From: Desulfobacterales bacterium | GTDB taxonomy: Bacteria > Desulfobacterota > Desulfobacteria > Desulfobacterales > UBA5616 | Reading direction: 5' to 3' | Length of the DNA: 64,000 nt | Assembly: GCA_046483495.1 (NCBI GenBank) | Contig: JAWODC010000049.1 | Coordinates: 31,019 to 95,018 of the forward strand | Shown: piece after piece, positions 1 through 64,000 of the stretch | Position numbering within the stretch: the stretch's first letter is position 1 | Layout: every line of letters begins with the position of its first letter | The notes under the pieces: generated by a model | Told to the model about the DNA's origin: nothing | The model's database searches: none | The model's input: only the letters and a program-made list of their open reading frames with translations | Made by a program: the position numbers and the translations under genes

Positions 1-1215
1 ATTGTATATGTACTCGAATCCTTCTTCCGACAGCGGACTGCCCGTGGACAAGACGGCTCGAAGGTGAGCCGGATCGTATTCCCGTCCGGGAAATATTCCC
101 GTATTCTGCAGCGCGTTGATGTACCCCGCGCTCACGCCCATGATGGAAATACGCTCTTCCTGCACCATTCGCCAAAGCGTGTCGGGCGTCGGGTAAAACG
201 GATTTCCATCATAAAGCACCACGGCGGCCCCCACTGCAAGCGAACTCACCAGCCAGTTCCACATCATCCACCCGCAGGTGGTATAATAAAAAATGATATC
301 GTCCTTTTTTAGATCCGTATGCAGCATCAACTCCTTTAAATGGTTGATCAGCACGCCGCCTGCGCCCTGTACCATGCACTTGGGAAGTCCTGTGGTTCCG
401 GAGGAATACATGATGTAAAGGGGATGTTCGAACGGCAGCTGTTCACATGCGAGCTCGGCGTCGGCAAAATCGTCAATAAACGTCTCATAAACCAACGCAT
501 TGGGAATTTGGCCGATATCCAACGATGTGCCGGTATAGGGGACGACAACGACCGTTTCAATGGACGGCAGCTCTTTTATAATGCCGGAAATTTTTTCGAG
601 GGAGTCGAACCGCTTTCCTTTAAACAGGTATCCATCCGCCGTGAAAAGCAGTTTCGGCCGAATCTGAGAAAATCGATCCAGAACGCCCTTGATGCCGAAA
701 TCCGGGGAACAGGACGACCAGACGGCGCCGATGCTTGTTGCGGCGAGCATGGCAACGACCGTCTCCGGTATATTCGGCATGAAGCCCACAACACGGTCAC
801 CGGGCGTAATCCCAGCGGATTTCAGTGAAGCCGCGAGCCGGGAGACCGCCTCGTAAAGCTCGGCATACGTCATCCGGAACGGCGGATCGACTTCATTTTT
901 GAAGATAAGAGCCGTGCGGCCGTCCCGATACCGCAGCAGATTTTCAGCGAAATTAAGGCGGGCCCCGCCGAACCACTTGGCCCCCGGCATCTTTTTTTCA
1001 TCATCGACAACCGACTGAAAGGGTCGAGACGCAATGATGCCGGAAAAATCCCACATTTCCGACCAGAACGGGGAAATGTGATTGACCGACCACTCCCAAA
1101 GCTCTTCATAGGAGGTCAGGGTCATGTTATATCGGGCGTTCACGCGCTGCATAAAGGCATGCATGTTTGAAGCCGCTGCTTCCTCGGCGGAAGGCATCCA
1201 TAAGCACTTGGCCAT
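1..1215 (-). CDS. aacS: acetoacetyl-CoA synthetase (acetoacetate-CoA ligase), N-terminal ~405 codons; 3' end lies beyond the left window edge
   Basis: Absent from the ORF track because it runs off the edge. Hand translation of the minus strand from ATG 1215..1213 (GGGAGGAG just upstream) gives MAKCLWMPSAEEAAASNMHAFMQRVNARYNMTLTSYEELWEWSVNHISPFWSEMWDF... It carries the AMP-binding box YIMYSSGTTGLPK, and the N-terminal pattern is typical of acetoacetate-CoA ligases. Confidence 0.75.
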   Translation of the reverse strand, partial: MAKCLWMPSAEEAAASNMHAFMQRVNARYNMTLTSYEELWEWSVNHISPFWSEMWDFSGIIASRPFQSVVDDEKKMPGAKWFGGARLNFAENLLRYRDGRTALIFKNEVDPPFRMTYAELYEAVSRLAASLKSAGITPGDRVVGFMPNIPETVVAMLAATSIGAVWSSCSPDFGIKGVLDRFSQIRPKLLFTADGYLFKGKRFDSLEKISGIIKELPSIETVVVVPYTGTSLDIGQIPNALVYETFIDDFADAELACEQLPFEHPLYIMYSSGTTGLPKCMVQGAGGVLINHLKELMLHTDLKKDDIIFYYTTCGWMMWNWLVSSLAVGAAVVLYDGNPFYPTPDTLWRMVQEERISIMGVSAGYINALQNTGIFPGREYDPAHLRAVLSTGSPLSEEGFEYIYN

Positions 1216-1342
1216 TTCTCCTCCCTTTTTTTTCTAAGCGTCCTTACACCGCTATGACGGTTTTAAGGCCGGTTGAAACGACGAATCACGTATTCTTCGG
1301 ATCTCGAGGATTAGGCCGAACATCGTCGGCCCTTCGGCCCAA

Positions 1343-2953
1343 TCATATCCGCAGCACCCCATGGGGTGTTTCGGAGAAGTCCCGGTTCAGAGCGACGGAC
1401 AGTGAAATGCCCAACACTTTGCGCGTATCGGCCGGATCGATAATGCCGTCATCCCACAACTCGGAAGTGGCGTAATACGCGCTGCTCTTCTCGAGATAGT
1501 CTTCAGCAATGCTCTGATGTATCTGTTGCTCTTCTTTGGCTGACAGCGTCTTTCCCCGGCGCTCCAAAGCTTTCAAACGAATCTGGGTCAACGTCTTAAC
1601 CGCCTGTTCCAGGCCCATGACGGATATCTGGGAATTCGGCCAGGAGAACAGGAACCGGGCGTCATAGGCGCGGCCGCACATGGCGTAGTTGCCGGCCCCA
1701 AAGGAACCGTTTGTCATGATAGTCAGTTTGGGGACATCCAAATTGGCTTGGACCATCAGCATTTTGGCGCCGTCTTTCGTAATGCCGCCGTGTTCGTACT
1801 CCTTGCCCACCATGAATCCGGTGATGTTCTGCAAAAACAGCATGGGAATCCGGTCACGGTTGCAGAGCTGCATAAACTGCGTGCATTTTTGGGCACTGTC
1901 CGAGAAAAGAACACCGTTGTTGCCGATCACGCCGATTTTCCAGCCGTAAAGGTAACCAAAACCGCACACAGCGGTAACGCCGTAGTCCGGTTTAAATTCA
2001 TGAAAGCGGCTTCCGTCGACAATCCTCGCGATGACTTCCCGCATATCGAACTGCTTTTTGACATCATCCGGAATGATGCCGTACAGCTCTTCAGGATCAT
2101 AGAAAGGCTCTTCGGGCTCCCGAAGGTCCACCGCGGCTTTGGCCGGCCTTTCAAATGTCTGGACGATTTCTCTCACCAGCGCAATACCCTCCTCTTCGGA
2201 ATCGACCGCATAATCAGCGGTTCCGCTGATGCCGGCGTGCACATCGGCCCCACCGAGCTCGTCAGCCGATACATCTTCGCCGGTGGCGGCCTTGACCAGC
2301 GGCGGGCCGCCGAGGAAAACGCCGCCGGTTTTTCGAACCATCACGGAATAATCGCAAAGGGTGGGAACATATGCACCGCCGGCCGTGCTGTGGCCCAAAA
2401 CGAGCGCCACCTGCTTTACCCCCATGGCACTTAGAACGCATTGGTTGCGAAACAGCCGGCCCGCGGAATGATGGCGGTCCGGAAAAAGCTCTGACTGCAT
2501 GGGCAAAAAGGCCCCTGCCGCATCGACCAGATGGACCAGGGGCAGCCTGTTTTCGATGGCGATATCCGTCGTGCGCACCATTTTCTTGGTGGTCAGGGGG
2601 TACCATGCCCCGCCTTTTATGGAACTGTCATTTGCCATCACCAGGACTTCACGCCCGCTGACAATGCCGATTCCGGAAACGATGCCGGCACCGGGTACGG
2701 TACCGTCATATGCCAGACCGGCCGCCAGGGTGGACAATTCCAGAAAAGGGGTGCCATGATCAAGGAGAAGATCGATTCTTTCCCGGACTCCCAGCTTGTT
2801 TTGTCGCCGAAGCCTTTCAATATCCCTTTCGGGGCGATTAAAACGCGCCGCCCGAATACGCCCACGAAGCTCTTCAACCCGTTTGCGGTTGCAGGCATCA
2901 TAAGCGCGGAACGTGGCGGAAAGCGGGTCTATGGCGGATTGGATCCGGCGCAT
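1343..2953 (-). CDS. acyl-CoA carboxylase carboxyltransferase (beta) subunit, methylcrotonyl-CoA carboxylase type
   Basis: ORF 1343..3046. Start trimmed to ATG 2953 (MRRIQSAIDPL), which sits 1 nt after the TGA of the upstream BCCP gene. RQNKLGVRERIDLLLDHGTPFLELSTLAA and the ~536 aa length are typical of MCC-beta-like carboxyltransferases. Confidence 0.8.
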   Translation of the reverse strand: MRRIQSAIDPLSATFRAYDACNRKRVEELRGRIRAARFNRPERDIERLRRQNKLGVRERIDLLLDHGTPFLELSTLAAGLAYDGTVPGAGIVSGIGIVSGREVLVMANDSSIKGGAWYPLTTKKMVRTTDIAIENRLPLVHLVDAAGAFLPMQSELFPDRHHSAGRLFRNQCVLSAMGVKQVALVLGHSTAGGAYVPTLCDYSVMVRKTGGVFLGGPPLVKAATGEDVSADELGGADVHAGISGTADYAVDSEEEGIALVREIVQTFERPAKAAVDLREPEEPFYDPEELYGIIPDDVKKQFDMREVIARIVDGSRFHEFKPDYGVTAVCGFGYLYGWKIGVIGNNGVLFSDSAQKCTQFMQLCNRDRIPMLFLQNITGFMVGKEYEHGGITKDGAKMLMVQANLDVPKLTIMTNGSFGAGNYAMCGRAYDARFLFSWPNSQISVMGLEQAVKTLTQIRLKALERRGKTLSAKEEQQIHQSIAEDYLEKSSAYYATSELWDDGIIDPADTRKVLGISLSVALNRDFSETPHGVLRI

Positions 2954-2954
2954 T

Positions 2955-3458
2955 TCAGGCTTCCTCCTCTTTGGCCAGGGTGACCAGGACGGCATTTTTG
3001 TCAAAGGTTTGCCCAATAGTGAAATGTATCCGCAAAACCGTCCCATTTCGGGGAGCCGATATTACCGTCAGGATTTTCATGCTTTCGATGGTCATTATGA
3101 TCTGCCCTTTTTCAACATAATCTCCCGGTGCGACGTTGATTTCCACGACTGTTCCCGGCATTGGGGCCCGGGCCGAATTTTCCTTAACTCCGGAAGCCTG
3201 GACAGCCTGTTCCACCGGGTCTACCACGCGTGCACAAACGGTACGATCGAATGCGTGAACATAAACGGTCTCTCCGCTGACGGCCAGCCGCATGCAGGCG
3301 CGGCTGCTCCCGAAGTGAACGGTCACCGCATCATGTTCATTGCGTTGAATGCCGGCGGATTGAGCCGGTTCATCGGCGATCTTCAGGCGCCGAGAGCCCG
3401 GGGCGCCGAAAGCCGAAACCTCATACCGGTGATTAGAAAGATCGATTCGGCGGCGCAT
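2955..3458 (-). CDS. biotin carboxyl carrier (BT-BCCP) portion of an acyl-CoA carboxylase alpha subunit, encoded separately
   Basis: ORF 2955..3527. Start trimmed to ATG 3458 (MRRRIDLSNH), 1 nt after the TGA of the biotin carboxylase gene. C-terminal biotinyl domain APMPGTVVEINVAPGDYVEKGQIIMTIESMKILTVISAP with the lysine in an xMKx box. Confidence 0.75.
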   Translation of the reverse strand: MRRRIDLSNHRYEVSAFGAPGSRRLKIADEPAQSAGIQRNEHDAVTVHFGSSRACMRLAVSGETVYVHAFDRTVCARVVDPVEQAVQASGVKENSARAPMPGTVVEINVAPGDYVEKGQIIMTIESMKILTVISAPRNGTVLRIHFTIGQTFDKNAVLVTLAKEEEA

Positions 3459-3459
3459 A

Positions 3460-4938
3460 TCAGTTCCTCCAATCCCCGATGCCATTGTACGGAAAGGGGG
3501 CGGCAAGGTCCGGGTCGATGAAATCACGATGACTGAGGGCTATGGCCGCCAAAATCAGATGCCGTTGCTTCTCTGACAGCGAAGGCGGCTGCAAATGGTC
3601 GGCATTTCTGTGAATGAATCCCGTGTCAATCCGCCCCTCGCAAAATTCAGAATGGGACAGCAGTTGCTTTAAAAAATCGATGTTGGTGGTCACGCCCAGT
3701 ACAAGCGTTTGATTAAGGGCTTCTCTAGCGCGATTCAACGCCTGCTCTCGATTCGGACCGTGGACGATCAGTTTCGCCAGCATGGGATCGAAGGCGGATG
3801 TCACCTTCATTCCCCTGATATAGCCGTTGTCCACGCGTATGCCCTCACCTTTCGGCATTTCGTAGGTCAACAAGCGGCCGACCGCCGGGAGGAAATCGTT
3901 TTCCGGGTCTTCCGCATACAGGCGCATTTCGATCGCATGACCCATAGATTTTATTTCTCCCTGGTCGAACGGCAGCTTTTCACCCCGGCAGATGCGGATC
4001 TGCAGTTCCACCAAATCCATTCCGGTCACCATCTCGGTCACGGGGTGCTCCACCTGTATGCGGGTATTCATCTCCAGAAAATAGAACCGGCCGTCCGGAG
4101 CCAGGAGAAATTCAACGGTGCCGGCATTGCGATAGCCGGATTGTCGTGCAATCGAAACGGCGGTTTCGCAGATGCGTTGCCGGAGATCGGATGAGAGGCA
4201 GGGGGACGGGCTTTCTTCGACAATTTTTTGAAAACGCCGCTGAATGGAGCATTCTCTTTCGCCCAGATGAACGACATTTCCGAAGTGGTCCGCCAGGATC
4301 TGGACTTCGATATGCCGGGGATTGTCGATATAGCGTTCCGCGTATAAGGTGTCATCACCGAAAAATCGTATCCCTTCCGATTTGGCCAGATGCATGGCTT
4401 TTCTTAGTTCGTCCGGACCACTGGCGATATGCATCCCCTTGCCGCCGCCTCCGGCCGCCGATTTGATTAGCAGGGGAAATCCGATTTCATGCGCCAGGTG
4501 GAAAAAGTCGTCTGCCGATTCGTTTTCCGCCGCGGAAGGCGCCAGCGGAAACTCATGTTCAATGCAAAAGGACCGGGCCAGTAATTTATTGCCCATCAAT
4601 CGTATGGTTTCGGGCAGCGGGCCGATGAACCGAATGCCCTCCCGGGCAACCCGTTGCGCAAAAGACGGGTTTTCCGCCAGAAAACCGAAACCCGGATGAA
4701 CTGCGTCTGCTCGCGTCTTTTTGCAGGCGTCAACAATTTGATCGATATTCAGATATGCCGCCACCGGTGAAGGGCCTTCAATCCGGACGGCTGTGGACGC
4801 CATTCGAACGGCGGGGGAATCTGCATCCATTTCATGATATGCCAGCACGCCGGAAAGTCCCATTTTATTGATGGTGCGTAAGATCCGGCATGCGATTTCG
4901 CCCCGGTTTGCCACGAGTATCGTGTTCAGCTGCTTCAT
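3460..4938 (-). CDS. biotin carboxylase (ATP-grasp) portion of an acyl-CoA carboxylase alpha subunit
   Basis: MKQLNTILVANRGEIACRILRT..., the ATP-grasp glycine loop KSAAGGGGKGM and NTRIQVEHPVTE. Ends ...GIGDWRN*, the position where fused MCC-alpha proteins continue into the BT domain. Confidence 0.9.
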   Translation of the reverse strand: MKQLNTILVANRGEIACRILRTINKMGLSGVLAYHEMDADSPAVRMASTAVRIEGPSPVAAYLNIDQIVDACKKTRADAVHPGFGFLAENPSFAQRVAREGIRFIGPLPETIRLMGNKLLARSFCIEHEFPLAPSAAENESADDFFHLAHEIGFPLLIKSAAGGGGKGMHIASGPDELRKAMHLAKSEGIRFFGDDTLYAERYIDNPRHIEVQILADHFGNVVHLGERECSIQRRFQKIVEESPSPCLSSDLRQRICETAVSIARQSGYRNAGTVEFLLAPDGRFYFLEMNTRIQVEHPVTEMVTGMDLVELQIRICRGEKLPFDQGEIKSMGHAIEMRLYAEDPENDFLPAVGRLLTYEMPKGEGIRVDNGYIRGMKVTSAFDPMLAKLIVHGPNREQALNRAREALNQTLVLGVTTNIDFLKQLLSHSEFCEGRIDTGFIHRNADHLQPPSLSEKQRHLILAAIALSHRDFIDPDLAAPFPYNGIGDWRN

Positions 4939-4961
4939 AGTGCCGGCACCTCCGTTTGAAA

Positions 4962-5513
4962 TTAAAGCGTTCCGACCCAGAAAACGACCGCGGTTTTTTC
5001 CGTCCTGTTTGTAATGACCTGTTTTCGGGGCTCTACCCAGTAATGTGCCGCATCCCCTTCTTTTAAAGTAACCGTCTGATCGCCGTGCGTCAATTCAAGT
5101 GTTCCCTGGATCATGCAGAGCAGCTCCTGACCTGTTTTGATGTTTTTTCGAATGGGAATGGATTTTCCCGGAGAAAGGATCAAGACGGCGCTGTCCAGAA
5201 CCGTGCGATTTTCGGGTGGAATAAAGCGCCGTGTAACAAACCCGGCACGGGGGATTTCGACGTCATTAAGATTCGCTTTTCGAATGACATTCAGCTTCTG
5301 CTGGTTTTCAGCCTTATTCAGGAGATCGCCGGCATTGATCCCGATGGCATTGCAGACCTTAATCAAGGTGTCCACCGAGGGCGAATTGACATTGTTTTCA
5401 ACCTGGCTGAGAAACCCCTCCGAAATGCCCGCCTTTGCCGCAACGGTTTTAAGGGTGAGCCTTCGATCTTTTCGGTGCCGGCGAATCATGGGCCCGATGT
5501 TCATTGCAACCAT
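4962..5513 (-). CDS. XRE-family HTH transcriptional regulator with C-terminal cupin domain
   Basis: HTH: LTLKTVAAKAGISEGFLSQVENNVNSPSVDTLIKVCNAIG. Cupin-like C-terminus: GQELLCMIQGTLELTHGDQTVTLKEGDAAHYW. Divergent from the acyl-CoA dehydrogenase operon. Confidence 0.8.
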   Translation of the reverse strand: MVAMNIGPMIRRHRKDRRLTLKTVAAKAGISEGFLSQVENNVNSPSVDTLIKVCNAIGINAGDLLNKAENQQKLNVIRKANLNDVEIPRAGFVTRRFIPPENRTVLDSAVLILSPGKSIPIRKNIKTGQELLCMIQGTLELTHGDQTVTLKEGDAAHYWVEPRKQVITNRTEKTAVVFWVGTL

Positions 5514-5626
5514 CTCCGTTTTGGGAATATGCCGGTCGGTGTCCGGGCGGAATTGCAGCTTCTACGCATTCCGGGTCGGGTATGTATCGATTCACATGAC
5601 GAACACGAACCTGAGTGATAAAATAT

Positions 5627-5655
5627 TTGACACAGGTAAATATTAGGTATATATA
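5627..5655 (+). promoter_or_regulatory. sigma70-like promoter for the acyl-CoA dehydrogenase operon
   Basis: TTGACA (5627..5632), 17-nt spacer, TATATA (5650..5655), about 65 nt upstream of the TTG start at 5720. Confidence 0.5.
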
Positions 5656-5676
5656 AAACTTGTTCTTTTCTGTCAA
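5648..5676 (-). promoter_or_regulatory. sigma70-like promoter for the divergent XRE-cupin regulator, overlapping the plus-strand promoter
   Basis: Minus strand reads TTGACA (5676..5671), 17-nt spacer, TATATA (5653..5648). It shares the TATATATA tract 5648..5655 with the plus-strand promoter. Confidence 0.45.
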
Positions 5677-5719
5677 GCAGTAAATTCCCAGCACATGTGT
5701 TTTCAAAGAGAGGTGATCT

Positions 5720-6868
5720 TTGGACTTCGATCTTACCCGAGAACAAGACATGATCCGGAAAGAAGTTCGGAAATTTGCTGAAGCCGTTATCACTCCTGCG
5801 GCAGCCGAACTTGATGAAAAAGAGATGTTTTCATCCGATCTCACCCTGCAAATGGGCGGAATCGGCCTATTCGGGATGGTTGTTCCCGAGGCCTACGGCG
5901 GGCAGGAAATGGATTACCTTTCCTACATCATTGCCGTCGAGGAGGTCGCACGGGTGGATGGATCACAGGCAGCGACCATCGCGGCGGCCAATTCTCTGGG
6001 AATCGGTCCCATATGGATGTACGGAACCGAATCACAGAAACGCAGGTACCTTCCCAAGCTGTGCCGCGGTGAAGGGCTATGGGGATTCGGTCTTACGGAG
6101 CCCTCGGCCGGGTCGGATGCGGGCGGCAGCACCACCACGGCGGTTCGCGACGGCCGCCAATGGGTGCTGAACGGTTCGAAAATATTCATCACCAATGCCG
6201 CATGCGACCTCTCGATGGGCGTTACGGTTCAGGCCGTCACCGGAAAGCGCCCGAACGGAAAACCGGAATACACGTGTTTTCTTTTGGAGCACGGCTCACC
6301 GGGATTTACGAGCGTTCCAATGAAGGGCAAGATGATGTGGCGTGCCTCCAATACGGCACAATTGTATTTTGACAATGTGCGGATTCCGGAGGAAAATATC
6401 CTTGGAAACGTCGGGGATGGATTTCACCAGATGCTCGAAACCCTTGACGGGGGCAGACTGTCCATCGGGGCCATGGGACTCGGAGGCGCCCAGGGGGCTT
6501 ACGAATCGGCGCTGGCATACGCCAAATCCCGCGTGCAGTTCGGACAACCCATTTGTAAATTTCAAGCCGTGGCATTCAAGCTTTCCGATTGCGCCCTTGA
6601 AATCGAATGCGCCAGGAACGTGCTGTACAAGGCATGCTGGTTGAGAGACAAAAAGCGGCCCTTTGGAAAAATCGCCGCCATGGCGAAGCTGTATTGCTCG
6701 GAAGCCATGGGACGCGTGGTCAATCATGCGGTTCAGATTCATGGCGGCTATGGTCTCTTTCGGGATTATCATGTGGAACGATTCTACCGGGACCAGAAAC
6801 TTCTGGATATTGGAGAAGGAACTTCGGAAGTGCAGCGGATCGTGATTGCACGGCACATCGGCTGCTAA
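5720..6868 (+). CDS. acyl-CoA dehydrogenase (short/branched-chain type)
   Basis: TTG start preceded by AGAGAGGTGA. 382 aa ACAD fold: GLTEPSAGSDAGG, a C-terminal YRDQKLLDIGEGTSEVQRIVIARHI. Confidence 0.85.
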   Translation: MDFDLTREQDMIRKEVRKFAEAVITPAAAELDEKEMFSSDLTLQMGGIGLFGMVVPEAYGGQEMDYLSYIIAVEEVARVDGSQAATIAAANSLGIGPIWMYGTESQKRRYLPKLCRGEGLWGFGLTEPSAGSDAGGSTTTAVRDGRQWVLNGSKIFITNAACDLSMGVTVQAVTGKRPNGKPEYTCFLLEHGSPGFTSVPMKGKMMWRASNTAQLYFDNVRIPEENILGNVGDGFHQMLETLDGGRLSIGAMGLGGAQGAYESALAYAKSRVQFGQPICKFQAVAFKLSDCALEIECARNVLYKACWLRDKKRPFGKIAAMAKLYCSEAMGRVVNHAVQIHGGYGLFRDYHVERFYRDQKLLDIGEGTSEVQRIVIARHIGC

Positions 6869-6884
6869 TACACGTGGAGGTAAA

Positions 6885-7523
6885 ATGGACAAGAATAACC
6901 ATAAGCCCCATATCAATGTCGACTATTTCGAGGATTTAACCGGCGAGGTTTCAAAACCCGCCGCCGAACCCGCTCAAGCAATCGGTGAACGGATCAGCAC
7001 CCTCAGAAAGGAAAAGGGCATGTCTCTCGACGAATTGTCACACCTTTCGGGGTTCGATGTCGATTTTTTGTCGGATATTGAAAAAAGCCGGGTGCAGCCG
7101 CAGTTGGGCACCGTAATAAAGCTGTCTAAGGCCCTGGACGAGGCGTTTTCCCGTATTCTTTCAGACGTGGGAGATCAGTTGTACTCCATCTCTCGAAAAG
7201 GTGACGCCAAACCTGTTGCCGGTTCCACTTCTCGACAGGGGAAAAAACATCTCTACACTTACAAAGGCCTTGCCCCCGAAGTCAAAGGGCGGCACATGGA
7301 AGCCGTGTTGGTGAGGCTGGAAGAAGGCAGGGATGAAGCGGTCTCCGTACACCAGGGAGAGGAATTCGTTTATGTACTGGAAGGTTGCGTTTATGTGAAA
7401 CTCGGCGATGAGGAATTCGAGCTGGCCCCCGGCGACAGCATCTACTATCTTTCCACCATTCCGCACCTGCTTTCAGCCGTAAGTGAAAAAGCCCTCATAT
7501 TGGCGGTTATCTATATCGGTTGA
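6885..7523 (+). CDS. XRE-family HTH regulator with cupin domain (second copy, inside the operon)
   Basis: ORF 6846..7523 trimmed to ATG 6885 (GGAGG at 6876..6880). HTH: MSLDELSHLSGFDVDFLSDIEKSRVQPQLGTVIKLSKAL. Cupin: GEEFVYVLEGCVYVKLGDEEFELAPGDSIYY. Confidence 0.8.
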   Translation: MDKNNHKPHINVDYFEDLTGEVSKPAAEPAQAIGERISTLRKEKGMSLDELSHLSGFDVDFLSDIEKSRVQPQLGTVIKLSKALDEAFSRILSDVGDQLYSISRKGDAKPVAGSTSRQGKKHLYTYKGLAPEVKGRHMEAVLVRLEEGRDEAVSVHQGEEFVYVLEGCVYVKLGDEEFELAPGDSIYYLSTIPHLLSAVSEKALILAVIYIG

Positions 7524-7565
7524 ATGTCCGAGTGGTCAACAGATAAGGGGATTGGAGGCAAACCG

Positions 7566-8747
7566 ATGGATTTTGAACTGAGTCCTGAAATTGAAGCGGT
7601 GCAAAAAGAGGCGCGCCGGTTTGCGATAAAAGAAATTTTGCCCGGAACCGGTGAAGATGTGTTCAAGCGGGACCTGGTATCCAAAATGGGTGCTCTGGGA
7701 TTTTTCGGATGCGCTTTTCCGGTTTCATTCGGCGGATCGGATCTCGGCTTTCTGGCGCATTCAGTGGTATGCGAGGAAATCTCCCGGGCGGATTCCGGGC
7801 TGCGTTCGCTGTTTAATTTACAGGCTGCTACAGTGGCCTACACCATCATGGAGTGGGGCTCGCCCGGCGTTCGGAATCACTATGTAAAGGATCTCGTCCT
7901 GGCAAAAAAACTGGGGTGCACCTGCTTCTCTGAGCCGAACGCCGGATCGGATTTGGCGTCAATGGAAACGCTCGTTGAAGACAAGGGGGATCACTATCTG
8001 ATCAATGGATCGAAAACATGGATCTCCAACGGCACCGTGGCCGATATCGCCATTGTATATGCAACCCATGATAAAAGCCTTCAACATAAGGGAATCTGTG
8101 CGCTTGTCGTTGAAACCGATCAGCCGGGGTGGTCGGCTCGTGAAACGCCGAAATTGGGAGACAGGTCCTCTCCGATTGCTGAGATTCATTTGCACAACGT
8201 AAAAGCACCCAAGGAAAATCTGCTGGGGGAATGGGGCGGGGGCTTCAAAGTGGCGATGACGGCGCTCGACAGGGGGCGGATCAGTGTGTCCAGCGGGGCA
8301 GTGGGGCTGGCCCAGGCCTGTATCGACAGTTCGGTCGAATATGCCAACAGGAGGATGCAGTTCGGAAAACCGATCAGCCGTTATCAACTCGTAAAAGGCG
8401 GAATCGCCGAAATGGTGACCTACACTGAAGCAGCACGGCTGATGGTGAGGAAGGGCGCCTGGCTGAATGACCAGGACCTTCCGTTTACCCGTGAAATCGC
8501 CATGGCGAAATATTTTGCCGGTGAAACCGTTGTCAAGGCAGCGGGGCTGGCCATGGAAATTCACGGCGGAATGGGGTATTCTCTGGAATTGCCGGTCGAG
8601 AAGTATTACCGGGATTCAAAGTTATACCAGATTGGAGAAGGCACGGCGAATATCATGCGGCTGCTCATTGCGGATGATGCATTGAACCTGAAAAAAGCCA
8701 ACCGGAAACGCCTTCATGTACCGAGTGAATTTAGAAATCTCCAGTAG
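7566..8747 (+). CDS. acyl-CoA dehydrogenase (second paralog)
   Basis: ORF 7524..8747 trimmed to ATG 7566 (MDFELSPEIEAVQKEARRF, GGAGG upstream). FSEPNAGSDLASM and YRDSKLYQIGEGTANIMRLLIA. Confidence 0.85.
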   Translation: MDFELSPEIEAVQKEARRFAIKEILPGTGEDVFKRDLVSKMGALGFFGCAFPVSFGGSDLGFLAHSVVCEEISRADSGLRSLFNLQAATVAYTIMEWGSPGVRNHYVKDLVLAKKLGCTCFSEPNAGSDLASMETLVEDKGDHYLINGSKTWISNGTVADIAIVYATHDKSLQHKGICALVVETDQPGWSARETPKLGDRSSPIAEIHLHNVKAPKENLLGEWGGGFKVAMTALDRGRISVSSGAVGLAQACIDSSVEYANRRMQFGKPISRYQLVKGGIAEMVTYTEAARLMVRKGAWLNDQDLPFTREIAMAKYFAGETVVKAAGLAMEIHGGMGYSLELPVEKYYRDSKLYQIGEGTANIMRLLIADDALNLKKANRKRLHVPSEFRNLQ

Positions 8748-8787
8748 GTGCCCGGTCATTACGAGGGCATTTTGGCTGCGCTTCAAT

Positions 8788-9018
8788 TCAGGTGTTCGAT
8801 CCGCTCTTTCTGGCGGTGAACTCGTTGCATCCAAAGGGGGCTGTCATCGAGATAGATTTCCGCTCTCCTGAAGATACGTTCAAAAATGTTTTGGGACCTG
8901 TGAATCGAACAGGATTCGGTCGGCTCGAAAGTATCGATGCCGGTGTAAATCGATCCAGGCCGCACAGGTACGTGAACGGCTTGAAGACACTCCCCGGCTG
9001 CCGCATCTCGAGGGGCAA
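8788..9018 (-). pseudogene. possible remnant of a class A penicillin-binding protein transpeptidase domain
   Basis: The frame directly after the MFS stop reads LPLEMRQPGSVFKPFTYLCGLDRFTPASIL. RQPGSxFKPfxY is the SxxK active-site box of PBP1-type transpeptidases. Only ~45 codons look alignable, with no start and no remainder of the protein. Confidence 0.35.
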
Positions 9019-10344
9019 CTAACTTTTGGCAGGCCCTTCCATCGGCACCGGTGCCGGCTGGGCGTCGTTTTGCTGCTTTTCAGGCGGAGCGGCAATGACC
9101 ATGCACACAACACCGGCGGCCAGTACAGCGAAAATTCCGATAAAAGCCGGATCATAATTGCCGAAGGTATCCGCCATGTACCCGGCCAGATAAGGAGCCG
9201 GTGCGACGAACACGAGGGTTAGCGGGGTAATGACACCGGCGAGGTTTGCAAACGCGTCCGGTCCGAAATAATTGCCCCGCATGACCGGGAGAAGCACGAG
9301 AATGGTTCCGTAGGAAAACCCGTAAACAACGCCGCCGGCGAGCAGGGCCGGCAGGCTGGGCGCCTTCCAGACATTGTACACCATAGCCATGATGACGAGC
9401 AGGGATACGGAGATCAGCCATCTCGGTTCGATGCGATCGCCTACCCACCCCATGGGAAACCGGGCAAAACCGCTGCTCAAGACCACAATGCTCATAACGG
9501 ATGCCGCTTCCATTTCGGTATATCCCAGATCGGTCAAATGAAGCACCATATGCGTTACCAAGACCTGCAGCGGAATCGTGCATGCAATCTGTCCGAACGT
9601 AATGCAGTAAAGGCTTCGGGTTTTTAGGATTTGCCTCATGCGCCAGTTTCGGGATGTCCGAAAAGTCTGATATCGCCGCTTCTTGCGTTCATTACCGTCT
9701 TGAATTTCCGGAGAGATGTTGTCGGGAAACTGCCCCAAATCCGAAGGCTTGCTGTAAATCTTCAAAGAGAGCAGGACCATCAGGGAGACAAGGATGGCGC
9801 ACGCCATCCACGCAGACTGCCAATTCCCGGTTTTCTGTATGAGCCGGGTAAACACGGGCGTAGCCAAAAACCCGCCGATGGATGTGCCCGTCATCACGAT
9901 GCCCATTGTCGTCGCCCGCTTCAGGTTGTACCAGAAGGTCACGGTCGTTTGAGTGCCGAGATTGAAAAAGGCAAATCCAAACGGCAGAAATACGCCCCAT
10001 ATGAGCGTCCATTGCCACAGCGCCGTTGTCGCCGTGGCGAGCAGAAGCATTCCCGAACCGAGTATGGCAAGGCCGATCATGATGGACCGGCGGGTTCCGG
10101 ACCGGTTGATTACCGCTGCTGCAAGCGGCATGGCCAGGCTTAAGAATACGGGACGCAATGTCGCCGCCAGTGACGCCTCCCCCCTCCCCCATCCCGTTTC
10201 CTTGACCATGGCGGGAAAAATGACGGTAAACCCGTAAAATCCCATGCCCAGAACGACCATGTTGGTCACAAAGAGGATGAAGACCAACTTCCTGCCGTAG
10301 AACCTTCGGCCGGCCCCACGGATGATATGTTCTGTTTTGGCCAT
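9019..10344 (-). CDS. MFS transporter
   Basis: 441 aa, about 12 hydrophobic segments. The N-terminal half (LVFILFVTNMVVLGMGFYGF...) and a central charged loop are typical of the MFS fold. Confidence 0.8.
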   Translation of the reverse strand: MAKTEHIIRGAGRRFYGRKLVFILFVTNMVVLGMGFYGFTVIFPAMVKETGWGRGEASLAATLRPVFLSLAMPLAAAVINRSGTRRSIMIGLAILGSGMLLLATATTALWQWTLIWGVFLPFGFAFFNLGTQTTVTFWYNLKRATTMGIVMTGTSIGGFLATPVFTRLIQKTGNWQSAWMACAILVSLMVLLSLKIYSKPSDLGQFPDNISPEIQDGNERKKRRYQTFRTSRNWRMRQILKTRSLYCITFGQIACTIPLQVLVTHMVLHLTDLGYTEMEAASVMSIVVLSSGFARFPMGWVGDRIEPRWLISVSLLVIMAMVYNVWKAPSLPALLAGGVVYGFSYGTILVLLPVMRGNYFGPDAFANLAGVITPLTLVFVAPAPYLAGYMADTFGNYDPAFIGIFAVLAAGVVCMVIAAPPEKQQNDAQPAPVPMEGPAKS

Positions 10345-10364
10345 TCAGATTCCATCAGCCGCAA

Positions 10365-11183
10365 TTAGAGCGGCCAAATCCGGTTTAAAAATGCCGTCAC
10401 GGTTTCGTTAAACGCTGCCGGAGCTTCTATCGCCGACGCATGGCCCGTTGGAAAGATGCGAAGAACGGCGTCGGGAATGGCGAGTTCCATGGATTTCGCA
10501 ACCTCGAGAGACATGAATCCGTCCTGTTCACCGGCGATGATCAATGCCGGGCATGCCAATCGGGTCAGATCCGGGGGATTCTCCATGGAGCTCATAATTG
10601 CCTGAATAATAGGCACATAATGATGGGGATCGTTTATTTTTTTGATGGAGGTGTACATCCGGAAAATTTCCGGCTCTCTTTCTTCGAATCCCGGGGACAG
10701 AGAAAGCCGGGCCATAACCTCGGCGATAACGCCGATGTCGCCGGTTTGCAGAATCTCCACCATTCGGGCTCTTTGCTCCTCCATCCGTTTAACGTCTTCG
10801 GAGGAGACCTGCATATCGGGCCCCATGACGCCGCTGTTGGCAAATACAAGACCGGCGGTCATCTCGGGGTGCTTCAGAGCGAAATTCAAGCCGATCCGGC
10901 CTCCCATGGAATAGCCGACAAGGCAGACGTTATCTATTCGGAGATGCTGCAGCAGCGCAAAAAGATCGTCTGCGAACAGCGCCATGCTGTAATCGCCTTC
11001 AGGCGTTTGGGTCCGGCCATGCCCCCGGACATCGTAGGCAAGGACTTTGCAGCGTTTTGAAAACTCCGGGACCTGATTGTACCACATGGCAAGATTATCG
11101 CTGAACCCGTGGATCAGAACCAGGCAAGGCCCTTCACCGGAAAGTTCATAATTGATGTGTATGCCGTTGGCTGTTGCTTCCAT
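10365..11183 (-). CDS. alpha/beta-fold hydrolase
   Basis: HGFSDNLAMW oxyanion region, nucleophile elbow GYSMGG, C-terminal GHASAIEAP. AAGGAG precedes the ATG. Confidence 0.8.
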   Translation of the reverse strand: MEATANGIHINYELSGEGPCLVLIHGFSDNLAMWYNQVPEFSKRCKVLAYDVRGHGRTQTPEGDYSMALFADDLFALLQHLRIDNVCLVGYSMGGRIGLNFALKHPEMTAGLVFANSGVMGPDMQVSSEDVKRMEEQRARMVEILQTGDIGVIAEVMARLSLSPGFEEREPEIFRMYTSIKKINDPHHYVPIIQAIMSSMENPPDLTRLACPALIIAGEQDGFMSLEVAKSMELAIPDAVLRIFPTGHASAIEAPAAFNETVTAFLNRIWPL

Positions 11184-11475
11184 GGCTGCTCCTTTCCGTT
11201 TTGGCCGGCATCGGCCGTCATTTGTTTTGCATACCCGTCACGCACGACGGCAGATATGAGGTCGAACAGCGTTTCGGGATCCTGGCGGCGCAAAACCACG
11301 GCATCGTATTTCGAACCTGTGGCCGGCACCCATTCGCGTTTTTCGGCGTTAATCGCCTCGAGAATGCTTTCGGCCGCTTCTTGCGGTTACATGCCGGTGT
11401 CAATCGCCGTATCGCTCACGCCGCGTCGTGTTCCATCGGTAAACGGCGAAAACAGTTTCGATCGCCATTGAAGGC

Positions 11476-12282
11476 CTATTTCAGTGCATACTGTTTCTCG
11501 ATGAGCAGATCCTGGGAACCCCGGGTGATCACGCCCCCCTGGATTTCCACGATGGGCAGTTGTTTTAGTGCGTTTATGACGCGGGCAGACATCGGAGCCC
11601 TTTTCCACGCAACCGTATGAAAAAGGATATGTCCTTTTCCCAGCCAGGCTTCCGTAAGTTCCGTTGCTGCGGGCAGCGCTGTGGCAAAACTGGCGTCGGA
11701 CGATTTCATGTCGCACGACGGGATGTATTTCCATCCCATCCAGACGGCATCCCGCGCCTGCCGGTTGATGAGTTCGAGCTCTTCATCAGATGCCTTGGTA
11801 AGGTCGCCGATTTCCCCCTCGAGAAGCAGTATACCGCCTTCTGAAACCGAAAAACCTCTCTTCCCATTGACAATCCATGCATCGGGAATGTCCGCCATGA
11901 GTTTGGGTGCACCAAGCACTTCCCGGCCGACCATGATCGGCATGAATGCATTTTCCCACAAGACCAATGCGAAATTCCCCGTCACCCTGTCCCGCCGGCC
12001 TTCGAATTCGGCGGAAACATTCACCGCCACCAGGTTGTAGCCGCCGCCGGCCATAAAATCCACTCCCCTGCACATCACGAAGCTGACGGAAATTAACGGT
12101 GGGTCCGTTGCCTTGAATCCCGGGGGCAAATACTTCGAAACGGCCTCTTTTTCGGTTGCGTACATGACGGTAATGGACGTATTGTCCGCATAATGCGCCG
12201 CCCTGCCGTTCCATCCTTCGACGGAGGGTCCAAAGTGCGCCGGCATGACATAGGGTTTACCTTCTTCGAATTCAAATCCCAC
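11476..12282 (-). CDS. acetoacetate decarboxylase (ADC) family protein
   Basis: GTG start with GGGAGG upstream. MVGREVLGAPKL, GWKYIPSCD and LFHTVAWKRAPMSARVINALKQLPIVEI parallel the Clostridium ADC segments AVGRELSAYPKK, MLKIIPNYDG and the C-terminal LPVKEIV region. Confidence 0.7.
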   Translation of the reverse strand: MGFEFEEGKPYVMPAHFGPSVEGWNGRAAHYADNTSITVMYATEKEAVSKYLPPGFKATDPPLISVSFVMCRGVDFMAGGGYNLVAVNVSAEFEGRRDRVTGNFALVLWENAFMPIMVGREVLGAPKLMADIPDAWIVNGKRGFSVSEGGILLLEGEIGDLTKASDEELELINRQARDAVWMGWKYIPSCDMKSSDASFATALPAATELTEAWLGKGHILFHTVAWKRAPMSARVINALKQLPIVEIQGGVITRGSQDLLIEKQYALK

Positions 12283-12484
12283 GCTGAACCTCCCTTCATT
12301 AAGTGGTTTTTTTCCAGGTGTTCGAGCCGCTGTGTTGCCTTTGTGCGGATGTATTTTTGAGCAGTCCGTTCTTGCCTTTCCATTCGGTTAACGTCTTCAG
12401 GGACGGGCCGAATCATGGGCGGTCGATGTTTTTGTACTCATCCGGAATCGGCGGATTTTGGTTCAAAGCAAGCCCCGATCAAGG

Positions 12485-12512
12485 TTGAAAGGACAGGCCA
12501 AGCCGTCATAAT
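12485..12512 (+). promoter_or_regulatory. candidate sigma70-like promoter of hsp20 (long leader)
   Basis: TTGAAA (12485..12490), 16-nt spacer, CATAAT (12507..12512). It would give a ~235-nt leader. Confidence 0.3.
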
Positions 12513-12752
12513 TCAAAAAACAAGTGATTTTGTTGATTTCAAGAAATGAGAAAACGCAGCTTCAGCGCCATTCGGGACAGCAACCTTTATAGCAGGGACG
12601 CCTCCGGAAAGCAATATTCCGGTAATTTAAAATACAGGTTCGGCTGTATTTACCGTCCGAATTCCGGGAATTATCATCATAACTAGCAGCCCGGAGAAAT
12701 GGGAAAACGCGTCCATTCTAAAAGATCATTGTAAAGAAAGGAGATTTTGAAA

Positions 12753-13199
12753 ATGGCATTTGAACTTACCCCATGGAGAAGACCCACTGGTATTCGACCG
12801 TTTTGGAGGGGGATGGATGATCTTTTTGACAGGTTTTTAGGAGAAATGGCCCCGGCGGAACGAGCGTGGGAATGGACACCTTCGGTGGATATTTCCGAAA
12901 CCGATGGAAATGTCGAAATTAAAGCCGAATTGCCCGGTATGGAAGCAAGCGACATCGACGTCAATGTCAGCGGAGATGTACTGACCCTGAGGGGTGAAAA
13001 GAAACATGAAGAAGAGAAGAAAGGGGAGCGGTACTATTGCCGAGAGCGATATGCCGGCTCTTTTCAGCGCTCTTTCAGGCTTCCGACCGGAGTGGAAAGC
13101 GACAAGGTGGACGCCGAATTCAAAAACGGCGTGCTTAGAATCAACATACCCAAGTCCGAGGAAAGCAAACAAAAAAAGATCGAAATTAAATCGTCATGA
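12753..13199 (+). CDS. Hsp20/alpha-crystallin small heat-shock protein
   Basis: ATG 12753 sits 9 nt after AAAGGAG. Alpha-crystallin core: PSVDISETDGNVEIKAELPGMEASDIDVNVSGDVLTLRGEKK...FQRSFRLPTGVESDKVDAEFKNGVLRINIPK. Confidence 0.9.
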   Translation: MAFELTPWRRPTGIRPFWRGMDDLFDRFLGEMAPAERAWEWTPSVDISETDGNVEIKAELPGMEASDIDVNVSGDVLTLRGEKKHEEEKKGERYYCRERYAGSFQRSFRLPTGVESDKVDAEFKNGVLRINIPKSEESKQKKIEIKSS

Positions 13200-13261
13200 T
13201 GGTGTTCGGCATCCCTTCTCCGGGTTGAACATTAACATTGATAAATAAAGCCATCCCTGAT

Positions 13262-13319
13262 AGAAGCGGTTTTTATCCTTTTGTGTTCAATCAAGGCGTA
13301 AAACCGCTTCTCTTTTTTT
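13262..13319 (+). terminator. rho-independent terminator of hsp20
   Basis: Perfect 12-bp stem AGAAGCGGTTTT / AAAACCGCTTCT (13262..13273, 13300..13311), a 26-nt loop, then CTTTTTTT. Confidence 0.6.
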
Positions 13320-13506
13320 CACGAAAACGGCGGTCGGCGAAAATTACCAGTCCATCCGGAAATAAAAAAATTCGATTCGGTTCAAGTGAAGGGGAATGTT
13401 ATCCACAGGAATGCCTTGGTATTTTGAGGATTAAAATTTTTCGTCCATCCGAAAAATTAGCGAATAAACCCTTCTGGATGAACCATTAACCTCTAAGGAG
13501 ATCCAT

Positions 13507-14469
13507 ATGATATCCGAAATCACCGTTCAGAATCTTGACCCTGAACGGTTCATCCAGAACAAGATCGATGCAATAAAAACAGAGGTTGGTGAAGGAATTG
13601 CGATCAACGCTCTGTCCGGCGGCGTCGATTCCTCAACGGTCACCATGCTGGGCCACCGCGCGTTGAAGAACCGCTTGCGGACCGTTTTCATTGAAAACGG
13701 TCTGATGCGCTCCTCGGAATCCGAACAGGTGATACGGCTTTTCCGGGATCTGGGGGTGCCTGTGGAAGTGGTGGACGCTCGGGAAGAATTTTTCAGCGCT
13801 CTTGTGGGTGTTGCGGATCCCGAGGAAAAGCGGGAAGCCGTCACGCAGACCTTTTACAAAAATGTATTCGGGCGGATTGTCAAAGAAAGCGGTGCGAAAT
13901 TTCTGCTGCAGGGGACCATCCTGACAGATGTCGATGAAACGGTGGCGGGAGTAAAGCGCCAGCACAATGTCTTCGAGCAGCTCGGCATCGATCCACAGGC
14001 GGCTTTCGGCTATAAAATTGTGGAACCCCTCATTGAGCTTCGCAAAGACGGCGTACGCCTGGTCGGTAAGGCGCTGGGGCTTCCCGAAAGCGTTTTTCAG
14101 CGAATTCCGTTTCCGGGACCGGCACTCGCCGCACGTGTTATAGGAGAGGCGACCCCTCAGCGCATTGAAACCGTGCGGCGTGCAACCGATATCGTGGAGC
14201 GTCTTCTGAAGAGCACCGGCGCATTTCAGTATATGGCTATCCTGCACGAGGACCGGGTAACCGGCATGCGTGACGGCAAGCGGGATTATGGGCGGCAAAT
14301 CGAGGTGAGGTGCTGGGACAGCGTCGACGCACGAACTGCCACACCGACGCGCATTCCGTTCGAGACGCTCGAAAAAATCGCCGATGAGATCGTGTCGACT
14401 GTTCCCGGCGTCGTGAGTGTTACGTACAATATTACACCCAAGCCGCCGTCAACGATTGAAGCCGTGTAA
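13507..14469 (+). CDS. GMP synthase-like PP-loop ATP pyrophosphatase plus dimerisation domain, without a glutamine amidotransferase domain
   Basis: PP-loop ALSGGVDSSTV. Collinear with the C-terminal two-thirds of GuaA (VFIENGLMR, EPLIELRKDGVRLVGKALGLP, FPGPALAARV, ITPKPPSTIEAV). Confidence 0.75.
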   Translation: MISEITVQNLDPERFIQNKIDAIKTEVGEGIAINALSGGVDSSTVTMLGHRALKNRLRTVFIENGLMRSSESEQVIRLFRDLGVPVEVVDAREEFFSALVGVADPEEKREAVTQTFYKNVFGRIVKESGAKFLLQGTILTDVDETVAGVKRQHNVFEQLGIDPQAAFGYKIVEPLIELRKDGVRLVGKALGLPESVFQRIPFPGPALAARVIGEATPQRIETVRRATDIVERLLKSTGAFQYMAILHEDRVTGMRDGKRDYGRQIEVRCWDSVDARTATPTRIPFETLEKIADEIVSTVPGVVSVTYNITPKPPSTIEAV

Positions 14470-14510
14470 ACAGTGTAAACAAGGTGGGGTTGTATAGGTT
14501 TAGAGGTGAT

Positions 14511-14534
14511 GGGTTATGGGTGAAGGGTGGTGGG
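14511..14534 (+). repeat. canonical G-quadruplex motif (G3N4)3G3
   Basis: GGGTTATGGGTGAAGGGTGGTGGG in the 67-bp convergent intergenic spacer. Confidence 0.5.
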
Positions 14535-14536
14535 CA

Positions 14537-15799
14537 CTAGTATGAAAACAGACCTTCTGCCTCAATTTCACTGACGGCGTCACTGACGTTTTCCGACGTG
14601 ATGATGTGGACATGGACCCCCCCGCTGGACAGCATATAGCCCGGCCCTTTATGTCGGATATCCTCCTTTATCCCAACGTGATCCACACCGAGCGAAACCA
14701 GCCACTCCGCCACACGAATACCCTTGGCGGTTTTTACGTCTCGGTGGGGATTTTGGACGATTTCATGCTTTTCCACTTCTTTGTCGCTTCGACGGATGTG
14801 AAGGATGTCGAAAAAGGGCGCTTCTCCGAAATGATTGCTGATTCGGCCTGTTTCGGTCTCGAGCGGAAGCGCAACCCGTTCATGCTTCCGTTCACTGGGC
14901 CCGTAGTGGATAAAGACTTTTTGAACATGGGGCACTTTTTCCCGGATATCGGCTTCGATATCCCCACTGATCCGATGCGCCTTTTCCAGATCATCGGTTT
15001 TCACCGTGATGGTTGTCTGGATAAAGCGGAATCGTCCGGCGTTTCTTCCGATAAGCGATTTGACATTGATGACCAGTGGGTGGGATTTGATGATGTCGCG
15101 GATGCTGTCCAGTGTCGAAAAGTCCATGGATGCGTCGAGCAGTACACGCATGCCGTTGAACAGCAGTTCCCATCCCGTACGGGCAATAAAAATGAGGATC
15201 AGGGCGGCACCGATCTGATCGACGGTAATTCCCCCTATGTCCACATTGAGATCGGCATAGCTTAAGGTGACCGATATCAATACCACGATCGAGGAGAGAA
15301 CGTCGACCTGGCGGTGCCGCCCTTCTGCAATCAGGGTTGGGGATTCCGTTTTACGGCCGATCGATATCGCGTATTGCCCGAATAGCAGGGTGGCGGTCGT
15401 CGCGGCCAAGAGGAGAATAAGATAAGACAACGATATTTGGGGCGTATTTGCAGGTGAAACAATCTCACGTATGATTTCATAACCTGCTATGAAAATGAAA
15501 ATGGCGATAAAAATGGAAGCCAGGTTTTCAATCTTGTACAGTCCCAGTGGAAACGAACGGGTTTTTTTTGAGGACAGTTTTACACCGCCGTAGATCACAA
15601 GGGATGAAACGGCATCTGTTCCTGAATCGATGGCGCTCGCGGTGATGGCAAGACTTCCGGAAAACATGGCCAACAGCGCCTTCATGACTGCGAGGACCAG
15701 GTTCAGAAGAAATGCGTATCCGGCAACCCGGTAAATTTGCCGGGTTTCCTTATCGACAGGCTCATCTGCCGTCTGTTTGCTGTCGCCGTTTTGTGTCAT
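14537..15799 (-). CDS. cation diffusion facilitator (CDF) transporter fused to a C-terminal NifX/NifB-type (dinitrogenase FeMo-cofactor-binding family) domain
   Basis: The N-terminal ~300 aa are CDF (six TM helices, SGSLAITASAIDSGTDAVSS, cytoplasmic domain ending ...VQKVFIHYGP). The C-terminal ~110 aa read RVALPLETETGRISNHFGEAPFFDILHI...GIRVAEWLVSLGVDHVGIKEDIRHKGPGYMLSSGGVHVHI, which matches the NifX-like fold pattern. Confidence 0.7.
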   Translation of the reverse strand: MTQNGDSKQTADEPVDKETRQIYRVAGYAFLLNLVLAVMKALLAMFSGSLAITASAIDSGTDAVSSLVIYGGVKLSSKKTRSFPLGLYKIENLASIFIAIFIFIAGYEIIREIVSPANTPQISLSYLILLLAATTATLLFGQYAISIGRKTESPTLIAEGRHRQVDVLSSIVVLISVTLSYADLNVDIGGITVDQIGAALILIFIARTGWELLFNGMRVLLDASMDFSTLDSIRDIIKSHPLVINVKSLIGRNAGRFRFIQTTITVKTDDLEKAHRISGDIEADIREKVPHVQKVFIHYGPSERKHERVALPLETETGRISNHFGEAPFFDILHIRRSDKEVEKHEIVQNPHRDVKTAKGIRVAEWLVSLGVDHVGIKEDIRHKGPGYMLSSGGVHVHIITSENVSDAVSEIEAEGLFSY

Positions 15800-15952
15800 C
15801 GCGCCGTCGCCTTGAAAAAACCGCTCTCACCGAACCTCACCATCAATATGAGATCTGTTTCGTCACATCAAACTGCGTTCCCAAAACATTTTTTTAACAG
15901 CTTGTAAAAAGGTCGATACCGCTATATCGGTTTGCCGGCTGAAAGCTTTCGG

Positions 15953-16561
15953 CTAATCAAAGGCCATATGCGTTTTCCACACTTCCCAGACTTTGCCGAC
16001 AAGGTCCGGACCCGGTTTTAAGGTAATCTTTCCCGGTTTCCATCCGGAGGGGGTTGCTTCCGTGCCTTTGCTGTTTCTAACGTGTTGAAAAGCTTGTATC
16101 TGGCGGATTGATTCGCTTACATTCCGACCCACGGGAGGCGTCAGTACTTCGTACCCCTGGATGACGCCGTCGGGATCGATAATAAATCTTCCCCGGGTTT
16201 CTACACCGGCATCTTCATCGAATACACCAAAGACTTTGCCGACCTTTCCGCCGGCGTCGGACAGCATGGCAAAAGGGACGCCCCCTTCAACCATTTTGGA
16301 CAATTCATTATCATTCCACATTTTGTGGACAAATACACTGTCGATGCTCATGGAAAGAATTTCCACACCCAGATTTTGAAACTCCAGGTATTTTTCGGCA
16401 ACTGCCGAAATTTCTGTTGCTCAGACAAATGTAAAATCACCGGGATAAAAACAAAGCACTACCCATTTGCCCAGGTATTCTGAAAGTTTCACGGAAATGA
16501 ACTTGCCCTGCCGGTATGCCGGAGCGGCGAAATCCGGCGCTTTTTTGCCGACTTGTATCAT
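15953..16561 (-). CDS. selenocysteine-containing peroxiredoxin (2-Cys Prx/AhpC family); TGA 16423..16421 decoded as Sec
   Basis: Track ORFs 16421..16714 and 15953..16366 are one frame interrupted only by TGA: [16 protein letters not shown] versus the Prx box FTFVCPTE. ATG 16561 ([11 protein letters not shown]) lies 9 nt after AAGGAG. An alternative ATG at 16672 lies 5 nt after GGAGG. A SECIS-like hairpin starts 10 nt after the TGA. Confidence 0.8.
16393..16410 (-). other. candidate bacterial SECIS hairpin
   Basis: The RNA reads UGA-GCAACAGAAA-UUUCGGCA-GU-UGCCGAAA. The arms are perfectly complementary (6-7 bp usable stem) with GU at the apex, beginning 10 nt 3' of the UGA. Confidence 0.6.
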
Positions 16562-16692
16562 GGGTGGGATCTCCTTTAGGTTTACGGGTTCTTGAACACC
16601 CTTCTCCTCTGCCGCTTCCCCGACCGGGCCTCCGGTGGGACGTGCGCAGCCGACTTCCATCTCTTCGCCCATATTTTCCTCCATAATGAAGG

Positions 16693-16741
16693 TTTGAGAT
16701 ATAATAATAAACACTATCTCAAATCAGACGGCATTTTTCAA
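16693..16741 (-). promoter_or_regulatory. candidate promoter with overlapping 9-bp inverted-repeat operator upstream of the peroxiredoxin
   Basis: Minus strand: TTGAAA (16741..16736), 17 nt, GATAGT (16718..16713). Perfect inverted repeat TTTGAGATA (16693..16701) / TATCTCAAA (16715..16723) around an AT-rich 13-nt core TAATAATAAACAC. Confidence 0.35.
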
Positions 16742-16977
16742 TCCAAAACGAAAACAGCTTAAATTTTGAAGATCATCAGGGGCAGGACAAAAATGCAATT
16801 TTGGGTAAGGAATATTCTCCGTAAAAAGGTGCGGATCGGAAGGCTTCAGATCTTTTCCAAAACGGCGGCGAGATCTTCCGGCGTCACTATTTCGGCGAAT
16901 CGTTTGCCGTTTTTGCTTCTCTCTTTATACATGTTCAGGCATAGGGAAACAATGTCGAGGACTTCTTCTTCAGAGAT

Positions 16978-18450
16978 TTATTCCAGATAATCCATAATGA
17001 TGGGTGCTGCGCGGAGGGCGCTTTCAGCGGCGAGTTCCGTGCCGATGTTGTCCTTTCCCACATCCGCTCCCACGTGGAATAACCCTTCGATCGGGGATGT
17101 AATGGACGGCCTGTCGGCTCCGACCTGGCCTACCACCTGGGCAAGTCCGATGATGTCCGACTGAAACCTTCCGCTGTATCCCTTGATTCCCGATCCTTTG
17201 ATGACATCCCACCACAGCACGTTTTCGGCAATTCCCGGGAAAATCACGTCAAGCTCTTCGATCCGTTGATTCACATGAGCCTTTATATCACCGTTGGGGT
17301 CCGGCATGACTCCCGGGAAATTTAAGAGCTGCCTTCCGGGCGGGGCAAGGGAGGGATCCATATTGGAGGGGATGGGCATGAAAATAGAGAAACGGTTCAG
17401 CATTTCCTGATCGTCTTTATATCCAAACGCCGTAGAAATGTCGCCGGCCGTTGCGGACGCCTGCATGCCTGTGGGAATGCCGAAAACCACCGGCGGTTCG
17501 ACAACCGGCTGTTTGAGCAAAACTTTTATATTGAGAAAATTGTCCATGAAGAGATCCGTTCCAAAAACACCGCACGAAAGGTTTTCAACATACGCCACAT
17601 ACGACGGCGAAAGGGACTTATGAGGAAGCATTGTTTGCACGGTTTCCTTGAGTCCGGCATTTGAAACGACCGCTTTTGCGTGGATTTCTTCCCCCGTTTT
17701 CAACGTTACGCCGTTTGCGCGGCCGTTTTCGACCCGAATCGATGCGACCGGAGAGCCGGTTTTTACGTGACCGCCGTAGTTGCGGATAACGGCGGCAAAT
17801 CCATCCGGAATGGCCTGGCACCCGCCCATGGGGTATCCCAGGTTGCGTTTCAGGTGCCAGTTTTGGGTCATGCGGATGACTTCACCGGCGCTGGCCTCGA
17901 ATGCAGCCACAACCCCCATGAGCATGCTGCGGTGGTTATGAAGGGACAGCAAAGCGGGGTGGGAGGAATATGTTTTAAGCCATTCTTCATATGCAACGGC
18001 GTCCAATTGATGGGTTTTTTCAAGCGGCATGTGGTAAATGTCATGATTCAATTTCAGCGCCGCTTGATAGTCTTCTTCCGGCATTTCAAATCCTTTTAAC
18101 GTGTTTTGCATATCCTCTTCCGATGCCACACTGAGATCCGGATATACATATGAACGGCCGCCGAACAGTAAAATCGGCTTATTGGCGGGGTCCGCATGCC
18201 AGAATTCAACGGCCTTCGGCATACCGGTCAGGTCGAGTATCCGGCCGAACGGCCCTTTTTCACAGGAAGCGAACATGTGAATGAATGCATCGATAATGCA
18301 GCCGTTTTTGCGATAGCTCACGCATCGGCCCCCTATGGAACCGCCCCTTTCCAGGACGAGAACTTTTGCGCCGGCGTGAGCAAGAAGTGCGGCACACCCA
18401 AGCCCCCCGATACCTGCCCCGATTACGATTACATCCACGTTTTTATCCAT
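16978..18450 (-). CDS. NAD(P)/FAD-dependent oxidoreductase, phytoene-desaturase (CrtI)-like family
   Basis: Dinucleotide-binding N-terminus DVIVIGAGIGGLGCAALLAHAGAKVLVLERGGSIGGRC. 490 aa amine-oxidase/CrtI-like architecture. Confidence 0.75.
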   Translation of the reverse strand: MDKNVDVIVIGAGIGGLGCAALLAHAGAKVLVLERGGSIGGRCVSYRKNGCIIDAFIHMFASCEKGPFGRILDLTGMPKAVEFWHADPANKPILLFGGRSYVYPDLSVASEEDMQNTLKGFEMPEEDYQAALKLNHDIYHMPLEKTHQLDAVAYEEWLKTYSSHPALLSLHNHRSMLMGVVAAFEASAGEVIRMTQNWHLKRNLGYPMGGCQAIPDGFAAVIRNYGGHVKTGSPVASIRVENGRANGVTLKTGEEIHAKAVVSNAGLKETVQTMLPHKSLSPSYVAYVENLSCGVFGTDLFMDNFLNIKVLLKQPVVEPPVVFGIPTGMQASATAGDISTAFGYKDDQEMLNRFSIFMPIPSNMDPSLAPPGRQLLNFPGVMPDPNGDIKAHVNQRIEELDVIFPGIAENVLWWDVIKGSGIKGYSGRFQSDIIGLAQVVGQVGADRPSITSPIEGLFHVGADVGKDNIGTELAAESALRAAPIIMDYLE

Positions 18451-18959
18451 TGTTTTCTCCTTTTTCGTAAATGTTGCACTTGCTTTGCTGACATGTTCGC
18501 CTTTTTGTAATGTTTATCGGCTTTGATGGGGTTAAATTGTCAAAAACCGGGACAAAACCCTTTCTTGCAATTGCTTCTGCGGGACAAAAACGGCTCCATT
18601 AAGAAGAAGAATGGACGACATGTTCGTTCAACACGACGGTATCGGTGCTGTCGAAATCTGAAGGAAAATGCTGAAAATATTTTTCATATTACCAGCGGGT
18701 ACCAGGCATTACAATATCTATTTCGTATACACACGGTTTCCGTGGGGATCAAAAAACTCATTGACAATAATACCAAATCGGCTAAACACTAAACACTTGC
18801 AATGGTCGAAGAATCGGCCATGCGTCTACACCGCAACGGCCGACACGGTTTTCAGCACCTCCAATCGGGTTCGAAAAAAATAATACGATTCGCCATTTGA
18901 CATAGGACGTTGTCGGCACCGGCAAAAACTGCTGGAAACCTCATCTTCAGGAGAAATCT

Positions 18960-20105
18960 ATGGACATTGCCATCGAAGGGTTTGTTGCCCCGGGATTTGA
19001 ACGGGTGAAAGAGGCGTTTGCCGCAAACTGGGAGGGGTATGAGGTCGGCGCAAGTTGTGCCGTGGTGCACAAGGGGAAGTGGGTGGTCGATCTATGGGGA
19101 GGCTACCGGCAAAGGGATCTGCAAAAGCCATGGCAAAAGGATACTCTGGTGAACGTGTATTCCACCACCAAGGGAATGGCCGCCCTGACAATCGCCATAC
19201 TTGTCGATGAGGGAAGGCTGGATTACGATGACCGTGTCGTGGATTATTGGCCGGAATTCGGTGCCAACGGCAAAGAAAAGGTCACGGTGGCCCAGGTGCT
19301 CTCTCATCAGGCCGGCATTTGCGGGGTGAGCGAAAGGATTACCAACGCGGATCTCTATGACTGGGAAAAGATGACACGGCTTCTGGCAGAGCAGAAACCT
19401 TTTTGGGAACCGTGCAAGACGGCCGGATATCATGCCGTGACATGGGGATATCCCGCCGGAGAAATCGTCCGTAGGGTGACCGGCAAAACATTGGGGACCG
19501 TTTTTCGCGAGAAGGTGGCCAAGCCGTTGAATGCCGATTTCTTCATCGGTCTGCCGGATGCAGAGATGGACCGGGTAGCCGACCTTGTGGGGCCGAATCG
19601 TGCAAGGGTTCCTCAAAAACCGGTCTTAAACCCCGAAGTGCCGCGGTTTTATTCCGTGGCCCTGATGAATCCCGGTATTCGGCCCTTCAAAGATGCGTGC
19701 TCCACTGCATGGCGCAAAGCGGAAATCCCGGCCGCGAACGGTCAGGCAAACGCCAGGGCCATCGCCCGAATTTACGGAGCCCTCGCAAACGGCGGTGAAA
19801 TCGAAGGCATTCGGATCATCAGCAAGGCCGGCATCGACCGGGCCGTCCGGGAGGAAATCGTTGTGCCGGAAGATCCCGTAACCGGCAGTCCCATGCGATT
19901 CGCCCGTGGTTTTATGCTGAATGTGGAGGACAATTACGGGCCCAATCCGGACTCATTCGGCCATGGGGGAGCCGGCGGGTCCATTGGATTTGCCGATCCC
20001 GAAGCCAACATCGCCGTGGGATACGCTATGAATCAGATGCAGGTGAATCCGGATGACGAACCGCGCGCCGGTTTTTTGGTGGACGCGGTGTATAAAAGCA
20101 TTTAG
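18960..20105 (+). CDS. serine hydrolase, beta-lactamase/esterase (class C-like) family
   Basis: SxxK motif in VYSTTKGMAALTIAILV. 381 aa, AGGAG upstream. Confidence 0.8.
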   Translation: MDIAIEGFVAPGFERVKEAFAANWEGYEVGASCAVVHKGKWVVDLWGGYRQRDLQKPWQKDTLVNVYSTTKGMAALTIAILVDEGRLDYDDRVVDYWPEFGANGKEKVTVAQVLSHQAGICGVSERITNADLYDWEKMTRLLAEQKPFWEPCKTAGYHAVTWGYPAGEIVRRVTGKTLGTVFREKVAKPLNADFFIGLPDAEMDRVADLVGPNRARVPQKPVLNPEVPRFYSVALMNPGIRPFKDACSTAWRKAEIPAANGQANARAIARIYGALANGGEIEGIRIISKAGIDRAVREEIVVPEDPVTGSPMRFARGFMLNVEDNYGPNPDSFGHGGAGGSIGFADPEANIAVGYAMNQMQVNPDDEPRAGFLVDAVYKSI

Positions 20106-20188
20106 GTAGTGTCCATTCAGAAATAGGCACTTTCGTGAACCCGGAAATCGATTTTAAATGGAAAAAAAGCATTACCAGGAGTACCCTT

Positions 20189-21124
20189 ATGGCGGCTGAC
20201 ATACCCTTCGTACAGGAATTTGAATTCCAATATGAAAGAATTGAACGCCTCAGCCCGTTGATTCGAAGGATCGTGGCCGACAATCCGAATTTCTTTTCAT
20301 TTTTCGGAACCAATACGTACATTATCGGGCAGGGAGAGGTCGCATTGATCGACCCGGGTCCCGACCTCCCGAAACACATTGACGCGATTGTCAAGGGGTT
20401 GGCGGGTGAGGTCGTTACACACATTTTTGTCACGCATACGCATTTTGACCATTGGCCTGCATTTAAATCGCTGCAAGCCGCTTTCGGGGCAAAGACGTAT
20501 GGGTATGCCGGTGAAGCAGAAGAAGGCCCGGACCAGGGGCTTGACCTCATGGAATTCCGCGATTTCGCCAATCAGGAACGTTTCGAAATGACGGGTTTCA
20601 CTCCGGACATTCATGTCGAGCACGGTGATGTCATAACCGGCAACGGGTGGTCGGTGGAATGTGTTTTTACACCGGGACATGCATCGAATCACATGTGTTA
20701 CCAGCTTCGCGAAGAAAAAGCCCTGTTCAGCGGGGATCACGTCATGGGTTGGTCGACAAGCGTCATATCGCCTCCTTCGGGTAATATGGAAAATTATATG
20801 AGCAGTCTGGATTTGCTGCTGCAGCGGAATGACCGCCGGTATTGGCCGGCCCACGGTCCCGGAATCACGGATACGAAGCATTTTGTGAGGACTTTCATTG
20901 CGCACCGGCAGGAACGCGAGGAGCAGATCCTGGATCAACTGAAAAGGGGCGTCAATACAATATCCGCAATGGTGTCCGATATGTACTCCGATGTTCCCGA
21001 TTTCCTTCATCCGGCCGCCGAACGGTCGGTGCTGGCGGCGATCATCTACATGATAAAAAAGGGATTCATCACCTGTAAAGGCGACGTGTCCGTTCATTCC
21101 AAGTTCCATTTAACACAATTTTGA
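20189..21124 (+). CDS. MBL-fold metallo-hydrolase
   Basis: ORF 20135..21124 trimmed to ATG 20189 (AGGAG 8 nt upstream). Metal-binding box FVTHTHFDHW, then TPGHASNH. Confidence 0.8.
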   Translation: MAADIPFVQEFEFQYERIERLSPLIRRIVADNPNFFSFFGTNTYIIGQGEVALIDPGPDLPKHIDAIVKGLAGEVVTHIFVTHTHFDHWPAFKSLQAAFGAKTYGYAGEAEEGPDQGLDLMEFRDFANQERFEMTGFTPDIHVEHGDVITGNGWSVECVFTPGHASNHMCYQLREEKALFSGDHVMGWSTSVISPPSGNMENYMSSLDLLLQRNDRRYWPAHGPGITDTKHFVRTFIAHRQEREEQILDQLKRGVNTISAMVSDMYSDVPDFLHPAAERSVLAAIIYMIKKGFITCKGDVSVHSKFHLTQF

Positions 21125-21160
21125 TTCACTACGGGCAATTCCAAAAAAGGAGTCTGTGAC

Positions 21161-21682
21161 ATGAAAGAAGTTCCTGAATATGAAAACTATCCAGTCAGTG
21201 AAGCCGAAATGGGCAAGCGATTTAAGAATTGGACCCAGGCTCTGGCGGACCAGATGGCGGTGCTTTACCGGGTGGGGAAGGAAATCGGGGGAGAAAAATT
21301 TGTAGACAGGCTGAAGGAGGAGTATTTCAAAATCGGACAGGAAAGAGCCCGCGCCTTGATGGCCCTTACCGGGACCACAAGGGAGGATTATAAAAACTGT
21401 TCGGGCGGCTTGCCGAATATCTGCAATCTGATCGACGATGCCATGGCGAATTTCTGGGACGGCTACATTGAAAATTCGGAAACGGCATTCGAGAAGGAAA
21501 TCAAAACCTGTCCGGTTGTCAAGCAGTGGTCCAATGAACCGGAAATCTGCGATGTGTTGTTGCGCGAATTCGTCAAAGGCGTGGCGCATGAACTGAATCC
21601 GAATTACCACACCGATGGGTTCAGCAAGCTGCTCGTATCCGGAGACGACTGCTGCCGGTATCGCCTCGAACTGAAGGCTTAA
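21161..21682 (+). CDS. L-2-amino-thiazoline-4-carboxylic acid (ATC) hydrolase-like family protein
   Basis: The C-terminal pattern TCPVVKQW...ICDVLLREFVKGVAHELNPNYHTDGFSKLLVSGDDCCRYRLE parallels the clearer family member at 37623..38099. Confidence 0.45.
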   Translation: MKEVPEYENYPVSEAEMGKRFKNWTQALADQMAVLYRVGKEIGGEKFVDRLKEEYFKIGQERARALMALTGTTREDYKNCSGGLPNICNLIDDAMANFWDGYIENSETAFEKEIKTCPVVKQWSNEPEICDVLLREFVKGVAHELNPNYHTDGFSKLLVSGDDCCRYRLELKA

Positions 21683-21791
21683 GCAGCAGTCTTGCCGGAG
21701 GCGACGCTGCTCTGCAACCATCTACAACCAAGTGCCGGTTCAAAATAAAGCCGGTGCTGATCACTGGATGCTCGTTTTTGTCGCGCTCCGA

Positions 21792-22601
21792 TCAGAGCGA
21801 AATCCCGCCGTCCACCGCCACTACGGCACCGGTAATCATCCGGGCTTTATCGGAGGCGAAAAATACGGCGAGATGGCCGATGTCCTCCGGGGTTTGTTCT
21901 TCACCGAGGGGCGTCAGTTGCGCGACAACCCCTTCAAATACTTCACGCTGGGGCACATCGGCTAGATTTGGATCATTTTCTTTCATCGTGGCCGTCAGCA
22001 TTTCCCAGGCCCTGGTCCACAAGAGACCGGGGCAGATGCAGTTCACGCGTATTCGCCTGGGTGCAAATTGACTGGCGTGCGTTTTGGTCAGATGAATGAC
22101 CCCGGCCTTGGCGGCCCCGTAGGCGGGCAGCGTCACAGAGGGTCCGAGTCCCGCAATCGAGGCGATGTTGACGATGCTGCCGCCCTCCGCCATTTTTGGA
22201 GCGACGGCAATGGTGGATGCGAAGGTCGTTCTCAGGTTGGAGACGAGGTGCATGTCCCAGAGCTCATCGCTCATGACGGGGTTCAGAAGCTGTCCGCCCG
22301 CCAACTCGACCGGGGGTTGAGGGTCACCCACTCCGGCGTTATTGACCAACACATCGATACCGCCGTACTGAGAAACGATTTGGTCCGCCGCCTTTGCCAT
22401 GACTTCCTGGTTCGAGGCATCGGCAATCATTCCCTTCACATCCCCCGGCATGGCCGCAGCGGTTTCATCGACGGGTGCGCCGATAAGGTCGGTAATAATA
22501 ACCCTGGCATTCTCCAAGGCGAAACAGCGGGCGATCCCGGCACCGATGCCGTTCGGAAAACCGGCGCCCGTTATCACGACGACTTTATGGTTCAAATTCA
22601 T
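21792..22601 (-). CDS. SDR-family oxidoreductase
   Basis: VVVITGAGFPNGIGAGIA cofactor loop, NNAG, catalytic YGAAKAG. Confidence 0.85.
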   Translation of the reverse strand: MNLNHKVVVITGAGFPNGIGAGIARCFALENARVIITDLIGAPVDETAAAMPGDVKGMIADASNQEVMAKAADQIVSQYGGIDVLVNNAGVGDPQPPVELAGGQLLNPVMSDELWDMHLVSNLRTTFASTIAVAPKMAEGGSIVNIASIAGLGPSVTLPAYGAAKAGVIHLTKTHASQFAPRRIRVNCICPGLLWTRAWEMLTATMKENDPNLADVPQREVFEGVVAQLTPLGEEQTPEDIGHLAVFFASDKARMITGAVVAVDGGISL

Positions 22602-22666
22602 GGTCTGCTCCTCTATTCGAGTGTTTGATATCCGGCAAGTCTATGGACGGCTTCTTGAAATCAATG

Positions 22667-22700
22667 AAAAAACAGAAAGGTGATGCAAGCTAATGCATCA
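22667..22700 (-). terminator. putative terminator after the polyferredoxin gene
   Basis: Minus strand: TGATGCA-TTAGCT-TGCATCA (7-bp stem) followed by CCTTTCTGTTTTTT. Confidence 0.4.
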
Positions 22701-22770
22701 ACTCTTATCCAAATTTCTTCCCGCAGGCAAGGCAAAAATGTTGCTCATTCGAAGCGCGGCGGCCACGGGC

Positions 22771-24333
22771 TTAAAACGGAAAATCGCCATCGAAAGCCGA
22801 TTCTTCGGGAATGGCTTCCGATTCTGGTTTTTTGGCCGTTTTATGAACCGCATTGCTTTTAACGTAGATCGCTTTGTATGGTTTTGTAGGGCATGCAAAT
22901 TCGCAGGCACCGCATCCCACGCATATTGCCTCATCGATTCGGGGTGCCGATTTGTTGGTGTTCGTATCGAGCACCATGCGAACGGCTTTGGTGGGGCAAT
23001 GTTCCGCGCAGGCGCCGCAGTCCGTTTTTTGGGTGTACACGATGCAGTTCTTCTGAATGAAGGTTGCCGTGCCGAGCTGAACCGTCTTTTTCGCATCCAA
23101 TTTTTGAGGTACAATCGCACCGGTAGGGCAAACCGTAGAACAGGCGACGCAGTCAAAGTTGCAGTAATTTTTGCCGTAATCCATACGAGGCTGCATAATG
23201 CCCGATAATCCGTATTCGAGAAACGCCGGCTGCAGCACTTGGGTGGGACAGGCCGCCACGCACAGCTGGCATGCCGTGCACTTGCGGGTATAATTCGCAA
23301 GAGAAAACGAGCCCGGCGGCGTGATGCCGGGTTGTCGGGGTACGGGGACGGTGCTCTTCCGATACGATTCGATGGGCTGCTGTGCAATGCCCGATGTGGT
23401 GTTTGAAGCGCACCAAAAAGCCGTAGCCGTAAGGATGAATTTTCTTTTTTCAGGATCTTTCAGGGCAGCCGGTTCGGAAGAAACAACGCGCCATCGATAT
23501 CCGATACCGGAGCCCGGGCATGCTGAAAAGCAGTTGTAGCACGAAACGCATCTCGAAAAATCGACCTCCTTGGCATCCAGGTTAATGCACCCGGCCTTGC
23601 ATACCCTCTCACAGGCTCTGCACGTGATGCAATTTTCATCATCGAAACCGATTTTGAACAGGGAAAACCGCGACAGCAGGCCCAAAAAGGCGCCGACCGG
23701 GCAAATGGTGTTGCAAAACAGCCTGCCGTGAAAAAAACTCATCCAAAAGACAAGCGCCAACACGGCCAAACTGAAGACAACCGGAAAGAAGCCGGTTTTC
23801 ACAGGATCGATCGGAAACAGTGCGTACACATCGAACGTGGACAGTGCATACACCAGGGTGTTGTTCAGCCACACGGCGGCCGGCCTGATAATGTGGGTCA
23901 TGATTCTTCCGAAGTTGCTGTATGGGTCTGTCAGAATCACGCCCGTGACCGATCCCGAGAGAAAAAGGGTCAAAACCCCCGCCAGTATTCCGTAATGGAG
24001 TGCTGGATGGGGGCGCTTATAGGCATACTTCCGATGCGCTCTTTTTTTCCGGCCGAAAGCGATGATATCCTGCAGCACCCCAAGCGGACATAAAAAGGAG
24101 CAGTATACTCTGCCGAACCCAAGGGTAAGCATGATAATGAAAATAAACCCGGCAGCGGTCAATGCAGCGGCAGTCCAAAACTTCAGCAGGGAAGGCAAAA
24201 ACTGGACGTACACGGCCGAATCGAAGACAATACGGGGAAGCGCGAGCCCCAAACCCAGAAAGGTCAGCGAAAGGGTCGAGAATAGAAGGATTGAAGCAGG
24301 CACCCTGACCTTCTTCAAAAATGGAAGCCTCAT
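22771..24333 (-). CDS. membrane-bound polyferredoxin (NapH/MauN-like N-terminus plus multiple 4Fe-4S domains)
   Basis: N-terminal TM helices with GRVYCSFLCPLGVLQD and GRLFCNTICPVGAF. At least four CxxCxxCxxxCP-type motifs (CITCRACERVCKAGC, CTACQLCVAACP, CGACAEHCP, CVGCGACEFACP). ATG lies 2 nt after the stop of the upstream DUF362 gene. Confidence 0.8.
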   Translation of the reverse strand: MRLPFLKKVRVPASILLFSTLSLTFLGLGLALPRIVFDSAVYVQFLPSLLKFWTAAALTAAGFIFIIMLTLGFGRVYCSFLCPLGVLQDIIAFGRKKRAHRKYAYKRPHPALHYGILAGVLTLFLSGSVTGVILTDPYSNFGRIMTHIIRPAAVWLNNTLVYALSTFDVYALFPIDPVKTGFFPVVFSLAVLALVFWMSFFHGRLFCNTICPVGAFLGLLSRFSLFKIGFDDENCITCRACERVCKAGCINLDAKEVDFSRCVSCYNCFSACPGSGIGYRWRVVSSEPAALKDPEKRKFILTATAFWCASNTTSGIAQQPIESYRKSTVPVPRQPGITPPGSFSLANYTRKCTACQLCVAACPTQVLQPAFLEYGLSGIMQPRMDYGKNYCNFDCVACSTVCPTGAIVPQKLDAKKTVQLGTATFIQKNCIVYTQKTDCGACAEHCPTKAVRMVLDTNTNKSAPRIDEAICVGCGACEFACPTKPYKAIYVKSNAVHKTAKKPESEAIPEESAFDGDFPF

Positions 24334-24335
24334 AT

Positions 24336-25259
24336 TTATAAAACGATGCGGTCGATGTTGAGCTTCTTCAGGTCCATGGTCCCGGCACCCAATCGATCGG
24401 CGATGGTAATATAGGGCACGTCCGCAGGGTCTATGCCGAACAGTTTGGCCGCAGCCGTGTCCGCCGCAACCATATCCGTCGCTATGATCTGAGATTTCAT
24501 GGTGACCAGATCGGCGGTGGATACACCCCTAGGCCCGTTTTGCTTCATCACGAAGTAGGCGTCGATGATGTTCAGATCCGGTTTTCGAAAGGCGGCAAAA
24601 TCGGCAATGCACTGGTGCAGGTCGTTTCGATGCCAGAATCGCCTGTCCCAGACAATGCCCATAAGGTTTTTCATGGCAATCGTCAGCTTGGCGCCGCCGT
24701 GGCTCTTCAGGACGGGCACATTGATGAATACATCCGAATCGAGTACCAGTTCGTGCACTTTGGCATGGCTGAGGCTTTTTCCACCGGGAATGTCGACACG
24801 CTGATAGTATCTTTCCGTATTTCCCGGCACCATTTTGCCGCCCGCCTCCTTGACGGCATGTTCGATGCCGCTGTTTGCGTAGCTCTTCGACCAGTTGTCA
24901 CAGGTATGGTCGAACACATAAACACTTTTCGCGCCGGCATTCAGACATGCTTTGACAACATGCTTTACCAATCCCGGGTGTGTATTGCCGGCCCTTTCAG
25001 GCGGCACATCCCATCCGATATTGGGCTTGACCAAAACGGTCCGGTTTGGTTTGACAAAATGGCTTATTCCCCCCAGCGACTGAATCGCACGGTCGAACAT
25101 GATCTCCGGCTCTGCGCCCTTGATTGCCACCATGTCGAATAGGGTATTCGCCTGCGGTGCATCTGCGGCGGAGCTCCACGGGCGGTTTCCAAAAACGAGG
25201 TAGGCGCCCGCCCCCATGCCGATTTGCAGGCTTTTTTTCAAAAAGGTTCGTCGTTTCAT
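24336..25259 (-). CDS. DUF362 domain protein with twin-arginine (TAT) signal peptide
   Basis: MKRRTFLKKSLQIGMGAGAYLV is a TAT motif. DUF362 blocks: TVLVKPNIGW, NVPVLKSHGGAKLTIAMKNLMGIV, NIIDAYFVMKQNGPRG, IIATDMVAADTAAAKLFG. Confidence 0.8.
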   Translation of the reverse strand: MKRRTFLKKSLQIGMGAGAYLVFGNRPWSSAADAPQANTLFDMVAIKGAEPEIMFDRAIQSLGGISHFVKPNRTVLVKPNIGWDVPPERAGNTHPGLVKHVVKACLNAGAKSVYVFDHTCDNWSKSYANSGIEHAVKEAGGKMVPGNTERYYQRVDIPGGKSLSHAKVHELVLDSDVFINVPVLKSHGGAKLTIAMKNLMGIVWDRRFWHRNDLHQCIADFAAFRKPDLNIIDAYFVMKQNGPRGVSTADLVTMKSQIIATDMVAADTAAAKLFGIDPADVPYITIADRLGAGTMDLKKLNIDRIVL

Positions 25260-25586
25260 GTGTCCTCTTTTCCAATTTTGTTAGTTGTAATAGTTGCATA
25301 CATGCCGGTTTGCTGCAAGCGAATTTGTGAAACCCGAACTTTTTCGGATGCATCAGGCATGCTTGACGAAATTCAACTTTATGGAGTAAGTATGATTTTA
25401 TCGGGAACATCCAAACGGTTGAATGCCTGTTACCCCAAAATCGATACCAATCGCCTAAGGCCCGATTCGGAAGCTTGCGCATAAAAAGCAGCACCCGGTC
25501 TTAAGAAAGAAATGGCGGTTTTGCCGTCTGCTCCATTAAGCGCGTAATAATCTGATCTCGATGTGACCCCGGCCTGCATCTATGGC

Positions 25587-25614
25587 AGCGCCGGCATTCG
25601 GCGCTTGGTTTTTT
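25587..25614 (+). terminator. orphan rho-independent terminator in an intergenic region
   Basis: AGCGCCG-GCATT-CGGCGCT (7-bp GC stem) followed by TGGTTTTTT. It lies 87 nt upstream of the next plus-strand gene, with no annotated gene ending here. Confidence 0.45.
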
Positions 25615-25700
25615 GAGAGAAAGGGAAATAAACGGTTCAGCTGGTCTGAACATCGTTCGAATGGCCTTGTATTTCACCCATTATCATTGAAGGAGGCTCT

Positions 25701-26885
25701 ATGATCAACGTAGAACGAGAAGGAATTGAAAATGCCGGAGAAGTGGGACTCGATCCGGATCGCCTCTCAAGGCTAACCCAATCGGTGGTGGAGGACACCG
25801 GCAAAGGGCTTTATGACGGGGCTGTATTCGCGGTGGGTCGCTACGGAAAGCTTGTGCTGCACGAAGCCGTTGGGCATGCGGAAAAAGCTTCCGAAAGGGC
25901 TGCAAAACGTGATGATGTCTTCATGATCATGTCCATTACAAAGACCTTTACCGCCGGAGCGGTTTTTTCGTTCATCGAGAAGGGGCGGGTCGAGTTGACG
26001 ACCACGATCGCAGACGTCATTCCCGAGTTCGGCATAAAAGGAAAACAGCGGGTCACCGTGGCTCATCTGATGACGCATACCGGCGGAATGTCCGTCGACC
26101 TGCCGGCGATGCTTCCCGTAGAACAGGTGGGCGATCTTCAGGCATATGTAGCCGCGGCATGCAATGAACCGTTGAAGAGCCGGCCGGGCTCTCGGGTTTC
26201 CTACAGCCCCCTGACCGCACATGCCGTTCTGGCTGAAATGGTGCGGCGGCTGGACGGCGGCACCCGTCCTTTCAGACAAATTCTTGCCGAAGAACTCTTT
26301 GAGCCGCTGAAGATGAAGGATACATCCCTGGGTGTTCGAAAAGATCTCGAAGCAAGAAGAGTTCCCATCGTGGTGAGGGACAAAACCCCCGGCCTGTTCG
26401 ATCCGCTCCTTTTGGGCGCCATGAACGACCTGATTACCGAAGAAACCGAAATTCCGGCGGGCGGTGCCGCATCCACCGCACTTGACCTGTTCCGATGGGC
26501 GGAAATGCTTCGAAACGGCGGCGAACTCGATGGAATACGAGTTCTGTCGCCCGGTCTGCTGAAACTCGCCGTAACGAATCATACCGGTGACATGCCCAAT
26601 GACGTTTTCGATCATGCACGGGAAATACATGGCTGGGATCCATTCCCGGCTTACCTCGGGCTGAGCTTCTTCCTGCGCGGAAAAGGCATATTTGCCATGC
26701 CATTCGGCCAGACCACTTCCGAGAGAACATTTGGAGGATTGGGGGCCGGTTCGACCATGTTCTGGGTGGATCCGGAAAGAGAACTGACATTTGTACTGCT
26801 GACATCCGGCCTTCTCGAAGAAGGTGCCAGCTTTTTGCGTCATCAAAAGCTTTCGGATCTTCTCGTCGCTTCGGTCGTGGATTGA
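25701..26885 (+). CDS. serine hydrolase, beta-lactamase family (second paralog)
   Basis: SxxK motif in IMSITKTFTAGAV. GAAGGAGG upstream. 394 aa. Confidence 0.8.
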   Translation: MINVEREGIENAGEVGLDPDRLSRLTQSVVEDTGKGLYDGAVFAVGRYGKLVLHEAVGHAEKASERAAKRDDVFMIMSITKTFTAGAVFSFIEKGRVELTTTIADVIPEFGIKGKQRVTVAHLMTHTGGMSVDLPAMLPVEQVGDLQAYVAAACNEPLKSRPGSRVSYSPLTAHAVLAEMVRRLDGGTRPFRQILAEELFEPLKMKDTSLGVRKDLEARRVPIVVRDKTPGLFDPLLLGAMNDLITEETEIPAGGAASTALDLFRWAEMLRNGGELDGIRVLSPGLLKLAVTNHTGDMPNDVFDHAREIHGWDPFPAYLGLSFFLRGKGIFAMPFGQTTSERTFGGLGAGSTMFWVDPERELTFVLLTSGLLEEGASFLRHQKLSDLLVASVVD

Positions 26886-26981
26886 AGCAACATGCCGAGC
26901 GTGTTAAGCACTGCGCCGATTTAAAACGAAAAGGCCGTATAAACATTGCTGCACCATCCGGTAGGGCGGCCGATTACCGGC

Positions 26982-27854
26982 TCACCGCTCTCCATAAAGC
27001 CGATTCGCCGCCATCAGCCGTTCGACCGTCGGCTCGTGAACGGTAAACGGGATGGTAATTGGATCGGGTTCGGCAATGAAAAGGTGTTTTGTAAACGGCG
27101 TCTGTTGGAGATTCCGATTGAAAGCCATGATCATGAGTTTTTCGAGATTCACCACGTCTTCGATATTGTAGCGCAGAAGCGTTTCTAAAGCGTACTCATT
27201 TTTCCGCCAAACATAGTCCTCCCAGAGGCGAACGGCGAAAAATCCATCGATGCCCGTCAATTCACCTCGATCAATGCCCAACTGCCGTTCGCAGCTTTTC
27301 AAGCCGCCGGAATATCCCAGACGCCTGAGGACATACCGCAGATCGATATGTGCCTGGTTCAGGCGTATGTTAAAAAACGTTTCCAGAAAGGGGATATCGA
27401 AGCATTTTCCGTTATATGTGATCAGCAGGTCGTACGCCGATATATCATCGACGAAGTCTTCCAGGTTTTGCCCGTTGACGTAATGGCGAATGGTGAATCC
27501 GTCATATAGGGCGATGGTAGTGATCTCGCAGATAAAATCCAGGCCGGTGGTCTCGATATCGATGTAGGCGGTCTTGCTCCTGAAGCTGGAAAACAATCGC
27601 CAGTGTTGGTGGGACGGCAGTGCCGCAGTAAAGTAGGCGGTGTTCCGTGCTTCCAGATGCCGGATGGAATTGCCGACAGCCCGCCTGATGAATTCTTTAC
27701 GAGGAACCTTTGCCGCCGGACCACATCGCAGTAGAAAGGTTTGCCAATCGGTAAAACCCGACTTCCACAAGCTCAGTTCCGTCTTTAACCCGATGCCGGG
27801 GATATGGCAGAACGTATTTTGGAGCATACCCGAAATATTTTTCCTTGTTGACAT
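26982..27854 (-). CDS. RNase H-like 3'-5' exonuclease domain protein (YprB/COG3359-like) with N-terminal helix-hairpin-helix
   Basis: IPGIGLKTELSLWKSG (HhH). TAYIDIETTGLD, LITYNGKCFDIPFLE and YNIEDVVNL are the DEDD-type exonuclease motifs. Confidence 0.65.
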   Translation of the reverse strand: MSTRKNISGMLQNTFCHIPGIGLKTELSLWKSGFTDWQTFLLRCGPAAKVPRKEFIRRAVGNSIRHLEARNTAYFTAALPSHQHWRLFSSFRSKTAYIDIETTGLDFICEITTIALYDGFTIRHYVNGQNLEDFVDDISAYDLLITYNGKCFDIPFLETFFNIRLNQAHIDLRYVLRRLGYSGGLKSCERQLGIDRGELTGIDGFFAVRLWEDYVWRKNEYALETLLRYNIEDVVNLEKLMIMAFNRNLQQTPFTKHLFIAEPDPITIPFTVHEPTVERLMAANRLYGER

Positions 27855-27911
27855 TCGAGAGCTCTTTTATCATGAATCACCTATCAGGAAAAGCCTAACC
27901 CGGGTGTTGAA

Positions 27912-28526
27912 ATGAAAAAGAGATCGCCGGTATTCAAGGAAAATTATACCTATTATCTCGAGAAAATAAAGGCCGTTTCACTTGAAAAGACCGCACAACG
28001 TCTCGGCGCCGTCGTTGAGTCGGACGGCATTGTCATTCCCCTGTTCGGCAGGCCCTACCGATTGAACTCCGAAGGCGTTTCGGATTCTCGCGGAAATGTG
28101 CCGGACTACTTTACCTGTGTCGTGCTGTTTAAATACGTCCTTATGTGTCCGGATTGGGAGCCGGTGGCGGGCGACTGGGTATCGTTCAAAGATTTCAGGG
28201 ACGCCGCCCCGCTGGTCAGCTATTTTTCTCAGCGGGTGGAAGGCGATTTGACCCGGCATTTCGCAGGCAGAGCCGACCGGCTTGCATCCGCCTCCACGCG
28301 AATCGGGGGCGTCTTTTCGGATCTTCGCCTCTCCTACACCGTGGCTGCTGTTTTCGAGGCATTACCGAAGATCGCCGTCCTGGTCCTGTTCAACGACAAG
28401 GACGACGAATTTCCCGCCGCCTGTTCCGTCCTGTTCCGGAACCAGGCCCAGGCATACCTGGACATGGAATGCGTGGCAGGACTCGGAAATAGGCTGTCGG
28501 AGAAGCTTATTGGAGCGGATCGTTGA
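27912..28526 (+). CDS. DUF3786 domain protein
   Basis: IVIPLFGRPYRLNSEGV..., WVSFKDFRDAAPLVSYF and EALPKIAVLVLFNDKDDEFPAACSVLFRNQAQAYLDMEC follow the DUF3786 pattern as I remember it. Confidence 0.55.
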   Translation: MKKRSPVFKENYTYYLEKIKAVSLEKTAQRLGAVVESDGIVIPLFGRPYRLNSEGVSDSRGNVPDYFTCVVLFKYVLMCPDWEPVAGDWVSFKDFRDAAPLVSYFSQRVEGDLTRHFAGRADRLASASTRIGGVFSDLRLSYTVAAVFEALPKIAVLVLFNDKDDEFPAACSVLFRNQAQAYLDMECVAGLGNRLSEKLIGADR

Positions 28527-28604
28527 ACAGGGGTTGACGCACACGGCAGGGGTTCGGTTGCAGGGCTCTTGTATCGCCGAATACGCCCGGAAAGATTCCA
28601 AAAA

Positions 28605-29957
28605 ATGAATCAATCCCAACCATCGGTTTTGGAACATCCCTTTATCCGCTCTCCGCACCGGACCCTTGCCGGCATGTCGTTTCCCGTACTGCTGTCCTTG
28701 ATAGCAGAACCGATGACCGGACTGGTGGATACAGCTTTTGTTTCCCGGCTGGGTTCGGCGCCGCTCGCCGCCCTGGGAATCGGAGCGATGGTGCTGTCGG
28801 GCATTTTCTGGATCTTCAATTTTCTCGGAATCGGGACCCAAACCGGTATCGCCCAGGCATACGGAAACCGGGATTACGAAAGAGGCAGACAAACCGCCTG
28901 GACGGCCGTAATTGCAGGCGCCATTCTGGGATTGGGAGTGGCGGCTGTCTGCACGCCTCTGGTTTCCGCGATTTCACATGCCATGGGAGCCACCCCGAAT
29001 GTGCATACTGCGGCCGTTGAGTATCTGCACATCCGATTGCTCGGAGCTCCGGCCGTATTGGTTTCCGTGGCGGCATTCGGGGCCCTCAGAGGGTTGATGG
29101 ACATGAAGACGCCGTTTTACATAGCCGTCTTCGTCAATGGGGTGAACATCGTTCTGGACGCCGTTTTGATTTTCGGATTCGGCAACCTTCCACCTATGGG
29201 AGTCGCCGGCGCGGCATTGGCGGCCACGATCAGCCAATATATGGGTGCTGTCTGGGCGGGGGCGGCGGTCTATCGAAGGTTCGGCTTTTTTATGCGCCTG
29301 CCTATGAAGGATTTGGCTCGACTCTTCCTGGTGGGAAGAGATCTGTTTATTCGAACCGGACTGATCATTTTTTTCCTGCTTCTAAGCACCCGCTCGGCGA
29401 CTAAAATGGGTCCTGAAGCCGGGGCCGCGCATCAGGCCATTCGGCAGGTTTGGGTATTCACGGCTCTTTTTCTCGATGCATTCGCAATCACGGGACAAAG
29501 CCTGATCGGTTATTTTTTCGGCCCGGGGGAGGTGGGTACGGCCAGAAATGCCGCCAAGGTCATTTGTTTGTGGAGCATTGGCACCGGACTTCTGCTGACC
29601 GCCGCCATGGTGGCGGGCCTGGGAATCGTCCGGTCGGTTCTGGTTCCCCCGGATGCCTTCTATGCCTTTGGCCCGGCCTGGCTTGTAGCCGCCGCAACCC
29701 AACCGGTCAATGCCGTCGCCTTTGCCACGGACGGTATTCACTGGGGAGCCGGGGATTGGCGGTACCTGAGGAACGTTGTCTGTCTTGCGACAGGATTTGG
29801 AGCTGCAGGTATTTTTTTCGTCGAACATTCGATTGACCCTTCCCTCATCGATGTCTGGATCGTAATCGCGTTTTGGCTGGTCATACGGGCTTTTTTCGGT
29901 ATTGCTCGAATTTGGCCCGGGTCGGGCACGGCCCCTTTAAAAAACCGCAAAAGATGA
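28605..29957 (+). CDS. MATE-family efflux transporter
   Basis: ORF 28569..29957 trimmed to ATG 28605. 12 TM segments, with the N-terminal LIAEPMTGLVDTAFVSRLG typical of MATE. Confidence 0.8.
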   Translation: MNQSQPSVLEHPFIRSPHRTLAGMSFPVLLSLIAEPMTGLVDTAFVSRLGSAPLAALGIGAMVLSGIFWIFNFLGIGTQTGIAQAYGNRDYERGRQTAWTAVIAGAILGLGVAAVCTPLVSAISHAMGATPNVHTAAVEYLHIRLLGAPAVLVSVAAFGALRGLMDMKTPFYIAVFVNGVNIVLDAVLIFGFGNLPPMGVAGAALAATISQYMGAVWAGAAVYRRFGFFMRLPMKDLARLFLVGRDLFIRTGLIIFFLLLSTRSATKMGPEAGAAHQAIRQVWVFTALFLDAFAITGQSLIGYFFGPGEVGTARNAAKVICLWSIGTGLLLTAAMVAGLGIVRSVLVPPDAFYAFGPAWLVAAATQPVNAVAFATDGIHWGAGDWRYLRNVVCLATGFGAAGIFFVEHSIDPSLIDVWIVIAFWLVIRAFFGIARIWPGSGTAPLKNRKR

Positions 29958-30106
29958 ATCCCGTTTCGTCTCGCCCGTCCCGCTTCGTGTGCCCAAACCG
30001 CTCCGAACTTCAAGATAAAAGGGGATTGTTGACATGATAAATCACCGCTAGGCCCTTGATTAAGCCGGATTCGGTCTTACCTCTTTAAAAAAAGGAGGTG
30101 TGTATC

Positions 30107-31156
30107 ATGAATCACGTCATCGTACTGCTGATTATGTCCATGCTGGGAATTATCGCCTTTAGTTCATGTGCGTCGGCCGATGTAAAAACGAAAACGGCCA
30201 CGTTTGCGGGCGGTTGCTTCTGGTGTATGGAAAAACCCTTTGAAAAACTCGATGGTGTTGTCTCGGTGGTTTCCGGATATACGGGGGGAAAAACGGAAAG
30301 CCCCACTTACGAAGAGGTTTCATCAGGTTCGACCGGGCATGCGGAAGCCGTTCAAATCATATATGATCCTTCTCGAATCAGTTATGGTAAGCTGCTGGAA
30401 GTATTCTGGCGTCAAATCGATCCCACGGATGCCGGCGGCCAGTTCGCCGACCGCGGAACCCAGTACCGTTCTGAGATTTTTTACCATGATGATGAGCAGC
30501 GAAGGCTTGCTGAAACATCCAAACAGGTTCTTTCGGAAAGCGGGCGTTTCGACAAGCCTATCGTAACGAACATCACCCCGGCCGGGCCTTTTTACAAAGC
30601 CGAGGGTTACCATCAGGAGTATTACAAACATCATCCGGTTCGCTACCGGACGTACCGGTCCCATTCCGGAAGGGAATCCTTTTTGGAGAAAGCCTGGAAT
30701 AATGATGAGACAATCTTGAGCGAAACCGCATCGAAATCAAACCTGAAGCAAAGGTTAACGCCGATGCAGTACCGGGTAACGCAGGAAAACGGCACCGAAC
30801 CCCCGTTTGACAATGCTTATTGGGACAATAAAAAAGAGGGTATTTACGTGGACATCGTGTCCAATGAGCCCCTGTTCAGTTCCACGGACAAGTTTGAATC
30901 CGGTACGGGATGGCCGAGTTTCACCAAGCCCTTGGAGCCCGAAAATATTCTAGAAAAAGAGGATCGGTTCCTCTTTACCGTCCGGACGGAAGTGCGCAGC
31001 AAAAAGGGAGATTCCCATCTGGGGCACGTCTTCGACGACGGCCCTCCCCCCACCGGCCTGCGATACTGCATCAACTCGGCAGCCCTTCGCTTCATTCCGA
31101 AAAACGATTTGGAAAAAGAAGGATTCGGCCGGTATAAAACGCTTTTCAACGACTAA
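30107..31156 (+). CDS. msrAB: bifunctional peptide-methionine sulfoxide reductase MsrA/MsrB with signal peptide
   Basis: AGGAGG upstream of ATG 30107. Signal-like [24 protein letters not shown]. MsrA box [11 protein letters not shown]. MsrB GWPSF...[10 protein letters not shown]...RYCINS. Confidence 0.9.
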
Positions 31157-31172
31157 ACCATTCAACCACAAA

Positions 31173-31204
31173 AAAATCCGCCGGGACTGATCCCGGCGGA
31201 TTTT
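31173..31204 (+). terminator. rho-independent (potentially bidirectional) terminator after msrAB
   Basis: Perfect 14-bp stem AAAATCCGCCGGGA / TCCCGGCGGATTTT with loop CTGA. Confidence 0.7.
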
Positions 31205-31378
31205 AACCGCCTCCGGACCGGCTGTTAAACATATCTTGATTCATCCCCACTGTTTTTGTTATGGATTGCAGGAGCCTTGTTCAGGTTTTTTCACTAGCGT
31301 TTGCGGGCGGTGTTTGGACATTCAGCGGCCAGGCCCGGTCTTTTGCGGGGTCGGGGCAAGGGCAAAGGAGGTCTTCCG

Positions 31379-33031
31379 ATGACGACACAGCATTATGTTG
31401 AGGTTACCTATGAAAAGAATAATATTCTGGAACATGTGAAGGAGAGCATTGCCCGATTTCCGGATCGGGAACTCGTAATTTCCGGGGATGGATCCATACG
31501 CAAAACCTACCGGCAAGTCAATGAAAGGGCAAACCGGCTGGCCCGTCTTCTGCAACGATACGGCGTTAAAAAAGGCGATCGGGTTGCACTTTTTGAAAAC
31601 AACCGGTGGCAGTATTTCGAGCAATACCTGGCGATTTTGAAGCTGGGTGCGATTTGCGTTCCCATGAACTTTCGATTGAAGAGCAGTGAGGCGCTGTTTA
31701 TTTTAAATCAATCCGGCGCCGTCGTGCTGCTGTTCGAAGAACGGTATACCCCGATCTTCGAACCGATTTTACCGGAAATGGAACATGTGAAGCATTTTTT
31801 ATGCACCGCCGGCACCGTTCCCGATTGGGCCGGGGATTATGAACGCCTGCTGGCGGAATCTTCACCGGAGGATCTTCCGGCGCCCGACCTCGGCCTGGAT
31901 GATATCTGCGCCATCTGCTACACCAGCGGCACCACCGGGTTGCCGAAAGGGTCCATTGCCACCCACCGGAACATCATGGTAAATTTTTACTCGACCGAAA
32001 TGGGTGAGGGATTCGATGATCCGATTTACAGTGAGAATGAACCGGGGTATCCTGTATTTCTGAACATCGTGCCCCTGTATCACATCGCAGGCATCATTTC
32101 CACGTATGCCGTCATGTCATCCGGTGCCGCCATGGTTCTGCCCGATGCCTTTACCCCGAAGCTGTTCATGGAAACCGTGCAACGGGAAAAGGTCAGCATT
32201 ACGTATCTGGTGCCCACCATGTTCCACATGATTTTGGAGGATCCGGATTTCAAGAAATATGACCTCACGAGCCTGAAAAGCATCGGATACGGCGCCATGC
32301 CGATGAACGATGCGCTCCTTCAGCGCATCCTTCGCGAATTCCCACCGGACATTCGATACAGCGATAATTTCGGCTGCACCGAATGCAATGCCACCAGCAT
32401 CGCCAAACGGCCGGAAGATCACGATCTTTCCGGGGAAGCGAAGGAGGTTGAAAAGAAACTTAAACGGCTTAAAGGAGTGGGCGTGGCAATGTCGTTCGGT
32501 ATTGAAACGCGTATCGTCGATGAGCATAATCAGGAGGTCGGGCCCGGTGAAGTCGGGGAAATCGTTTGCAGGGGCGACAAGGTGACCCCCGGCTACTGGC
32601 AGAACCCCGAGGCAACAGCAAAAGCAATAGACGGGGAAGGCTGGTTTCATACCGGTGATATGGGGTGGAAGGATGAAGATGGGTTCTTTTATTTTGCCGA
32701 CCGGGCCAAGGACATGATCAACCGGGGCGGGGAAAACATTTATCCCATGGAAGTGGAGCGCGTAATCGCCAAACATCCAAAGGTCATGGATGTGGCCGTT
32801 TACGGCGGTGCCGATCCAAAGTGGGGCCATATCGTGGCGGCCGCGGTGGTGCTCCGCCCGGGGGAAACACTTGCGGAAGAGGAGCTCATCTCCTTTTGCA
32901 AGGCCGATCTGGCCAGCTACAAGGTGCCGACTTTCATTGATTTTGTCGATTCACTGCCAAGAACATTCGAGGGCGGGAAGGTAAAACGCAATGTTCTGCG
33001 GGAGGAATTCGCAAAAAAACACAGGTCTTAA
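31379..33031 (+). CDS. AMP-dependent acyl-CoA synthetase/ligase (fatty-acid-CoA ligase type)
   Basis: ORF 31301..33031 trimmed to ATG 31379 (AAGGAGG upstream). AMP box YTSGTTGLPKG, then GWFHTGDMGWKDEDGFFYFADRAKDMI and C-terminal GKVKR. Confidence 0.85.
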   Translation: MTTQHYVEVTYEKNNILEHVKESIARFPDRELVISGDGSIRKTYRQVNERANRLARLLQRYGVKKGDRVALFENNRWQYFEQYLAILKLGAICVPMNFRLKSSEALFILNQSGAVVLLFEERYTPIFEPILPEMEHVKHFLCTAGTVPDWAGDYERLLAESSPEDLPAPDLGLDDICAICYTSGTTGLPKGSIATHRNIMVNFYSTEMGEGFDDPIYSENEPGYPVFLNIVPLYHIAGIISTYAVMSSGAAMVLPDAFTPKLFMETVQREKVSITYLVPTMFHMILEDPDFKKYDLTSLKSIGYGAMPMNDALLQRILREFPPDIRYSDNFGCTECNATSIAKRPEDHDLSGEAKEVEKKLKRLKGVGVAMSFGIETRIVDEHNQEVGPGEVGEIVCRGDKVTPGYWQNPEATAKAIDGEGWFHTGDMGWKDEDGFFYFADRAKDMINRGGENIYPMEVERVIAKHPKVMDVAVYGGADPKWGHIVAAAVVLRPGETLAEEELISFCKADLASYKVPTFIDFVDSLPRTFEGGKVKRNVLREEFAKKHRS

Positions 33032-33492
33032 GATTTCTCAAGGCCCTGCTTGTGCCTCAGCAACTCAGGGCTGATCACCAGCACCGGGACAGGTGCATAT
33101 TTGACGGCATGCCCGGCGACGCTTCCGAAAATCGCCCGTTCAATGCCGGTGCTGCTGTGCCCCATGATGATGAGGTCGATCTTTTCAGACCGGGTATAGG
33201 CCATGATTTCATCGGCCGGGCGGCCGATCAGAATTTTGGATTTCACCGGCCTGTCCTTGAAGTTTTCGGCGATGAATCCCTTGAACTTTTTTCCAGCGCC
33301 CTTGTAAATTTCGGTTTCAAAGTTTCCGATGTATGCCGCTGAAAGATCGAGATTGGAATAGTAGTTTGTCACATGAACGACGTAAATGATATGGATTTCC
33401 GAATCGAACCTGTCGGCCATTTCCAGAACATACGAGCAAACTTTTGATGAGGCATCGGACAAATCCACGGGAAACAATATTTTCTTAAACAT
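33028..33492 (-). CDS. universal stress protein (UspA family)
   Basis: MFKKILFPVDLSDAS... and the C-terminal GSVAGHAVKYAPVPVLVI. Confidence 0.85.
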   Translation of the reverse strand: MFKKILFPVDLSDASSKVCSYVLEMADRFDSEIHIIYVVHVTNYYSNLDLSAAYIGNFETEIYKGAGKKFKGFIAENFKDRPVKSKILIGRPADEIMAYTRSEKIDLIIMGHSSTGIERAIFGSVAGHAVKYAPVPVLVISPELLRHKQGLEKS

Positions 33493-33985
33493 GAGCGCCC
33501 CTCCTTTTCCGGTCTGCTTGCGTTGACAATCGGAAACAATTACATCTGTAGAATTCGATCCCCGGGATGGCCGCAGGCGTCACAATCCGGGCCCTGCGGG
33601 ATTGGCTCTCTACCACGATTAAGCCGGGAACCCGCCTATGAGCATCCCGGCGTTTCATGCCGGCAGCTTCCCGAAAAGTTCGAGAAGCATGTGATAAATG
33701 CCGCGCGAAGCTTCTCAGTGAACAGGTCGGATGCTTTTTGTCATCTTCTGCATGTTCATGGGTTTTGGTGAAGCTATGCGGCACTTAATGCCTTCTGCTG
33801 ACGAACCGCAGATGACTATAAAACTAAAAGGTAAAATACTTTAAACGGCATTCGACCAGAAATCAAATAAAAACCAACTGCTTTTTAAAAAAATGTATTC
33901 ACGCTTTTGCCGGTTACTCAGCCGAGTATGTGTTGTAAAGAGGGCGGCCGGGTTGCCGCGGGCATTATAATGAAGGGAGATAACC

Positions 33986-34819
33986 ATGACATTGTTCACC
34001 ATAGATCCGGAAAAATGCAATCGGGACGGCATCTGCGAGGCTGTATGCCCTTTTGCACTGATAACGTTAAACCGTGAAAATTCCATTCCCACGCCGGTTG
34101 AATTCGCTGAAAAGCGGTGCATGAACTGCGGCCATTGCATGGCAGCCTGCCCTACCGGGGCCTTGTCGCTCAATACCATGACGCCGTCGGCATGCACTCC
34201 GATCGACTCCGATATGGAAATAGACAGAGCCCAAATCGATCGCCTTCTGAAGGGCCGCCGTTCAATTCGGGTGTTCAAGGACAAACCCGTATCCCGGGAT
34301 ACCCTTGTTGAATTGCTGCAGCTGGCAAGTTATGCCCCGACCGGGCACAACTCCCAAATGACCCAATGGCTGGTCATTACGGATCCATCGCACATCAAAC
34401 GGCTTTCCGGAATGGTAATCGATTGGATGCGAGGGCTGCTCGAGGAAAATCCCGGGTTTGCAGAGAGCATGGAAGCGGATATCCTGGTGGCCCAATGGGA
34501 CAAGGGCAACGATTACATTCTTCGCAGTGCGCCGTGCCTGATCATCGCTCACGCCCCACGGGATTTCAAGGATATTCATCTTGTCCGGAATCAGTTCGTG
34601 ATCGCCATGACTTATCTCGAATTGGCGGCGAATGCCATGGGGTTGGGCGGATGCTGGGGCGGGTTTTTTCAGGCGGCTATTGAATTTTATCCGTCGATAA
34701 ACGAGGCTGTCGGTCTCCCGGAAGGGCATTTAAGCTATGAATGCATGATGCTGGGATATCCCAAATACGCGTACCACCGAATACCCAAGCGAAATGAACC
34801 CGCAATTATATGGCGGTAG
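33986..34819 (+). CDS. nitroreductase-family protein with N-terminal 2x[4Fe-4S] ferredoxin domain
   Basis: CNRDGICEAVCP and CMNCGHCMAACP, followed by the nitroreductase core RRSIRVFKDKPV...APTGHNSQ. Confidence 0.8.
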   Translation: MTLFTIDPEKCNRDGICEAVCPFALITLNRENSIPTPVEFAEKRCMNCGHCMAACPTGALSLNTMTPSACTPIDSDMEIDRAQIDRLLKGRRSIRVFKDKPVSRDTLVELLQLASYAPTGHNSQMTQWLVITDPSHIKRLSGMVIDWMRGLLEENPGFAESMEADILVAQWDKGNDYILRSAPCLIIAHAPRDFKDIHLVRNQFVIAMTYLELAANAMGLGGCWGGFFQAAIEFYPSINEAVGLPEGHLSYECMMLGYPKYAYHRIPKRNEPAIIWR

Positions 34820-34830
34820 ACTGGCAGCTT

Positions 34831-35649
34831 CTATTTCTTAGCCCTAAAGCGCTTAAAATCAGGCGGTCTTTTTTCAAGAAATGCCGAGACCCCTTCGTGG
34901 GACTCGTCTGTTTTGTAGAATAACTCCAGGGTTCGCTTGGACATGGTGTTGATGCCGTTGACATGGTCGGTATCCGCATTGAAGGAGGCCTTGAGAAAAG
35001 CCAGTGCGTAAGGCGATTTCTGGAGCAATTCACGGCACCATCGATTCACTTCGTCCTCGAGTTCGGACGGGGGCACGACCTTATTGACGAGTCCCATCTC
35101 AAGGGCTTCGGTTGCCGAATACTGCCGGCAGAGGTACCAGATTTCTCGAGCCTTCTTTTCGCCGACGATACGGGAAAGAAACACGGTGCCGTAACCGGCA
35201 TCGAAACTGCCCACCCGCGGACCCGCCTGGCCGAACCGTGCCGTTTCAGATGCAATGGTCAAGTCGCATACCACGTGCAGCACATGGCCCCCGCCGACGG
35301 CATATCCGTTAACCATCGCAATGACCGGTTTTGGGATACTTCGTATGGTATGGATCACTTGGTCATGGGCATCGAGAAGATCGAACAGCGCCCCGCCTTT
35401 TTCGTATCCGTCTTCATCTTTTATCTTCTGGTCTCCACCCGTGCAAAACGCTTTGTCACCCTTTCCGGTGACCACGACAACACCCACGGCGTGGTCCACC
35501 CACGCATTCCGAAGAGCGTCGTTCATTTCCTCGAGCGTCGATGCCGTAAAGGCATTGTATCGTTCAGGCCGGTTGATGGTTATTCGTGCGATTCCGCCGT
35601 CCTTTTCATATAAAATATCATTATAACTCACGATAGGCCTCCTTTTCAT
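34831..35649 (-). CDS. crotonase-superfamily enzyme, MenB (1,4-dihydroxy-2-naphthoyl-CoA synthase)-like
   Basis: [23 protein letters not shown]...[19 protein letters not shown]...[18 protein letters not shown] is collinear with MenB-type sequences. Confidence 0.6.
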
Positions 35650-35916
35650 CTACGGGTTCACCTTTCGGGGTTCATGGCAGAGCGGATTGGGCCGTTCGTC
35701 GGCGTTGCCTGAACTCGCCGAAAAGGTCCACCAAACCGCAGCGGAAACCAATTTAATGCAAAAATTTACTCCCATTCACCCGTTTGTATCGTATTCAGCA
35801 TATCAAATAAGTTTTATCAATAAAAATGGTTGATTACGTGATAGGTATCCTTTATATTTTTCACTTGTTCGACATAGGCTGTAAACGAATAACGGCACAC
35901 AACAAAGGATTGGCAT

Positions 35917-36564
35917 TTGCGGCCCAAATGGTTTTTAGCATTGGCTTTTTTTTGGATCCTCGGCATGGCGGATACGGTCTACCTGACCTATCACCATTAC
36001 CGAGTCAATATTCTCATGCCGGCTGGAAGCAGTTTTTGTGCCGTGAACGAAGTTATCGACTGTGACAAAGCCGCCACAAGCTTTGGGTCGATGTTTATGG
36101 GATTCCCCGTCGCCACTTGGGGCATGTTTGCTTTCCTTTTTTTAGTGTTTTTTATGGCCGTGGAACGATTGCTGTACTGGGAAATTCAAAAAGCGCTCTA
36201 CGGTTTTCTTCTTTTTATCCTTTATACTATGGCGCTGTTTTCCATCGTCGAGGCGTTTATTTCATTTTTCATTCTCAACGTGGTCTGCATCATGTGTGTT
36301 TTCCTCTATATCATTATCATCCTGATGGTGGTTGCCTGCAAACGGGCTTTAGCAGTGAGCCATCTTGAATTTCTGATACTGCTGCGGGATCTTTTTTTCA
36401 GTTCCCTATTTCGCACACTGTTAAGAAAGGGGACTTCTGTTGCCATTATCGCCCTTGTCTTTTCCGGTCTTATCGCCATTGGACTCGACGGTAAGTTCCG
36501 GGAAACATTTTACTACCAGCGCGTGGATATCATGCTCTCGGAGCCGAGGCCGGAGGGTGATTGA
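35917..36564 (+). CDS. vitamin K epoxide reductase (VKOR) family membrane protein
   Basis: Loop cysteine pair C-x7-C (SFCAVNEVIDC) and TM CxxC (VVCIMCVF), the same spacing as VKORC1 C43/C51 and C132/C135. Four or five TM helices. TTG start, uncertain. Confidence 0.7.
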   Translation: MRPKWFLALAFFWILGMADTVYLTYHHYRVNILMPAGSSFCAVNEVIDCDKAATSFGSMFMGFPVATWGMFAFLFLVFFMAVERLLYWEIQKALYGFLLFILYTMALFSIVEAFISFFILNVVCIMCVFLYIIIILMVVACKRALAVSHLEFLILLRDLFFSSLFRTLLRKGTSVAIIALVFSGLIAIGLDGKFRETFYYQRVDIMLSEPRPEGD

Positions 36565-36581
36565 AAACATATAACCGGTGC

Positions 36582-37520
36582 TCAAGTCATCATATGTTTC
36601 AATGAATCGATGTTTAGAATTCCTCCCCTCTCAGGTTGCACCTGCAGCGAAATGGCGCCGACAGGGCAGGTGGTTTCACAGACACCGCATCCCATGCATG
36701 TATTGACATCGATCCGGACTATTTCATTTTTCTCGTCCATTTCAATGGCATTGAACTGACAGCGCGGGACACATTCCCCACACCCGATACAGCCTTCCCC
36801 AACTGTAGCGATATATCCGGACGGGGCGATATGGGAGTAGGAAATGGCGCCGCTTGTGAACAGGTTCTGGATTTTGATGCCGCCGCAGCAGCAGCTGCAG
36901 CAATTGCAAATGGCAAAAAACCGGTTTCCCATATCTTTTTTGAAGTAGGCGTTGTGAACAAACCCCCTGTTATGACAGTCTTCGAGAATGTGGACGGCCT
37001 CCTCCCGTTCGATTTTTCTAAATCTCGGGTTATGGTCCGCAATGAATGAGGCATGGGGATCGCCGATAAACATACAGGCTTCCATGGGGTATTCCATGCA
37101 GGGGCACTCAGCCTGAGCCAACCGGCAGGGGCAGGTTCCGACCGCAATTGCATCATTGCTTTTGAGCAGGACATTTCTGGCGAGCTTAAACGGCACAATG
37201 GTTTCCGGCACCTCGATATGGAGGTCGGTTTGTAATGATACCAGCTTTTTTGCATCCTCCAATTGAACAATTTTGGCATGATAAATATCCGTCTCCGAGT
37301 TTCCTCCTGCCTGGGCGATGATGTTCAGGTTTGCCTGGAGCATATCGTCTACGGCGGGGTCTACTTTTTCGATCTCCGGATTGACCGGAAGCCCCATGCT
37401 CTCCATGACCTTGGCCTCAAATTGGTGAAGAAACTTCATGTACAGAAAGGCATTATAGAAATCGTTTTTGCTTTCCTTTTTGTAGAAATCGAACAGCGCT
37501 TTTGTCGTTTCATCCATCAA
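36582..37520 (-). CDS. Fe-S protein: cysteine-rich N-terminal/middle region plus C-terminal 2x[4Fe-4S] ferredoxin domain
   Basis: CPCRLAQAECPCMEYPMEAC, the poly-Cys run ICNCCSCCCGG, then CIGCGECVPRC and CMGCGVCETTCP. Confidence 0.7.
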   Translation of the reverse strand: MMDETTKALFDFYKKESKNDFYNAFLYMKFLHQFEAKVMESMGLPVNPEIEKVDPAVDDMLQANLNIIAQAGGNSETDIYHAKIVQLEDAKKLVSLQTDLHIEVPETIVPFKLARNVLLKSNDAIAVGTCPCRLAQAECPCMEYPMEACMFIGDPHASFIADHNPRFRKIEREEAVHILEDCHNRGFVHNAYFKKDMGNRFFAICNCCSCCCGGIKIQNLFTSGAISYSHIAPSGYIATVGEGCIGCGECVPRCQFNAIEMDEKNEIVRIDVNTCMGCGVCETTCPVGAISLQVQPERGGILNIDSLKHMMT

Positions 37521-37548
37521 GCCCCCTTTTTTTGGCGGTTATTGGAAA

Positions 37549-37582
37549 AGAAGACCATCGATCAAGCGGTCGATGGTCTTCT
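37549..37582 (-). promoter_or_regulatory. intercistronic 13-bp perfect hairpin (attenuator or mRNA-stability element)
   Basis: AGAAGACCATCGA (37549..37561) / TCGATGGTCTTCT (37570..37582) with an 8-nt loop. On the minus strand only TTT follows, so it is not a canonical terminator. Confidence 0.45.
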
Positions 37583-37622
37583 CGGTTCTTGTCGCTTGGG
37601 AAAAGGTTTGCATATTTGCCTT

Positions 37623-38099
37623 TCATGTTTCGTCTTTAATCTCGTATCTGAAATCGCAATGATCCGCACCCTCCATGATGGTTTGGGTACGGCTGAATCG
37701 GATATTGGGATTGAACCCTTCTGCGATGGAGGCATCCCGTCCGCATGAGAGAATGTACCCGAACTCCTCCATACCCAAACTGCGGTACATTTCCGCGAAT
37801 TTGCATCGTGTGAAGTTAACCGCGATTTTATCGGGAGCGGCTTCGACGATTTCGTATTTCAGGGCGCCCCCTTGACCGGCCACGGCAAGGGCCTTTTGGA
37901 AATCTTCGAGGCCGTCCCCTTCGGCGATGCTTCTAAGCATTTCACCCGCCTCGATCGACAGCGCCCGAATCACCTCCCCGGCAACTTCGAGAGCGGGCTT
38001 ACGGCCGAATTTTTGCATAAAGGCCCTGATCAGCGGAACGGCTATACGGGCCTCGATTTCACGCCTGGTAATCAAAGGCACACTGTTGATGTCCTGCAT
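37623..38099 (-). CDS. L-2-amino-thiazoline-4-carboxylic acid (ATC) hydrolase family protein
   Basis: FTRCKFAEMYRSLGMEEFGYILSCGRDASIAEGFNPNIRFSRTQTIMEGADHCDFRYE matches the family hallmark pattern. GGAGGA upstream. Confidence 0.65.
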   Translation of the reverse strand: MQDINSVPLITRREIEARIAVPLIRAFMQKFGRKPALEVAGEVIRALSIEAGEMLRSIAEGDGLEDFQKALAVAGQGGALKYEIVEAAPDKIAVNFTRCKFAEMYRSLGMEEFGYILSCGRDASIAEGFNPNIRFSRTQTIMEGADHCDFRYEIKDET

Positions 38100-38115
38100 C
38101 CTTTTTCCTCCGTTT

Positions 38116-38472
38116 TTAATATTCCTCTTTGTTTCGGACGGCCTTATTCCCGGTAACCACCAAATCTTTCAATACGTTGTTCAGGTCCAGGGGTTCCAGC
38201 GTGATGTCCTTTTCGACCCGGGTTTGACAGAAGAGGCCCGGACGGCCGTTTATTCTGCCGGAGCATTTCCCGCAGACGCCCAAGGTACAGGCCGCATGGT
38301 CGTAATACGCCAACGTGCCGTCCTGATTGTGATAAATGTAATCGAGTACATCAAGGGCACTCATCCCCTCTTGGTAGGGCACTTCATAGGTGCGGTAGTA
38401 GGGCGCCTTGTCCCTTATCGGATCGAACCTGAATACCGTTGCCTGAATTGTATGTTCACCCATAGCGACCAC
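38116..38472 (-). CDS. [2Fe-2S] ferredoxin-like protein equal to the N-terminal domain only of SdhB/FrdB
   Basis: ACTLGVCGKCSGRINGRPGLFC is exactly Cx4Cx2Cx11C. FRFDPIRDKAPYYRTYEVPYQEGMSALDVLDYI resembles the SdhB N-terminus. The probable true start is ATG 38463. The 4Fe-4S/3Fe-4S half is absent. Confidence 0.7.
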   Translation of the reverse strand: MVAMGEHTIQATVFRFDPIRDKAPYYRTYEVPYQEGMSALDVLDYIYHNQDGTLAYYDHAACTLGVCGKCSGRINGRPGLFCQTRVEKDITLEPLDLNNVLKDLVVTGNKAVRNKEEY

Positions 38473-38557
38473 CGTTCGGTTGCCGGCAAGACCCGGCAGT
38501 GTTCAGCCCTCATAATGAAAGCGATGCTTCAGCTACAAGGTCCTGATGATTTTCAAA

Positions 38558-40327
38558 TCAATGCTTGCCGCCGGTATCGGAATGGGAAAGCATCATTTCC
38601 TTAATGAAATCCATGTAAGCAGTAACGCCTTTCGGCGGGGTCATGCTTGTTACGGCCACCGGAACATGGTGCACCTCGGAGCCGCTTCGCGTGCGTTTTG
38701 CGATACTTTCCTTGAGCCAATTGTCATTGTCGGTATGCGGATAATCTTCTCGAAAATGCACACCCCGGCTTTCCGTTCGCAAAAGGGCGCTTTCTGCGGC
38801 TACCGCAAGAAGTTCGACCATGTTTTCCAGTTCAAGGGCGTCGATCCATTCTTTATTGTATCGCCTGTTTTCAGTTGTAACGGCGATATGTGGTATCGCG
38901 TCTTTTTTCAGGCGATTCAAAAAACGTATGAAAGTGATCAGCTCTTCCCGAACCCGGATGGGGCCCAAATAGGTGTGTGCGGCAGTTTGAACGGATCCCC
39001 TGATTTCCTGTGGCGAAACGCCCTTCACCCGACTCAGGGGAGCAGCGGCCTTTTCTTCCAGGGCGGCAAAGGCATCATCTGCGGGCCTGCCGGTATCGGA
39101 TTTGCCGGTATAGGCTGCGGCATTTTCTCCGGCATCCGCACCGTGAACCAGCATTTCAGTAATCGCTGCAAACACACGATTGGCGCCGAATGCACCCAGC
39201 GTACATTCTCCGGCTGCAAAAAGTCCGGGCAAGGCAGTTTCAAAATGTTCGTTAACCTTGATGCCGCCTTCGAAATATTCGACGGCCGGACCGACCTCGA
39301 CCGGCTCGTTGTCCCTTAATTTTCGGCCCCATTCAGAAAGGTCCAGTGCCTTATACTTCCATTTTGGAAAAATCATGGAGGCAACGAATTCGATATCCTC
39401 CCATGGTGCATCGCCCCGGCTGTAATGAATGCCGCCGTTGGCGAATCCTCTTCCTGCTCGAATCTCTTTTGCCGTGGCATGAGAGATGAAGCTTTTGTTC
39501 CATTCGGTTGACGCTCCGATCTTGACGACAACGGGATCGTTAGATTTTAAAAATTCATCCCCGTCACAATTGGTTAATCGGACATCCACCAGCATGCTCA
39601 GGATATAGGGAGCGATGCTGCCCGCCCAGATGGGAGGATTCAGAAAAACATTGCAGCAAAACGTAATGAATTCCATGTTTCCAAGATCCGCTCCGGCACG
39701 GTGGGCCATCGCAATACCTTCCCCCGACAAATCCCTCATGCCCGTAGTGGGTCGGAACGCTTTATGCCAACCGCCGGTAGCCATAACCACGGCCTTGCAC
39801 CGGAACCGGATAAAATCTCCGGATCGGATATCGATCCCCAACGCCCCTGCGACGGCGCCTTTTGCGGTGACCAGGTCGAATAGAAAAATGTCTTCCAGCA
39901 TTTGGATGCCTAAAGACCGCGCCTTTCTGAGCAGGGCATCCATGATACCCGTGCCGCTGGTGAAAATCATCCGCTCATCGCTCACTTTGATCTGAATTCC
40001 CCATTCGATCAGTTCCTGCAGGCATTGCGGCGCCTTTCGGATATACTGGTCGACGAGCTTCTGGTTGTTCAGAAAACAGCCTTGTGTGACGATGTCATTG
40101 AAAACTTTTTCCGGAGTGTCTTCGGGATCGCCGGCCAACCCGGGAATACGGCTCATGCTCGCGCCGTCCAGCGTGAAATCGGCACCCGCCATCGGAGTCG
40201 CCCCGCATCGGGCAAGAGGGCCCTTGCTCAAGAGCAGCACCTTCATCCCTTTCTCCGCGGCTGCTATAGCGGCCCTGAAACCGGCGCCGCCTCCCCCCAC
40301 CACCAATATATCGGTGTCGATTATCAC
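38558..40327 (-). CDS. FAD-dependent oxidoreductase, succinate dehydrogenase/fumarate reductase flavoprotein-like
   Basis: GTG start. DILVVGGGGAGFRAAIAAAEKG, VMATGGWHKAF and FAAGEC. At the Frd/Sdh MEFVQYHPTG position the ORF reads MEFITFCCNV. Confidence 0.75.
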   Translation of the reverse strand: MIIDTDILVVGGGGAGFRAAIAAAEKGMKVLLLSKGPLARCGATPMAGADFTLDGASMSRIPGLAGDPEDTPEKVFNDIVTQGCFLNNQKLVDQYIRKAPQCLQELIEWGIQIKVSDERMIFTSGTGIMDALLRKARSLGIQMLEDIFLFDLVTAKGAVAGALGIDIRSGDFIRFRCKAVVMATGGWHKAFRPTTGMRDLSGEGIAMAHRAGADLGNMEFITFCCNVFLNPPIWAGSIAPYILSMLVDVRLTNCDGDEFLKSNDPVVVKIGASTEWNKSFISHATAKEIRAGRGFANGGIHYSRGDAPWEDIEFVASMIFPKWKYKALDLSEWGRKLRDNEPVEVGPAVEYFEGGIKVNEHFETALPGLFAAGECTLGAFGANRVFAAITEMLVHGADAGENAAAYTGKSDTGRPADDAFAALEEKAAAPLSRVKGVSPQEIRGSVQTAAHTYLGPIRVREELITFIRFLNRLKKDAIPHIAVTTENRRYNKEWIDALELENMVELLAVAAESALLRTESRGVHFREDYPHTDNDNWLKESIAKRTRSGSEVHHVPVAVTSMTPPKGVTAYMDFIKEMMLSHSDTGGKH

Positions 40328-40451
40328 CGTGTGGAATCCTTTATTATGGTTCGGGTAAATTTTCTCAGGTTATGAACCGTGGTTTGGAGCAAGATACTCC
40401 AACCGGTTTCAACACCCTTAGGAGGGTGGCGTGCGATAAGCAAAAGAAGGT

Positions 40452-40488
40452 AAAAAAATCGGCATATCGAACCCAATGGGTTCGATAT
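40452..40488 (-). terminator. rho-independent terminator after the sulfite-reductase-like gene
   Basis: Minus strand: ATATCGAACC-CATTG-GGTTCGATAT (10-bp stem, palindrome 40464..40488), then GCCGA and TTTTTTT (40458..40452). Confidence 0.6.
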
Positions 40489-41150
40489 CAAAGAACCGCC
40501 GCTTTCAGTTCATCGATTCCGATTCGTTCCATGAACCGGGCGGTCCGTTCTCTTTTTTTGCCGTTGGCTGCATAGTGTTCCAGGCATTTTCGGGTGAGAT
40601 CGATAACGGCTTCCTTGTCGAGGTCCTCGGCCACCACATCACCGATGCGTGGCCGGCCGCCGCTGTTGCCGCCGAAAATCAGTGTCCAGCCATTCTTCTT
40701 GCCCAGCACCCCGACATCGCGCACATAACTTTCTCCGCAGCACATGGGACACCCTGAAACTCCGAATTTGACCTTTGCAGGAAGCGCCATGTTCTGAAAG
40801 AGATTTTCGAGCTCCATTCCCAGCCCCAGAGAATCCTGCACGCCCAGCCGGCACACCGCGGTTCCCGGGCACGCCTGTGCATAGTGAACGCATAGCTCTG
40901 TGGCTCTGCCTACATCCATGCCGAGATCTTTCCAAACCGATTTCAGTTCGGATTCCTTGAGTCCCACCAGGGCGATGCGCTGACCGGACGTGATCTTCAC
41001 CACCGGTATACCGTATTTCTTGACGACGCTTGCTATGGATTCGAGCACTTGAGGGTTAAGTATCCCCAGCGGCGTTCTGGGGACGATGGCATAGGTTTCC
41101 TTATCCCTCTGCAGAATTGCTCCATCAAGATGTTCCGGATGTTCCGCCAT
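40488..41150 (-). CDS. small nitrite/sulfite reductase-like siroheme-[4Fe-4S] protein (low-molecular-weight assimilatory-type sulfite reductase-like)
   Basis: 220 aa. GAILQRDKETYAIVPRTPLG, ITSGQRIALVGL, and cluster/siroheme cysteines Cx5C (ACPGTAVC) and Cx3C (GCPMCC). The size matches the ~218-aa Desulfovibrio alSir class. Confidence 0.65.
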   Translation of the reverse strand: MAEHPEHLDGAILQRDKETYAIVPRTPLGILNPQVLESIASVVKKYGIPVVKITSGQRIALVGLKESELKSVWKDLGMDVGRATELCVHYAQACPGTAVCRLGVQDSLGLGMELENLFQNMALPAKVKFGVSGCPMCCGESYVRDVGVLGKKNGWTLIFGGNSGGRPRIGDVVAEDLDKEAVIDLTRKCLEHYAANGKKRERTARFMERIGIDELKAAVL

Positions 41151-41254
41151 ATCGATCTCCTTTCGAGTTTGTTCGGCGCCGATCCATTTCCTTTGGGCAC
41201 TTTTTGCGGCATGGGTAATAACCCCGCCGCAACTCGGGAAAGACGCACGAAATA

Positions 41255-41283
41255 ATTTTATTTTTGTTTCCCCGGTATGTCAA
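41255..41283 (-). promoter_or_regulatory. sigma70-like promoter of the sulfite-reductase-like gene
   Basis: Minus strand: TTGACA (41283..41278), exactly 17 nt, TAAAAT (41260..41255). This gives a ~100-nt leader containing the hairpin TTGCGGC/GCCGCAA (41204..41232). Confidence 0.55.
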
Positions 41284-41348
41284 GGTTATGGTGTCCTCCC
41301 GGAACGGTCTTATATCGTAAACGGCAACCATGTGAATGGTTTTGAAAA

Positions 41349-41588
41349 TCAAGGTGGAGGGATTATCCCATCCAGCACCCATTCACCGTCATGGCGGGAT
41401 TTCAATATATAGCGATTCCCATCGTCCGCCGCGACCTTGAAATAATCATATTCCGGGCTTCGCCAATAATCGATAATGACGTCGATCATGCGCTTCCTGC
41501 CATGGAGAATGAAACTGATCGGCCGCTGACCCGCCCTGTAGCCGGCATAGCACTGCACCTCGATGATTGCGTCTCGATCGGTGTTCAT
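41349..41588 (-). CDS. hypothetical 79-aa protein
   Basis: ORF only (MNTDRDAIIEVQCYAGYRAGQRPISF...YFKVAADDGNRYILKSRHDGEWVL). Protein-like composition, 17 nt after the upstream gene. No family recognised. Confidence 0.45.
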   Translation of the reverse strand: MNTDRDAIIEVQCYAGYRAGQRPISFILHGRKRMIDVIIDYWRSPEYDYFKVAADDGNRYILKSRHDGEWVLDGIIPPP

Positions 41589-41605
41589 CTACGGTAATCC
41601 GCCGT

Positions 41606-42199
41606 TCATGTACTGGCATACCCTAAGGAACCGATCAGATCATCGGCTTCACTCAAGTCGGGAATATCGGTTAAATCGGGATCCTTACGCACGTCGCTCC
41701 AAAGCAGATCGACTGTCCATGCAGCCGTCAACCCCACGACTGTGGGGCACAGCGTTGAATGTCCGCCCCTGTTTTCGTATGTTTCTATGTGTTCTGGATT
41801 CGTCCAGTCCATATCGAATCCAAGATGGGTTTTTAAAATGTCGCCGCATTTCAGGCTGCCGAGTTTGTACTTGAATTTTTCCTGAAGGGTATAGGCGAGA
41901 ATGGTTGCCTTGATGTCCCATTCTTTGCCGTCCATGAAATAATCGTAAGGCCTTCCAAGAAAATAACCGATGACGGCGCACGCGGCGGAAAATGAGCCGC
42001 ATGTGTTCGAGGATGCGCCCCCGCCGGCTTCCAGGGGATGGACAGCCCTGAAAAAGGATTCATTTTTGATGCCGAAGACATCTGCAAGCGCATTGTAGGT
42101 GCACTGGGAACAGGAATGCCTGTTCTTTTCGCCTTCGAACCCGATCCTGAACGCCCTTTTCATGGCCTCTTCTTTGGTATACCGGTTGATTCGCTCCAT
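41606..42199 (-). CDS. C_GCAxxG_C_C family putative redox-active protein
   Basis: NRHSCSQCTYNALADVFG, LEAGGGASSNTCGSFSAACAVIGYFLG, LKCGDIL and HSTLCPTVVG follow the family cysteine pattern. GAAGGA upstream. Confidence 0.55.
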   Translation of the reverse strand: MERINRYTKEEAMKRAFRIGFEGEKNRHSCSQCTYNALADVFGIKNESFFRAVHPLEAGGGASSNTCGSFSAACAVIGYFLGRPYDYFMDGKEWDIKATILAYTLQEKFKYKLGSLKCGDILKTHLGFDMDWTNPEHIETYENRGGHSTLCPTVVGLTAAWTVDLLWSDVRKDPDLTDIPDLSEADDLIGSLGYAST

Positions 42200-42289
42200 G
42201 ATTTCCTTCTCTTGTTTTACGTTATGCTCTCAATTTTCTGCCTCATATCGGGGGGCAGAGTGGTTTGGGCCTAGTTTATGCCAAACACT

Positions 42290-44353
42290 CTACAATGCCT
42301 CGACAGCGCCGATATCAGCGGATGAGTTCACCGGTCGTGAAACGCCAAGCTGATCGATCGGCTGCTGGGAAACACTGATGTCTTCTTCCCAAATGGAAAA
42401 GAAAATGTCATTGTTTTCGGGCAACAAACCCGACGATGGAAATAGATCCCTCCAGGCGCCGTCGCCGAGCAGTTCCGGACCCATTCCCAATATGTGCTCG
42501 TCCTCGAGGGCTGCATCGAGCTGATGCCAGAATTCGATATACGGATAATTTGCAAGCTCCTGCGTCCAGGTAATCGCCGGACCAAACCACTGAACATCGT
42601 CAAGCGTTAGCATCGGTTCGCCTGAAGGGTTCGTATAGGGCTGGGTTCCCACAGTTTCGCCGTCGGCATCGACGGTCTGTAAAAAGCTTTCAAAATGGGT
42701 TCTGAAATCGGCGGCAAAACCGGGAAGAGTGAAACAGCTCTCGATCCTGTCGAGTACAATGGATAGAAAGTTATCGATGCCGCCGAGCCGGATGTCGTAC
42801 TCGGCAAGGGTCTTGTTAATGATGTATGGTGAAGCAGGGGCCTGGTCGATGGCCCCGGCACCGGGTTGATAATACAAAATCGCGTAATCCGATGCGTCCA
42901 CCCCGGCGGAAAAGATCTCATTGGACCGGACAATTCCAGAGTCCAGATCGAGGACCTCGGCAATTTCCACGCCGCTTCCATCACCGCTTTTTGGAAAATG
43001 CCTGCGGCACAGGGATTCCCAACCCGGCTCACCCACCGGGACAAGGATCTGGCTGAAGTCGAGTGCGCCGATGCGGTTGTAACCCATGCTTTTAAAGTGC
43101 ATTAGGGATCCTGTAAAAATATCCTGAGCATATGCATCTCCGCCGATCTCGGAAACGGTGTTCCCGACGACCAATGAGTGGCCGATGGTGATCGTTTCGA
43201 CGGCGTGAGCATTTCCGATGGTTGCGGCAATGCCGCCGGCCAGATTGGGCTTGCTCAAATCATCGGTACGGGGCACGCCGTACGTTTCGTTCTGAACAAT
43301 CGTGCAGTTCTGAATGGACAAATTGCCGTTGGATATGTAAACGCCGCCGCCCCGCCAATATCCCATGGCCAAAAGAAAATCCGGCAGGCCGGGCGCCGGC
43401 TCGGCGAGGTTTTGGGCGATGGTGCTGTTCGTCAGTTGCAATGTTTTCCGATGACCGATGCCGCCGCCGTCCGAATAAACCCCGCCGCCGTAAGTGAACA
43501 ACGCACGGATGCGGTTTCCCGTGATCGAGCAACGGTCGATAACCGAAAACGTTTCCAGGTTTTCGGCCCCCCCGACAGAAAAAACCCCGCCCCCGGCTGC
43601 TCCTCCGCCTGAAACGGAATTTCCGCTGATGATGCAATTCTCCAGATCGACAATGTCGGCATAGAGCCCGCCGCCAAAGGCACCCCGATCTCTGGACGAA
43701 TCAAAATCGCCCTTGCAGGAGTTGCCGTAAATGCGGCAGTTCACCAGGCGTGCCGCTCCCCATACGGCAACACCGCCGCCGCGGGCCAGCGTCCAGGGCT
43801 GATTTTCATTTTCCGCCGATATGTCCTCTGCTACGCTTTTGCCCCCCGTAATCGACACATTTGCCATACAGAGGTCGCCATAAACAGCCAGCACACGGGC
43901 CGGATTGTCCTCGCCGCCGTTCCATGAAAGGGTGATGCCGGACGGCAGATCCGATGCATCGATGATGACGTTTTTTTGAGTATAAAGTGCGGACTTGCCG
44001 TAGTCCCTTTCGAAATAGCCCTCCAGGTAAGAGACCGGTCCGCTCGGCGTATCCCGCATGCCCATGACTTCACCTTTCAGCACCGAATGTTCTTCCCCGA
44101 CGATGGACAGTTCGATAACGCCGCCGTCCAGGTATTCCTCGAAACGTATGGGTTGATTTTCTTTTGCTGTATCGAGTGCAGAACGAAAGGTGATAATGCC
44201 TGAAGGCGGTTCGGCGCTGTCGTCGAGACTGTTGACAAAAATGGGATCAGGAGCGGCGGCCTTTCGGTCGCTTCCGCTATCTCCGAAACATCCCAAAAAC
44301 AATAGTACCGACAAAAAAACCATTGAGAAAATCGATCGTTTCATTTTCATCAT
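42290..44353 (-). CDS. secreted, probably lipid-anchored right-handed beta-helix repeat protein (choice-of-anchor-Q-like)
   Basis: Signal MMKMKRSIFSMVFLSVLLFLGC. Repeated G-rich beta-helix turns (GGGVAVWGAARLVNCRIYGNS, GGGLYADIVDLENCIISGNS, GGGVYSDGGG, GGGVYISNGNLSIQNCTIVQN). Confidence 0.65.
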   Translation of the reverse strand: MMKMKRSIFSMVFLSVLLFLGCFGDSGSDRKAAAPDPIFVNSLDDSAEPPSGIITFRSALDTAKENQPIRFEEYLDGGVIELSIVGEEHSVLKGEVMGMRDTPSGPVSYLEGYFERDYGKSALYTQKNVIIDASDLPSGITLSWNGGEDNPARVLAVYGDLCMANVSITGGKSVAEDISAENENQPWTLARGGGVAVWGAARLVNCRIYGNSCKGDFDSSRDRGAFGGGLYADIVDLENCIISGNSVSGGGAAGGGVFSVGGAENLETFSVIDRCSITGNRIRALFTYGGGVYSDGGGIGHRKTLQLTNSTIAQNLAEPAPGLPDFLLAMGYWRGGGVYISNGNLSIQNCTIVQNETYGVPRTDDLSKPNLAGGIAATIGNAHAVETITIGHSLVVGNTVSEIGGDAYAQDIFTGSLMHFKSMGYNRIGALDFSQILVPVGEPGWESLCRRHFPKSGDGSGVEIAEVLDLDSGIVRSNEIFSAGVDASDYAILYYQPGAGAIDQAPASPYIINKTLAEYDIRLGGIDNFLSIVLDRIESCFTLPGFAADFRTHFESFLQTVDADGETVGTQPYTNPSGEPMLTLDDVQWFGPAITWTQELANYPYIEFWHQLDAALEDEHILGMGPELLGDGAWRDLFPSSGLLPENNDIFFSIWEEDISVSQQPIDQLGVSRPVNSSADIGAVEAL

Positions 44354-44637
44354 TTTAATCCGGAAGAAGGTGAAAAAATGTCATGCAGCATTGATGTGAC
44401 AAAGTCCTGAATGAAGCTATTGATACCATCGGGGAATTGGATTTGCAAGGCATAAGGCCGGCACTCAGGACTGATTGTCGCCGCCCTGATATCGCCGTTG
44501 GGCCGAAGGGGCGCATCGCGCATTTGAAAACGGATGGTTAAAAACGGTTTACAAAGGCTGTAAAGAAGGTTAAATTCAGCATTCATAAACTTCAAACTTC
44601 CATCGTTCACCCCTTTCACCGGTATCCATGCAACCAA
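44350..44637 (-). CDS. hypothetical small ORF translationally coupled (ATGA) to the beta-helix lipoprotein gene
   Basis: The stop TGA (44352..44350) overlaps the ATG (44353..44351) of the downstream gene. TTG start or internal ATG. No recognisable family, so this could be a leader region instead. Confidence 0.25.
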   Translation of the reverse strand: MVAWIPVKGVNDGSLKFMNAEFNLLYSLCKPFLTIRFQMRDAPLRPNGDIRAATISPECRPYALQIQFPDGINSFIQDFVTSMLHDIFSPSSGLK

Positions 44638-45281
44638 CGGCGACCGATATAAAAACCCGACGCCTGAAAAGGGCCGCTTTTCAGATTTTCATCCTGGTTA
44701 TGCTCTCAAGTGTTTGTATCGGGGGCTATGCCGGCGTCCTTCATGTACTGAACCTGCCGTTTCGGCAGGTAAACGATAGCCTGCATCGAGAGGATGCCGC
44801 TGTCGATCTCGATATTCTCATTCCCGGCGGCACCTATATCGACGAAAACATGACCATCCGCGAGGTGATAAAGCTGCGGTTTGCCCGTCGCTTGCCGGCA
44901 GCCGAAAGAATTGCCGGACACCTGGTATCTCTGATTCCTGAAACCCTCCGTCACATGTTCAATGCCATCCTGTTTTTTTTCTGGTCCTTCGTTTACATGA
45001 CGTTCATTCGCGTATTCACCTTTCTTCGGTATAGTCGGGCCTTGGGCGCGAGCCTGGCCCTTGGAGGGTTCACCTATTTTTTTATGCCGGATTTCTCCCC
45101 GGGGCGACTGGATGATGCGGTTTTCATGACGGCGCCGCTTGGGGTCATCGGCGCTCCCGTTTTTTTCGTCCGGTGGAGGAGGAGAAAAACCAATAAGGCA
45201 AAAGCGTCTGAATCATTGGCTTTCACCAACCACGAAACCACCCGATGTGCCTTACGAAAGGAAAACCCCAATGAACACTGA
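44628..45281 (+). CDS. hypothetical membrane protein
   Basis: Hydrophobic segments AAFQIFILVMLSSVCIGGYAGVL, FNAILFFFWSFVYMTFIRVFTFL, ALGASLALGGFTYFF and VFMTAPLGVIGAPVFFV. Overlaps the next gene by 11 nt. No clear SD. Confidence 0.4.
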   Translation: MQPTATDIKTRRLKRAAFQIFILVMLSSVCIGGYAGVLHVLNLPFRQVNDSLHREDAAVDLDILIPGGTYIDENMTIREVIKLRFARRLPAAERIAGHLVSLIPETLRHMFNAILFFFWSFVYMTFIRVFTFLRYSRALGASLALGGFTYFFMPDFSPGRLDDAVFMTAPLGVIGAPVFFVRWRRRKTNKAKASESLAFTNHETTRCALRKENPNEH

Positions 45282-47646
45282 AAACATTGACTTCATTCAA
45301 TCTGAAATCGGGAAACACCCTGTGGATGCCGCCGGTTCACCGGTGGGTGTCGTCCGTATGGATCCCGAAAAATCCTATGCCGGCGTGGGGGATCTGCTGC
45401 GGTCGTATATTACGCAAAATGATGCCGAAGCCTGGGAGAAAATTTGTAAAAAAATCGATTACACCTTTGCAAATCTGGATCTTGCCCTATCCGCCCTGGC
45501 TGAGGCAACCGGATTTATCGGCGATGTCACCAGCCGGGTGGATTGTGGGCAGAAACTGCTGTTTAAGCCGAACCTGGTCAATCCGAGCAATATCGATCCC
45601 CAGACCAATGAACCGGGATTAGGCAGTACCGCCTGTACGGAATGGCCGTTTATGGCCGCCTTGATGCGCTGGTTTTACGAGAAATGCGGAATTTCCTACT
45701 ACCGGATGTGCATCGGGGATGCCGCCACCGCCATGTCTGCCGTTGCCGGCCAGTATACGGCCATAAACAATCGCAGGATAACGACCGAGGCGGTTATTGA
45801 GGGAAAGTCCGAAGACTTTCACGGGGGGTGGGGATTTTATTTCGTTCGAAAATATCTGAGCGACAGGTGCAGCAAAGAAAGCGGCGGCAACCCCATGAAT
45901 GGATTCGAAGAGAGCGTTTCAGGGACTTACATTCCGCCGGGAAAAGCCGCCGATAAGCTGATGGTGTATGATCTAAACCGCATTTTCGATGATCCGTCGA
46001 AGGGCCGGCGCATCGGCGTCAAGGACGGCGTGAACTATGATTCCATTATGCTCCACAAGGTGATCGTCGGCGGCGATCCTGAAGACGCAAACGATCGTGA
46101 GGATTATCCCGGCTGCATCCTTGTGAATGTCCCGAAGTTCAAGGTTCATGTCATTGCCCTGTTTACAAACGTCATCAAGAACCTCGGCATTGGTCTGTAT
46201 CCCATGCAATACGCAAGCCGGGGAGCATTCAAGTGGGATTACAGCGCGCCCCACCGGCCTGTCCCCGGAATGAAGGCCGGTATACCTCACCAGGTGTGGG
46301 TGTCGGAATTGGACGAGCATACGCTGCTGCCCAAGGTGGACGACATGGGGAATGCTGTTCTTCAGAAAACCGGCGGCATAACGGCGACCATGATCGACAT
46401 CATCAGGGCGGTAAAGGACCAGCAGGTTTACATGATTCATGTCGTGGATGCGGTTGAAGGCATCAATATCGACCATCAGGGCATTGGTGCAGGGACAAAA
46501 GAGCCGGAAGGCATGGTGTTTGCAGGGATCGATCCGGTCGCCACCGACCTGCTGAGTGCTCGGTATATGTTCGGTAATACGCCGCTTGAAGAATCGCTGT
46601 TATCCGGAGTGGCGGACGGATACGGCGGGCTGTTTCCCCAATCGGTCATTATCCCTGTTGTGGAGGGAAGCACTATCGTTTCGAAAAATGGGTATGACTG
46701 TCCCATTTCCAGGGATATTTGTTTTAAAAGGTCCAAAGAAAGGGGTTTGGGCGATACCGACTACCATGTTATCGGACGAGACGGCATCACGGATAAACCC
46801 CTGGTTTCGGTGCAGGGCCATTTGGGTATTGATGATGACGGCCGGTTTTCGAACATCATCACGAACACCCTCTATTTTGACATGTTCAAAATGCCCTGGG
46901 ATCTGCAGAAAACGGCTCTGGCGTACTTTGAAGCCATTGACCGACTTTCAGGTTCCGGATTGAAACAGGATTTTCTCTCCGCCTTCGATGAAGATAAAAA
47001 CGGCATCGTAACTTACGAGGAGATGGGGAAAAAAGGCGAATGGACGTTTCTATTGCATGCGGGGGGCGAAATGCTTGCCGGCATGGCCGGACTTCTCGAA
47101 TCCCTTAGAAATTCGTTCAAATGGACAATTGCCCGAATGAAAGTATCGGATGCTGCATACAATGTAAACGGCAGTGATTTTATGAGGGCATTCGGCTACG
47201 GGACAACCTGCACGGTCGCCTTTCAAATGTCGATGGCGGAAGAGGAATCTCCGGATCCGTTTATTCCGGGACTGACGTGGGGCAAGGGCAAGTGGCCGGG
47301 ATTCGAACTGGCCAAATATGCATCCATTGGTTTTGCTCTCTTCGGCCGGGAATTTCCCGGTGTGGTTTCCCAACCAAGCCTTTACTACAGCGTCTTGCGG
47401 TATGCGGATCTAACGCAGAACCAAGGAAAATTTCTGGGAGGTGAAAGGCTGCTCGCCGATCCCGAGGATATTCATCGGTATGTTGCATCCGCCGGAAAAG
47501 ACCATGCGATGCTTGATTTTACCCTGTATGTACCTGAAGGATACGATATGATGTCGGGAATCCGCCTGCCGAATGTGACATCCACAACGGATAGTGCCAT
47601 TATTTTTACGGCGAGTTTCAACGGGGGAAGAGAAATCTGGGCATGA
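45271..47646 (+). CDS. large DUF362 domain protein with ~300-aa C-terminal extension carrying an EF-hand-type calcium-binding loop
   Basis: ORF 45139..47646 trimmed to ATG 45271. DUF362 blocks: GQKLLFKPNLVNP, VPKFKVHVIALFTNVIKNLGIGLYP, IHVVDAVEGI, GIDPVATDLLSARYMFG. EF loop DEDKNGIVTYEE at 46987..47022. Confidence 0.65.
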   Translation: MNTENIDFIQSEIGKHPVDAAGSPVGVVRMDPEKSYAGVGDLLRSYITQNDAEAWEKICKKIDYTFANLDLALSALAEATGFIGDVTSRVDCGQKLLFKPNLVNPSNIDPQTNEPGLGSTACTEWPFMAALMRWFYEKCGISYYRMCIGDAATAMSAVAGQYTAINNRRITTEAVIEGKSEDFHGGWGFYFVRKYLSDRCSKESGGNPMNGFEESVSGTYIPPGKAADKLMVYDLNRIFDDPSKGRRIGVKDGVNYDSIMLHKVIVGGDPEDANDREDYPGCILVNVPKFKVHVIALFTNVIKNLGIGLYPMQYASRGAFKWDYSAPHRPVPGMKAGIPHQVWVSELDEHTLLPKVDDMGNAVLQKTGGITATMIDIIRAVKDQQVYMIHVVDAVEGINIDHQGIGAGTKEPEGMVFAGIDPVATDLLSARYMFGNTPLEESLLSGVADGYGGLFPQSVIIPVVEGSTIVSKNGYDCPISRDICFKRSKERGLGDTDYHVIGRDGITDKPLVSVQGHLGIDDDGRFSNIITNTLYFDMFKMPWDLQKTALAYFEAIDRLSGSGLKQDFLSAFDEDKNGIVTYEEMGKKGEWTFLLHAGGEMLAGMAGLLESLRNSFKWTIARMKVSDAAYNVNGSDFMRAFGYGTTCTVAFQMSMAEEESPDPFIPGLTWGKGKWPGFELAKYASIGFALFGREFPGVVSQPSLYYSVLRYADLTQNQGKFLGGERLLADPEDIHRYVASAGKDHAMLDFTLYVPEGYDMMSGIRLPNVTSTTDSAIIFTASFNGGREIWA

Positions 47647-47690
47647 TCGGCAAACAAAAATGCAAAGCGATCGCTTGTAGGAGATTTATC

Positions 47691-48257
47691 ATGAAGATAT
47701 TGGGTCTTGTCTGCAGTCCGCGAAAGGAAGGGAACACGGAAATTCTTGTCACCCACGCGCTTGCATCCGCCCGGGAGGCGGGCGCCCAAACCGAGATGCT
47801 TCATGTCGCGGATCTGAACATCGCACCCTGTGATGCCTGCGGCGCCTGCACGGCCGAAGGCACCTGCATCGTGGAAGACGATATGCAGACGGTTTATGAA
47901 CAGCTGCTTGCAGCCGATGGCGTGATATTCGGAACACCGGTTTATTTTCTCAATGTGAGCGCCCAGGCAAAGGCGATCATCGACCGGACGTACGCCTTTT
48001 TGATGAAGGGAAAACTGCGGGGAAAGGTGGCGGCCGTTTTAGTGGCGGCACGAAGGGTGGGAGCGGGTCAGGTCTTAAGCCTTATGTACACCTACTTCAG
48101 TGCCCAGAGAATGATCATTGCCGGCGGCGGGGTCGGTTACGGCCGCGAAAAAGGAGAGGTGAACGAAGGTCCGGGCATGTCCCCCTTTCTCTCGGCGATC
48201 GAGGAGGCCAAGGCTGTTGGTAGAAACGTGGTGAAAATGAGAAACAGCATCGGCTGA
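47691..48257 (+). CDS. iron-sulfur flavoprotein (flavodoxin-like FMN reductase fold with compact Cys motif)
   Basis: ORF 47643..48257 trimmed to ATG 47691 (AGGAG upstream). MKILGLVCSPRKEGNTE, the Cx2Cx2Cx5C motif CDACGACTAEGTC, and GVIFGTPVYF. Confidence 0.75.
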   Translation: MKILGLVCSPRKEGNTEILVTHALASAREAGAQTEMLHVADLNIAPCDACGACTAEGTCIVEDDMQTVYEQLLAADGVIFGTPVYFLNVSAQAKAIIDRTYAFLMKGKLRGKVAAVLVAARRVGAGQVLSLMYTYFSAQRMIIAGGGVGYGREKGEVNEGPGMSPFLSAIEEAKAVGRNVVKMRNSIG

Positions 48258-48272
48258 CGGGCGGCATCGGGT

Positions 48273-48971
48273 TTATTGCTTTTCCCATCGGGCTGCAACG
48301 AAAGCACCGGTCCTCCCCTCGTTTTGTCGGCCGTTTTTTTCGATATCGACGGCGGCAGCAGGTGCCTCATCTTTTTCGAAGTGAACAGCGGTCTTGATCA
48401 CACCGCCGGCAGGGCCCAACATGCGCAGGTCTTCCGGAGATCGAAATATTGCTTTTTGGAAAAGTGAGTGGCCGGACTGAGCGGCATGTTTTCGCCGAGC
48501 TGCCCAGGGGCTTAAGCTGTTCAGGGTGGCCACCACTACAATTCCGCCCTTTTTGGTGACTCTGAACAGTTCCGCGAGCGCATCTTCGGCGTTTTCTATA
48601 AATTCGATTGCGGTGACGGATACGGCTTTATCGAAAACGCCGTCGGAAAAAGGCAGCGCCGTCATATCTCCGACAACCCGGTTAAATGGTTGACCGACGG
48701 CTTTGGCGCCGGCTCTCATCAGCATGGGCCCGGATACATCGAGTCCGGTGACGGTTGCTCCTGCAGCGAGAAGATCCAGGGTAAATATCCCGGTTCCGCA
48801 GCCGGCATCAAGAATCGATTCGCCGGGAAGAGGGTTTGCCAGATCCATCAGCAGCTCGCTTTCATAGTGTTTTACCAGAGTGCCGATGGGGGATTCAAAC
48901 CAACGGTCGTACCGCTCGGGCCAAGCGTTGAAAAGGCGGTCGTCTTGTTTTTGCCGGTCTGCCATGTTCAT
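48273..48971 (-). CDS. class I SAM-dependent methyltransferase
   Basis: SAM motif I ILDAGCGTGIFTLDL, post-I DVSGPML, FDKAVSVTAIEF. Confidence 0.8.
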   Translation of the reverse strand: MNMADRQKQDDRLFNAWPERYDRWFESPIGTLVKHYESELLMDLANPLPGESILDAGCGTGIFTLDLLAAGATVTGLDVSGPMLMRAGAKAVGQPFNRVVGDMTALPFSDGVFDKAVSVTAIEFIENAEDALAELFRVTKKGGIVVVATLNSLSPWAARRKHAAQSGHSLFQKAIFRSPEDLRMLGPAGGVIKTAVHFEKDEAPAAAVDIEKNGRQNEGRTGAFVAARWEKQ

Positions 48972-48980
48972 CGCCTTTGA

Positions 48981-49268
48981 CTAACCGATGGCGTTTTTCT
49001 TCGTTTGAAGTGTGGCATCCTTATCCCTGCGGCCATCAACTTTCAGATCGATGATTATCCGTTTTGCTCCCTCATCGAGGTGTGCCTGGTGGACGTTTTT
49101 CACCAGTTCAAAAAGCGCATCCAAATCCGGGACTTCAATAGCGGTCGAGAGACCTCCGATTTCATATCGATACCCGGATTTCTCGATCACCCGAATGCCC
49201 TTTTTAACGTATCGGCTCACACTCGTTCCGTCACCGATAGGATATACCGATAATTGGGCCAGTATCAT
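48981..49268 (-). CDS. MTH1187/YkoF-family (DUF77) thiamine-binding-like protein
   Basis: MILAQLSVYPIGDGTSVSRYVKKGIRVIEKSGYRYEIGGLSTAIE... is the typical ~95-aa family pattern. Confidence 0.7.
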   Translation of the reverse strand: MILAQLSVYPIGDGTSVSRYVKKGIRVIEKSGYRYEIGGLSTAIEVPDLDALFELVKNVHQAHLDEGAKRIIIDLKVDGRRDKDATLQTKKNAIG

Positions 49269-49601
49269 GGTAAATTCCTTTATGCCCCGGCTGCAGCAAC
49301 CGGATTTTTGAGGTCTTTTCCAAAATCGGCCGGCATGATTTGAACGCGTTCATCGACCGTCCATCTGCCTGATTGGTAATTTTAACTTTATTTTTAATTA
49401 TAGCAAACCCGCCGGATTAGGCAAGCCGATCAGCAACCCTCACTTGCATTGTCATGAATATTTTTTATAATTACCGCTCATCCAAAGAAAATCGTTTCAT
49501 GTAAAAGCGGCCGGTAAATTTTAACTGCATGAAAACGTTAAGTTTTTGAGGATGAAAGTTTTCCGGCCGATGAAGCAATGGAGTGAATTGGCCGTTTCTC
49601 T

Positions 49602-51149
49602 TCATGGCGCGTTAATGGAAGCGGCCCAGTCCGGGAGAACGGCGGTATCGATGTTGAACACGGCTGTTCCAAAATAATAAAAGGCTGTAGATATAAGTAC
49701 GGCACCGATAACGTTGATCAACACACCGGCCCGCGCCATTTCCGCGATGGTAATCCGGCCGCTGCCGAAAATGATGGCATTGGGCGGGGTTGCGACCGGC
49801 ATCATAAACGCGCATGAGGCTGAAAGGGTTGCCGGAACCATCAACAGCAGTGGATTGGCCTTCATCGCCACCGCCACGGATGCCAGTATCGGCAGAATCA
49901 TTTCCGTGGTTGCGGTGTTTGACGTCAGTTCCGTCAAAAATGTAATACCGATGCAGATCATCAGCACCATGACCATTGGATGCACACCGGAAAGGCCGGC
50001 AAATTTTTCACCGACAAGAATGCTCAATCCGGTGACCTGAAACCCTTTTGCCAGGGCAAATCCGCCGCCGAAAAGCAATACGATCCCCCATGGCAGCCTT
50101 TTGATGATGTCGACGTCCATCACTGCGGATGCCCCGGCATTTGCGCTTCGGGTGGGAATCAAGAAAAGCGTGACGGCCATAAACACAGCCACCGTGCCGT
50201 CATCGATGAGATCGGGATATGGCAGCAGATCGGACCACCCGGGGATGACAAACATCCCCAAGTCCAGAGGCTTACGGAAAACCCACAGAAAAGCGGTTAT
50301 GGAAAAAACGGCGAGAACCGCTTTTTCTTCGAATGCCATATTGCCGAGATGATGCCATTCCCGGTCTATGATACGCCGGTCCACATCGACGGTTTTGCCG
50401 ACGCGATAGAAAACCTGTGTGATGAGCAGCCACACCAGGCTCAGCATGACCAGGGTAAGCGGCAGGGCCATGATGAACCAGATACCGAAGGTGATCGGGT
50501 CCGCCTGAGGAAACGTGATCTTGAATATGCGTGAAAAGGACAAATTCGGTGGTGTTCCCACCAGCGTTGCAATCCCTCCCAGAGAGCAAGCGTAGGCAAT
50601 GCTGAGCATGAGCCCTACAGTGAATGCATGCGTATCTTCGGCGGAAAATTTTTCTTCCACCTGATGGACGATGGCCATGCCGATGGGCACCATCATAATG
50701 GCCGTTGCCGTATTGGAAATCCACATGGACAAAAAGGCGGATGCCGCCATGAATCCCAGAATAATCCGCGACGGTCCGCCGCCGATGACCCGGATGATAA
50801 ACAGCGCAATGCGGCGGTGCAGATTCCATCTTTCCATGGAAAGCGCGATCATAAATCCTCCCAGGAAGAGAAATATGGTGCTGTTGAAATAAATCGGCGC
50901 GGTGGCCGTTCCCTTCATGATTCCCATCAAGGGATAGAGGACCATGGGCAGAAGGGCCGTTGCATACAGGGGGATGGCGTCCGTAATCCACCATGCCGCC
51001 ATGAGCGCCGCCACGGCGGCCATGGCTGCGGCCTTAGGACGTTCAGGCGGGGTTTCCAAGAAAAGAAGGATTAAAAGAAACACGATCGGCCCTAAAATCA
51101 TTCCGATTTTTTGGGTCTTGCTCTTTTCGGGTGCATTTGCCTTGGGCAT
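49602..51149 (-). CDS. SLC13/DASS-family anion (di/tricarboxylate or sulfate):sodium symporter
   Basis: ORF 49602..51209 trimmed to ATG 51149 (GGAGA upstream, just after the upstream stop at 51160). Family motifs SNTATAIMMVP and ELTSNTATTEMILP. Confidence 0.8.
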   Translation of the reverse strand: MPKANAPEKSKTQKIGMILGPIVFLLILLFLETPPERPKAAAMAAVAALMAAWWITDAIPLYATALLPMVLYPLMGIMKGTATAPIYFNSTIFLFLGGFMIALSMERWNLHRRIALFIIRVIGGGPSRIILGFMAASAFLSMWISNTATAIMMVPIGMAIVHQVEEKFSAEDTHAFTVGLMLSIAYACSLGGIATLVGTPPNLSFSRIFKITFPQADPITFGIWFIMALPLTLVMLSLVWLLITQVFYRVGKTVDVDRRIIDREWHHLGNMAFEEKAVLAVFSITAFLWVFRKPLDLGMFVIPGWSDLLPYPDLIDDGTVAVFMAVTLFLIPTRSANAGASAVMDVDIIKRLPWGIVLLFGGGFALAKGFQVTGLSILVGEKFAGLSGVHPMVMVLMICIGITFLTELTSNTATTEMILPILASVAVAMKANPLLLMVPATLSASCAFMMPVATPPNAIIFGSGRITIAEMARAGVLINVIGAVLISTAFYYFGTAVFNIDTAVLPDWAASINAP

Positions 51150-51159
51150 GATGCGTCTC

Positions 51160-52251
51160 CTAACGCGTACGGGACGATCTGGTTTCCTGGACACAGTAAA
51201 TCCCTTCACCTTTGACCATGGCGTTGAAGCACCCGTTGCAGGAAATGCATCCGGCCGGGGCCAAGTCTCCCCCGGACCATCGGTTGATCAAGGCAGGTTC
51301 ACGAATGAGAGGACGGCTGAATGAAACGAGATCGGCAATGCCGCCGGATAAGATCGACTGAACCATTTGCGGCGTTCGAATGCCGCCGACCGCGATTACC
51401 GGCAGGTCGACGGCTGCTCTGACTTTTTGGGCGCCGTCGAGATAAAAACCCTCGAACCATTGGTCTTTGTCTACAGGCCCCCTTGAATTGTGGGTTCCGG
51501 CCATGACACCGCCGGTGACCTCGATGGCACCGTAACCGGCTGCTTTCAGGCATTTTCCGTAATGCGCAGCCACATCGGGTGTCAGCCCGCCGGGGACTCC
51601 GTCAAAAGCATTCATCTTGATCCAAACAGGGAAATCATCGCCGGCTTCAGCCGCGATAGCCCTGCGGATTTGTGTAAAGATACGAACCCGATTTTCATAG
51701 GATCCCCCATATGCATCGGTGCGCCGATTGAAATGCGGAGACAAAAATTGGCTCAAGCCGTATCCATGGCCTCCGTGCACCTGGACGGCGTCAATGCCCG
51801 CTTTTCGAGCAAGGCGCGCTGCTGCTGCGTAACTCGCTGCAAGACGGCTGATCTCTTCGGTCGTAATCTCGTAAACACCTTCCTGATAGGGCGACGGACC
51901 GGTGAGCTTGCCGCCCATAAACACGAACGGTGCCAACTGCAATGAAATCGACGCGCCATAGGCATGTATCATCGATGCGGTTTCGGCCCATGCTGAAAGA
52001 TTCGTGCCTTCAGTCAGTTGAAGCTGCCCTTTTGACGCACCGATCCATTCCGGATCGGTACAGCAGGCTCCGGTTGAGATCAGGCCGATGCCGCCGGACG
52101 CCAGATCCCGATATAGTGTTTTGAGTTTCGGCCCTGGTGAACCGTCCGAATCGGCCATGCCTTCAATGGTCGCAGATCGGACAAAACGGTTTTTCAGTGT
52201 CATTCCCATGAAATGTATCGGCGTCAAGGCCGTATTCAACAGGTCGGTCAT
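51160..52251 (-). CDS. NADH:flavin oxidoreductase (Old Yellow Enzyme family)
   Basis: LKNRFVRSATIEG, GIDAVQVHGGHGYGLSQFLSPHFNRRTDAYGGSYENR, and a C-terminal CISCNGC. Confidence 0.8.
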   Translation of the reverse strand: MTDLLNTALTPIHFMGMTLKNRFVRSATIEGMADSDGSPGPKLKTLYRDLASGGIGLISTGACCTDPEWIGASKGQLQLTEGTNLSAWAETASMIHAYGASISLQLAPFVFMGGKLTGPSPYQEGVYEITTEEISRLAASYAAAARLARKAGIDAVQVHGGHGYGLSQFLSPHFNRRTDAYGGSYENRVRIFTQIRRAIAAEAGDDFPVWIKMNAFDGVPGGLTPDVAAHYGKCLKAAGYGAIEVTGGVMAGTHNSRGPVDKDQWFEGFYLDGAQKVRAAVDLPVIAVGGIRTPQMVQSILSGGIADLVSFSRPLIREPALINRWSGGDLAPAGCISCNGCFNAMVKGEGIYCVQETRSSRTR

Positions 52252-52323
52252 GTCAATCCTCCTTTATTCTGAATGGTGGAAGCGCCGGTTCGATGCTGCG
52301 CGGCACCGGACTTTCAGCGCAAT

Positions 52324-55047
52324 TCAGGCATCGGACCATTTATAGTACCGCCGCATTCGCCCCTCGTACAGCGCTATCAAGGCTTCGTTCTCGCTGCTTT
52401 GCAGGCCTGCCGCCGCAAAATAAGCCAGCGCATTTTCAATATTCAGTGTTGACAGGGCTTCCGGCCGCTCCAACTCTCCCTGTTTGAGCAGGATGTTGCC
52501 GAACAGCAATATTTTTTTTTGCCGGTCTTTCGGAGTTGTATCAGCCGGCTGCCTGGAAAGCCATTTCAGGACAAGATCGTATGATTCGATAAAGGGTTTC
52601 AAGAAGGCGGCGAACTGTTTCAACTTTCTGTATCCCGGCGATGTAATGGTATACGTCTCCGGTTGGGTAGGATGGGGAACGAGGATGTCCATGTCGATGA
52701 ATGCCTTTATACTCTTTCGCGCATGAAAATCGATCGATGCCTCATCATCCCTGATAAATTCATAGCTGAACAAGGTGTCCAGGAATCGGACGTCATCATA
52801 AATGTCCGATGTATTCACAATGAATTCATCTCCGGCCAAAATGGCCATGGCGGCATAGGCGGCAGGGACAAAATGTGTAACCGCATTGTTTTTGTAATAT
52901 TCCAATACATGCCGCTTGCTCTTTCGAATGATCACGATGTCCGTGTCCCGCCAGGTGCCGGTTTCTGCCCGCACGGCATCGATAATTCTGGCCTGAAGGT
53001 AATGGTCCAGTATTCGGCTGGTAATATGACGGGGGGCGGTGGTTAACGATTCGCTCACAGGGGCGCTTCTCGAAGAGAGAAACGAAAGATAGGTCATGAG
53101 TTGATCCATCAGGCTTTCGAAGGTGCGACTGTATTTTGAACAATTCAGCAGCGATGCGGCAACTATTGCACGAGGGGCCGCAATAGTGGCCCGATCGATG
53201 TCAACCATCAGGCGGTGCCCCAGTTTGCGGCAGAGCAAATTCTTTTGTTTCGATGAAAGTCCGTTTGCAGGCAGATGCATGCTGTCGATCAATTTGTTGA
53301 GATCGATCGGGTCATTGAACCTGACGAAAATTTTTCCGTATCGATTGTTGAGCAGTTTACGGATCTTCAGCATTTGCCGGGCGTTTTCAGGCTGTTTTTC
53401 TCCGCCCTCAATTTCATAAAGATACGCGTTTTCTTCGGGAACGCGTTCATATCCGATATATACAGGAACGAACACGAGGTTTTTGCAGGCCCTGTTTTCG
53501 TATTCGTTCAGCAGGATATGGAGCATGCCGAGCTGCGGGTGAAGCAGCTTTCCGGAACGGCTTCGGGTGCCTTCGATAAAAACAGTAATATGATACCCTT
53601 CCTTGAGAAGCTCGAAAATATAAGCGGAAAAGACCTTCGTATAAAAGACGGCACCTCTGAACGATCGCCTGACAAAAAAGGTACCAGCCATTCTCAGCAG
53701 CGGCCCTAAGGGCCAAAAAGAAAGATTTTTTCCTGCAAAAAAGTGGGGAGGCGACATATGATTCAGGTGCATGACATACAGCATGACAAGAGAATCGATA
53801 TGGCTGCGATGGCACGGCACAAAGACAACAGGACCTTTCAGTGCCGATCGCTTCAAGCTTTCCACCTTTCCGCTGTCGATGTGAATACCATCGAACATCT
53901 TGCGGGAAATCCACTCGATCATCCGAATCGAAAGCCCGGTGAATCCGGGTCTGTAGCGGGCGGCGATTTCATCGAGATAGGTAACGGCCCGGCGGCGAAC
54001 GGCATAAATGGACGTGTTTTTCCGGACGGCGTGCTTTTTCATGTACTCCTGGAGATCGTCATTGGTCAGGATGCTCATGCGGATTTCATCGGCGGACTTC
54101 AGTACGGGCCCGGTGGTGGTTTGACGATGACGTGTCATCTGGGACAGCAAATTTCGGCGAAGAACAAGGGCCATCCGCTCCGGTCTGAAGGGTGTCGATT
54201 CCGGTGCACTCAAAAACGCTTTCAGGTTCAGCGGCTCGGAAAATTCCACCAGCATTTTTTCCGGTTTCAGAAAGGCTTTGAAAAATTTTCGCAGTGCACC
54301 GGGATTCTGTTCGGAACCGAAGAAAAGGTCGGTCAGTTTTACCGCCGTAGTTGAAGGCTTTCGGGTGTAAAAAAAGAGCTGGGGAATAATCAGTATAGGT
54401 TTGTCGATTTTATACTGCAGCTCGATGAGGTACTTCAGGGGGTCTTGTTTCTGCCTTACAAACCGCTCATAGAATTCATGCCTTTCCACCAGGGACAAAA
54501 AAACCGGTTCGCCTTTTTGAAGATGCCGGCCGAGATAGTCATCCCGGTACAGGCCCGGCCCGGTTTCCCAGGCTGCAAGCCGGAGAGCCCCCGCAACAAG
54601 AATCTGAAGCCATTTACGAAAGGATTGATAAGCGAACAGATGATAGTCCGGGGCAAGCGTAGGACCGGGAAATCCCATGTGCGGCAGTCGAAAATAAGCA
54701 TACAGATATTCAAAGGTGCTTTTGAATTTGTTCACATAAACAATGCAGGCATTTTCAGGAAGTTCTTTTTCGATTTCCGCATGGGTTTCGGAAAACGGGA
54801 TTCGGGCAAATATAAGGCTGAAAAAAAAATGCCGGATCGCATCCATTCGCTGCGGAAGCTGACAGCCGAAGTGCCGGGTGGTGCCCCTTAGAAACCGTTG
54901 GATGATCGTCTCGATGTTCTTTTTCAGCATCATAAGCAGTGCGGTTGCCGATGTAATTTTGCGCTGAGAGTGATCGGATTGTACTAAAACGGTTTGCCGT
55001 GCCGTTTTTTTGAAAAATGATATATGCGAAAACGGTTGAAAAATCAA
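52324..55047 (-). CDS. plsB: glycerol-3-phosphate acyltransferase (PlsB type)
   Basis: Acyltransferase blocks VPCHRSHIDSLVM (HX4D), FFVRRSF, VFIEGTRSRSGKLL, VPVYIGYE. The start is uncertain: TTG at 55047, ATG at 54933. Confidence 0.8.
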   Translation of the reverse strand: MIFQPFSHISFFKKTARQTVLVQSDHSQRKITSATALLMMLKKNIETIIQRFLRGTTRHFGCQLPQRMDAIRHFFFSLIFARIPFSETHAEIEKELPENACIVYVNKFKSTFEYLYAYFRLPHMGFPGPTLAPDYHLFAYQSFRKWLQILVAGALRLAAWETGPGLYRDDYLGRHLQKGEPVFLSLVERHEFYERFVRQKQDPLKYLIELQYKIDKPILIIPQLFFYTRKPSTTAVKLTDLFFGSEQNPGALRKFFKAFLKPEKMLVEFSEPLNLKAFLSAPESTPFRPERMALVLRRNLLSQMTRHRQTTTGPVLKSADEIRMSILTNDDLQEYMKKHAVRKNTSIYAVRRRAVTYLDEIAARYRPGFTGLSIRMIEWISRKMFDGIHIDSGKVESLKRSALKGPVVFVPCHRSHIDSLVMLYVMHLNHMSPPHFFAGKNLSFWPLGPLLRMAGTFFVRRSFRGAVFYTKVFSAYIFELLKEGYHITVFIEGTRSRSGKLLHPQLGMLHILLNEYENRACKNLVFVPVYIGYERVPEENAYLYEIEGGEKQPENARQMLKIRKLLNNRYGKIFVRFNDPIDLNKLIDSMHLPANGLSSKQKNLLCRKLGHRLMVDIDRATIAAPRAIVAASLLNCSKYSRTFESLMDQLMTYLSFLSSRSAPVSESLTTAPRHITSRILDHYLQARIIDAVRAETGTWRDTDIVIIRKSKRHVLEYYKNNAVTHFVPAAYAAMAILAGDEFIVNTSDIYDDVRFLDTLFSYEFIRDDEASIDFHARKSIKAFIDMDILVPHPTQPETYTITSPGYRKLKQFAAFLKPFIESYDLVLKWLSRQPADTTPKDRQKKILLFGNILLKQGELERPEALSTLNIENALAYFAAAGLQSSENEALIALYEGRMRRYYKWSDA

Positions 55048-55122
55048 ACCGCAACATTTCGGGTATGAAGTGACCGGTTAACATCTCCGGCAAGGCGGCT
55101 TCAATGGTGGGGCAGGGTTCAG

Positions 55123-55162
55123 AAAAAACACTGCGCCCCCTCAACGGGTTTTCCGGGGGCGC
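55123..55162 (-). terminator. rho-independent terminator after the hsp20 pair
   Basis: Minus strand: GCGCCCCC (55162..55155), 14-nt loop, GGGGGCGC (55140..55133), then AGTGTTTTTT. Confidence 0.6.
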
Positions 55163-55177
55163 TTTGCCTCAACGTGA

Positions 55178-55594
55178 TCAGGATTTGACGGAAATCTTTT
55201 TTGGTGCAGCTTTTTCGGTCTTTGGCAGTATCAGCCTCAATACGCCGTCTTTGAGCTCTGCATTGATTTTGCCCTGGTCGATGATATGGGAAATGGAAAA
55301 TTGCCGGTGATAGGTACCGACCTCATACTCGGTAAATACCTTTTCTTCATTTTCGGATTCGAATGGCTCCACCTTACCCTCGATGGTCAGTGTATTCTCT
55401 CTTAAATCAATGTTCAGGTTCTCCGGTTTAACCCCCGGGATATCCGCCAGCAGTGTGATTTCTTTTTCGGATTCGAAGATATCCACATCCGGGGCGAAAA
55501 CCATGCCCGGAGTCGTCTGCTCGGCAGGTGAGGCAACCTCTTTTTTGCCTTTTACCTGGAGTTCCGTTTGTTTGGCGTCCGTCATGATGAACAC
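55178..55594 (-). CDS. Hsp20/alpha-crystallin small heat-shock protein
   Basis: PDVDIFESEKEITLLADIPGVKPENLNIDLRENTLTIEGK...FSISHIIDQGKINAELKDGVLRLILPK. Confidence 0.9.
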   Translation of the reverse strand: MFIMTDAKQTELQVKGKKEVASPAEQTTPGMVFAPDVDIFESEKEITLLADIPGVKPENLNIDLRENTLTIEGKVEPFESENEEKVFTEYEVGTYHRQFSISHIIDQGKINAELKDGVLRLILPKTEKAAPKKISVKS

Positions 55595-55618
55595 CTCCTT
55601 TTCATAAGATAGTCGATG

Positions 55619-56065
55619 TTATGAGACTTTGATCTGCCGGGGTTTGGCTTTTTCCGCCTTGGGAACAGCGAGTATCAGCATGCCGTTCTTCAGATCCGCC
55701 GCTACCCTTTCCGGGTCGATTTCGGCGGGCAAACTGAAGGCCCGGGAAAACTTGCCGGCTTCCCGCTCCCTGCGATGGTATTTGACGCCTTCTTCCGGCT
55801 CGATTTTTCGTTCCCCGGAAATCGTGATGGTGTTTTCCGTCGCACTGATATCCAGGTCCTCCGCCTTTATGCCGGGAAGTTCCGCTCGGATATAGAAATT
55901 TTCATTTTCCTCGGTAAGATTGACCTGTGGGAAAACCCCGGTTTGCATGGCTTGGCCGGGTGCACCCGAGAGGGCGGCGTAAATGCGATCCATTTCATTT
56001 CTGAGACGATCCAACTCAAAAAAGGGCGTTCTGAACGTTCGATAAGGCCGGTTTATAAGTAACAT
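55619..56065 (-). CDS. Hsp20/alpha-crystallin small heat-shock protein
   Basis: PQVNLTEENENFYIRAELPGIKAEDLDISATENTITISGERK...FSRAFSLPAEIDPERVAADLKNGMLILAVPK. GGAGG upstream. Confidence 0.9.
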   Translation of the reverse strand: MLLINRPYRTFRTPFFELDRLRNEMDRIYAALSGAPGQAMQTGVFPQVNLTEENENFYIRAELPGIKAEDLDISATENTITISGERKIEPEEGVKYHRREREAGKFSRAFSLPAEIDPERVAADLKNGMLILAVPKAEKAKPRQIKVS

Positions 56066-56161
56066 AGGGATTACCTCCTTCCTTTAATAGGTGGAATACG
56101 GTTTTTTCAATAGATGCCAAGGAAATTCTTATATTCGAACATCCTAAATATATTAAAAATA

Positions 56162-56214
56162 TCAGGTGCTTTTAAAGTTAATTCGCAATCTGAGCCTGTC
56201 AAGGAAGCACCTGA
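56162..56214 (-). promoter_or_regulatory. candidate hsp20-operon promoter bracketed by a perfect 10-bp inverted repeat
   Basis: TCAGGTGCTT (56162..56171) / AAGCACCTGA (56205..56214) with a 33-bp spacer. Inside it the minus strand reads TTGACA (56202..56197), 16 nt, TAACTT. Confidence 0.4.
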
Positions 56215-56321
56215 AATTTTTTTTGGGGGGTGATTGCCTATGCGTGACGGTGAGGACCGAAACGGCCCGATTCGGTTCGGGGCTCTTTTCATCGGTTCAT
56301 CACAGCAGGAGTGGGCCGTCC

Positions 56322-57734
56322 TTATCGCTTCTTTGGTTTCATATCCGCGTATTGGATTAGGGCCGCCATGGCAAGGGTGCACTGTTCAGAGGTGTTGTAC
56401 ATGGGTATTTTGGCGCTCTTCAGCAGTTCCATAGTGGAAGCCGATGAATTGAGCTTCTGAGTGATAACGGGTTTTTGATAGGTCCGGGGAATGCGGCAGA
56501 ACCGATCGATGGCGGACATGACGGCAATTTTTGCCTGTGCCGGAGTGTCGTTTTTCAGGGTTCGATCCATGGGTACGTTGGTGATGATGCCGTCGATGTA
56601 ATCGATGGCCGCCAGCTTCTCGACAACACGGACCTCATCCATCGTTTCATAAATGCCTGCTGCAAAATCCACCGGGTTGTTGGGAACCGGTGCATGGGGC
56701 GGCAGGAGATCTTTCAGCCCCTGTTTGTCGGCGTCTTCGAACTCCGGTATCTGAATGCCGGCAGCAGACAGATTGTCTGTGATGGTCACACCTTGGCCGC
56801 CGTTTCCCACAACTGCGATGCGGTTTCCTTTGGGAAGGGGCTGGTCGATCAGCGCTTCGGCCATGATGAAGAGATGCTCCAGCTGGCGCACCCGTATCAA
56901 ACCTGCCTGGCGGCACATGCCGTCAAATATCCGGTCTTCACCGGCGATTGACGCCGTATGGGACAAGGTGGCTTTTGCCCCCATCTCCGAAGTGCCGCCC
57001 TTCAGGATCAGGACGGGTTTTATTCGAGTGGTTTCCCGGGCGGTTTTCCAAAAGGTCCTGCCGTCCTTGAGGCCCTCGATATACAAGGCTATTGCCTTCG
57101 TGTCCGGATCAACGGCGAGGTAAGACAGATAATCCGCCGCTGTTAAATCGGCCTGGTTGCCCATGGCAACGAACGTGCTTAATCCGAACCCTTTTGTCAC
57201 AGACAGCCGCACGGCCTGTCCGCCGAACATGCCGCTCTGGCTGACAAAGGCCAGACCGCCTCTGGGAGGATTTGGAAACGGAGTGATGTTCAGGTTGCCT
57301 GCCGGAGAAAAAATGCCGTTCCCGTTTGGGCCGACAAAACGGATACCGCCTTTTCGAGCGATGGTTACCGTTTCCATCTCCAACGCGCGCCCCTTTTGGC
57401 CGGTTTCGGCGAAATCCGCTGAGATGATGATGCCGCCTTTAATGCCTTTCTTGACGCAATTATGCATAATTTCAGGCATATGAGCGGCAGGGACAGTAAA
57501 TACGGCGAGGTCGACCTCGTCGGGAATATCCAAAATATCCGCATATGCGGTCAATCCGCATATATGCTTTTCTTTCGGATTCACCGGAAAAACACTGCCT
57601 CTGAATCCGGATTGCAGCGTACTTGAGATCAGACGTCCTCCCCATTTGGCCGGGTTATTGCTGGCGCCGATAAAAGCGACGGATTTTGGCTTGAAAATGG
57701 GATCGAGCTGTTCAACGATTCCTGCGGCCACCAC
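56322..57734 (-). CDS. ADP-forming acyl-CoA synthetase alpha-type protein (CoA-binding plus succinyl-CoA-synthetase-like domains), no ATP-grasp domain
   Basis: GTG start after AAGGAGA. FKPKSVAFIGASNNPAKWGG, VDLAVFTVPA, FVGPNGNG and the phospho-His loop LSHTASIAG. Confidence 0.75.
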   Translation of the reverse strand: MVAAGIVEQLDPIFKPKSVAFIGASNNPAKWGGRLISSTLQSGFRGSVFPVNPKEKHICGLTAYADILDIPDEVDLAVFTVPAAHMPEIMHNCVKKGIKGGIIISADFAETGQKGRALEMETVTIARKGGIRFVGPNGNGIFSPAGNLNITPFPNPPRGGLAFVSQSGMFGGQAVRLSVTKGFGLSTFVAMGNQADLTAADYLSYLAVDPDTKAIALYIEGLKDGRTFWKTARETTRIKPVLILKGGTSEMGAKATLSHTASIAGEDRIFDGMCRQAGLIRVRQLEHLFIMAEALIDQPLPKGNRIAVVGNGGQGVTITDNLSAAGIQIPEFEDADKQGLKDLLPPHAPVPNNPVDFAAGIYETMDEVRVVEKLAAIDYIDGIITNVPMDRTLKNDTPAQAKIAVMSAIDRFCRIPRTYQKPVITQKLNSSASTMELLKSAKIPMYNTSEQCTLAMAALIQYADMKPKKR

Positions 57735-57764
57735 TGTCTCCTTTCGATTTCGTATCCGGGCAGG

Positions 57765-59006
57765 CTAATCCGCGCCGGGCAAATCCGCCTCTGATGTGAT
57801 GACGCCTTCAACGAAGAGATCGCTGATCTCATCATCCGTCAGTCCGAGAACCTCCTTATACACGTACTCGATGTCTTCTCCCAGGCATGGACCGGCCTTA
57901 TGAATATGGTTCGGCGTTTTGGAAAGCCGGTATGCCGGTGCGTTGTAGGCGTGTTCTCCGATAACGGGATGCTGTAAAAAACGGAAATGCTCCCGAAGCT
58001 TGAGCTGGGGGTCCTCGAGCAAATCTTCAGCTGTTTGCACGACACCGGCCGGCACTCCTGCATCCTGCATTCGCGTCATGATCGCTTCGGGCGTCATTTC
58101 CCTGGTCCATTGGGAAATAAGGGCGTTTAATTCATTTTCATTCTGCTTTCGCGTGATAAAGCTGGAAAACTTCTCATCGGAGCACCATTCAGGGTTGCCG
58201 AGTACACGGCAGAAGGACTGCCATTGATGATCGTCGGTAACCGCGATGGCCACCCATCGATCTTCCCCCAGACACGGAAAAATCCCGTGTGGGGCCGTAT
58301 AGCGATCTTCGTTCCCCATTCGTTTTGCAATTCTTCCATTGACCATGTAATCGAGTAGGGTGGGACCTAAAAAGGTCACGCCGGCCTCCACCTGAGATTG
58401 GTCGAGGTAGATGCCCTTGCCGGTTTTTTTCCTTCGGATCAGTGCGGCGATAACGGTCGAGGTCAGATACCAGGGCGCGATAAAATCACTGTAATTGTTG
58501 AAAATGGGCAGGGGCTCCCGGTCCGGCAGGCCGAGAAGATGGGAAAAGCCGGCGTAGGTGGTTCCGAACATGCCGTATGCGCCGAACTTTTTCAGCGGCC
58601 CGGTCTGGCCCATTTGGCACGTTGAAAAATAGATGATATCGGGTTTCACTTTTTTACAGCTCTCGTAATCCAGACCGAACTTGGCCATGGTGCCGGGTGT
58701 GAAGCTTTCGGTCACCAGATCGGCCCAGGCCACCAGTTTCTTGGCCATTTCGAGGCCGCGGGGATGGGATAAGTCCATGGCCACACTATATTTGTTGGTG
58801 TTGTAGGCCGTTCCGAATGCACTCCGGTCTACACCGGGTTCGCCATCTCTAAACGGAGCGAACGTTCTCAAGGAATCCGGGACCCTGTGGCTTTCGACCC
58901 GTATAACGGTGGCCCCATGCTCCGCAAGTTCTCTTCCCACCTGCGGCCCTACGCCCACCCACGCGAAATCCGCTACCTTCAATCCTTCGAATACGTGTTT
59001 TTGCAT
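57765..59006 (-). CDS. family III CoA-transferase (CaiB/BaiF/Frc family)
   Basis: LKVADFAWVGVGPQVGRELAEHGATVIRVES, 413 aa. Confidence 0.85.
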   Translation of the reverse strand: MQKHVFEGLKVADFAWVGVGPQVGRELAEHGATVIRVESHRVPDSLRTFAPFRDGEPGVDRSAFGTAYNTNKYSVAMDLSHPRGLEMAKKLVAWADLVTESFTPGTMAKFGLDYESCKKVKPDIIYFSTCQMGQTGPLKKFGAYGMFGTTYAGFSHLLGLPDREPLPIFNNYSDFIAPWYLTSTVIAALIRRKKTGKGIYLDQSQVEAGVTFLGPTLLDYMVNGRIAKRMGNEDRYTAPHGIFPCLGEDRWVAIAVTDDHQWQSFCRVLGNPEWCSDEKFSSFITRKQNENELNALISQWTREMTPEAIMTRMQDAGVPAGVVQTAEDLLEDPQLKLREHFRFLQHPVIGEHAYNAPAYRLSKTPNHIHKAGPCLGEDIEYVYKEVLGLTDDEISDLFVEGVITSEADLPGAD

Positions 59007-59018
59007 GATGGCCTCCTT

Positions 59019-60293
59019 TTAAATGATGCCGCGGTTTTTCAAAATGATCATTTCTTCCCGGGTCAGTTTAAGCTCTTCCTCGTAAATGGGGGCGTTGTGC
59101 TCCCCGATAAGCGGAGATCGGCGTTGGGGATCATAAGGGGGCAGGTCGGTCCAGCGGATCGGCCAGCCCGGATACGTCAGTTTTTCCCCGAGTTCCGGAT
59201 GTTCCACTTCCCGCCAGAAATCCCGTGCTTTCAACTGAGGACTGGCTATCAGATCGGCGGCATTGGTCACCGGAACCAGCATGATGTCATGCGTTACGGC
59301 ATAATCAAACAGCTCTTTCTTCGTCTTGGTCAGCAGAAATTCGGCAAACTGCTCTTCCATGGCGTTGATTTCTTCCTGGGTGACTGTCGCGGTGTTGTCG
59401 ACCGCCCAATCATGATCTTTCAGCAAAAGGCAATATCCTTCGCTGTTGGCCCATGTGGTGAGGTTTTCGGTGGAAATTCGGACCCCAAGGGCCGACCCGC
59501 CGCCCACCATCAGGTAAACATACCCGTCTTTGCACGGCCACACCCATCGCATGATGGCGGGACCGGGCGGTGTAGGCCTCACCGACATGCCGAACGGGCC
59601 GATCCCCCTGTAGTTGACCTTGAGGATATCCCATATTTCAGCTGCCATCATCAGGGTCAGCACAACCGCCTGCTGACATGAAACATCCACGTGCTGGCCC
59701 TCGCCGGTCATCTCCCGGTGATACAGCGCAACCATCGTTCCCAAGACCCCCTGAAGGCTTCCGTTAAAGTAAAATTGGGGAACGGAAAACCGCAAAGGAG
59801 GGCTGTCCATGTATCCATAAAGACGGGCCATTCCCCCCATAGCAACACCGACCAAATCGGTTACGCGATAATCCGCATAAGGTCCGGATTGTCCAAATGG
59901 GGTGATCGAGGTTAAAATAATGCCCGGGTTTTGTTTTTCCAAGACCGGATATGCGAGATGCAGGCTTTCCATGTAACCGGGTTTGAAGGACTCCACCACG
60001 ATATCGGCGGATGCGGCCAGCTGCAAAAACAGATCCCGTCCGGTATCTGTCTCGAGGTTCAGGGTTATGCCCCGCTTGTTTAAGTTCGTGTAAAACCAGT
60101 ACAGGCTTTTCTCGGGATGCGGTATATCATGATAGAAAGGGCCGTTGTTCCTGCCGGCATCCCCGCCCGGCGGCTCGATTTTTATGACGTCCGCCCCTAA
60201 ATCCCCCAGTATTTTGCCGCAAAGATGGCCGATTTCATTGGTCAGATCCAGTACCCGATACCCCTTGAGGAAGGTTTCTGTTTCATGGTTCAT
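59019..60293 (-). CDS. family III CoA-transferase (second, divergent paralog)
   Basis: YRVLDLTNEIGHLCGKILGDLGADVIKIEPPGGDAGR, 424 aa. Stops 13 nt before the next paralog. Confidence 0.85.
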   Translation of the reverse strand: MNHETETFLKGYRVLDLTNEIGHLCGKILGDLGADVIKIEPPGGDAGRNNGPFYHDIPHPEKSLYWFYTNLNKRGITLNLETDTGRDLFLQLAASADIVVESFKPGYMESLHLAYPVLEKQNPGIILTSITPFGQSGPYADYRVTDLVGVAMGGMARLYGYMDSPPLRFSVPQFYFNGSLQGVLGTMVALYHREMTGEGQHVDVSCQQAVVLTLMMAAEIWDILKVNYRGIGPFGMSVRPTPPGPAIMRWVWPCKDGYVYLMVGGGSALGVRISTENLTTWANSEGYCLLLKDHDWAVDNTATVTQEEINAMEEQFAEFLLTKTKKELFDYAVTHDIMLVPVTNAADLIASPQLKARDFWREVEHPELGEKLTYPGWPIRWTDLPPYDPQRRSPLIGEHNAPIYEEELKLTREEMIILKNRGII

Positions 60294-60779
60294 GGCTCCC
60301 CCCTGAATGTGTGAAGGTGTAAAAATGCCGACGGAAGCCCTTGGGGTTTTTCCCGCCGGATGAAAAACCGGAAAACGTGTTCGTGCATATGGGCAAGGTA
60401 AATGAGATGCATGAAATGTTCGAGCCGACCTGCAAAAAATGGAAATCCGGGTCTATGGTAGGAATTCTCCCGAACTTCCAGGAGCGTCTTTTGCGTGAAT
60501 GTTCTCAGATGGTAATTACAATCCGGGTTGCGGCACTCTCGAAAAGAAGGAATCGTAGAAAAACCCAAACCCGAATTATTTTTTTTCCTATATCGGAGAA
60601 TAACGGGTGAGTCAAGCAGTGTTGACCGGTGCAGCCGGTTTCGTCCTTCTAAAAGGCCTGAAACCAGCGGCCGAGCATTTTTTTGTTTGTAACTTTGTCG
60701 AAAGTTTTATAGGGTCCTTCATTCCGGACTCTAAAAGACAATTGGGCGCATACAGAATACGGTTAAAGGAATTTTATAC

Positions 60780-62207
60780 ATGAATAGAATGGATCTGGAG
60801 CGATTTTTTTATCCCAGGCACATCGCTGTTGTCGGCGTTTCGAGCAAAAATCTGAATTTCGGCGGTTCCAGTTTTTTGGCAAAACTGAAGGAAAGCAGCT
60901 ATTCAGGCAAACTTTATCCCATCAATCCAAAAATCGATGCGGTGCTGGGCCATAGGGCTTTTCCATCGTTATCATCTCTTCCGGAATCACCGGATATGGC
61001 CATGCTCTGTGTTCCGGCGATGCACATCCCGGATCTGCTCGAGGAATGCGCTCGTGTGGGCACCCGTCATATCCACATTCTGACCTCCGGTTTCAAAGAA
61101 GTCGGCACTCCCGAGGGAAAACGGCTGGAGGCCCTTGTTGCTTCCATATCCAGAGAAAACGGGCTTTTTGTCATGGGGCCGAACTGCATGGGGCCCTATT
61201 GCCCGTCCTCGGGTTTAACCGCATGGGGAGCCATTCCGGGTCTTCCCGGTAATATCGGGATCATCAGCCAGAGCGGCGGCATTACCCAGCGGCTGACGGA
61301 ATACCTTTTTTTTCTGGGCATCGGGGTTGAAAAGGCGGTGAGTATCGGCAATGCTGCCGTGCTAAACAGCATGGATTATCTCGAATACATGGGGCGGGAC
61401 GAAAAAATAGACGTCATCGGCATGTATCTGGAAGGGATAAACGATGGCCGGAAACTGCTGAACCTGGCCCGTGAAATCTGCCGAAGCAAACCCGTTGTCA
61501 TATGGAAAGGCGGCGAGTCGGAGACTGGAGCGGCCGCGGCCTCTTCACACACGGGCGCCATGGCGGGGAAAGCGAAACTCTGGGAAGCCTTTTTTCAGCA
61601 GACGGGGGTTGCCCGTGTCCGGTCGATGGACGAATGGGCCGATGTGCTGTTGGCCTTTTCGTGTCTCCCACAACCCGCAGGAAAGGGCGTTTTTGTTATC
61701 GGCGGAGGGGGCGGCCACAGCGTGACCAATACGGATGCCTGCATTCGGGAAGGCCTAAACGTTCCGGCGCTTTCTGAAAAAACGATGGCGGCTCTCCGGG
61801 AAACCGTTCCAAAGGCGGGATCCATTGCCGGCAACCCGTTGGACGACTGGCAGGTCTTTGCAGATCCCGACTACCTGGGCCGAATTCTCGGACTGGCTTA
61901 TCAAGACCCTTCCGTAGATATAGCGGTGGTGGACCGATTAATTCCCAGAAAAGCCTTTCACACCTTTGATGAAACAGACCCGACCCCCCGGGTGATAGAG
62001 GTCATAAGCCGCATGCAGAACCGAAAACCCACCGTTTTTACTGTGGATTCTGAAGGGGGAGATCCGGATCTGGCCCAAAAAGGCGCGGTTATGCGGGCCA
62101 TGTTCTGCCACCAAAAAGTACCGGCCTTTCCGACCATCAAAAGAGCGGCCGGGGCACTGAAAAGGGTATATGATTATTATCGAAGCGTTGCGCAGTTGCG
62201 CGGATGA
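60780..62207 (+). CDS. ADP-forming acyl-CoA synthetase alpha-type protein (second paralog), no ATP-grasp domain
   Basis: FFYPRHIAVVGVSSKNLNFGG, MAMLCVPA, VMGPNCMG and the phospho-His loop ASSHTGAMAG. Confidence 0.75.
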   Translation: MNRMDLERFFYPRHIAVVGVSSKNLNFGGSSFLAKLKESSYSGKLYPINPKIDAVLGHRAFPSLSSLPESPDMAMLCVPAMHIPDLLEECARVGTRHIHILTSGFKEVGTPEGKRLEALVASISRENGLFVMGPNCMGPYCPSSGLTAWGAIPGLPGNIGIISQSGGITQRLTEYLFFLGIGVEKAVSIGNAAVLNSMDYLEYMGRDEKIDVIGMYLEGINDGRKLLNLAREICRSKPVVIWKGGESETGAAAASSHTGAMAGKAKLWEAFFQQTGVARVRSMDEWADVLLAFSCLPQPAGKGVFVIGGGGGHSVTNTDACIREGLNVPALSEKTMAALRETVPKAGSIAGNPLDDWQVFADPDYLGRILGLAYQDPSVDIAVVDRLIPRKAFHTFDETDPTPRVIEVISRMQNRKPTVFTVDSEGGDPDLAQKGAVMRAMFCHQKVPAFPTIKRAAGALKRVYDYYRSVAQLRG

Positions 62208-62276
62208 TCTCAATGGTATCCATCCGGACATGAAAAATTTCCGGATGAAAACCAACTGGTAAAAGGAGGTTGATCA

Positions 62277-63068
62277 ATGACGGATCTGAGCAGATTTTCT
62301 CTCGAAGGCAAAGTCGCCATGGTGACCGGCGGGAGTAAAGGCATCGGGCGGATGACGGCCATTGGTTTTGCAAAGGCGGGTGCGGATGTCATCATCGTCA
62401 GCCGAAAAATGGAGGAACTGGAAAACGTCGCCGCAGAAATAGAAGAAGCCGGGCAGCGGGCGCTGCCCATTTCGGCTCATATCGGGCGTATCGCTGAATT
62501 GCCGAAAGTCGTAGAAAAAGCGGCTGCAGAATTCGGGAAGATCGATATCCTTGTCAACAACGCCGCAACAAGCCCCGCTTATACAACCATACTGGAGGCC
62601 GAGGAGCGCCTGTGGGACACCATTATGAACCTGAACCTGAAAGGGGTTTACTTTCTTATTCAATCCGTAGCGAAAGTTATGAAGGCACACGGCGGCGGCA
62701 GTATCATCAATGTTTCCTCGATCGACAGCTTGAAACCGCAAAATCAGGTCGGCATATATTCCGTTTCGAAAGCAGGGCTGAACATGCTGACCAAATCCGC
62801 CGCCTTGGAGCTTGCTCCCTATAACATTCGGGTAAACGGTATCGCCCCCGGAGCGGTGCGGACCCGGCTTCTGGAAGCGCTGTTCGCCCATTTTCCAGAG
62901 GAGGAAAGGAATTCGGAAATCGCAAAAATGGGGGAATCCATGCCCTTGAAACGGGTCGCCGTGCCCGATGACATGGTAGGGGCAATGATTTATTTGGCAT
63001 CCGATGCGGCTGCCTATACAACGGGTGAAGTCATCGTTATAGACGGCGGCGCGCTGCTTGCCGATTGA
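62277..63068 (+). CDS. SDR-family oxidoreductase
   Basis: GKVAMVTGGSKGIGRMTAIGFAKAGADVII, NNAA, YSVSKAGLNMLTK. AAGGAGG upstream. Confidence 0.85.
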   Translation: MTDLSRFSLEGKVAMVTGGSKGIGRMTAIGFAKAGADVIIVSRKMEELENVAAEIEEAGQRALPISAHIGRIAELPKVVEKAAAEFGKIDILVNNAATSPAYTTILEAEERLWDTIMNLNLKGVYFLIQSVAKVMKAHGGGSIINVSSIDSLKPQNQVGIYSVSKAGLNMLTKSAALELAPYNIRVNGIAPGAVRTRLLEALFAHFPEEERNSEIAKMGESMPLKRVAVPDDMVGAMIYLASDAAAYTTGEVIVIDGGALLAD

Positions 63069-63094
63069 ATGCTGTTTTTGTGATTGTGGAACTC

Positions 63095-64000
63095 CTAACG
63101 GCCGTAAGCGTCCCTGACCTTCTGGCGCAGCATTTTTCCTGCCGGAGAAAACGGAATATCGTCTACAAACACAATGGATTTTGGAATTTTGTATCCGGCT
63201 AATTTCCCCCGGCAGAATGTGCTGATTTCCTCCGGGGTTGCCGTTTCGCCCGGTTTCAGCTTGATTATACCGCGCACTCGGCTGCCCCACTCTTCATCGG
63301 GGACACCGATGATGCAGACTGCGTCGACCTTGGAATGGGTCGAAATGACTTCCTCCACTTCCAGAGGAAAAACTTTTTCTCCGCCTGTATTGATGCATTC
63401 CTTCTTGCGGTCGATCACCCGTATTTCACCGGTTTCATCGATGTAGCCCAGGTCGCCGCTTTTAAACCAGCCGTCCGCCATTGCAAGCCGGGTTTTTTCA
63501 TCGTCCTTGTAGTAGCCCTTCATCAGGGTAGTGGATCGGTACAAAATTTCGCCGGTTTCGCCGCGCGCAACTTCGTTGTTGTTTTCATCCACAACCTTGA
63601 CATCCACGATGGAGCTGCCCACGGACCTGTCCTTGATTTGGTCAGGATCGATATCGATCTTGAAAGAGGTTACCGGGGTCATCTCCGTCTGTCCGAACGC
63701 GTCCAGGATCATGGCCTCCGGGAAGGCTTGCAGAATTTTCTTCTTCAATTCTGACGGACAGGCACCGCCGCCGGTGGCCACGAGCCGAATCGATTGGACA
63801 TTATAGGTGTCGAAGTACGGGTACGTTAAGAGTTTCTTCCATCCTGTGGGGACGTTTGCCAGGCTGTACACCTGCTCATCTTCAACGAGTCTGAGAATAT
63901 CGGCGGGATCGAACTTGGGGCTTTTGGGAAGAACATAACAGACCGATCCGGTAAGAGCCCCCATCATCAGGTTTGCATAGGCGGCGTCATGAAAAAAGGG
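63095..64000 (-). CDS. AMP-dependent acyl-CoA synthetase/ligase, C-terminal part (5' end beyond the right window edge)
   Basis: GETGEILYRSTTLMKGYYKDDEKT...DGWFKSGDLGYIDETGEIRVIDRKKECINTGGEKVFPLEVE...GKMLR. The frame is open to the window end, so the M at 63967 is internal. Confidence 0.8.
   Translation of the reverse strand, partial: PFFHDAAYANLMMGALTGSVCYVLPKSPKFDPADILRLVEDEQVYSLANVPTGWKKLLTYPYFDTYNVQSIRLVATGGGACPSELKKKILQAFPEAMILDAFGQTEMTPVTSFKIDIDPDQIKDRSVGSSIVDVKVVDENNNEVARGETGEILYRSTTLMKGYYKDDEKTRLAMADGWFKSGDLGYIDETGEIRVIDRKKECINTGGEKVFPLEVEEVISTHSKVDAVCIIGVPDEEWGSRVRGIIKLKPGETATPEEISTFCRGKLAGYKIPKSIVFVDDIPFSPAGKMLRQKVRDAYGR

Follow-up and report, generated by a model that had tools for sequence, protein, structure and literature searches.

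An intact PrxU-type selenoperoxiredoxin gene predicted in a Desulfobacterales-like contig, with a conserved N-terminal cysteine arm and a candidate internal start

The locus considered here raises the question of whether two neighbouring open reading frame fragments on the minus strand, listed at 16421..16714 and 15953..16366, are the debris of a broken peroxiredoxin gene or the two halves of a single gene in which a stop codon is read as selenocysteine (Sec), and, if the latter, where its product begins and by what chemistry it might operate. The fragments lie within a 64-kb stretch of DNA (the window), and translation of its letters leaves a single in-frame stop in the minus-strand frame 16714..15953, namely the TGA at 16423..16421. 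On that strand the codons read TTT ACA TTT GTC TGA GCA ACA GAA (F-T-F-V-stop-A-T-E, followed by I), and downstream of the TGA 155 sense codons run uninterrupted to the TAG at 15955..15953. When Cys is substituted for the stop, the Pfam domain AhpC-TSA spans the TGA (residues 4-135 of a 202-aa reading, E=1.2e-36) and is followed in the joined product by a match to 1-cysPrx_C; as the AhpC-TSA alignment runs across the TGA, the two listed fragments are halves of one domain. An earlier note on this DNA had taken the fragments for one gene broken solely by the TGA, and both the frame and the domain that bridges the break bear it out.

The family to which the joined product belongs can be named with some precision. 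The NCBIfam equivalog model NF040737 (peroxi_PrxU) matches it at 420.1 bits against a cut-off of 270 (E=2.4e-126), with residues 7-235 of the product laid on positions 2-232 of the 233 in the model, while the AhpC equivalog TIGR03137 is not passed (190.3 bits against a cut-off of 272). Membership in AhpC proper, or in the typical 2-Cys peroxiredoxins, is ruled out by that score together with the Sec codon in place of the peroxidatic Cys and a Thr (Thr207) in place of the resolving Cys, even though the fold family is shared. Searching a plasmid collection with tblastn located the type gene of the family, prxU, on the 809-kb megaplasmid of Peptoclostridium (Eubacterium) acidaminophilum DSM 3953, where RefSeq carries it as one 240-aa CDS across its own TGA (WP_084481301.1); identity to the present gene is 68% over the full length, 1-239, in 240 aligned positions. 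The 120 closest public proteins are 67-89% identical to the product, and most homologs have 236-240 residues. Two reviews, with reference to Sohling et al. 2001 (Biol Chem 382:979), count a peroxiredoxin with the motif TxxU among the bacterial selenoproteins that have been verified by experiment. We are thus highly confident that the locus carries an intact prxU ortholog, the gene for the Sec-containing, thioredoxin-dependent peroxiredoxin first described in E. acidaminophilum. The gene belongs to a known family and is unexceptional in such an anaerobe; the earlier note had likewise not claimed a new family, on which the equivalog model and the characterised P. acidaminophilum member agree.

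The TGA (16421..16423, minus strand) occupies the peroxidatic position of a PxxxTxxU motif, PGDFTFV-U-ATE, and comparison at the DNA level indicates that the family has kept it there. We fetched the DNA of the 80 best homologs among the GTDB species representatives (74-84% identity, the best of them 84%), in which the tblastn matches span residues 1-239, and the homologous codon was TGA in 80 of 80. Most of these genomes belong to Thermodesulfobacteriota/Desulfobacterales, and the remainder include metagenome-assembled genomes labelled Spirochaetota, Caldithrix, KSB1, Cloacimonadota and others. A few relatives carry TGC or TGT at this codon (loci L081-L084, e.g. Desulfoferula mesophila; proteins P0025, P0048, P0077 and P0109), and such Sec/Cys pairs among homologs are typical of selenoprotein families.

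If the TGA is decoded as Sec, an RNA element would be expected behind it, and a hairpin does stand at the appropriate place. The sequence UUUCGGCAGUUGCCGAAA at 16410..16393 (minus strand), 10 nt 3' of the UGA, can be drawn as UUUCGGC(A)-GU-(U)GCCGAAA with the GU apex at 16402..16401, such that the helix begins at +11 and the loop lies at +18/+19. Considered by itself the hairpin is unremarkable: the thermodynamic fold has 7 bp and an AGUU tetraloop at -14.4 kcal/mol (z=-1.9 versus shuffles), which is not significant for a single sequence, and the eighth A-U pair is missing from the fold since nearest-neighbour models do not permit a 2-nt GU loop. The ungapped alignment of 81 sequences is considerably more informative. 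Pairing in its 8-bp helix (columns 17-24/27-34) extends to 99.2% of cells, whereas sliding the helix by 1-3 nt leaves 39-69% of cells paired, and none of 500 column shuffles matched the observed helix values. Five of the eight pairs display compensatory changes (e.g. GC 48, AU 24, UA 6 and CG 2 in one, and UA 55, CG 18 and AU 5 in another), and the eighth pair, the one lost from the computed fold, covaries as well (A-U 44, G-C 35, G-U 1 and no A-C in homologs). The apical G25 and U26 are invariant. The helix changes fall at synonymous third positions of Ser-Ala-Val-Ala-Glu and are therefore not forced by the protein. In the four Cys-form genes 5, 6, 6 and 8 of the 8 pairs are kept and the GU is gone in two, an apparent decay that runs in the expected direction in a small sample (n=4). 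The loop of the present gene also fits the rule for bacterial SECIS elements, by which the apical loop lies 16-37 nt from the UGA (PMC10778597). Among the curated families of Rfam the hairpin has no match, only chance-level hits being returned when the window was scanned at gathering thresholds and the hairpin at E<=10. We consider the hairpin to be a conserved RNA structure and a predicted SECIS element. The earlier note had placed the TGA at the peroxidatic position, had described this hairpin with its GU apex 10 nt past the TGA, and had concluded that the locus is one PrxU-type selenoprotein gene; these points have held up against the 80 homologous TGA codons and the Cys of some relatives, the covariation and invariant GU of the 81 sequences, and the NF040737 match and 68% identity to the type gene, respectively.

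Two other accounts of the TGA must be weighed against decoding as Sec. The gene could be a dead, two-fragment peroxiredoxin in which a Cys codon, TGC or TGT, has mutated to TGA, and indeed one nucleotide separates these codons and Cys-form relatives exist; however, we judge this very improbable, as it does not account for a TGA retained at the same codon in all 80 genome homologs across several phyla, for 155 codons past the TGA that are fully conserved with Pfam support, for compensatory changes in the hairpin behind it, or for the same TGA in the characterised P. acidaminophilum ortholog. The second account, that TGA simply encodes Trp or Gly in this organism, has the public databases on its side, where gene callers have assumed as much for most homologs: the residue at the Sec site in the 120 closest public proteins is W in 103, G in one and C in nine, while eight homologs fell outside the residue search pattern, seven through a nearby substitution and one, P0111, through lack of the segment. 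It is nonetheless hardly credible. TGA terminates 12 of the 33 family-supported genes in the window, which argues that the standard code is in use and that the TGA of prxU is a local recoding; the GC content (~52%) and gene content are typical of Desulfobacterales, and homologs carry Cys, not Trp, at the catalytic position. Moreover, most of the W and G calls stem from contigs 1-2 kb long, on which the choice of code by a gene caller is unreliable, and given a TGA in 80 of 80 genome loci they apparently reflect a switch to code 4 or 25 on the part of the gene callers.

Decoding as Sec thus stands as the preferred reading, and it has consequences for annotation. In most public metagenome PrxU proteins the Sec codon has been mistranslated as Trp, and the 217-aa NCBI protein P0111 lacks exactly the segment of the Sec codon (…KFVSV|TTEISAVAE…), a gap that appears to stem from an annotation splicing around the TGA and not from a genuine loss of sequence. 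The expectation that a gene of this kind would be mis-annotated is accordingly borne out in part: Trp stands at the site in 103 of the 120 closest homologs from metagenome collections, whereas RefSeq has prxU as one CDS. The present gene ought to be annotated as one CDS, 16672..15953 on the minus strand, with a Sec translation exception at codon 84, and not as fragments or a pseudogene.

The start implied by that CDS differs from the one first assigned. The earlier note had modelled a product of ~202 aa with Sec at residue 47; Sec is indeed residue 47 when counted from MIQVGKK, and that start is conserved, but the gene is 37 codons longer. The full product, with its start at ATG 16672..16670, is predicted from sequence to be 239 aa with Sec as residue 84 (CDS with stop, 15953..16672, minus strand). 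The start is preceded by a Shine-Dalgarno sequence, GGAGG, at 16678..16682, 5 nt upstream of the ATG, and further upstream by a weak promoter-like sequence, TTGAAA-17-TG-GATAGT at 16713..16741, that came from a consensus scan in which the regional count was not above shuffled expectation. The 37-codon extension (16562..16672, minus strand) is absent from ordinary peroxiredoxins and lies within both NF040737 and the RefSeq CDS. Across the family it opens with M-x-E-E-x-K-x-G-C-x-R-P; in the subclade of the present gene the motif is longer, running from G8-C9 to residue 19 (16651..16616, with the Cys9 codon at 16648..16646), and a variable acidic linker follows. Cys9 is invariant across homologs. 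A Shine-Dalgarno sequence at the first start was found in 67 of 82 homologs by scripted start choice, and in the others inspected it stood before an ATG located another four codons upstream. The residues of the motif do not vary, yet its third codon positions have an entropy of 1.5-1.96 bits, with Arg encoded by all six codons (84 distinct DNA sequences). Fixed residues combined with near-maximal third-position entropy are the mark of purifying selection on a protein, and the extension is therefore translated.

At the far end of the extension a second start is suggested by an internal ribosome-binding site, AGGAG at 16575..16571, which is separated by a 9-nt spacer from ATG 16561..16559 (the element as a whole at 16559..16575, minus strand); initiation at this ATG, which encodes Met38 of MIQVGKK, would give the 202-aa form with Sec47. 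Met38 is invariant among homologs, and a strong Shine-Dalgarno sequence, AGGAG(G), usually 8 nt upstream of it, is present in 79 of 82 prxU genes; when all ATG triplets of these loci are counted, the figure is 2.9%. The AGGAGG nucleotides are kept while the residues that they encode vary (KEV, KEE, EEV, QEG, PRE and others), and at this site the codon is invariably AAG for Lys and GAG for Glu, although GAA dominates for Glu elsewhere in the extension. An equivalent internal start in P. acidaminophilum would yield a 203-aa product. The original PrxU paper of 2001 reportedly gave the purified selenoprotein as 203 aa, roughly 22 kDa; if that was the purified form, the internal start would account for its size.

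Whether both starts are used then becomes the issue, and each could in principle be the only one. Were the 202-aa product from MIQVGKK the sole form, the upstream 37 codons would be an untranslated leader, as the strong, conserved Shine-Dalgarno sequence, the invariant ATG at Met38 and the agreement of the P. acidaminophilum equivalent (203 aa) with the reported size might lead one to suppose. This we regard as improbable, however, given an upstream motif that is fixed in its amino acids with third positions nearly random and Arg drawn from six codons, and given that the region possesses its own Shine-Dalgarno sequence and ATG, preceded at a short distance by stop codons, and has no stop between itself and the peroxiredoxin domain; NCBIfam and RefSeq both use the long form. 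Conversely, the 239-aa product could be the only one and the internal AGGAGG-ATG a relic of an ancestral start, a view to which the continuity of the long reading frame, the protein-level selection upon it and the long RefSeq CDS lend themselves. It is a rather unlikely view all the same, for a relic would decay within a highly variable linker, yet AGGAGG is found at -14..-9 in 79 of 82 genes against a background of 2.9%, Lys and Glu are fixed as AAG and GAG at the internal Shine-Dalgarno sequence in spite of the preference for GAA, and Met38 is invariant. Two conserved ribosome-binding sites in one frame thus probably signify two product forms, and we consider two in-frame isoforms (239 aa with Sec84, and 202 aa with Sec47) likely. 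The fuller proposition, that prxU genes are dual-start genes making both a 239-aa form with an N-terminal Cys arm, whose Cys would be a candidate resolving residue forming a selenenylsulfide with Sec84, and an armless 202-aa form from Met38, may be correct with about even probability. In the literature searched we found no description of a role for the N-terminal arm or of an internal start in prxU.

The need for an unusual resolving residue emerges from the active site. The joined product aligns to peroxiredoxin structures in the PDB over residues 40-228 (E down to 1e-48) and would adopt an AhpC/Prx1-type fold; alignment to characterised 2-Cys peroxiredoxins, the comparison by which the earlier note had suggested its reading be checked, places Sec at the peroxidatic position (PDB 4fh8 and relatives). 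In the same alignment to 4fh8 the place of the C-terminal resolving Cys is taken by Thr207 (codon 16052..16054, minus strand; EATPSGW versus EVCPAGW), and nearly all homologs have Thr or Ala there. Two invariant residues are specific to PrxU: Cys74 (LCFYPGD; codon 16451..16453, minus strand), which lies ten residues before Sec and is Phe in the PDB homolog and in ordinary peroxiredoxins, and Ala85 (codon 16418..16420, minus strand), directly after Sec, which is Pro in ordinary peroxiredoxins. With the canonical C-terminal resolving Cys missing, one of the family-specific cysteines, Cys9 or Cys74, most likely resolves Sec. An AlphaFold2 model of the Cys-form homolog P0048, built on a 90-sequence alignment, has a confident core, an N-terminal motif with pLDDT ~61-66 and a disordered linker below 50.

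On this basis a course of events may be sketched. The ribosome would meet the UGA at 16423..16421, Sec would be inserted, presumably in a SelB-dependent manner, and translation would continue to the TAG at 15953. Sec at the peroxidatic position (PGDFTFV-U-ATE) would reduce peroxides and be converted to a selenenic acid; the oxidised Sec could then be resolved by Cys9 on a flexible N-terminal arm or by Cys74, and the resulting Se-S bond would be reduced by thioredoxin, as the name of the PrxU family implies and as we infer for the present protein. The two conserved ribosome-binding sites in one frame would supply two forms, one of 239 aa that bears the Cys arm and one of 202 aa that lacks it. 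If the dual start is real, the decamer could combine 'self-resolving' and '1-Cys-like' subunits in adjustable proportions.

The window was searched for the machinery of such decoding. The tRNA scan found no tRNA gene in the 64-kb window, and consequently no tRNA-Sec there; selA, selB and selD were not found among the 40 window ORFs scanned, and no tRNA adjoins prxU in 55 related loci. A search of the window for in-frame TGAs flanked by long open stretches brought up no second selenoprotein gene, the candidates at 340..1170, 20135..21685, 37663..38604 and 62274..63431 being either spurious antisense-like frames or two neighbouring genes that share a frame. In one of these an MBL-fold hydrolase (20135..21124, plus strand) ends in TGA and a 173-aa frame that matches no family (21161..21682, plus strand) follows in the same frame 36 nt downstream; the read-through candidate reads as two separate genes, and a 203-aa ORF, again lacking a family match, overlaps it on the opposite strand. 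It is a reasonable inference from the intact, family-typical gene and its SECIS-like hairpin that the present organism decodes Sec, the machinery itself being assumed. At the Cys-form locus of Desulfoferula mesophila (L081 6061..6723), a 348-aa AIRS/AIRS_C gene of SelD-like size and domains lies 2.3 kb downstream of the peroxiredoxin, and the Cys-form loci L082 (4117..5553) and L084 (1053..2447) each adjoin a Lactamase_B and Rhodanese fusion that resembles persulfide dioxygenase.

Some further genes of the window deserve mention. A fused MsrA/MsrB at 30098..31156 (plus strand) has an N-terminal, signal-like hydrophobic segment and the active site GCFWC, which is the Cys form; a Sec form of MsrA is known in some relatives, and the window MsrA is not of that form. 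Genes of acyl-CoA metabolism typical of anaerobic degraders occur at 5720..8747 (plus strand), 34831..35649 (minus strand) and 56322..62207, and the set includes a glutaryl-CoA dehydrogenase of the Desulfococcus Acd type, a BadI/MenB-like crotonase, two family III CoA-transferases and two genes like the alpha subunit of ADP-forming acetate-CoA ligase. These genes and the relatives of prxU point to a Desulfobacterales-like host. Two large products, of 687 aa (42290..44353, minus strand) and 835 aa (45139..47646, plus strand), have no NCBIfam match at E<=1e-5.

As to what the gene signifies, prxU would mark the organism as a user of Sec with a selenium-dependent defence against peroxide, which is common in anaerobic sulfate-reducer-like bacteria and unsurprising here. 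What the analysis yields in addition applies to the family as a whole, namely a strongly conserved Cys-bearing arm at the N terminus of PrxU and, in the same frame, a further ribosome-binding site kept at the nucleotide level; together these constitute a testable hypothesis for the recycling of a selenoperoxiredoxin that does without the canonical resolving Cys.

Comparison with known systems places these features in perspective. With PrxU of P. acidaminophilum the present gene shares the position of Sec in PGDFTFV-U-ATE, a hairpin at equal distance (UUUCAGC-AGUU-GCUGAAA in that organism), the N-terminal x-G-C-A-R-P motif (PGCARP) and an internal AAGGAGG-ATG, the equivalent of Cys74, and the absence of the C-terminal resolving Cys. 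The hosts differ, in that GC is ~52% and the gene content Desulfobacterales-like here, whereas P. acidaminophilum is a Clostridium-like fermenter of amino acids; so does the setting, chromosomal-looking in the window and a megaplasmid in P. acidaminophilum, and so does the N-terminal motif, which is longer here in a variant typical of a Thermodesulfobacteriota-centred subclade. The hairpin has in common with SECIS elements of the E. coli fdhF type that it lies within the coding sequence directly 3' of the UGA, with a loop within 16-37 nt and a G-U apex, but its stem is short (7-8 bp), it has no evident bulged U and the Rfam models do not match it. Many prxU homologs have the loop GGUC, which is also the loop sequence of the E. 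coli fdhF SECIS. The typical 2-Cys peroxiredoxins of the AhpC/Prx1 group (PDB 4fh8, human Prx2 1qmv and Salmonella AhpC 1yep) belong to the same fold family and have the active-site motif PxxxTxxC, and the C-terminal region of PrxU resembles AhpC; unlike them, PrxU has Sec for the peroxidatic Cys, Ala for the Pro that follows it and Thr for the C-terminal resolving Cys, and it has an additional N-terminal Cys arm and Cys74. A mechanistic analogy to the proposed arm comes from an enzyme whose fold and chemistry are unrelated. In mammalian MsrB1 it is Cys4, on a flexible segment at the N terminus, that resolves the selenenic acid of Sec95, and the candidate likeness to PrxU would lie in just this placement of a resolving Cys on a flexible N-terminal arm.

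Follow-up and report, generated by a model that had tools for sequence, protein, structure and literature searches.

The window analysed here, a 64,000-nucleotide stretch from a Desulfobacterales bacterium, carries four consecutive minus-strand genes, all found as open reading frames where an earlier sequence-only reading had placed them. Read 5' to 3' on that strand, they encode a 589-aa FAD subunit of the SdhA/FrdA superfamily (38558..40327), a 118-aa [2Fe-2S] subunit, hereafter the Fer2 protein (38116..38472), a 158-aa ATC_hydrolase-family (PF14196) subunit (37623..38099), and a poly-Cys Fe-S protein (36582..37520). The first three genes are bracketed by two minus-strand hairpins. One of these (40464..40488) is terminator-like, lies 3' of an upstream NIR_SIR gene, and marks the 5' limit of the flavoprotein transcription unit; the other (37549..37582), a perfect 15-bp stem-loop that runs into TTTT on the coding strand, separates the atc and poly-Cys genes and resembles a terminator or attenuator. 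The atc ATG is preceded by its own GGAGG ribosome-binding site, as read from the sequence; thus, fer2 and atc are genuinely separate genes and no frameshift is involved. The poly-Cys frame extends to 312 aa from a TTG codon, and an ATG at 37517, which gives 311 aa as in the public record P0241, is the more likely start. All four proteins lack transmembrane-like segments, no Sdh/Frd membrane-anchor gene is adjacent in the window or recurrent across 73 related loci, and the closest membrane-protein gene is a convergent VKOR gene. The proposal of a soluble complex without an anchor gene is borne out by these observations.

The FAD subunit was studied with Pfam and NCBIfam scans, alignments to the PDB entries of FrdA and Sdh1, and a family alignment. 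Its domain architecture is that of SdhA/FrdA, with matches to FAD_binding_2 (E 4e-44) and Succ_DH_flav_C (E 5e-27) and a GGGGAG motif at residues 11-16. No curated Sdh/Frd/Tfr/NadB/Apr model reached its cut-off, and all 25 of the NCBIfam models listed fell below theirs; the best among them, TfrA, scored 256 bits (cut-off 718), and sdhA_frdA_Gneg scored 248 (cut-off 567). The covalent-FAD histidine is absent, its place being taken by C41-G42. When the subunit is aligned with E. coli FrdA and with Sdh1 of M. smegmatis, the FrdA residues H232, T234, R287, and H355 correspond to C224, N226 (both within MEFITFCCNV, residues 218-227), K278, and E350; only R390, kept as R384, is retained out of the five dicarboxylate-binding or catalytic positions. 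Across 184 family sequences, N226, K278, and E350 never vary, while C224 occurs in 166, defining a family-specific active site around the flavin that consists of C224-C225-N226, K278, E350, and R384. By these alignments the subunit has lost its fumarate/succinate-binding residues and is predicted to be no fumarate reductase, in agreement with the sequence-only reading, which had taken the altered active site as an argument against these substrates. Because position 84 varies (Cys here, F/W/Y in many members, from column counts over the 184 sequences), substrate specificity probably differs within the family.

The Fer2 protein matches Fer2_3 alone in Pfam (E 2e-26) and covers only positions 1-103 of 222 in the dhsB model. 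Its four cysteines, Cys62/67/70/82, form the motif Cx4Cx2Cx11C. With 118 aa, four cysteines, and this partial match, a full SdhB/FrdB carrying [2Fe-2S], [4Fe-4S], and [3Fe-4S] clusters is ruled out, and the profile assigns the protein as just the Fer2_3 domain found at the N-terminus of SdhB/FrdB, as had been suspected. The system shares with the SdhAB/FrdAB subunits of complex II the FAD_binding_2 and Succ_DH_flav_C fold, the Cx4Cx2Cx11C [2Fe-2S] domain, and the arginine equivalent to FrdA R390, but it has no [4Fe-4S]/[3Fe-4S] domain, membrane anchor, or covalent-FAD histidine, carries Cys/Asn/Lys/Glu for His232/Thr234/Arg287/His355, and has a V4R-like partner domain. TfrAB of methanogens is likewise Sdh-like, soluble, and free of a membrane anchor, and TfrA is the top-scoring curated model; however, the flavoprotein score is about one-third of the TfrA cut-off, and TfrB is a 488-aa protein that combines 2Fe-2S, 4Fe-4S, and CCG domains, of which the Fer2 protein matches only the first ~100 positions (72 against a cut-off of 385).

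The comparative set of 73 related loci spans Desulfobacterota, Negativicutes, Spirochaetota, Chloroflexota, Acidobacteriota, Bipolaricaulota, and others; gene counts refer to the 57 loci with sufficient flank. A fer2 gene adjoins the flavoprotein gene in 56 of these, an ATC gene is present in 50, and both occur in 49, a recurrence of the trio in many phyla that is far beyond chance. In 14 loci, the Fer2 and ATC parts are fused into one protein, as in D. alkenivorans AK-01 (presumably Dalk_4444, from accession order; the CyuA-like gene of this strain has the recorded locus tag Dalk_4447). In these fusions the ATC-like domain, and not a cluster domain, occupies the sequence position of the SdhB C-terminal domain. 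The partnership between the flavoprotein and an ATC_hydrolase-family protein, first proposed from the window, is thus real, and because of the fusions it is tighter than had been supposed. Co-conservation of all four genes, which had been set beforehand as a check, was found for the flavoprotein, fer2, and atc genes and fails for the poly-Cys gene alone, since a relative of the latter lies within 3.5 kb of the flavoprotein gene in only 5/57 loci. Judged from sequence, the conserved core consists of three parts: an SdhA-like flavoprotein, a protein limited to the 2Fe-2S N-domain of SdhB, and an ATC_hydrolase-family protein. The comparison establishes this trio as a predicted soluble three-component flavo-iron-sulfur oxidoreductase, belonging to a branch of the Sdh/Frd/NadB superfamily that is widespread and uncharacterised.

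The third component was analysed by Pfam, an AF2 model, Foldseek, and conservation. It passes PF14196 over the full profile (112 bits against a cut-off of 28.1; positions 1-145 of 145). This family takes its name from the AtcB/AtcC route of Pseudomonas, in which L-2-amino-thiazoline-4-carboxylate is converted to L-cysteine, and no PF14196 member other than AtcB is known to have a reported hydrolase activity. That route resembles the present systems in that cysteine is the implied product and in that an M20-family amidohydrolase follows in relatives, as AtcC follows AtcB; no binding or fusion to a redox enzyme, however, is known for AtcB, whereas the ATC domain here is an obligate partner of the flavoprotein and [2Fe-2S] domain. 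The AF2 model (pLDDT 91) matches MopR, PoxR, and DmpR in Foldseek (probability 1.0, TM 0.55-0.61, E down to 2e-5) at only 10-17% sequence identity to their V4R domains, and also matches H-NOX haem domains; the protein is thus modelled with a V4R/Bet3-like sensor-domain fold. DmpR binds Zn via Cys151/Glu172/Cys177/Cys185 (PMC7264223). By analogy, C99/C119/D122/C148 would form a putative metal site, again of three cysteines and one carboxylate on a fold with a TM of about 0.6, although V4R in DmpR, MopR, and PoxR is the sensor domain of transcription activators and here belongs to an enzyme subunit. C99, D122, and C148 are invariant; C119 is invariant within the subfamily of the window protein and absent or unaligned in ~40% of ATC partners.

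Clues to the substrate come from the operons of relatives. Those of the closest clade, which shares the C41/C84/C102/C177/C224/C225/N226 signature of the window flavoprotein, are arranged as MarR>flavoprotein>Fer2-ATC>SDH_alpha>M20, the genes being 21-80 bp apart. One SDH_alpha protein (L005:12712-14025) aligns end to end with an L-cysteine desulfidase structure, 9fsl (E 2e-43). The CyuA L-cysteine desulfidase has three [4Fe-4S]-ligand cysteines and the active-site residues C23/E25/R223/N239/K339 (PMC12647591), and the relatives' protein keeps the three cluster cysteines together with C23, E25, R223, N239, and K339, as expected of CyuA. The M20 protein scores above the TIGR01891 amidohydrolase cut-off and is of the N-acyl-amino-acid amidohydrolase type. 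Neighbourhoods vary by clade: others contain M24 Xaa-Pro-peptidase/ectoine-hydrolase-like proteins, racemases, aminotransferases, and peptide or amino-acid ABC transporters, and acyl-CoA ligases, Amidohydro_2, or URO-D-like genes occur in some; MarR, TetR, or GntR regulators accompany the operons. CyuA, M20, and M24 homologues are absent from this window, and no conserved external electron acceptor was found among the related loci. Because the relatives' operons carry a CyuA-type desulfidase and an M20 protein, catabolism of thiazolidine/thiazoline carboxylates to cysteine is suggested, which lends independent support to the sequence-only guess of a possibly organosulfur pathway. In the aerobic thioproline route, an M24 peptidase (PepP) is followed by PutA flavin oxidation to 2,3-thiazoline-4-carboxylate, which is finally hydrolysed to cysteine and formate (bioRxiv 10.1101/2020.03.19.981027). 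The steps implied by the relatives' operons parallel this E. coli detoxification (M24 peptidase, flavin dehydrogenase, ring-opening hydrolysis, deformylation, cysteine), but would use an Sdh-like flavoenzyme unrelated to PutA, a putative dedicated hydrolase subunit, and a CyuA desulfidase, in anaerobic hosts.

Under the explanation we favour, the flavoprotein would dehydrogenate a monocarboxylate derived from an amino acid, at a C-N (or C-C) bond, and the electrons would exit via the [2Fe-2S] cluster of the Fer2 subunit. Dehydrogenation of an amino-acid C-N bond is the chemistry of L-aspartate oxidase NadB, a soluble enzyme of the same superfamily; NadB, however, works without an Fe-S partner and retains the dicarboxylate-binding His/Arg set, and the flavoprotein scores below NadB cut-offs. 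In sequence, the V4R-fold domain with its Cys3-Asp site stands where SdhB has its cluster domain, as a separate subunit here and fused in some relatives. For the clade of the window protein, thiazolidine-4-carboxylates (thioproline-type cysteine-aldehyde adducts) are the most coherent candidate substrates, assigned through guilt by association. A thiazolidine-4-carboxylate would be oxidised to 2-thiazoline-4-carboxylate, whose ring the ATC-hydrolase-like subunit would open to yield N-acyl-cysteine; in relatives, the operon's M20 amidohydrolase could then deacylate this product, and the CyuA-type desulfidase could convert cysteine to pyruvate, ammonium, and sulfide. The M20 and CyuA context is compatible with such a hydrolase role. 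Several points count against the explanation: the window has no CyuA, M20, or M24 homologue, neighbourhoods differ between clades, no external electron acceptor is conserved, hydrolase activity is reported for a single PF14196 member, and position 84 varies. In addition, a V4R-fold site with four ligands, Cys3-Asp, has the look of a structural or redox-active centre more than of a hydrolytic one, and, if the fused domain occupies the place of the SdhB C-domain, the flavin would be far away. We consider the explanation as a whole, the three-part architecture read from sequence together with the inferred thiazolidine-carboxylate function, to be about evenly poised between right and wrong.

In the strongest rival, the V4R/ATC-like domain would be an electron-transfer module whose Cys3-Asp site binds Fe, Fe-S, or, as in H-NOX relatives, a tetrapyrrole; it would replace the [4Fe-4S]/[3Fe-4S] exit of SdhB, and the substrate would be another amino-acid derivative. 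In the fusions, the domain indeed comes right after Fer2_3, at the very point expected for the SdhB cluster domain, three of its four putative ligands are invariant, H-NOX haem domains are among the structural matches, and the related loci offer no other conserved acceptor. Nevertheless, the homologous DmpR site holds zinc, C119 is inconstant among partners, the Pfam family is named for a thiazoline hydrolase, and a hydrolase step fits the CyuA/M20 context, leaving this reading possible but rather doubtful.

The sequence-only reading had placed all four proteins in one complex, with the SdhB Fe-S chain split between the Fer2 and poly-Cys proteins. The two genes are indeed same-strand neighbours in the window, a poly-Cys relative lies close by in five loci, and the protein has two [4Fe-4S] motifs plus extra cysteines. 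Its motifs comprise CPC...CPC, CNCCSCCC, and two CxxCxxCxxxC; Pfam covers only the C-terminal 2x[4Fe-4S] part, a bacterial ferredoxin domain (Fer4, 45 bits against 21) in which residues 244/247/250/254 and 275/278/281/285 are invariant in the family alignment save Cys244 (>=90%). The Cys-rich N-terminal domain has no Pfam match and conserves C130, C132, C141, C149, C205, C207, C208, and C210-212. Profile and homology comparison found no similarity to the SdhB C-domain, and the ferredoxin part instead resembles polyferredoxin/RnfB/HdrA inserts. Moreover, the closest homologues (75-76% identity) have SDRs, CoA-transferases, and further Fe-S proteins as neighbours but no flavoprotein, more distant ones adjoin other oxidoreductases or unrelated genes, and the strong 15-bp hairpin intervenes in the window. 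As an evolutionary claim, the split is already largely refuted, and a four-protein complex is improbable. The poly-Cys protein is best described, by its distribution, as an independent, widely used Fe-S protein, accessory to the conserved core and outside it, which may serve the flavoenzyme as electron acceptor or donor in the host genome.

Equally improbable, in our view, is that the V4R-like subunit is a ligand sensor gating the flavoenzyme, in the manner of V4R in DmpR, MopR, and PoxR: its top structural matches are effector-binding domains and some homologues are labelled 'predicted hydrocarbon binding protein' by JGI, yet obligate 1:1 association and fusion to a cluster domain would be unusual for a regulator, and the operons already have their own. 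An ordinary soluble fumarate reductase/succinate dehydrogenase or TfrAB-like thiol:fumarate reductase is very improbable, for although TfrA, SdhA, and FrdA are the top named matches, their scores lie far under the cut-offs, four of the five residues checked are replaced by family-conserved ones, and the Fer2 partner has no counterpart of the TfrB 4Fe-4S and CCG domains.

The trio thus represents a widespread, uncharacterised variant of the complex-II flavoenzyme type, and the operons of its relatives suggest that it may belong to an anaerobic pathway, so far unrecognised, for ring compounds derived from cysteine.

The four consecutive minus-strand open reading frames described in the sequence-only reading are all present in the window. 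The flavoprotein (38558-40327, minus strand; 589 aa) carries FAD_binding_2 and Succ_DH_flav_C domains and a GGGGAG dinucleotide-binding motif, with MEFITFCCNV as residues 218-227. The 118-aa Fer2 protein (38116-38472, minus strand) matches the Fer2_3 domain only, covering positions 1-103 of the 222-position SdhB/FrdB model, and bears four Cys residues arranged as Cx4Cx2Cx11C. The atc gene (37623-38099, minus strand) encodes a 158-aa protein that matches PF14196 (ATC_hydrolase) over its full length at 112 bits, while the 312-aa poly-Cys protein (36582-37520, minus strand; the ATG at 37517 is the probable start) has a Pfam match in its C-terminal 2x[4Fe-4S] part only. No transmembrane-like segment was found in any of the four proteins.

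The flavoprotein belongs to a large family, with more than 1,500 database proteins at E ≤ 1e-20, the best 120 of which are 62-100% identical to it. A scan with one genome per species gave 79 loci, to which two others were added; 73 contain a full family member. Their hosts span Desulfobacterota, Sporomusa/Selenomonadales, Spirochaetota, Leptospirales, Chloroflexota, Acidobacteriota, Bipolaricaulota, Nitrospinota and Poribacteria; matches on Thermotogae and Thermoplasmata contigs are partial, truncated flavoproteins. ORFs were called in the loci and searched with the window proteins and HMMs derived from them, and counts by neighbouring gene were restricted to the 57 loci flanked by 2.5 kb or more on each side. 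A Fer2_3-only gene lies near the flavoprotein in 56 of these 57 loci and an ATC_hydrolase-family gene in 50, with both present in 49. Moreover, Fer2_3 and ATC form a single polypeptide of ~280 aa in 14 loci (e.g., D. alkenivorans AK-01), a fusion that is strong evidence for physical association. The core is thus the trio of flavoprotein, Fer2 and ATC proteins. Two hairpins in the window agree with this delimitation: a terminator-like hairpin 3' of the upstream NIR_SIR gene (40488-40464, minus strand), and a perfectly paired 15-bp stem, with a T-run behind it, that separates atc from the poly-Cys gene (37549-37582, minus strand). That fer2 and atc are a frameshifted fusion in the window is ruled out, since atc has its own Shine-Dalgarno sequence (a GGAGG ribosome-binding site) and the genes are split in other loci too; the split is thus genuine. 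A literature search returned no mention of a gene set combining a flavoprotein, a 2Fe-2S-only protein and an ATC_hydrolase-family protein.

The poly-Cys protein belongs to a separate family of ~305-320 aa with 644 matches. Its Cys-rich N-terminal domain (residues 1-235; 36816-37520, minus strand) has no match in Pfam or NCBIfam and matches 723 representative clusters in 1.84 billion proteins, with a conserved core at residues ~77-220 that follows the pattern CxC...C...C...CNCCxCCC. Conserved in the family are C130, C132, C141, C149, C205, C207, C208 and C210-212, together with eight ferredoxin Cys residues; in an alignment of homologues all are invariant except C149 and C244, which are nearly so (at least 90%). 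A very confident AlphaFold2 model (pLDDT 95) found PDB fold matches through the C-terminal ferredoxin only and none for residues 1-235, which probably form a domain, as yet undescribed, that binds a metal or a cluster. Homologues 75-76% identical to the window protein lie amid SDRs, CoA-transferases, enoyl-CoA hydratases and other Fe-S proteins, and more distant ones beside phytoene-desaturase-like flavoproteins or unrelated genes. Because the closer homologues occur in contexts without an Sdh-like flavoprotein, the poly-Cys protein is most plausibly a general-purpose Fe-S electron carrier that adjoins the trio by chance in this genome, where it may nevertheless act with it. The earlier proposals of a four-gene unit and of an Fe-S subunit split between the Fer2 and poly-Cys proteins must therefore be abandoned: a poly-Cys homologue is present in only 5 of the 57 loci, and these other gene contexts likewise speak against a co-conserved fourth subunit or a lost half of SdhB.

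Residue correspondences for the active site came from aligning the flavoprotein with FrdA of E. coli and Sdh1 of M. smegmatis. H232, P233 and T234 of E. coli FrdA are replaced by C224, C225 and N226, the catalytic R287 by K278 and H355 by E350; R390 is kept as R384, and the covalent-FAD His corresponds to C41-G42. Across 184 family sequences there is essentially no variation at C225, N226, K278, E350 and R384, and 166 of them have C224. Against curated NCBIfam models the flavoprotein scores far under every cut-off (TfrA, 256 vs 718; Sdh/Frd subfamily model, 248 vs 567). Judged by its sequence, it is not a fumarate reductase. The trio would work like a soluble complex-II head piece, yet it fails the defining tests of SdhA/FrdA, SdhB, TfrAB and NadB alike.

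In Sporomusa acidovorans DSM 3132 (NZ_CP155571.1), the flavoprotein homologue contains a lone in-frame TGA (L012:10247-10249, locus coordinates) aligned with window Cys84; it is otherwise intact (589 codons, 65% identical), and a Selenomonadales MAG has Cys at this position. If the two residues are a selenocysteine/cysteine pair, position 84 would be marked as redox-catalytic; the alternative is that the TGA is a nonsense mutation. A SECIS check found a weak hairpin after the UGA (-11.5 kcal/mol, z = -1.5) whose apical loop is without G.

The ATC subunit was modeled confidently with AlphaFold2 from 53 homologues (pLDDT 91). In a fold search, its best PDB matches were the V4R effector-binding domains of MopR, PoxR and DmpR (TM about 0.6), followed by Bet3/TRAPP and H-NOX domains; its sequence retrieved nothing from the PDB but spurious designed-repeat matches. 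DmpR binds zinc through Cys151/Glu172/Cys177/Cys185 (PMC7264223). All 69 ATC partners of the flavoprotein family have C99, D122 and C148, and C119 is invariant within the window's subfamily. This conserved Cys/Asp site may hold zinc in a structural role, hold a redox metal or belong to a hydrolase center. The ATC-hydrolase name follows a valid PF14196 match, the activity itself being putative; the chief rival reading makes the V4R-like domain an electron-transfer module rather than a hydrolase. In the fused proteins the domain directly follows Fer2_3, at the exact position of the [4Fe-4S]/[3Fe-4S] domain of SdhB. A tandem double ATC_hydrolase protein of 345 aa is encoded just upstream of one related flavoprotein (L039:8567-9604). 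Taken together, the data show a soluble trio of flavoprotein, [2Fe-2S] protein and V4R-like protein with a non-dicarboxylate active site, an architecture in which we have high confidence.

Genes up to 7 kb from related flavoproteins were clustered and representatives annotated. An SDH_alpha-family protein recurs in 22 loci, a MarR regulator in 13, an M24 protein (PepQ/DoeA-like) and a GntR regulator in 11 each, an M20 amidohydrolase (TIGR01891 type) in 10, a TetR regulator in 8 and a second M20 type in 6; Asp/Glu-type racemases, aminotransferases of classes I-IV and Liv/Opp/TRAP transporters are also recurrent. The common theme is catabolism of amino-acid derivatives. The SDH_alpha protein is a CyuA-type L-cysteine desulfidase: its alignment with structure 9fsl covers the full length (E 2e-43), and it retains the three cluster Cys residues and C23, E25, R223, N239 and K339 described for MmCyuA (PMC12647591). 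In the clade sharing the residue signature of the window flavoprotein (C41/C84/C102/C177/C224/C225/N226), the genes mostly form a tight operon in the order MarR, flavoprotein, Fer2-ATC, CyuA, M20. The trio is linked in relatives to N-acyl-amino-acid hydrolysis and cysteine desulfidation. The 64-kb window itself gave no homologue when searched with HMMs built from the CyuA, M20, M24, racemase and regulator genes of relatives. Of the sequence-only reading, the solubility, altered substrate site and ATC partnership are borne out, and the possible organosulfur link gains support from the desulfidase and M20 neighbors in relatives; the split Fe-S subunit and four-gene unit are not borne out.

In another clade, a Candidatus Abyssubacteria MAG (GCA_054680575.1) has a divergent racemase gene followed by ATC, flavoprotein, Fer2, class-IV (D-amino-acid) aminotransferase and acyl-CoA ligase genes, a hint that D-amino-acid-type substrates are used by part of the family. 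At two loci (L059:8911-11799 and L065:8381-11587), the ORF of a DAO-family FAD oxidoreductase directly upstream continues into the flavoprotein ORF, probably a frameshift artefact of long-read MAGs.

Within the window, the gene directly upstream of the flavoprotein encodes a stand-alone NIR_SIR protein of 220 aa (40488-41150, minus strand), resembling the NirB C-terminus or a small sulfite/nitrite reductase, and further upstream lies a putative C_GCAxxG_C_C redox protein (41606-42199, minus strand); across the 73 related loci, neither is a recurrent neighbor of the flavoprotein. An MsrA-MsrB fusion whose N-terminus is a hydrophobic leader (30098-31156, plus strand) and a VKOR-family membrane thiol oxidoreductase (35917-36564, plus strand) complete a loose grouping of thiol/sulfur redox genes in which no conserved linkage was seen. 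Also upstream, a DUF362-containing protein of 835 aa (45139-47646, plus strand) and a right-handed beta-helix protein of 687 aa whose start resembles a signal peptide (42290-44353, minus strand) appear unrelated to the trio. The window acyl-CoA ligase shares only 27-37% identity with the ligases close to related flavoproteins and so is not an orthologous neighbor; a MenB/BadI-like gene is 71% identical to one near a related flavoprotein (locus L007), probably through synteny of close genomes.

By analogy with NadB, the flavoprotein may oxidize a cyclic or N-substituted cysteine derivative. NadB, of the same superfamily, carries out C-N dehydrogenation. The best-fitting candidates would be thiazolidine-4-carboxylates, oxidized to a 2-thiazoline-4-carboxylate, the des-amino analogue of the AtcB substrate. 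Once its ring is opened, this would yield an N-acyl-cysteine to be taken by the M20 enzyme, with the released cysteine passing to CyuA. In E. coli, thioproline is processed by PepP and PutA and then hydrolyzed to Cys and formate (bioRxiv 10.1101/2020.03.19.981027), the same order of steps by unrelated enzymes. Thiazolidine-4-carboxylates are nonetheless a tentative assignment of substrate class, with the odds against it. The full proposal, likewise speculative, is a new soluble complex-II-like class in which the SdhB cluster domain is swapped for a V4R-type metal/ligand-binding domain, and which would oxidize thiazolidine-4-carboxylates (cysteine-aldehyde adducts, e.g., thioproline) in a hitherto unrecognized anaerobic pathway, the ring being opened to regenerate or catabolize cysteine with participation of active-site Cys224-Cys225 and Cys84 (possibly a selenocysteine in Sporomusa).

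Flavoproteins of the Sdh/Frd type are well known from textbooks. The trio would extend the known roles of their scaffold by a large branch that spans numerous phyla, has a remodeled active site and substitutes a non-cluster domain for the C-terminal domain of SdhB; it also poses the question by what route electrons exit when the [2Fe-2S] cluster stands alone. Public records name the family inconsistently ('FAD-binding protein', 'succinate dehydrogenase/fumarate reductase flavoprotein subunit', 'fumarate reductase iron-sulfur subunit', 'L-2-amino-thiazoline-4-carboxylic acid hydrolase'); those names that invoke succinate dehydrogenase or fumarate reductase lack support, and metabolic reconstructions that score trio genes as fumarate reductase are probably wrong. 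If the cysteine-adduct hypothesis is true, the trio would allow anaerobes to detoxify thioproline-type compounds or to feed on them, and organosulfur compounds would be a further source of sulfide in sediments and guts.
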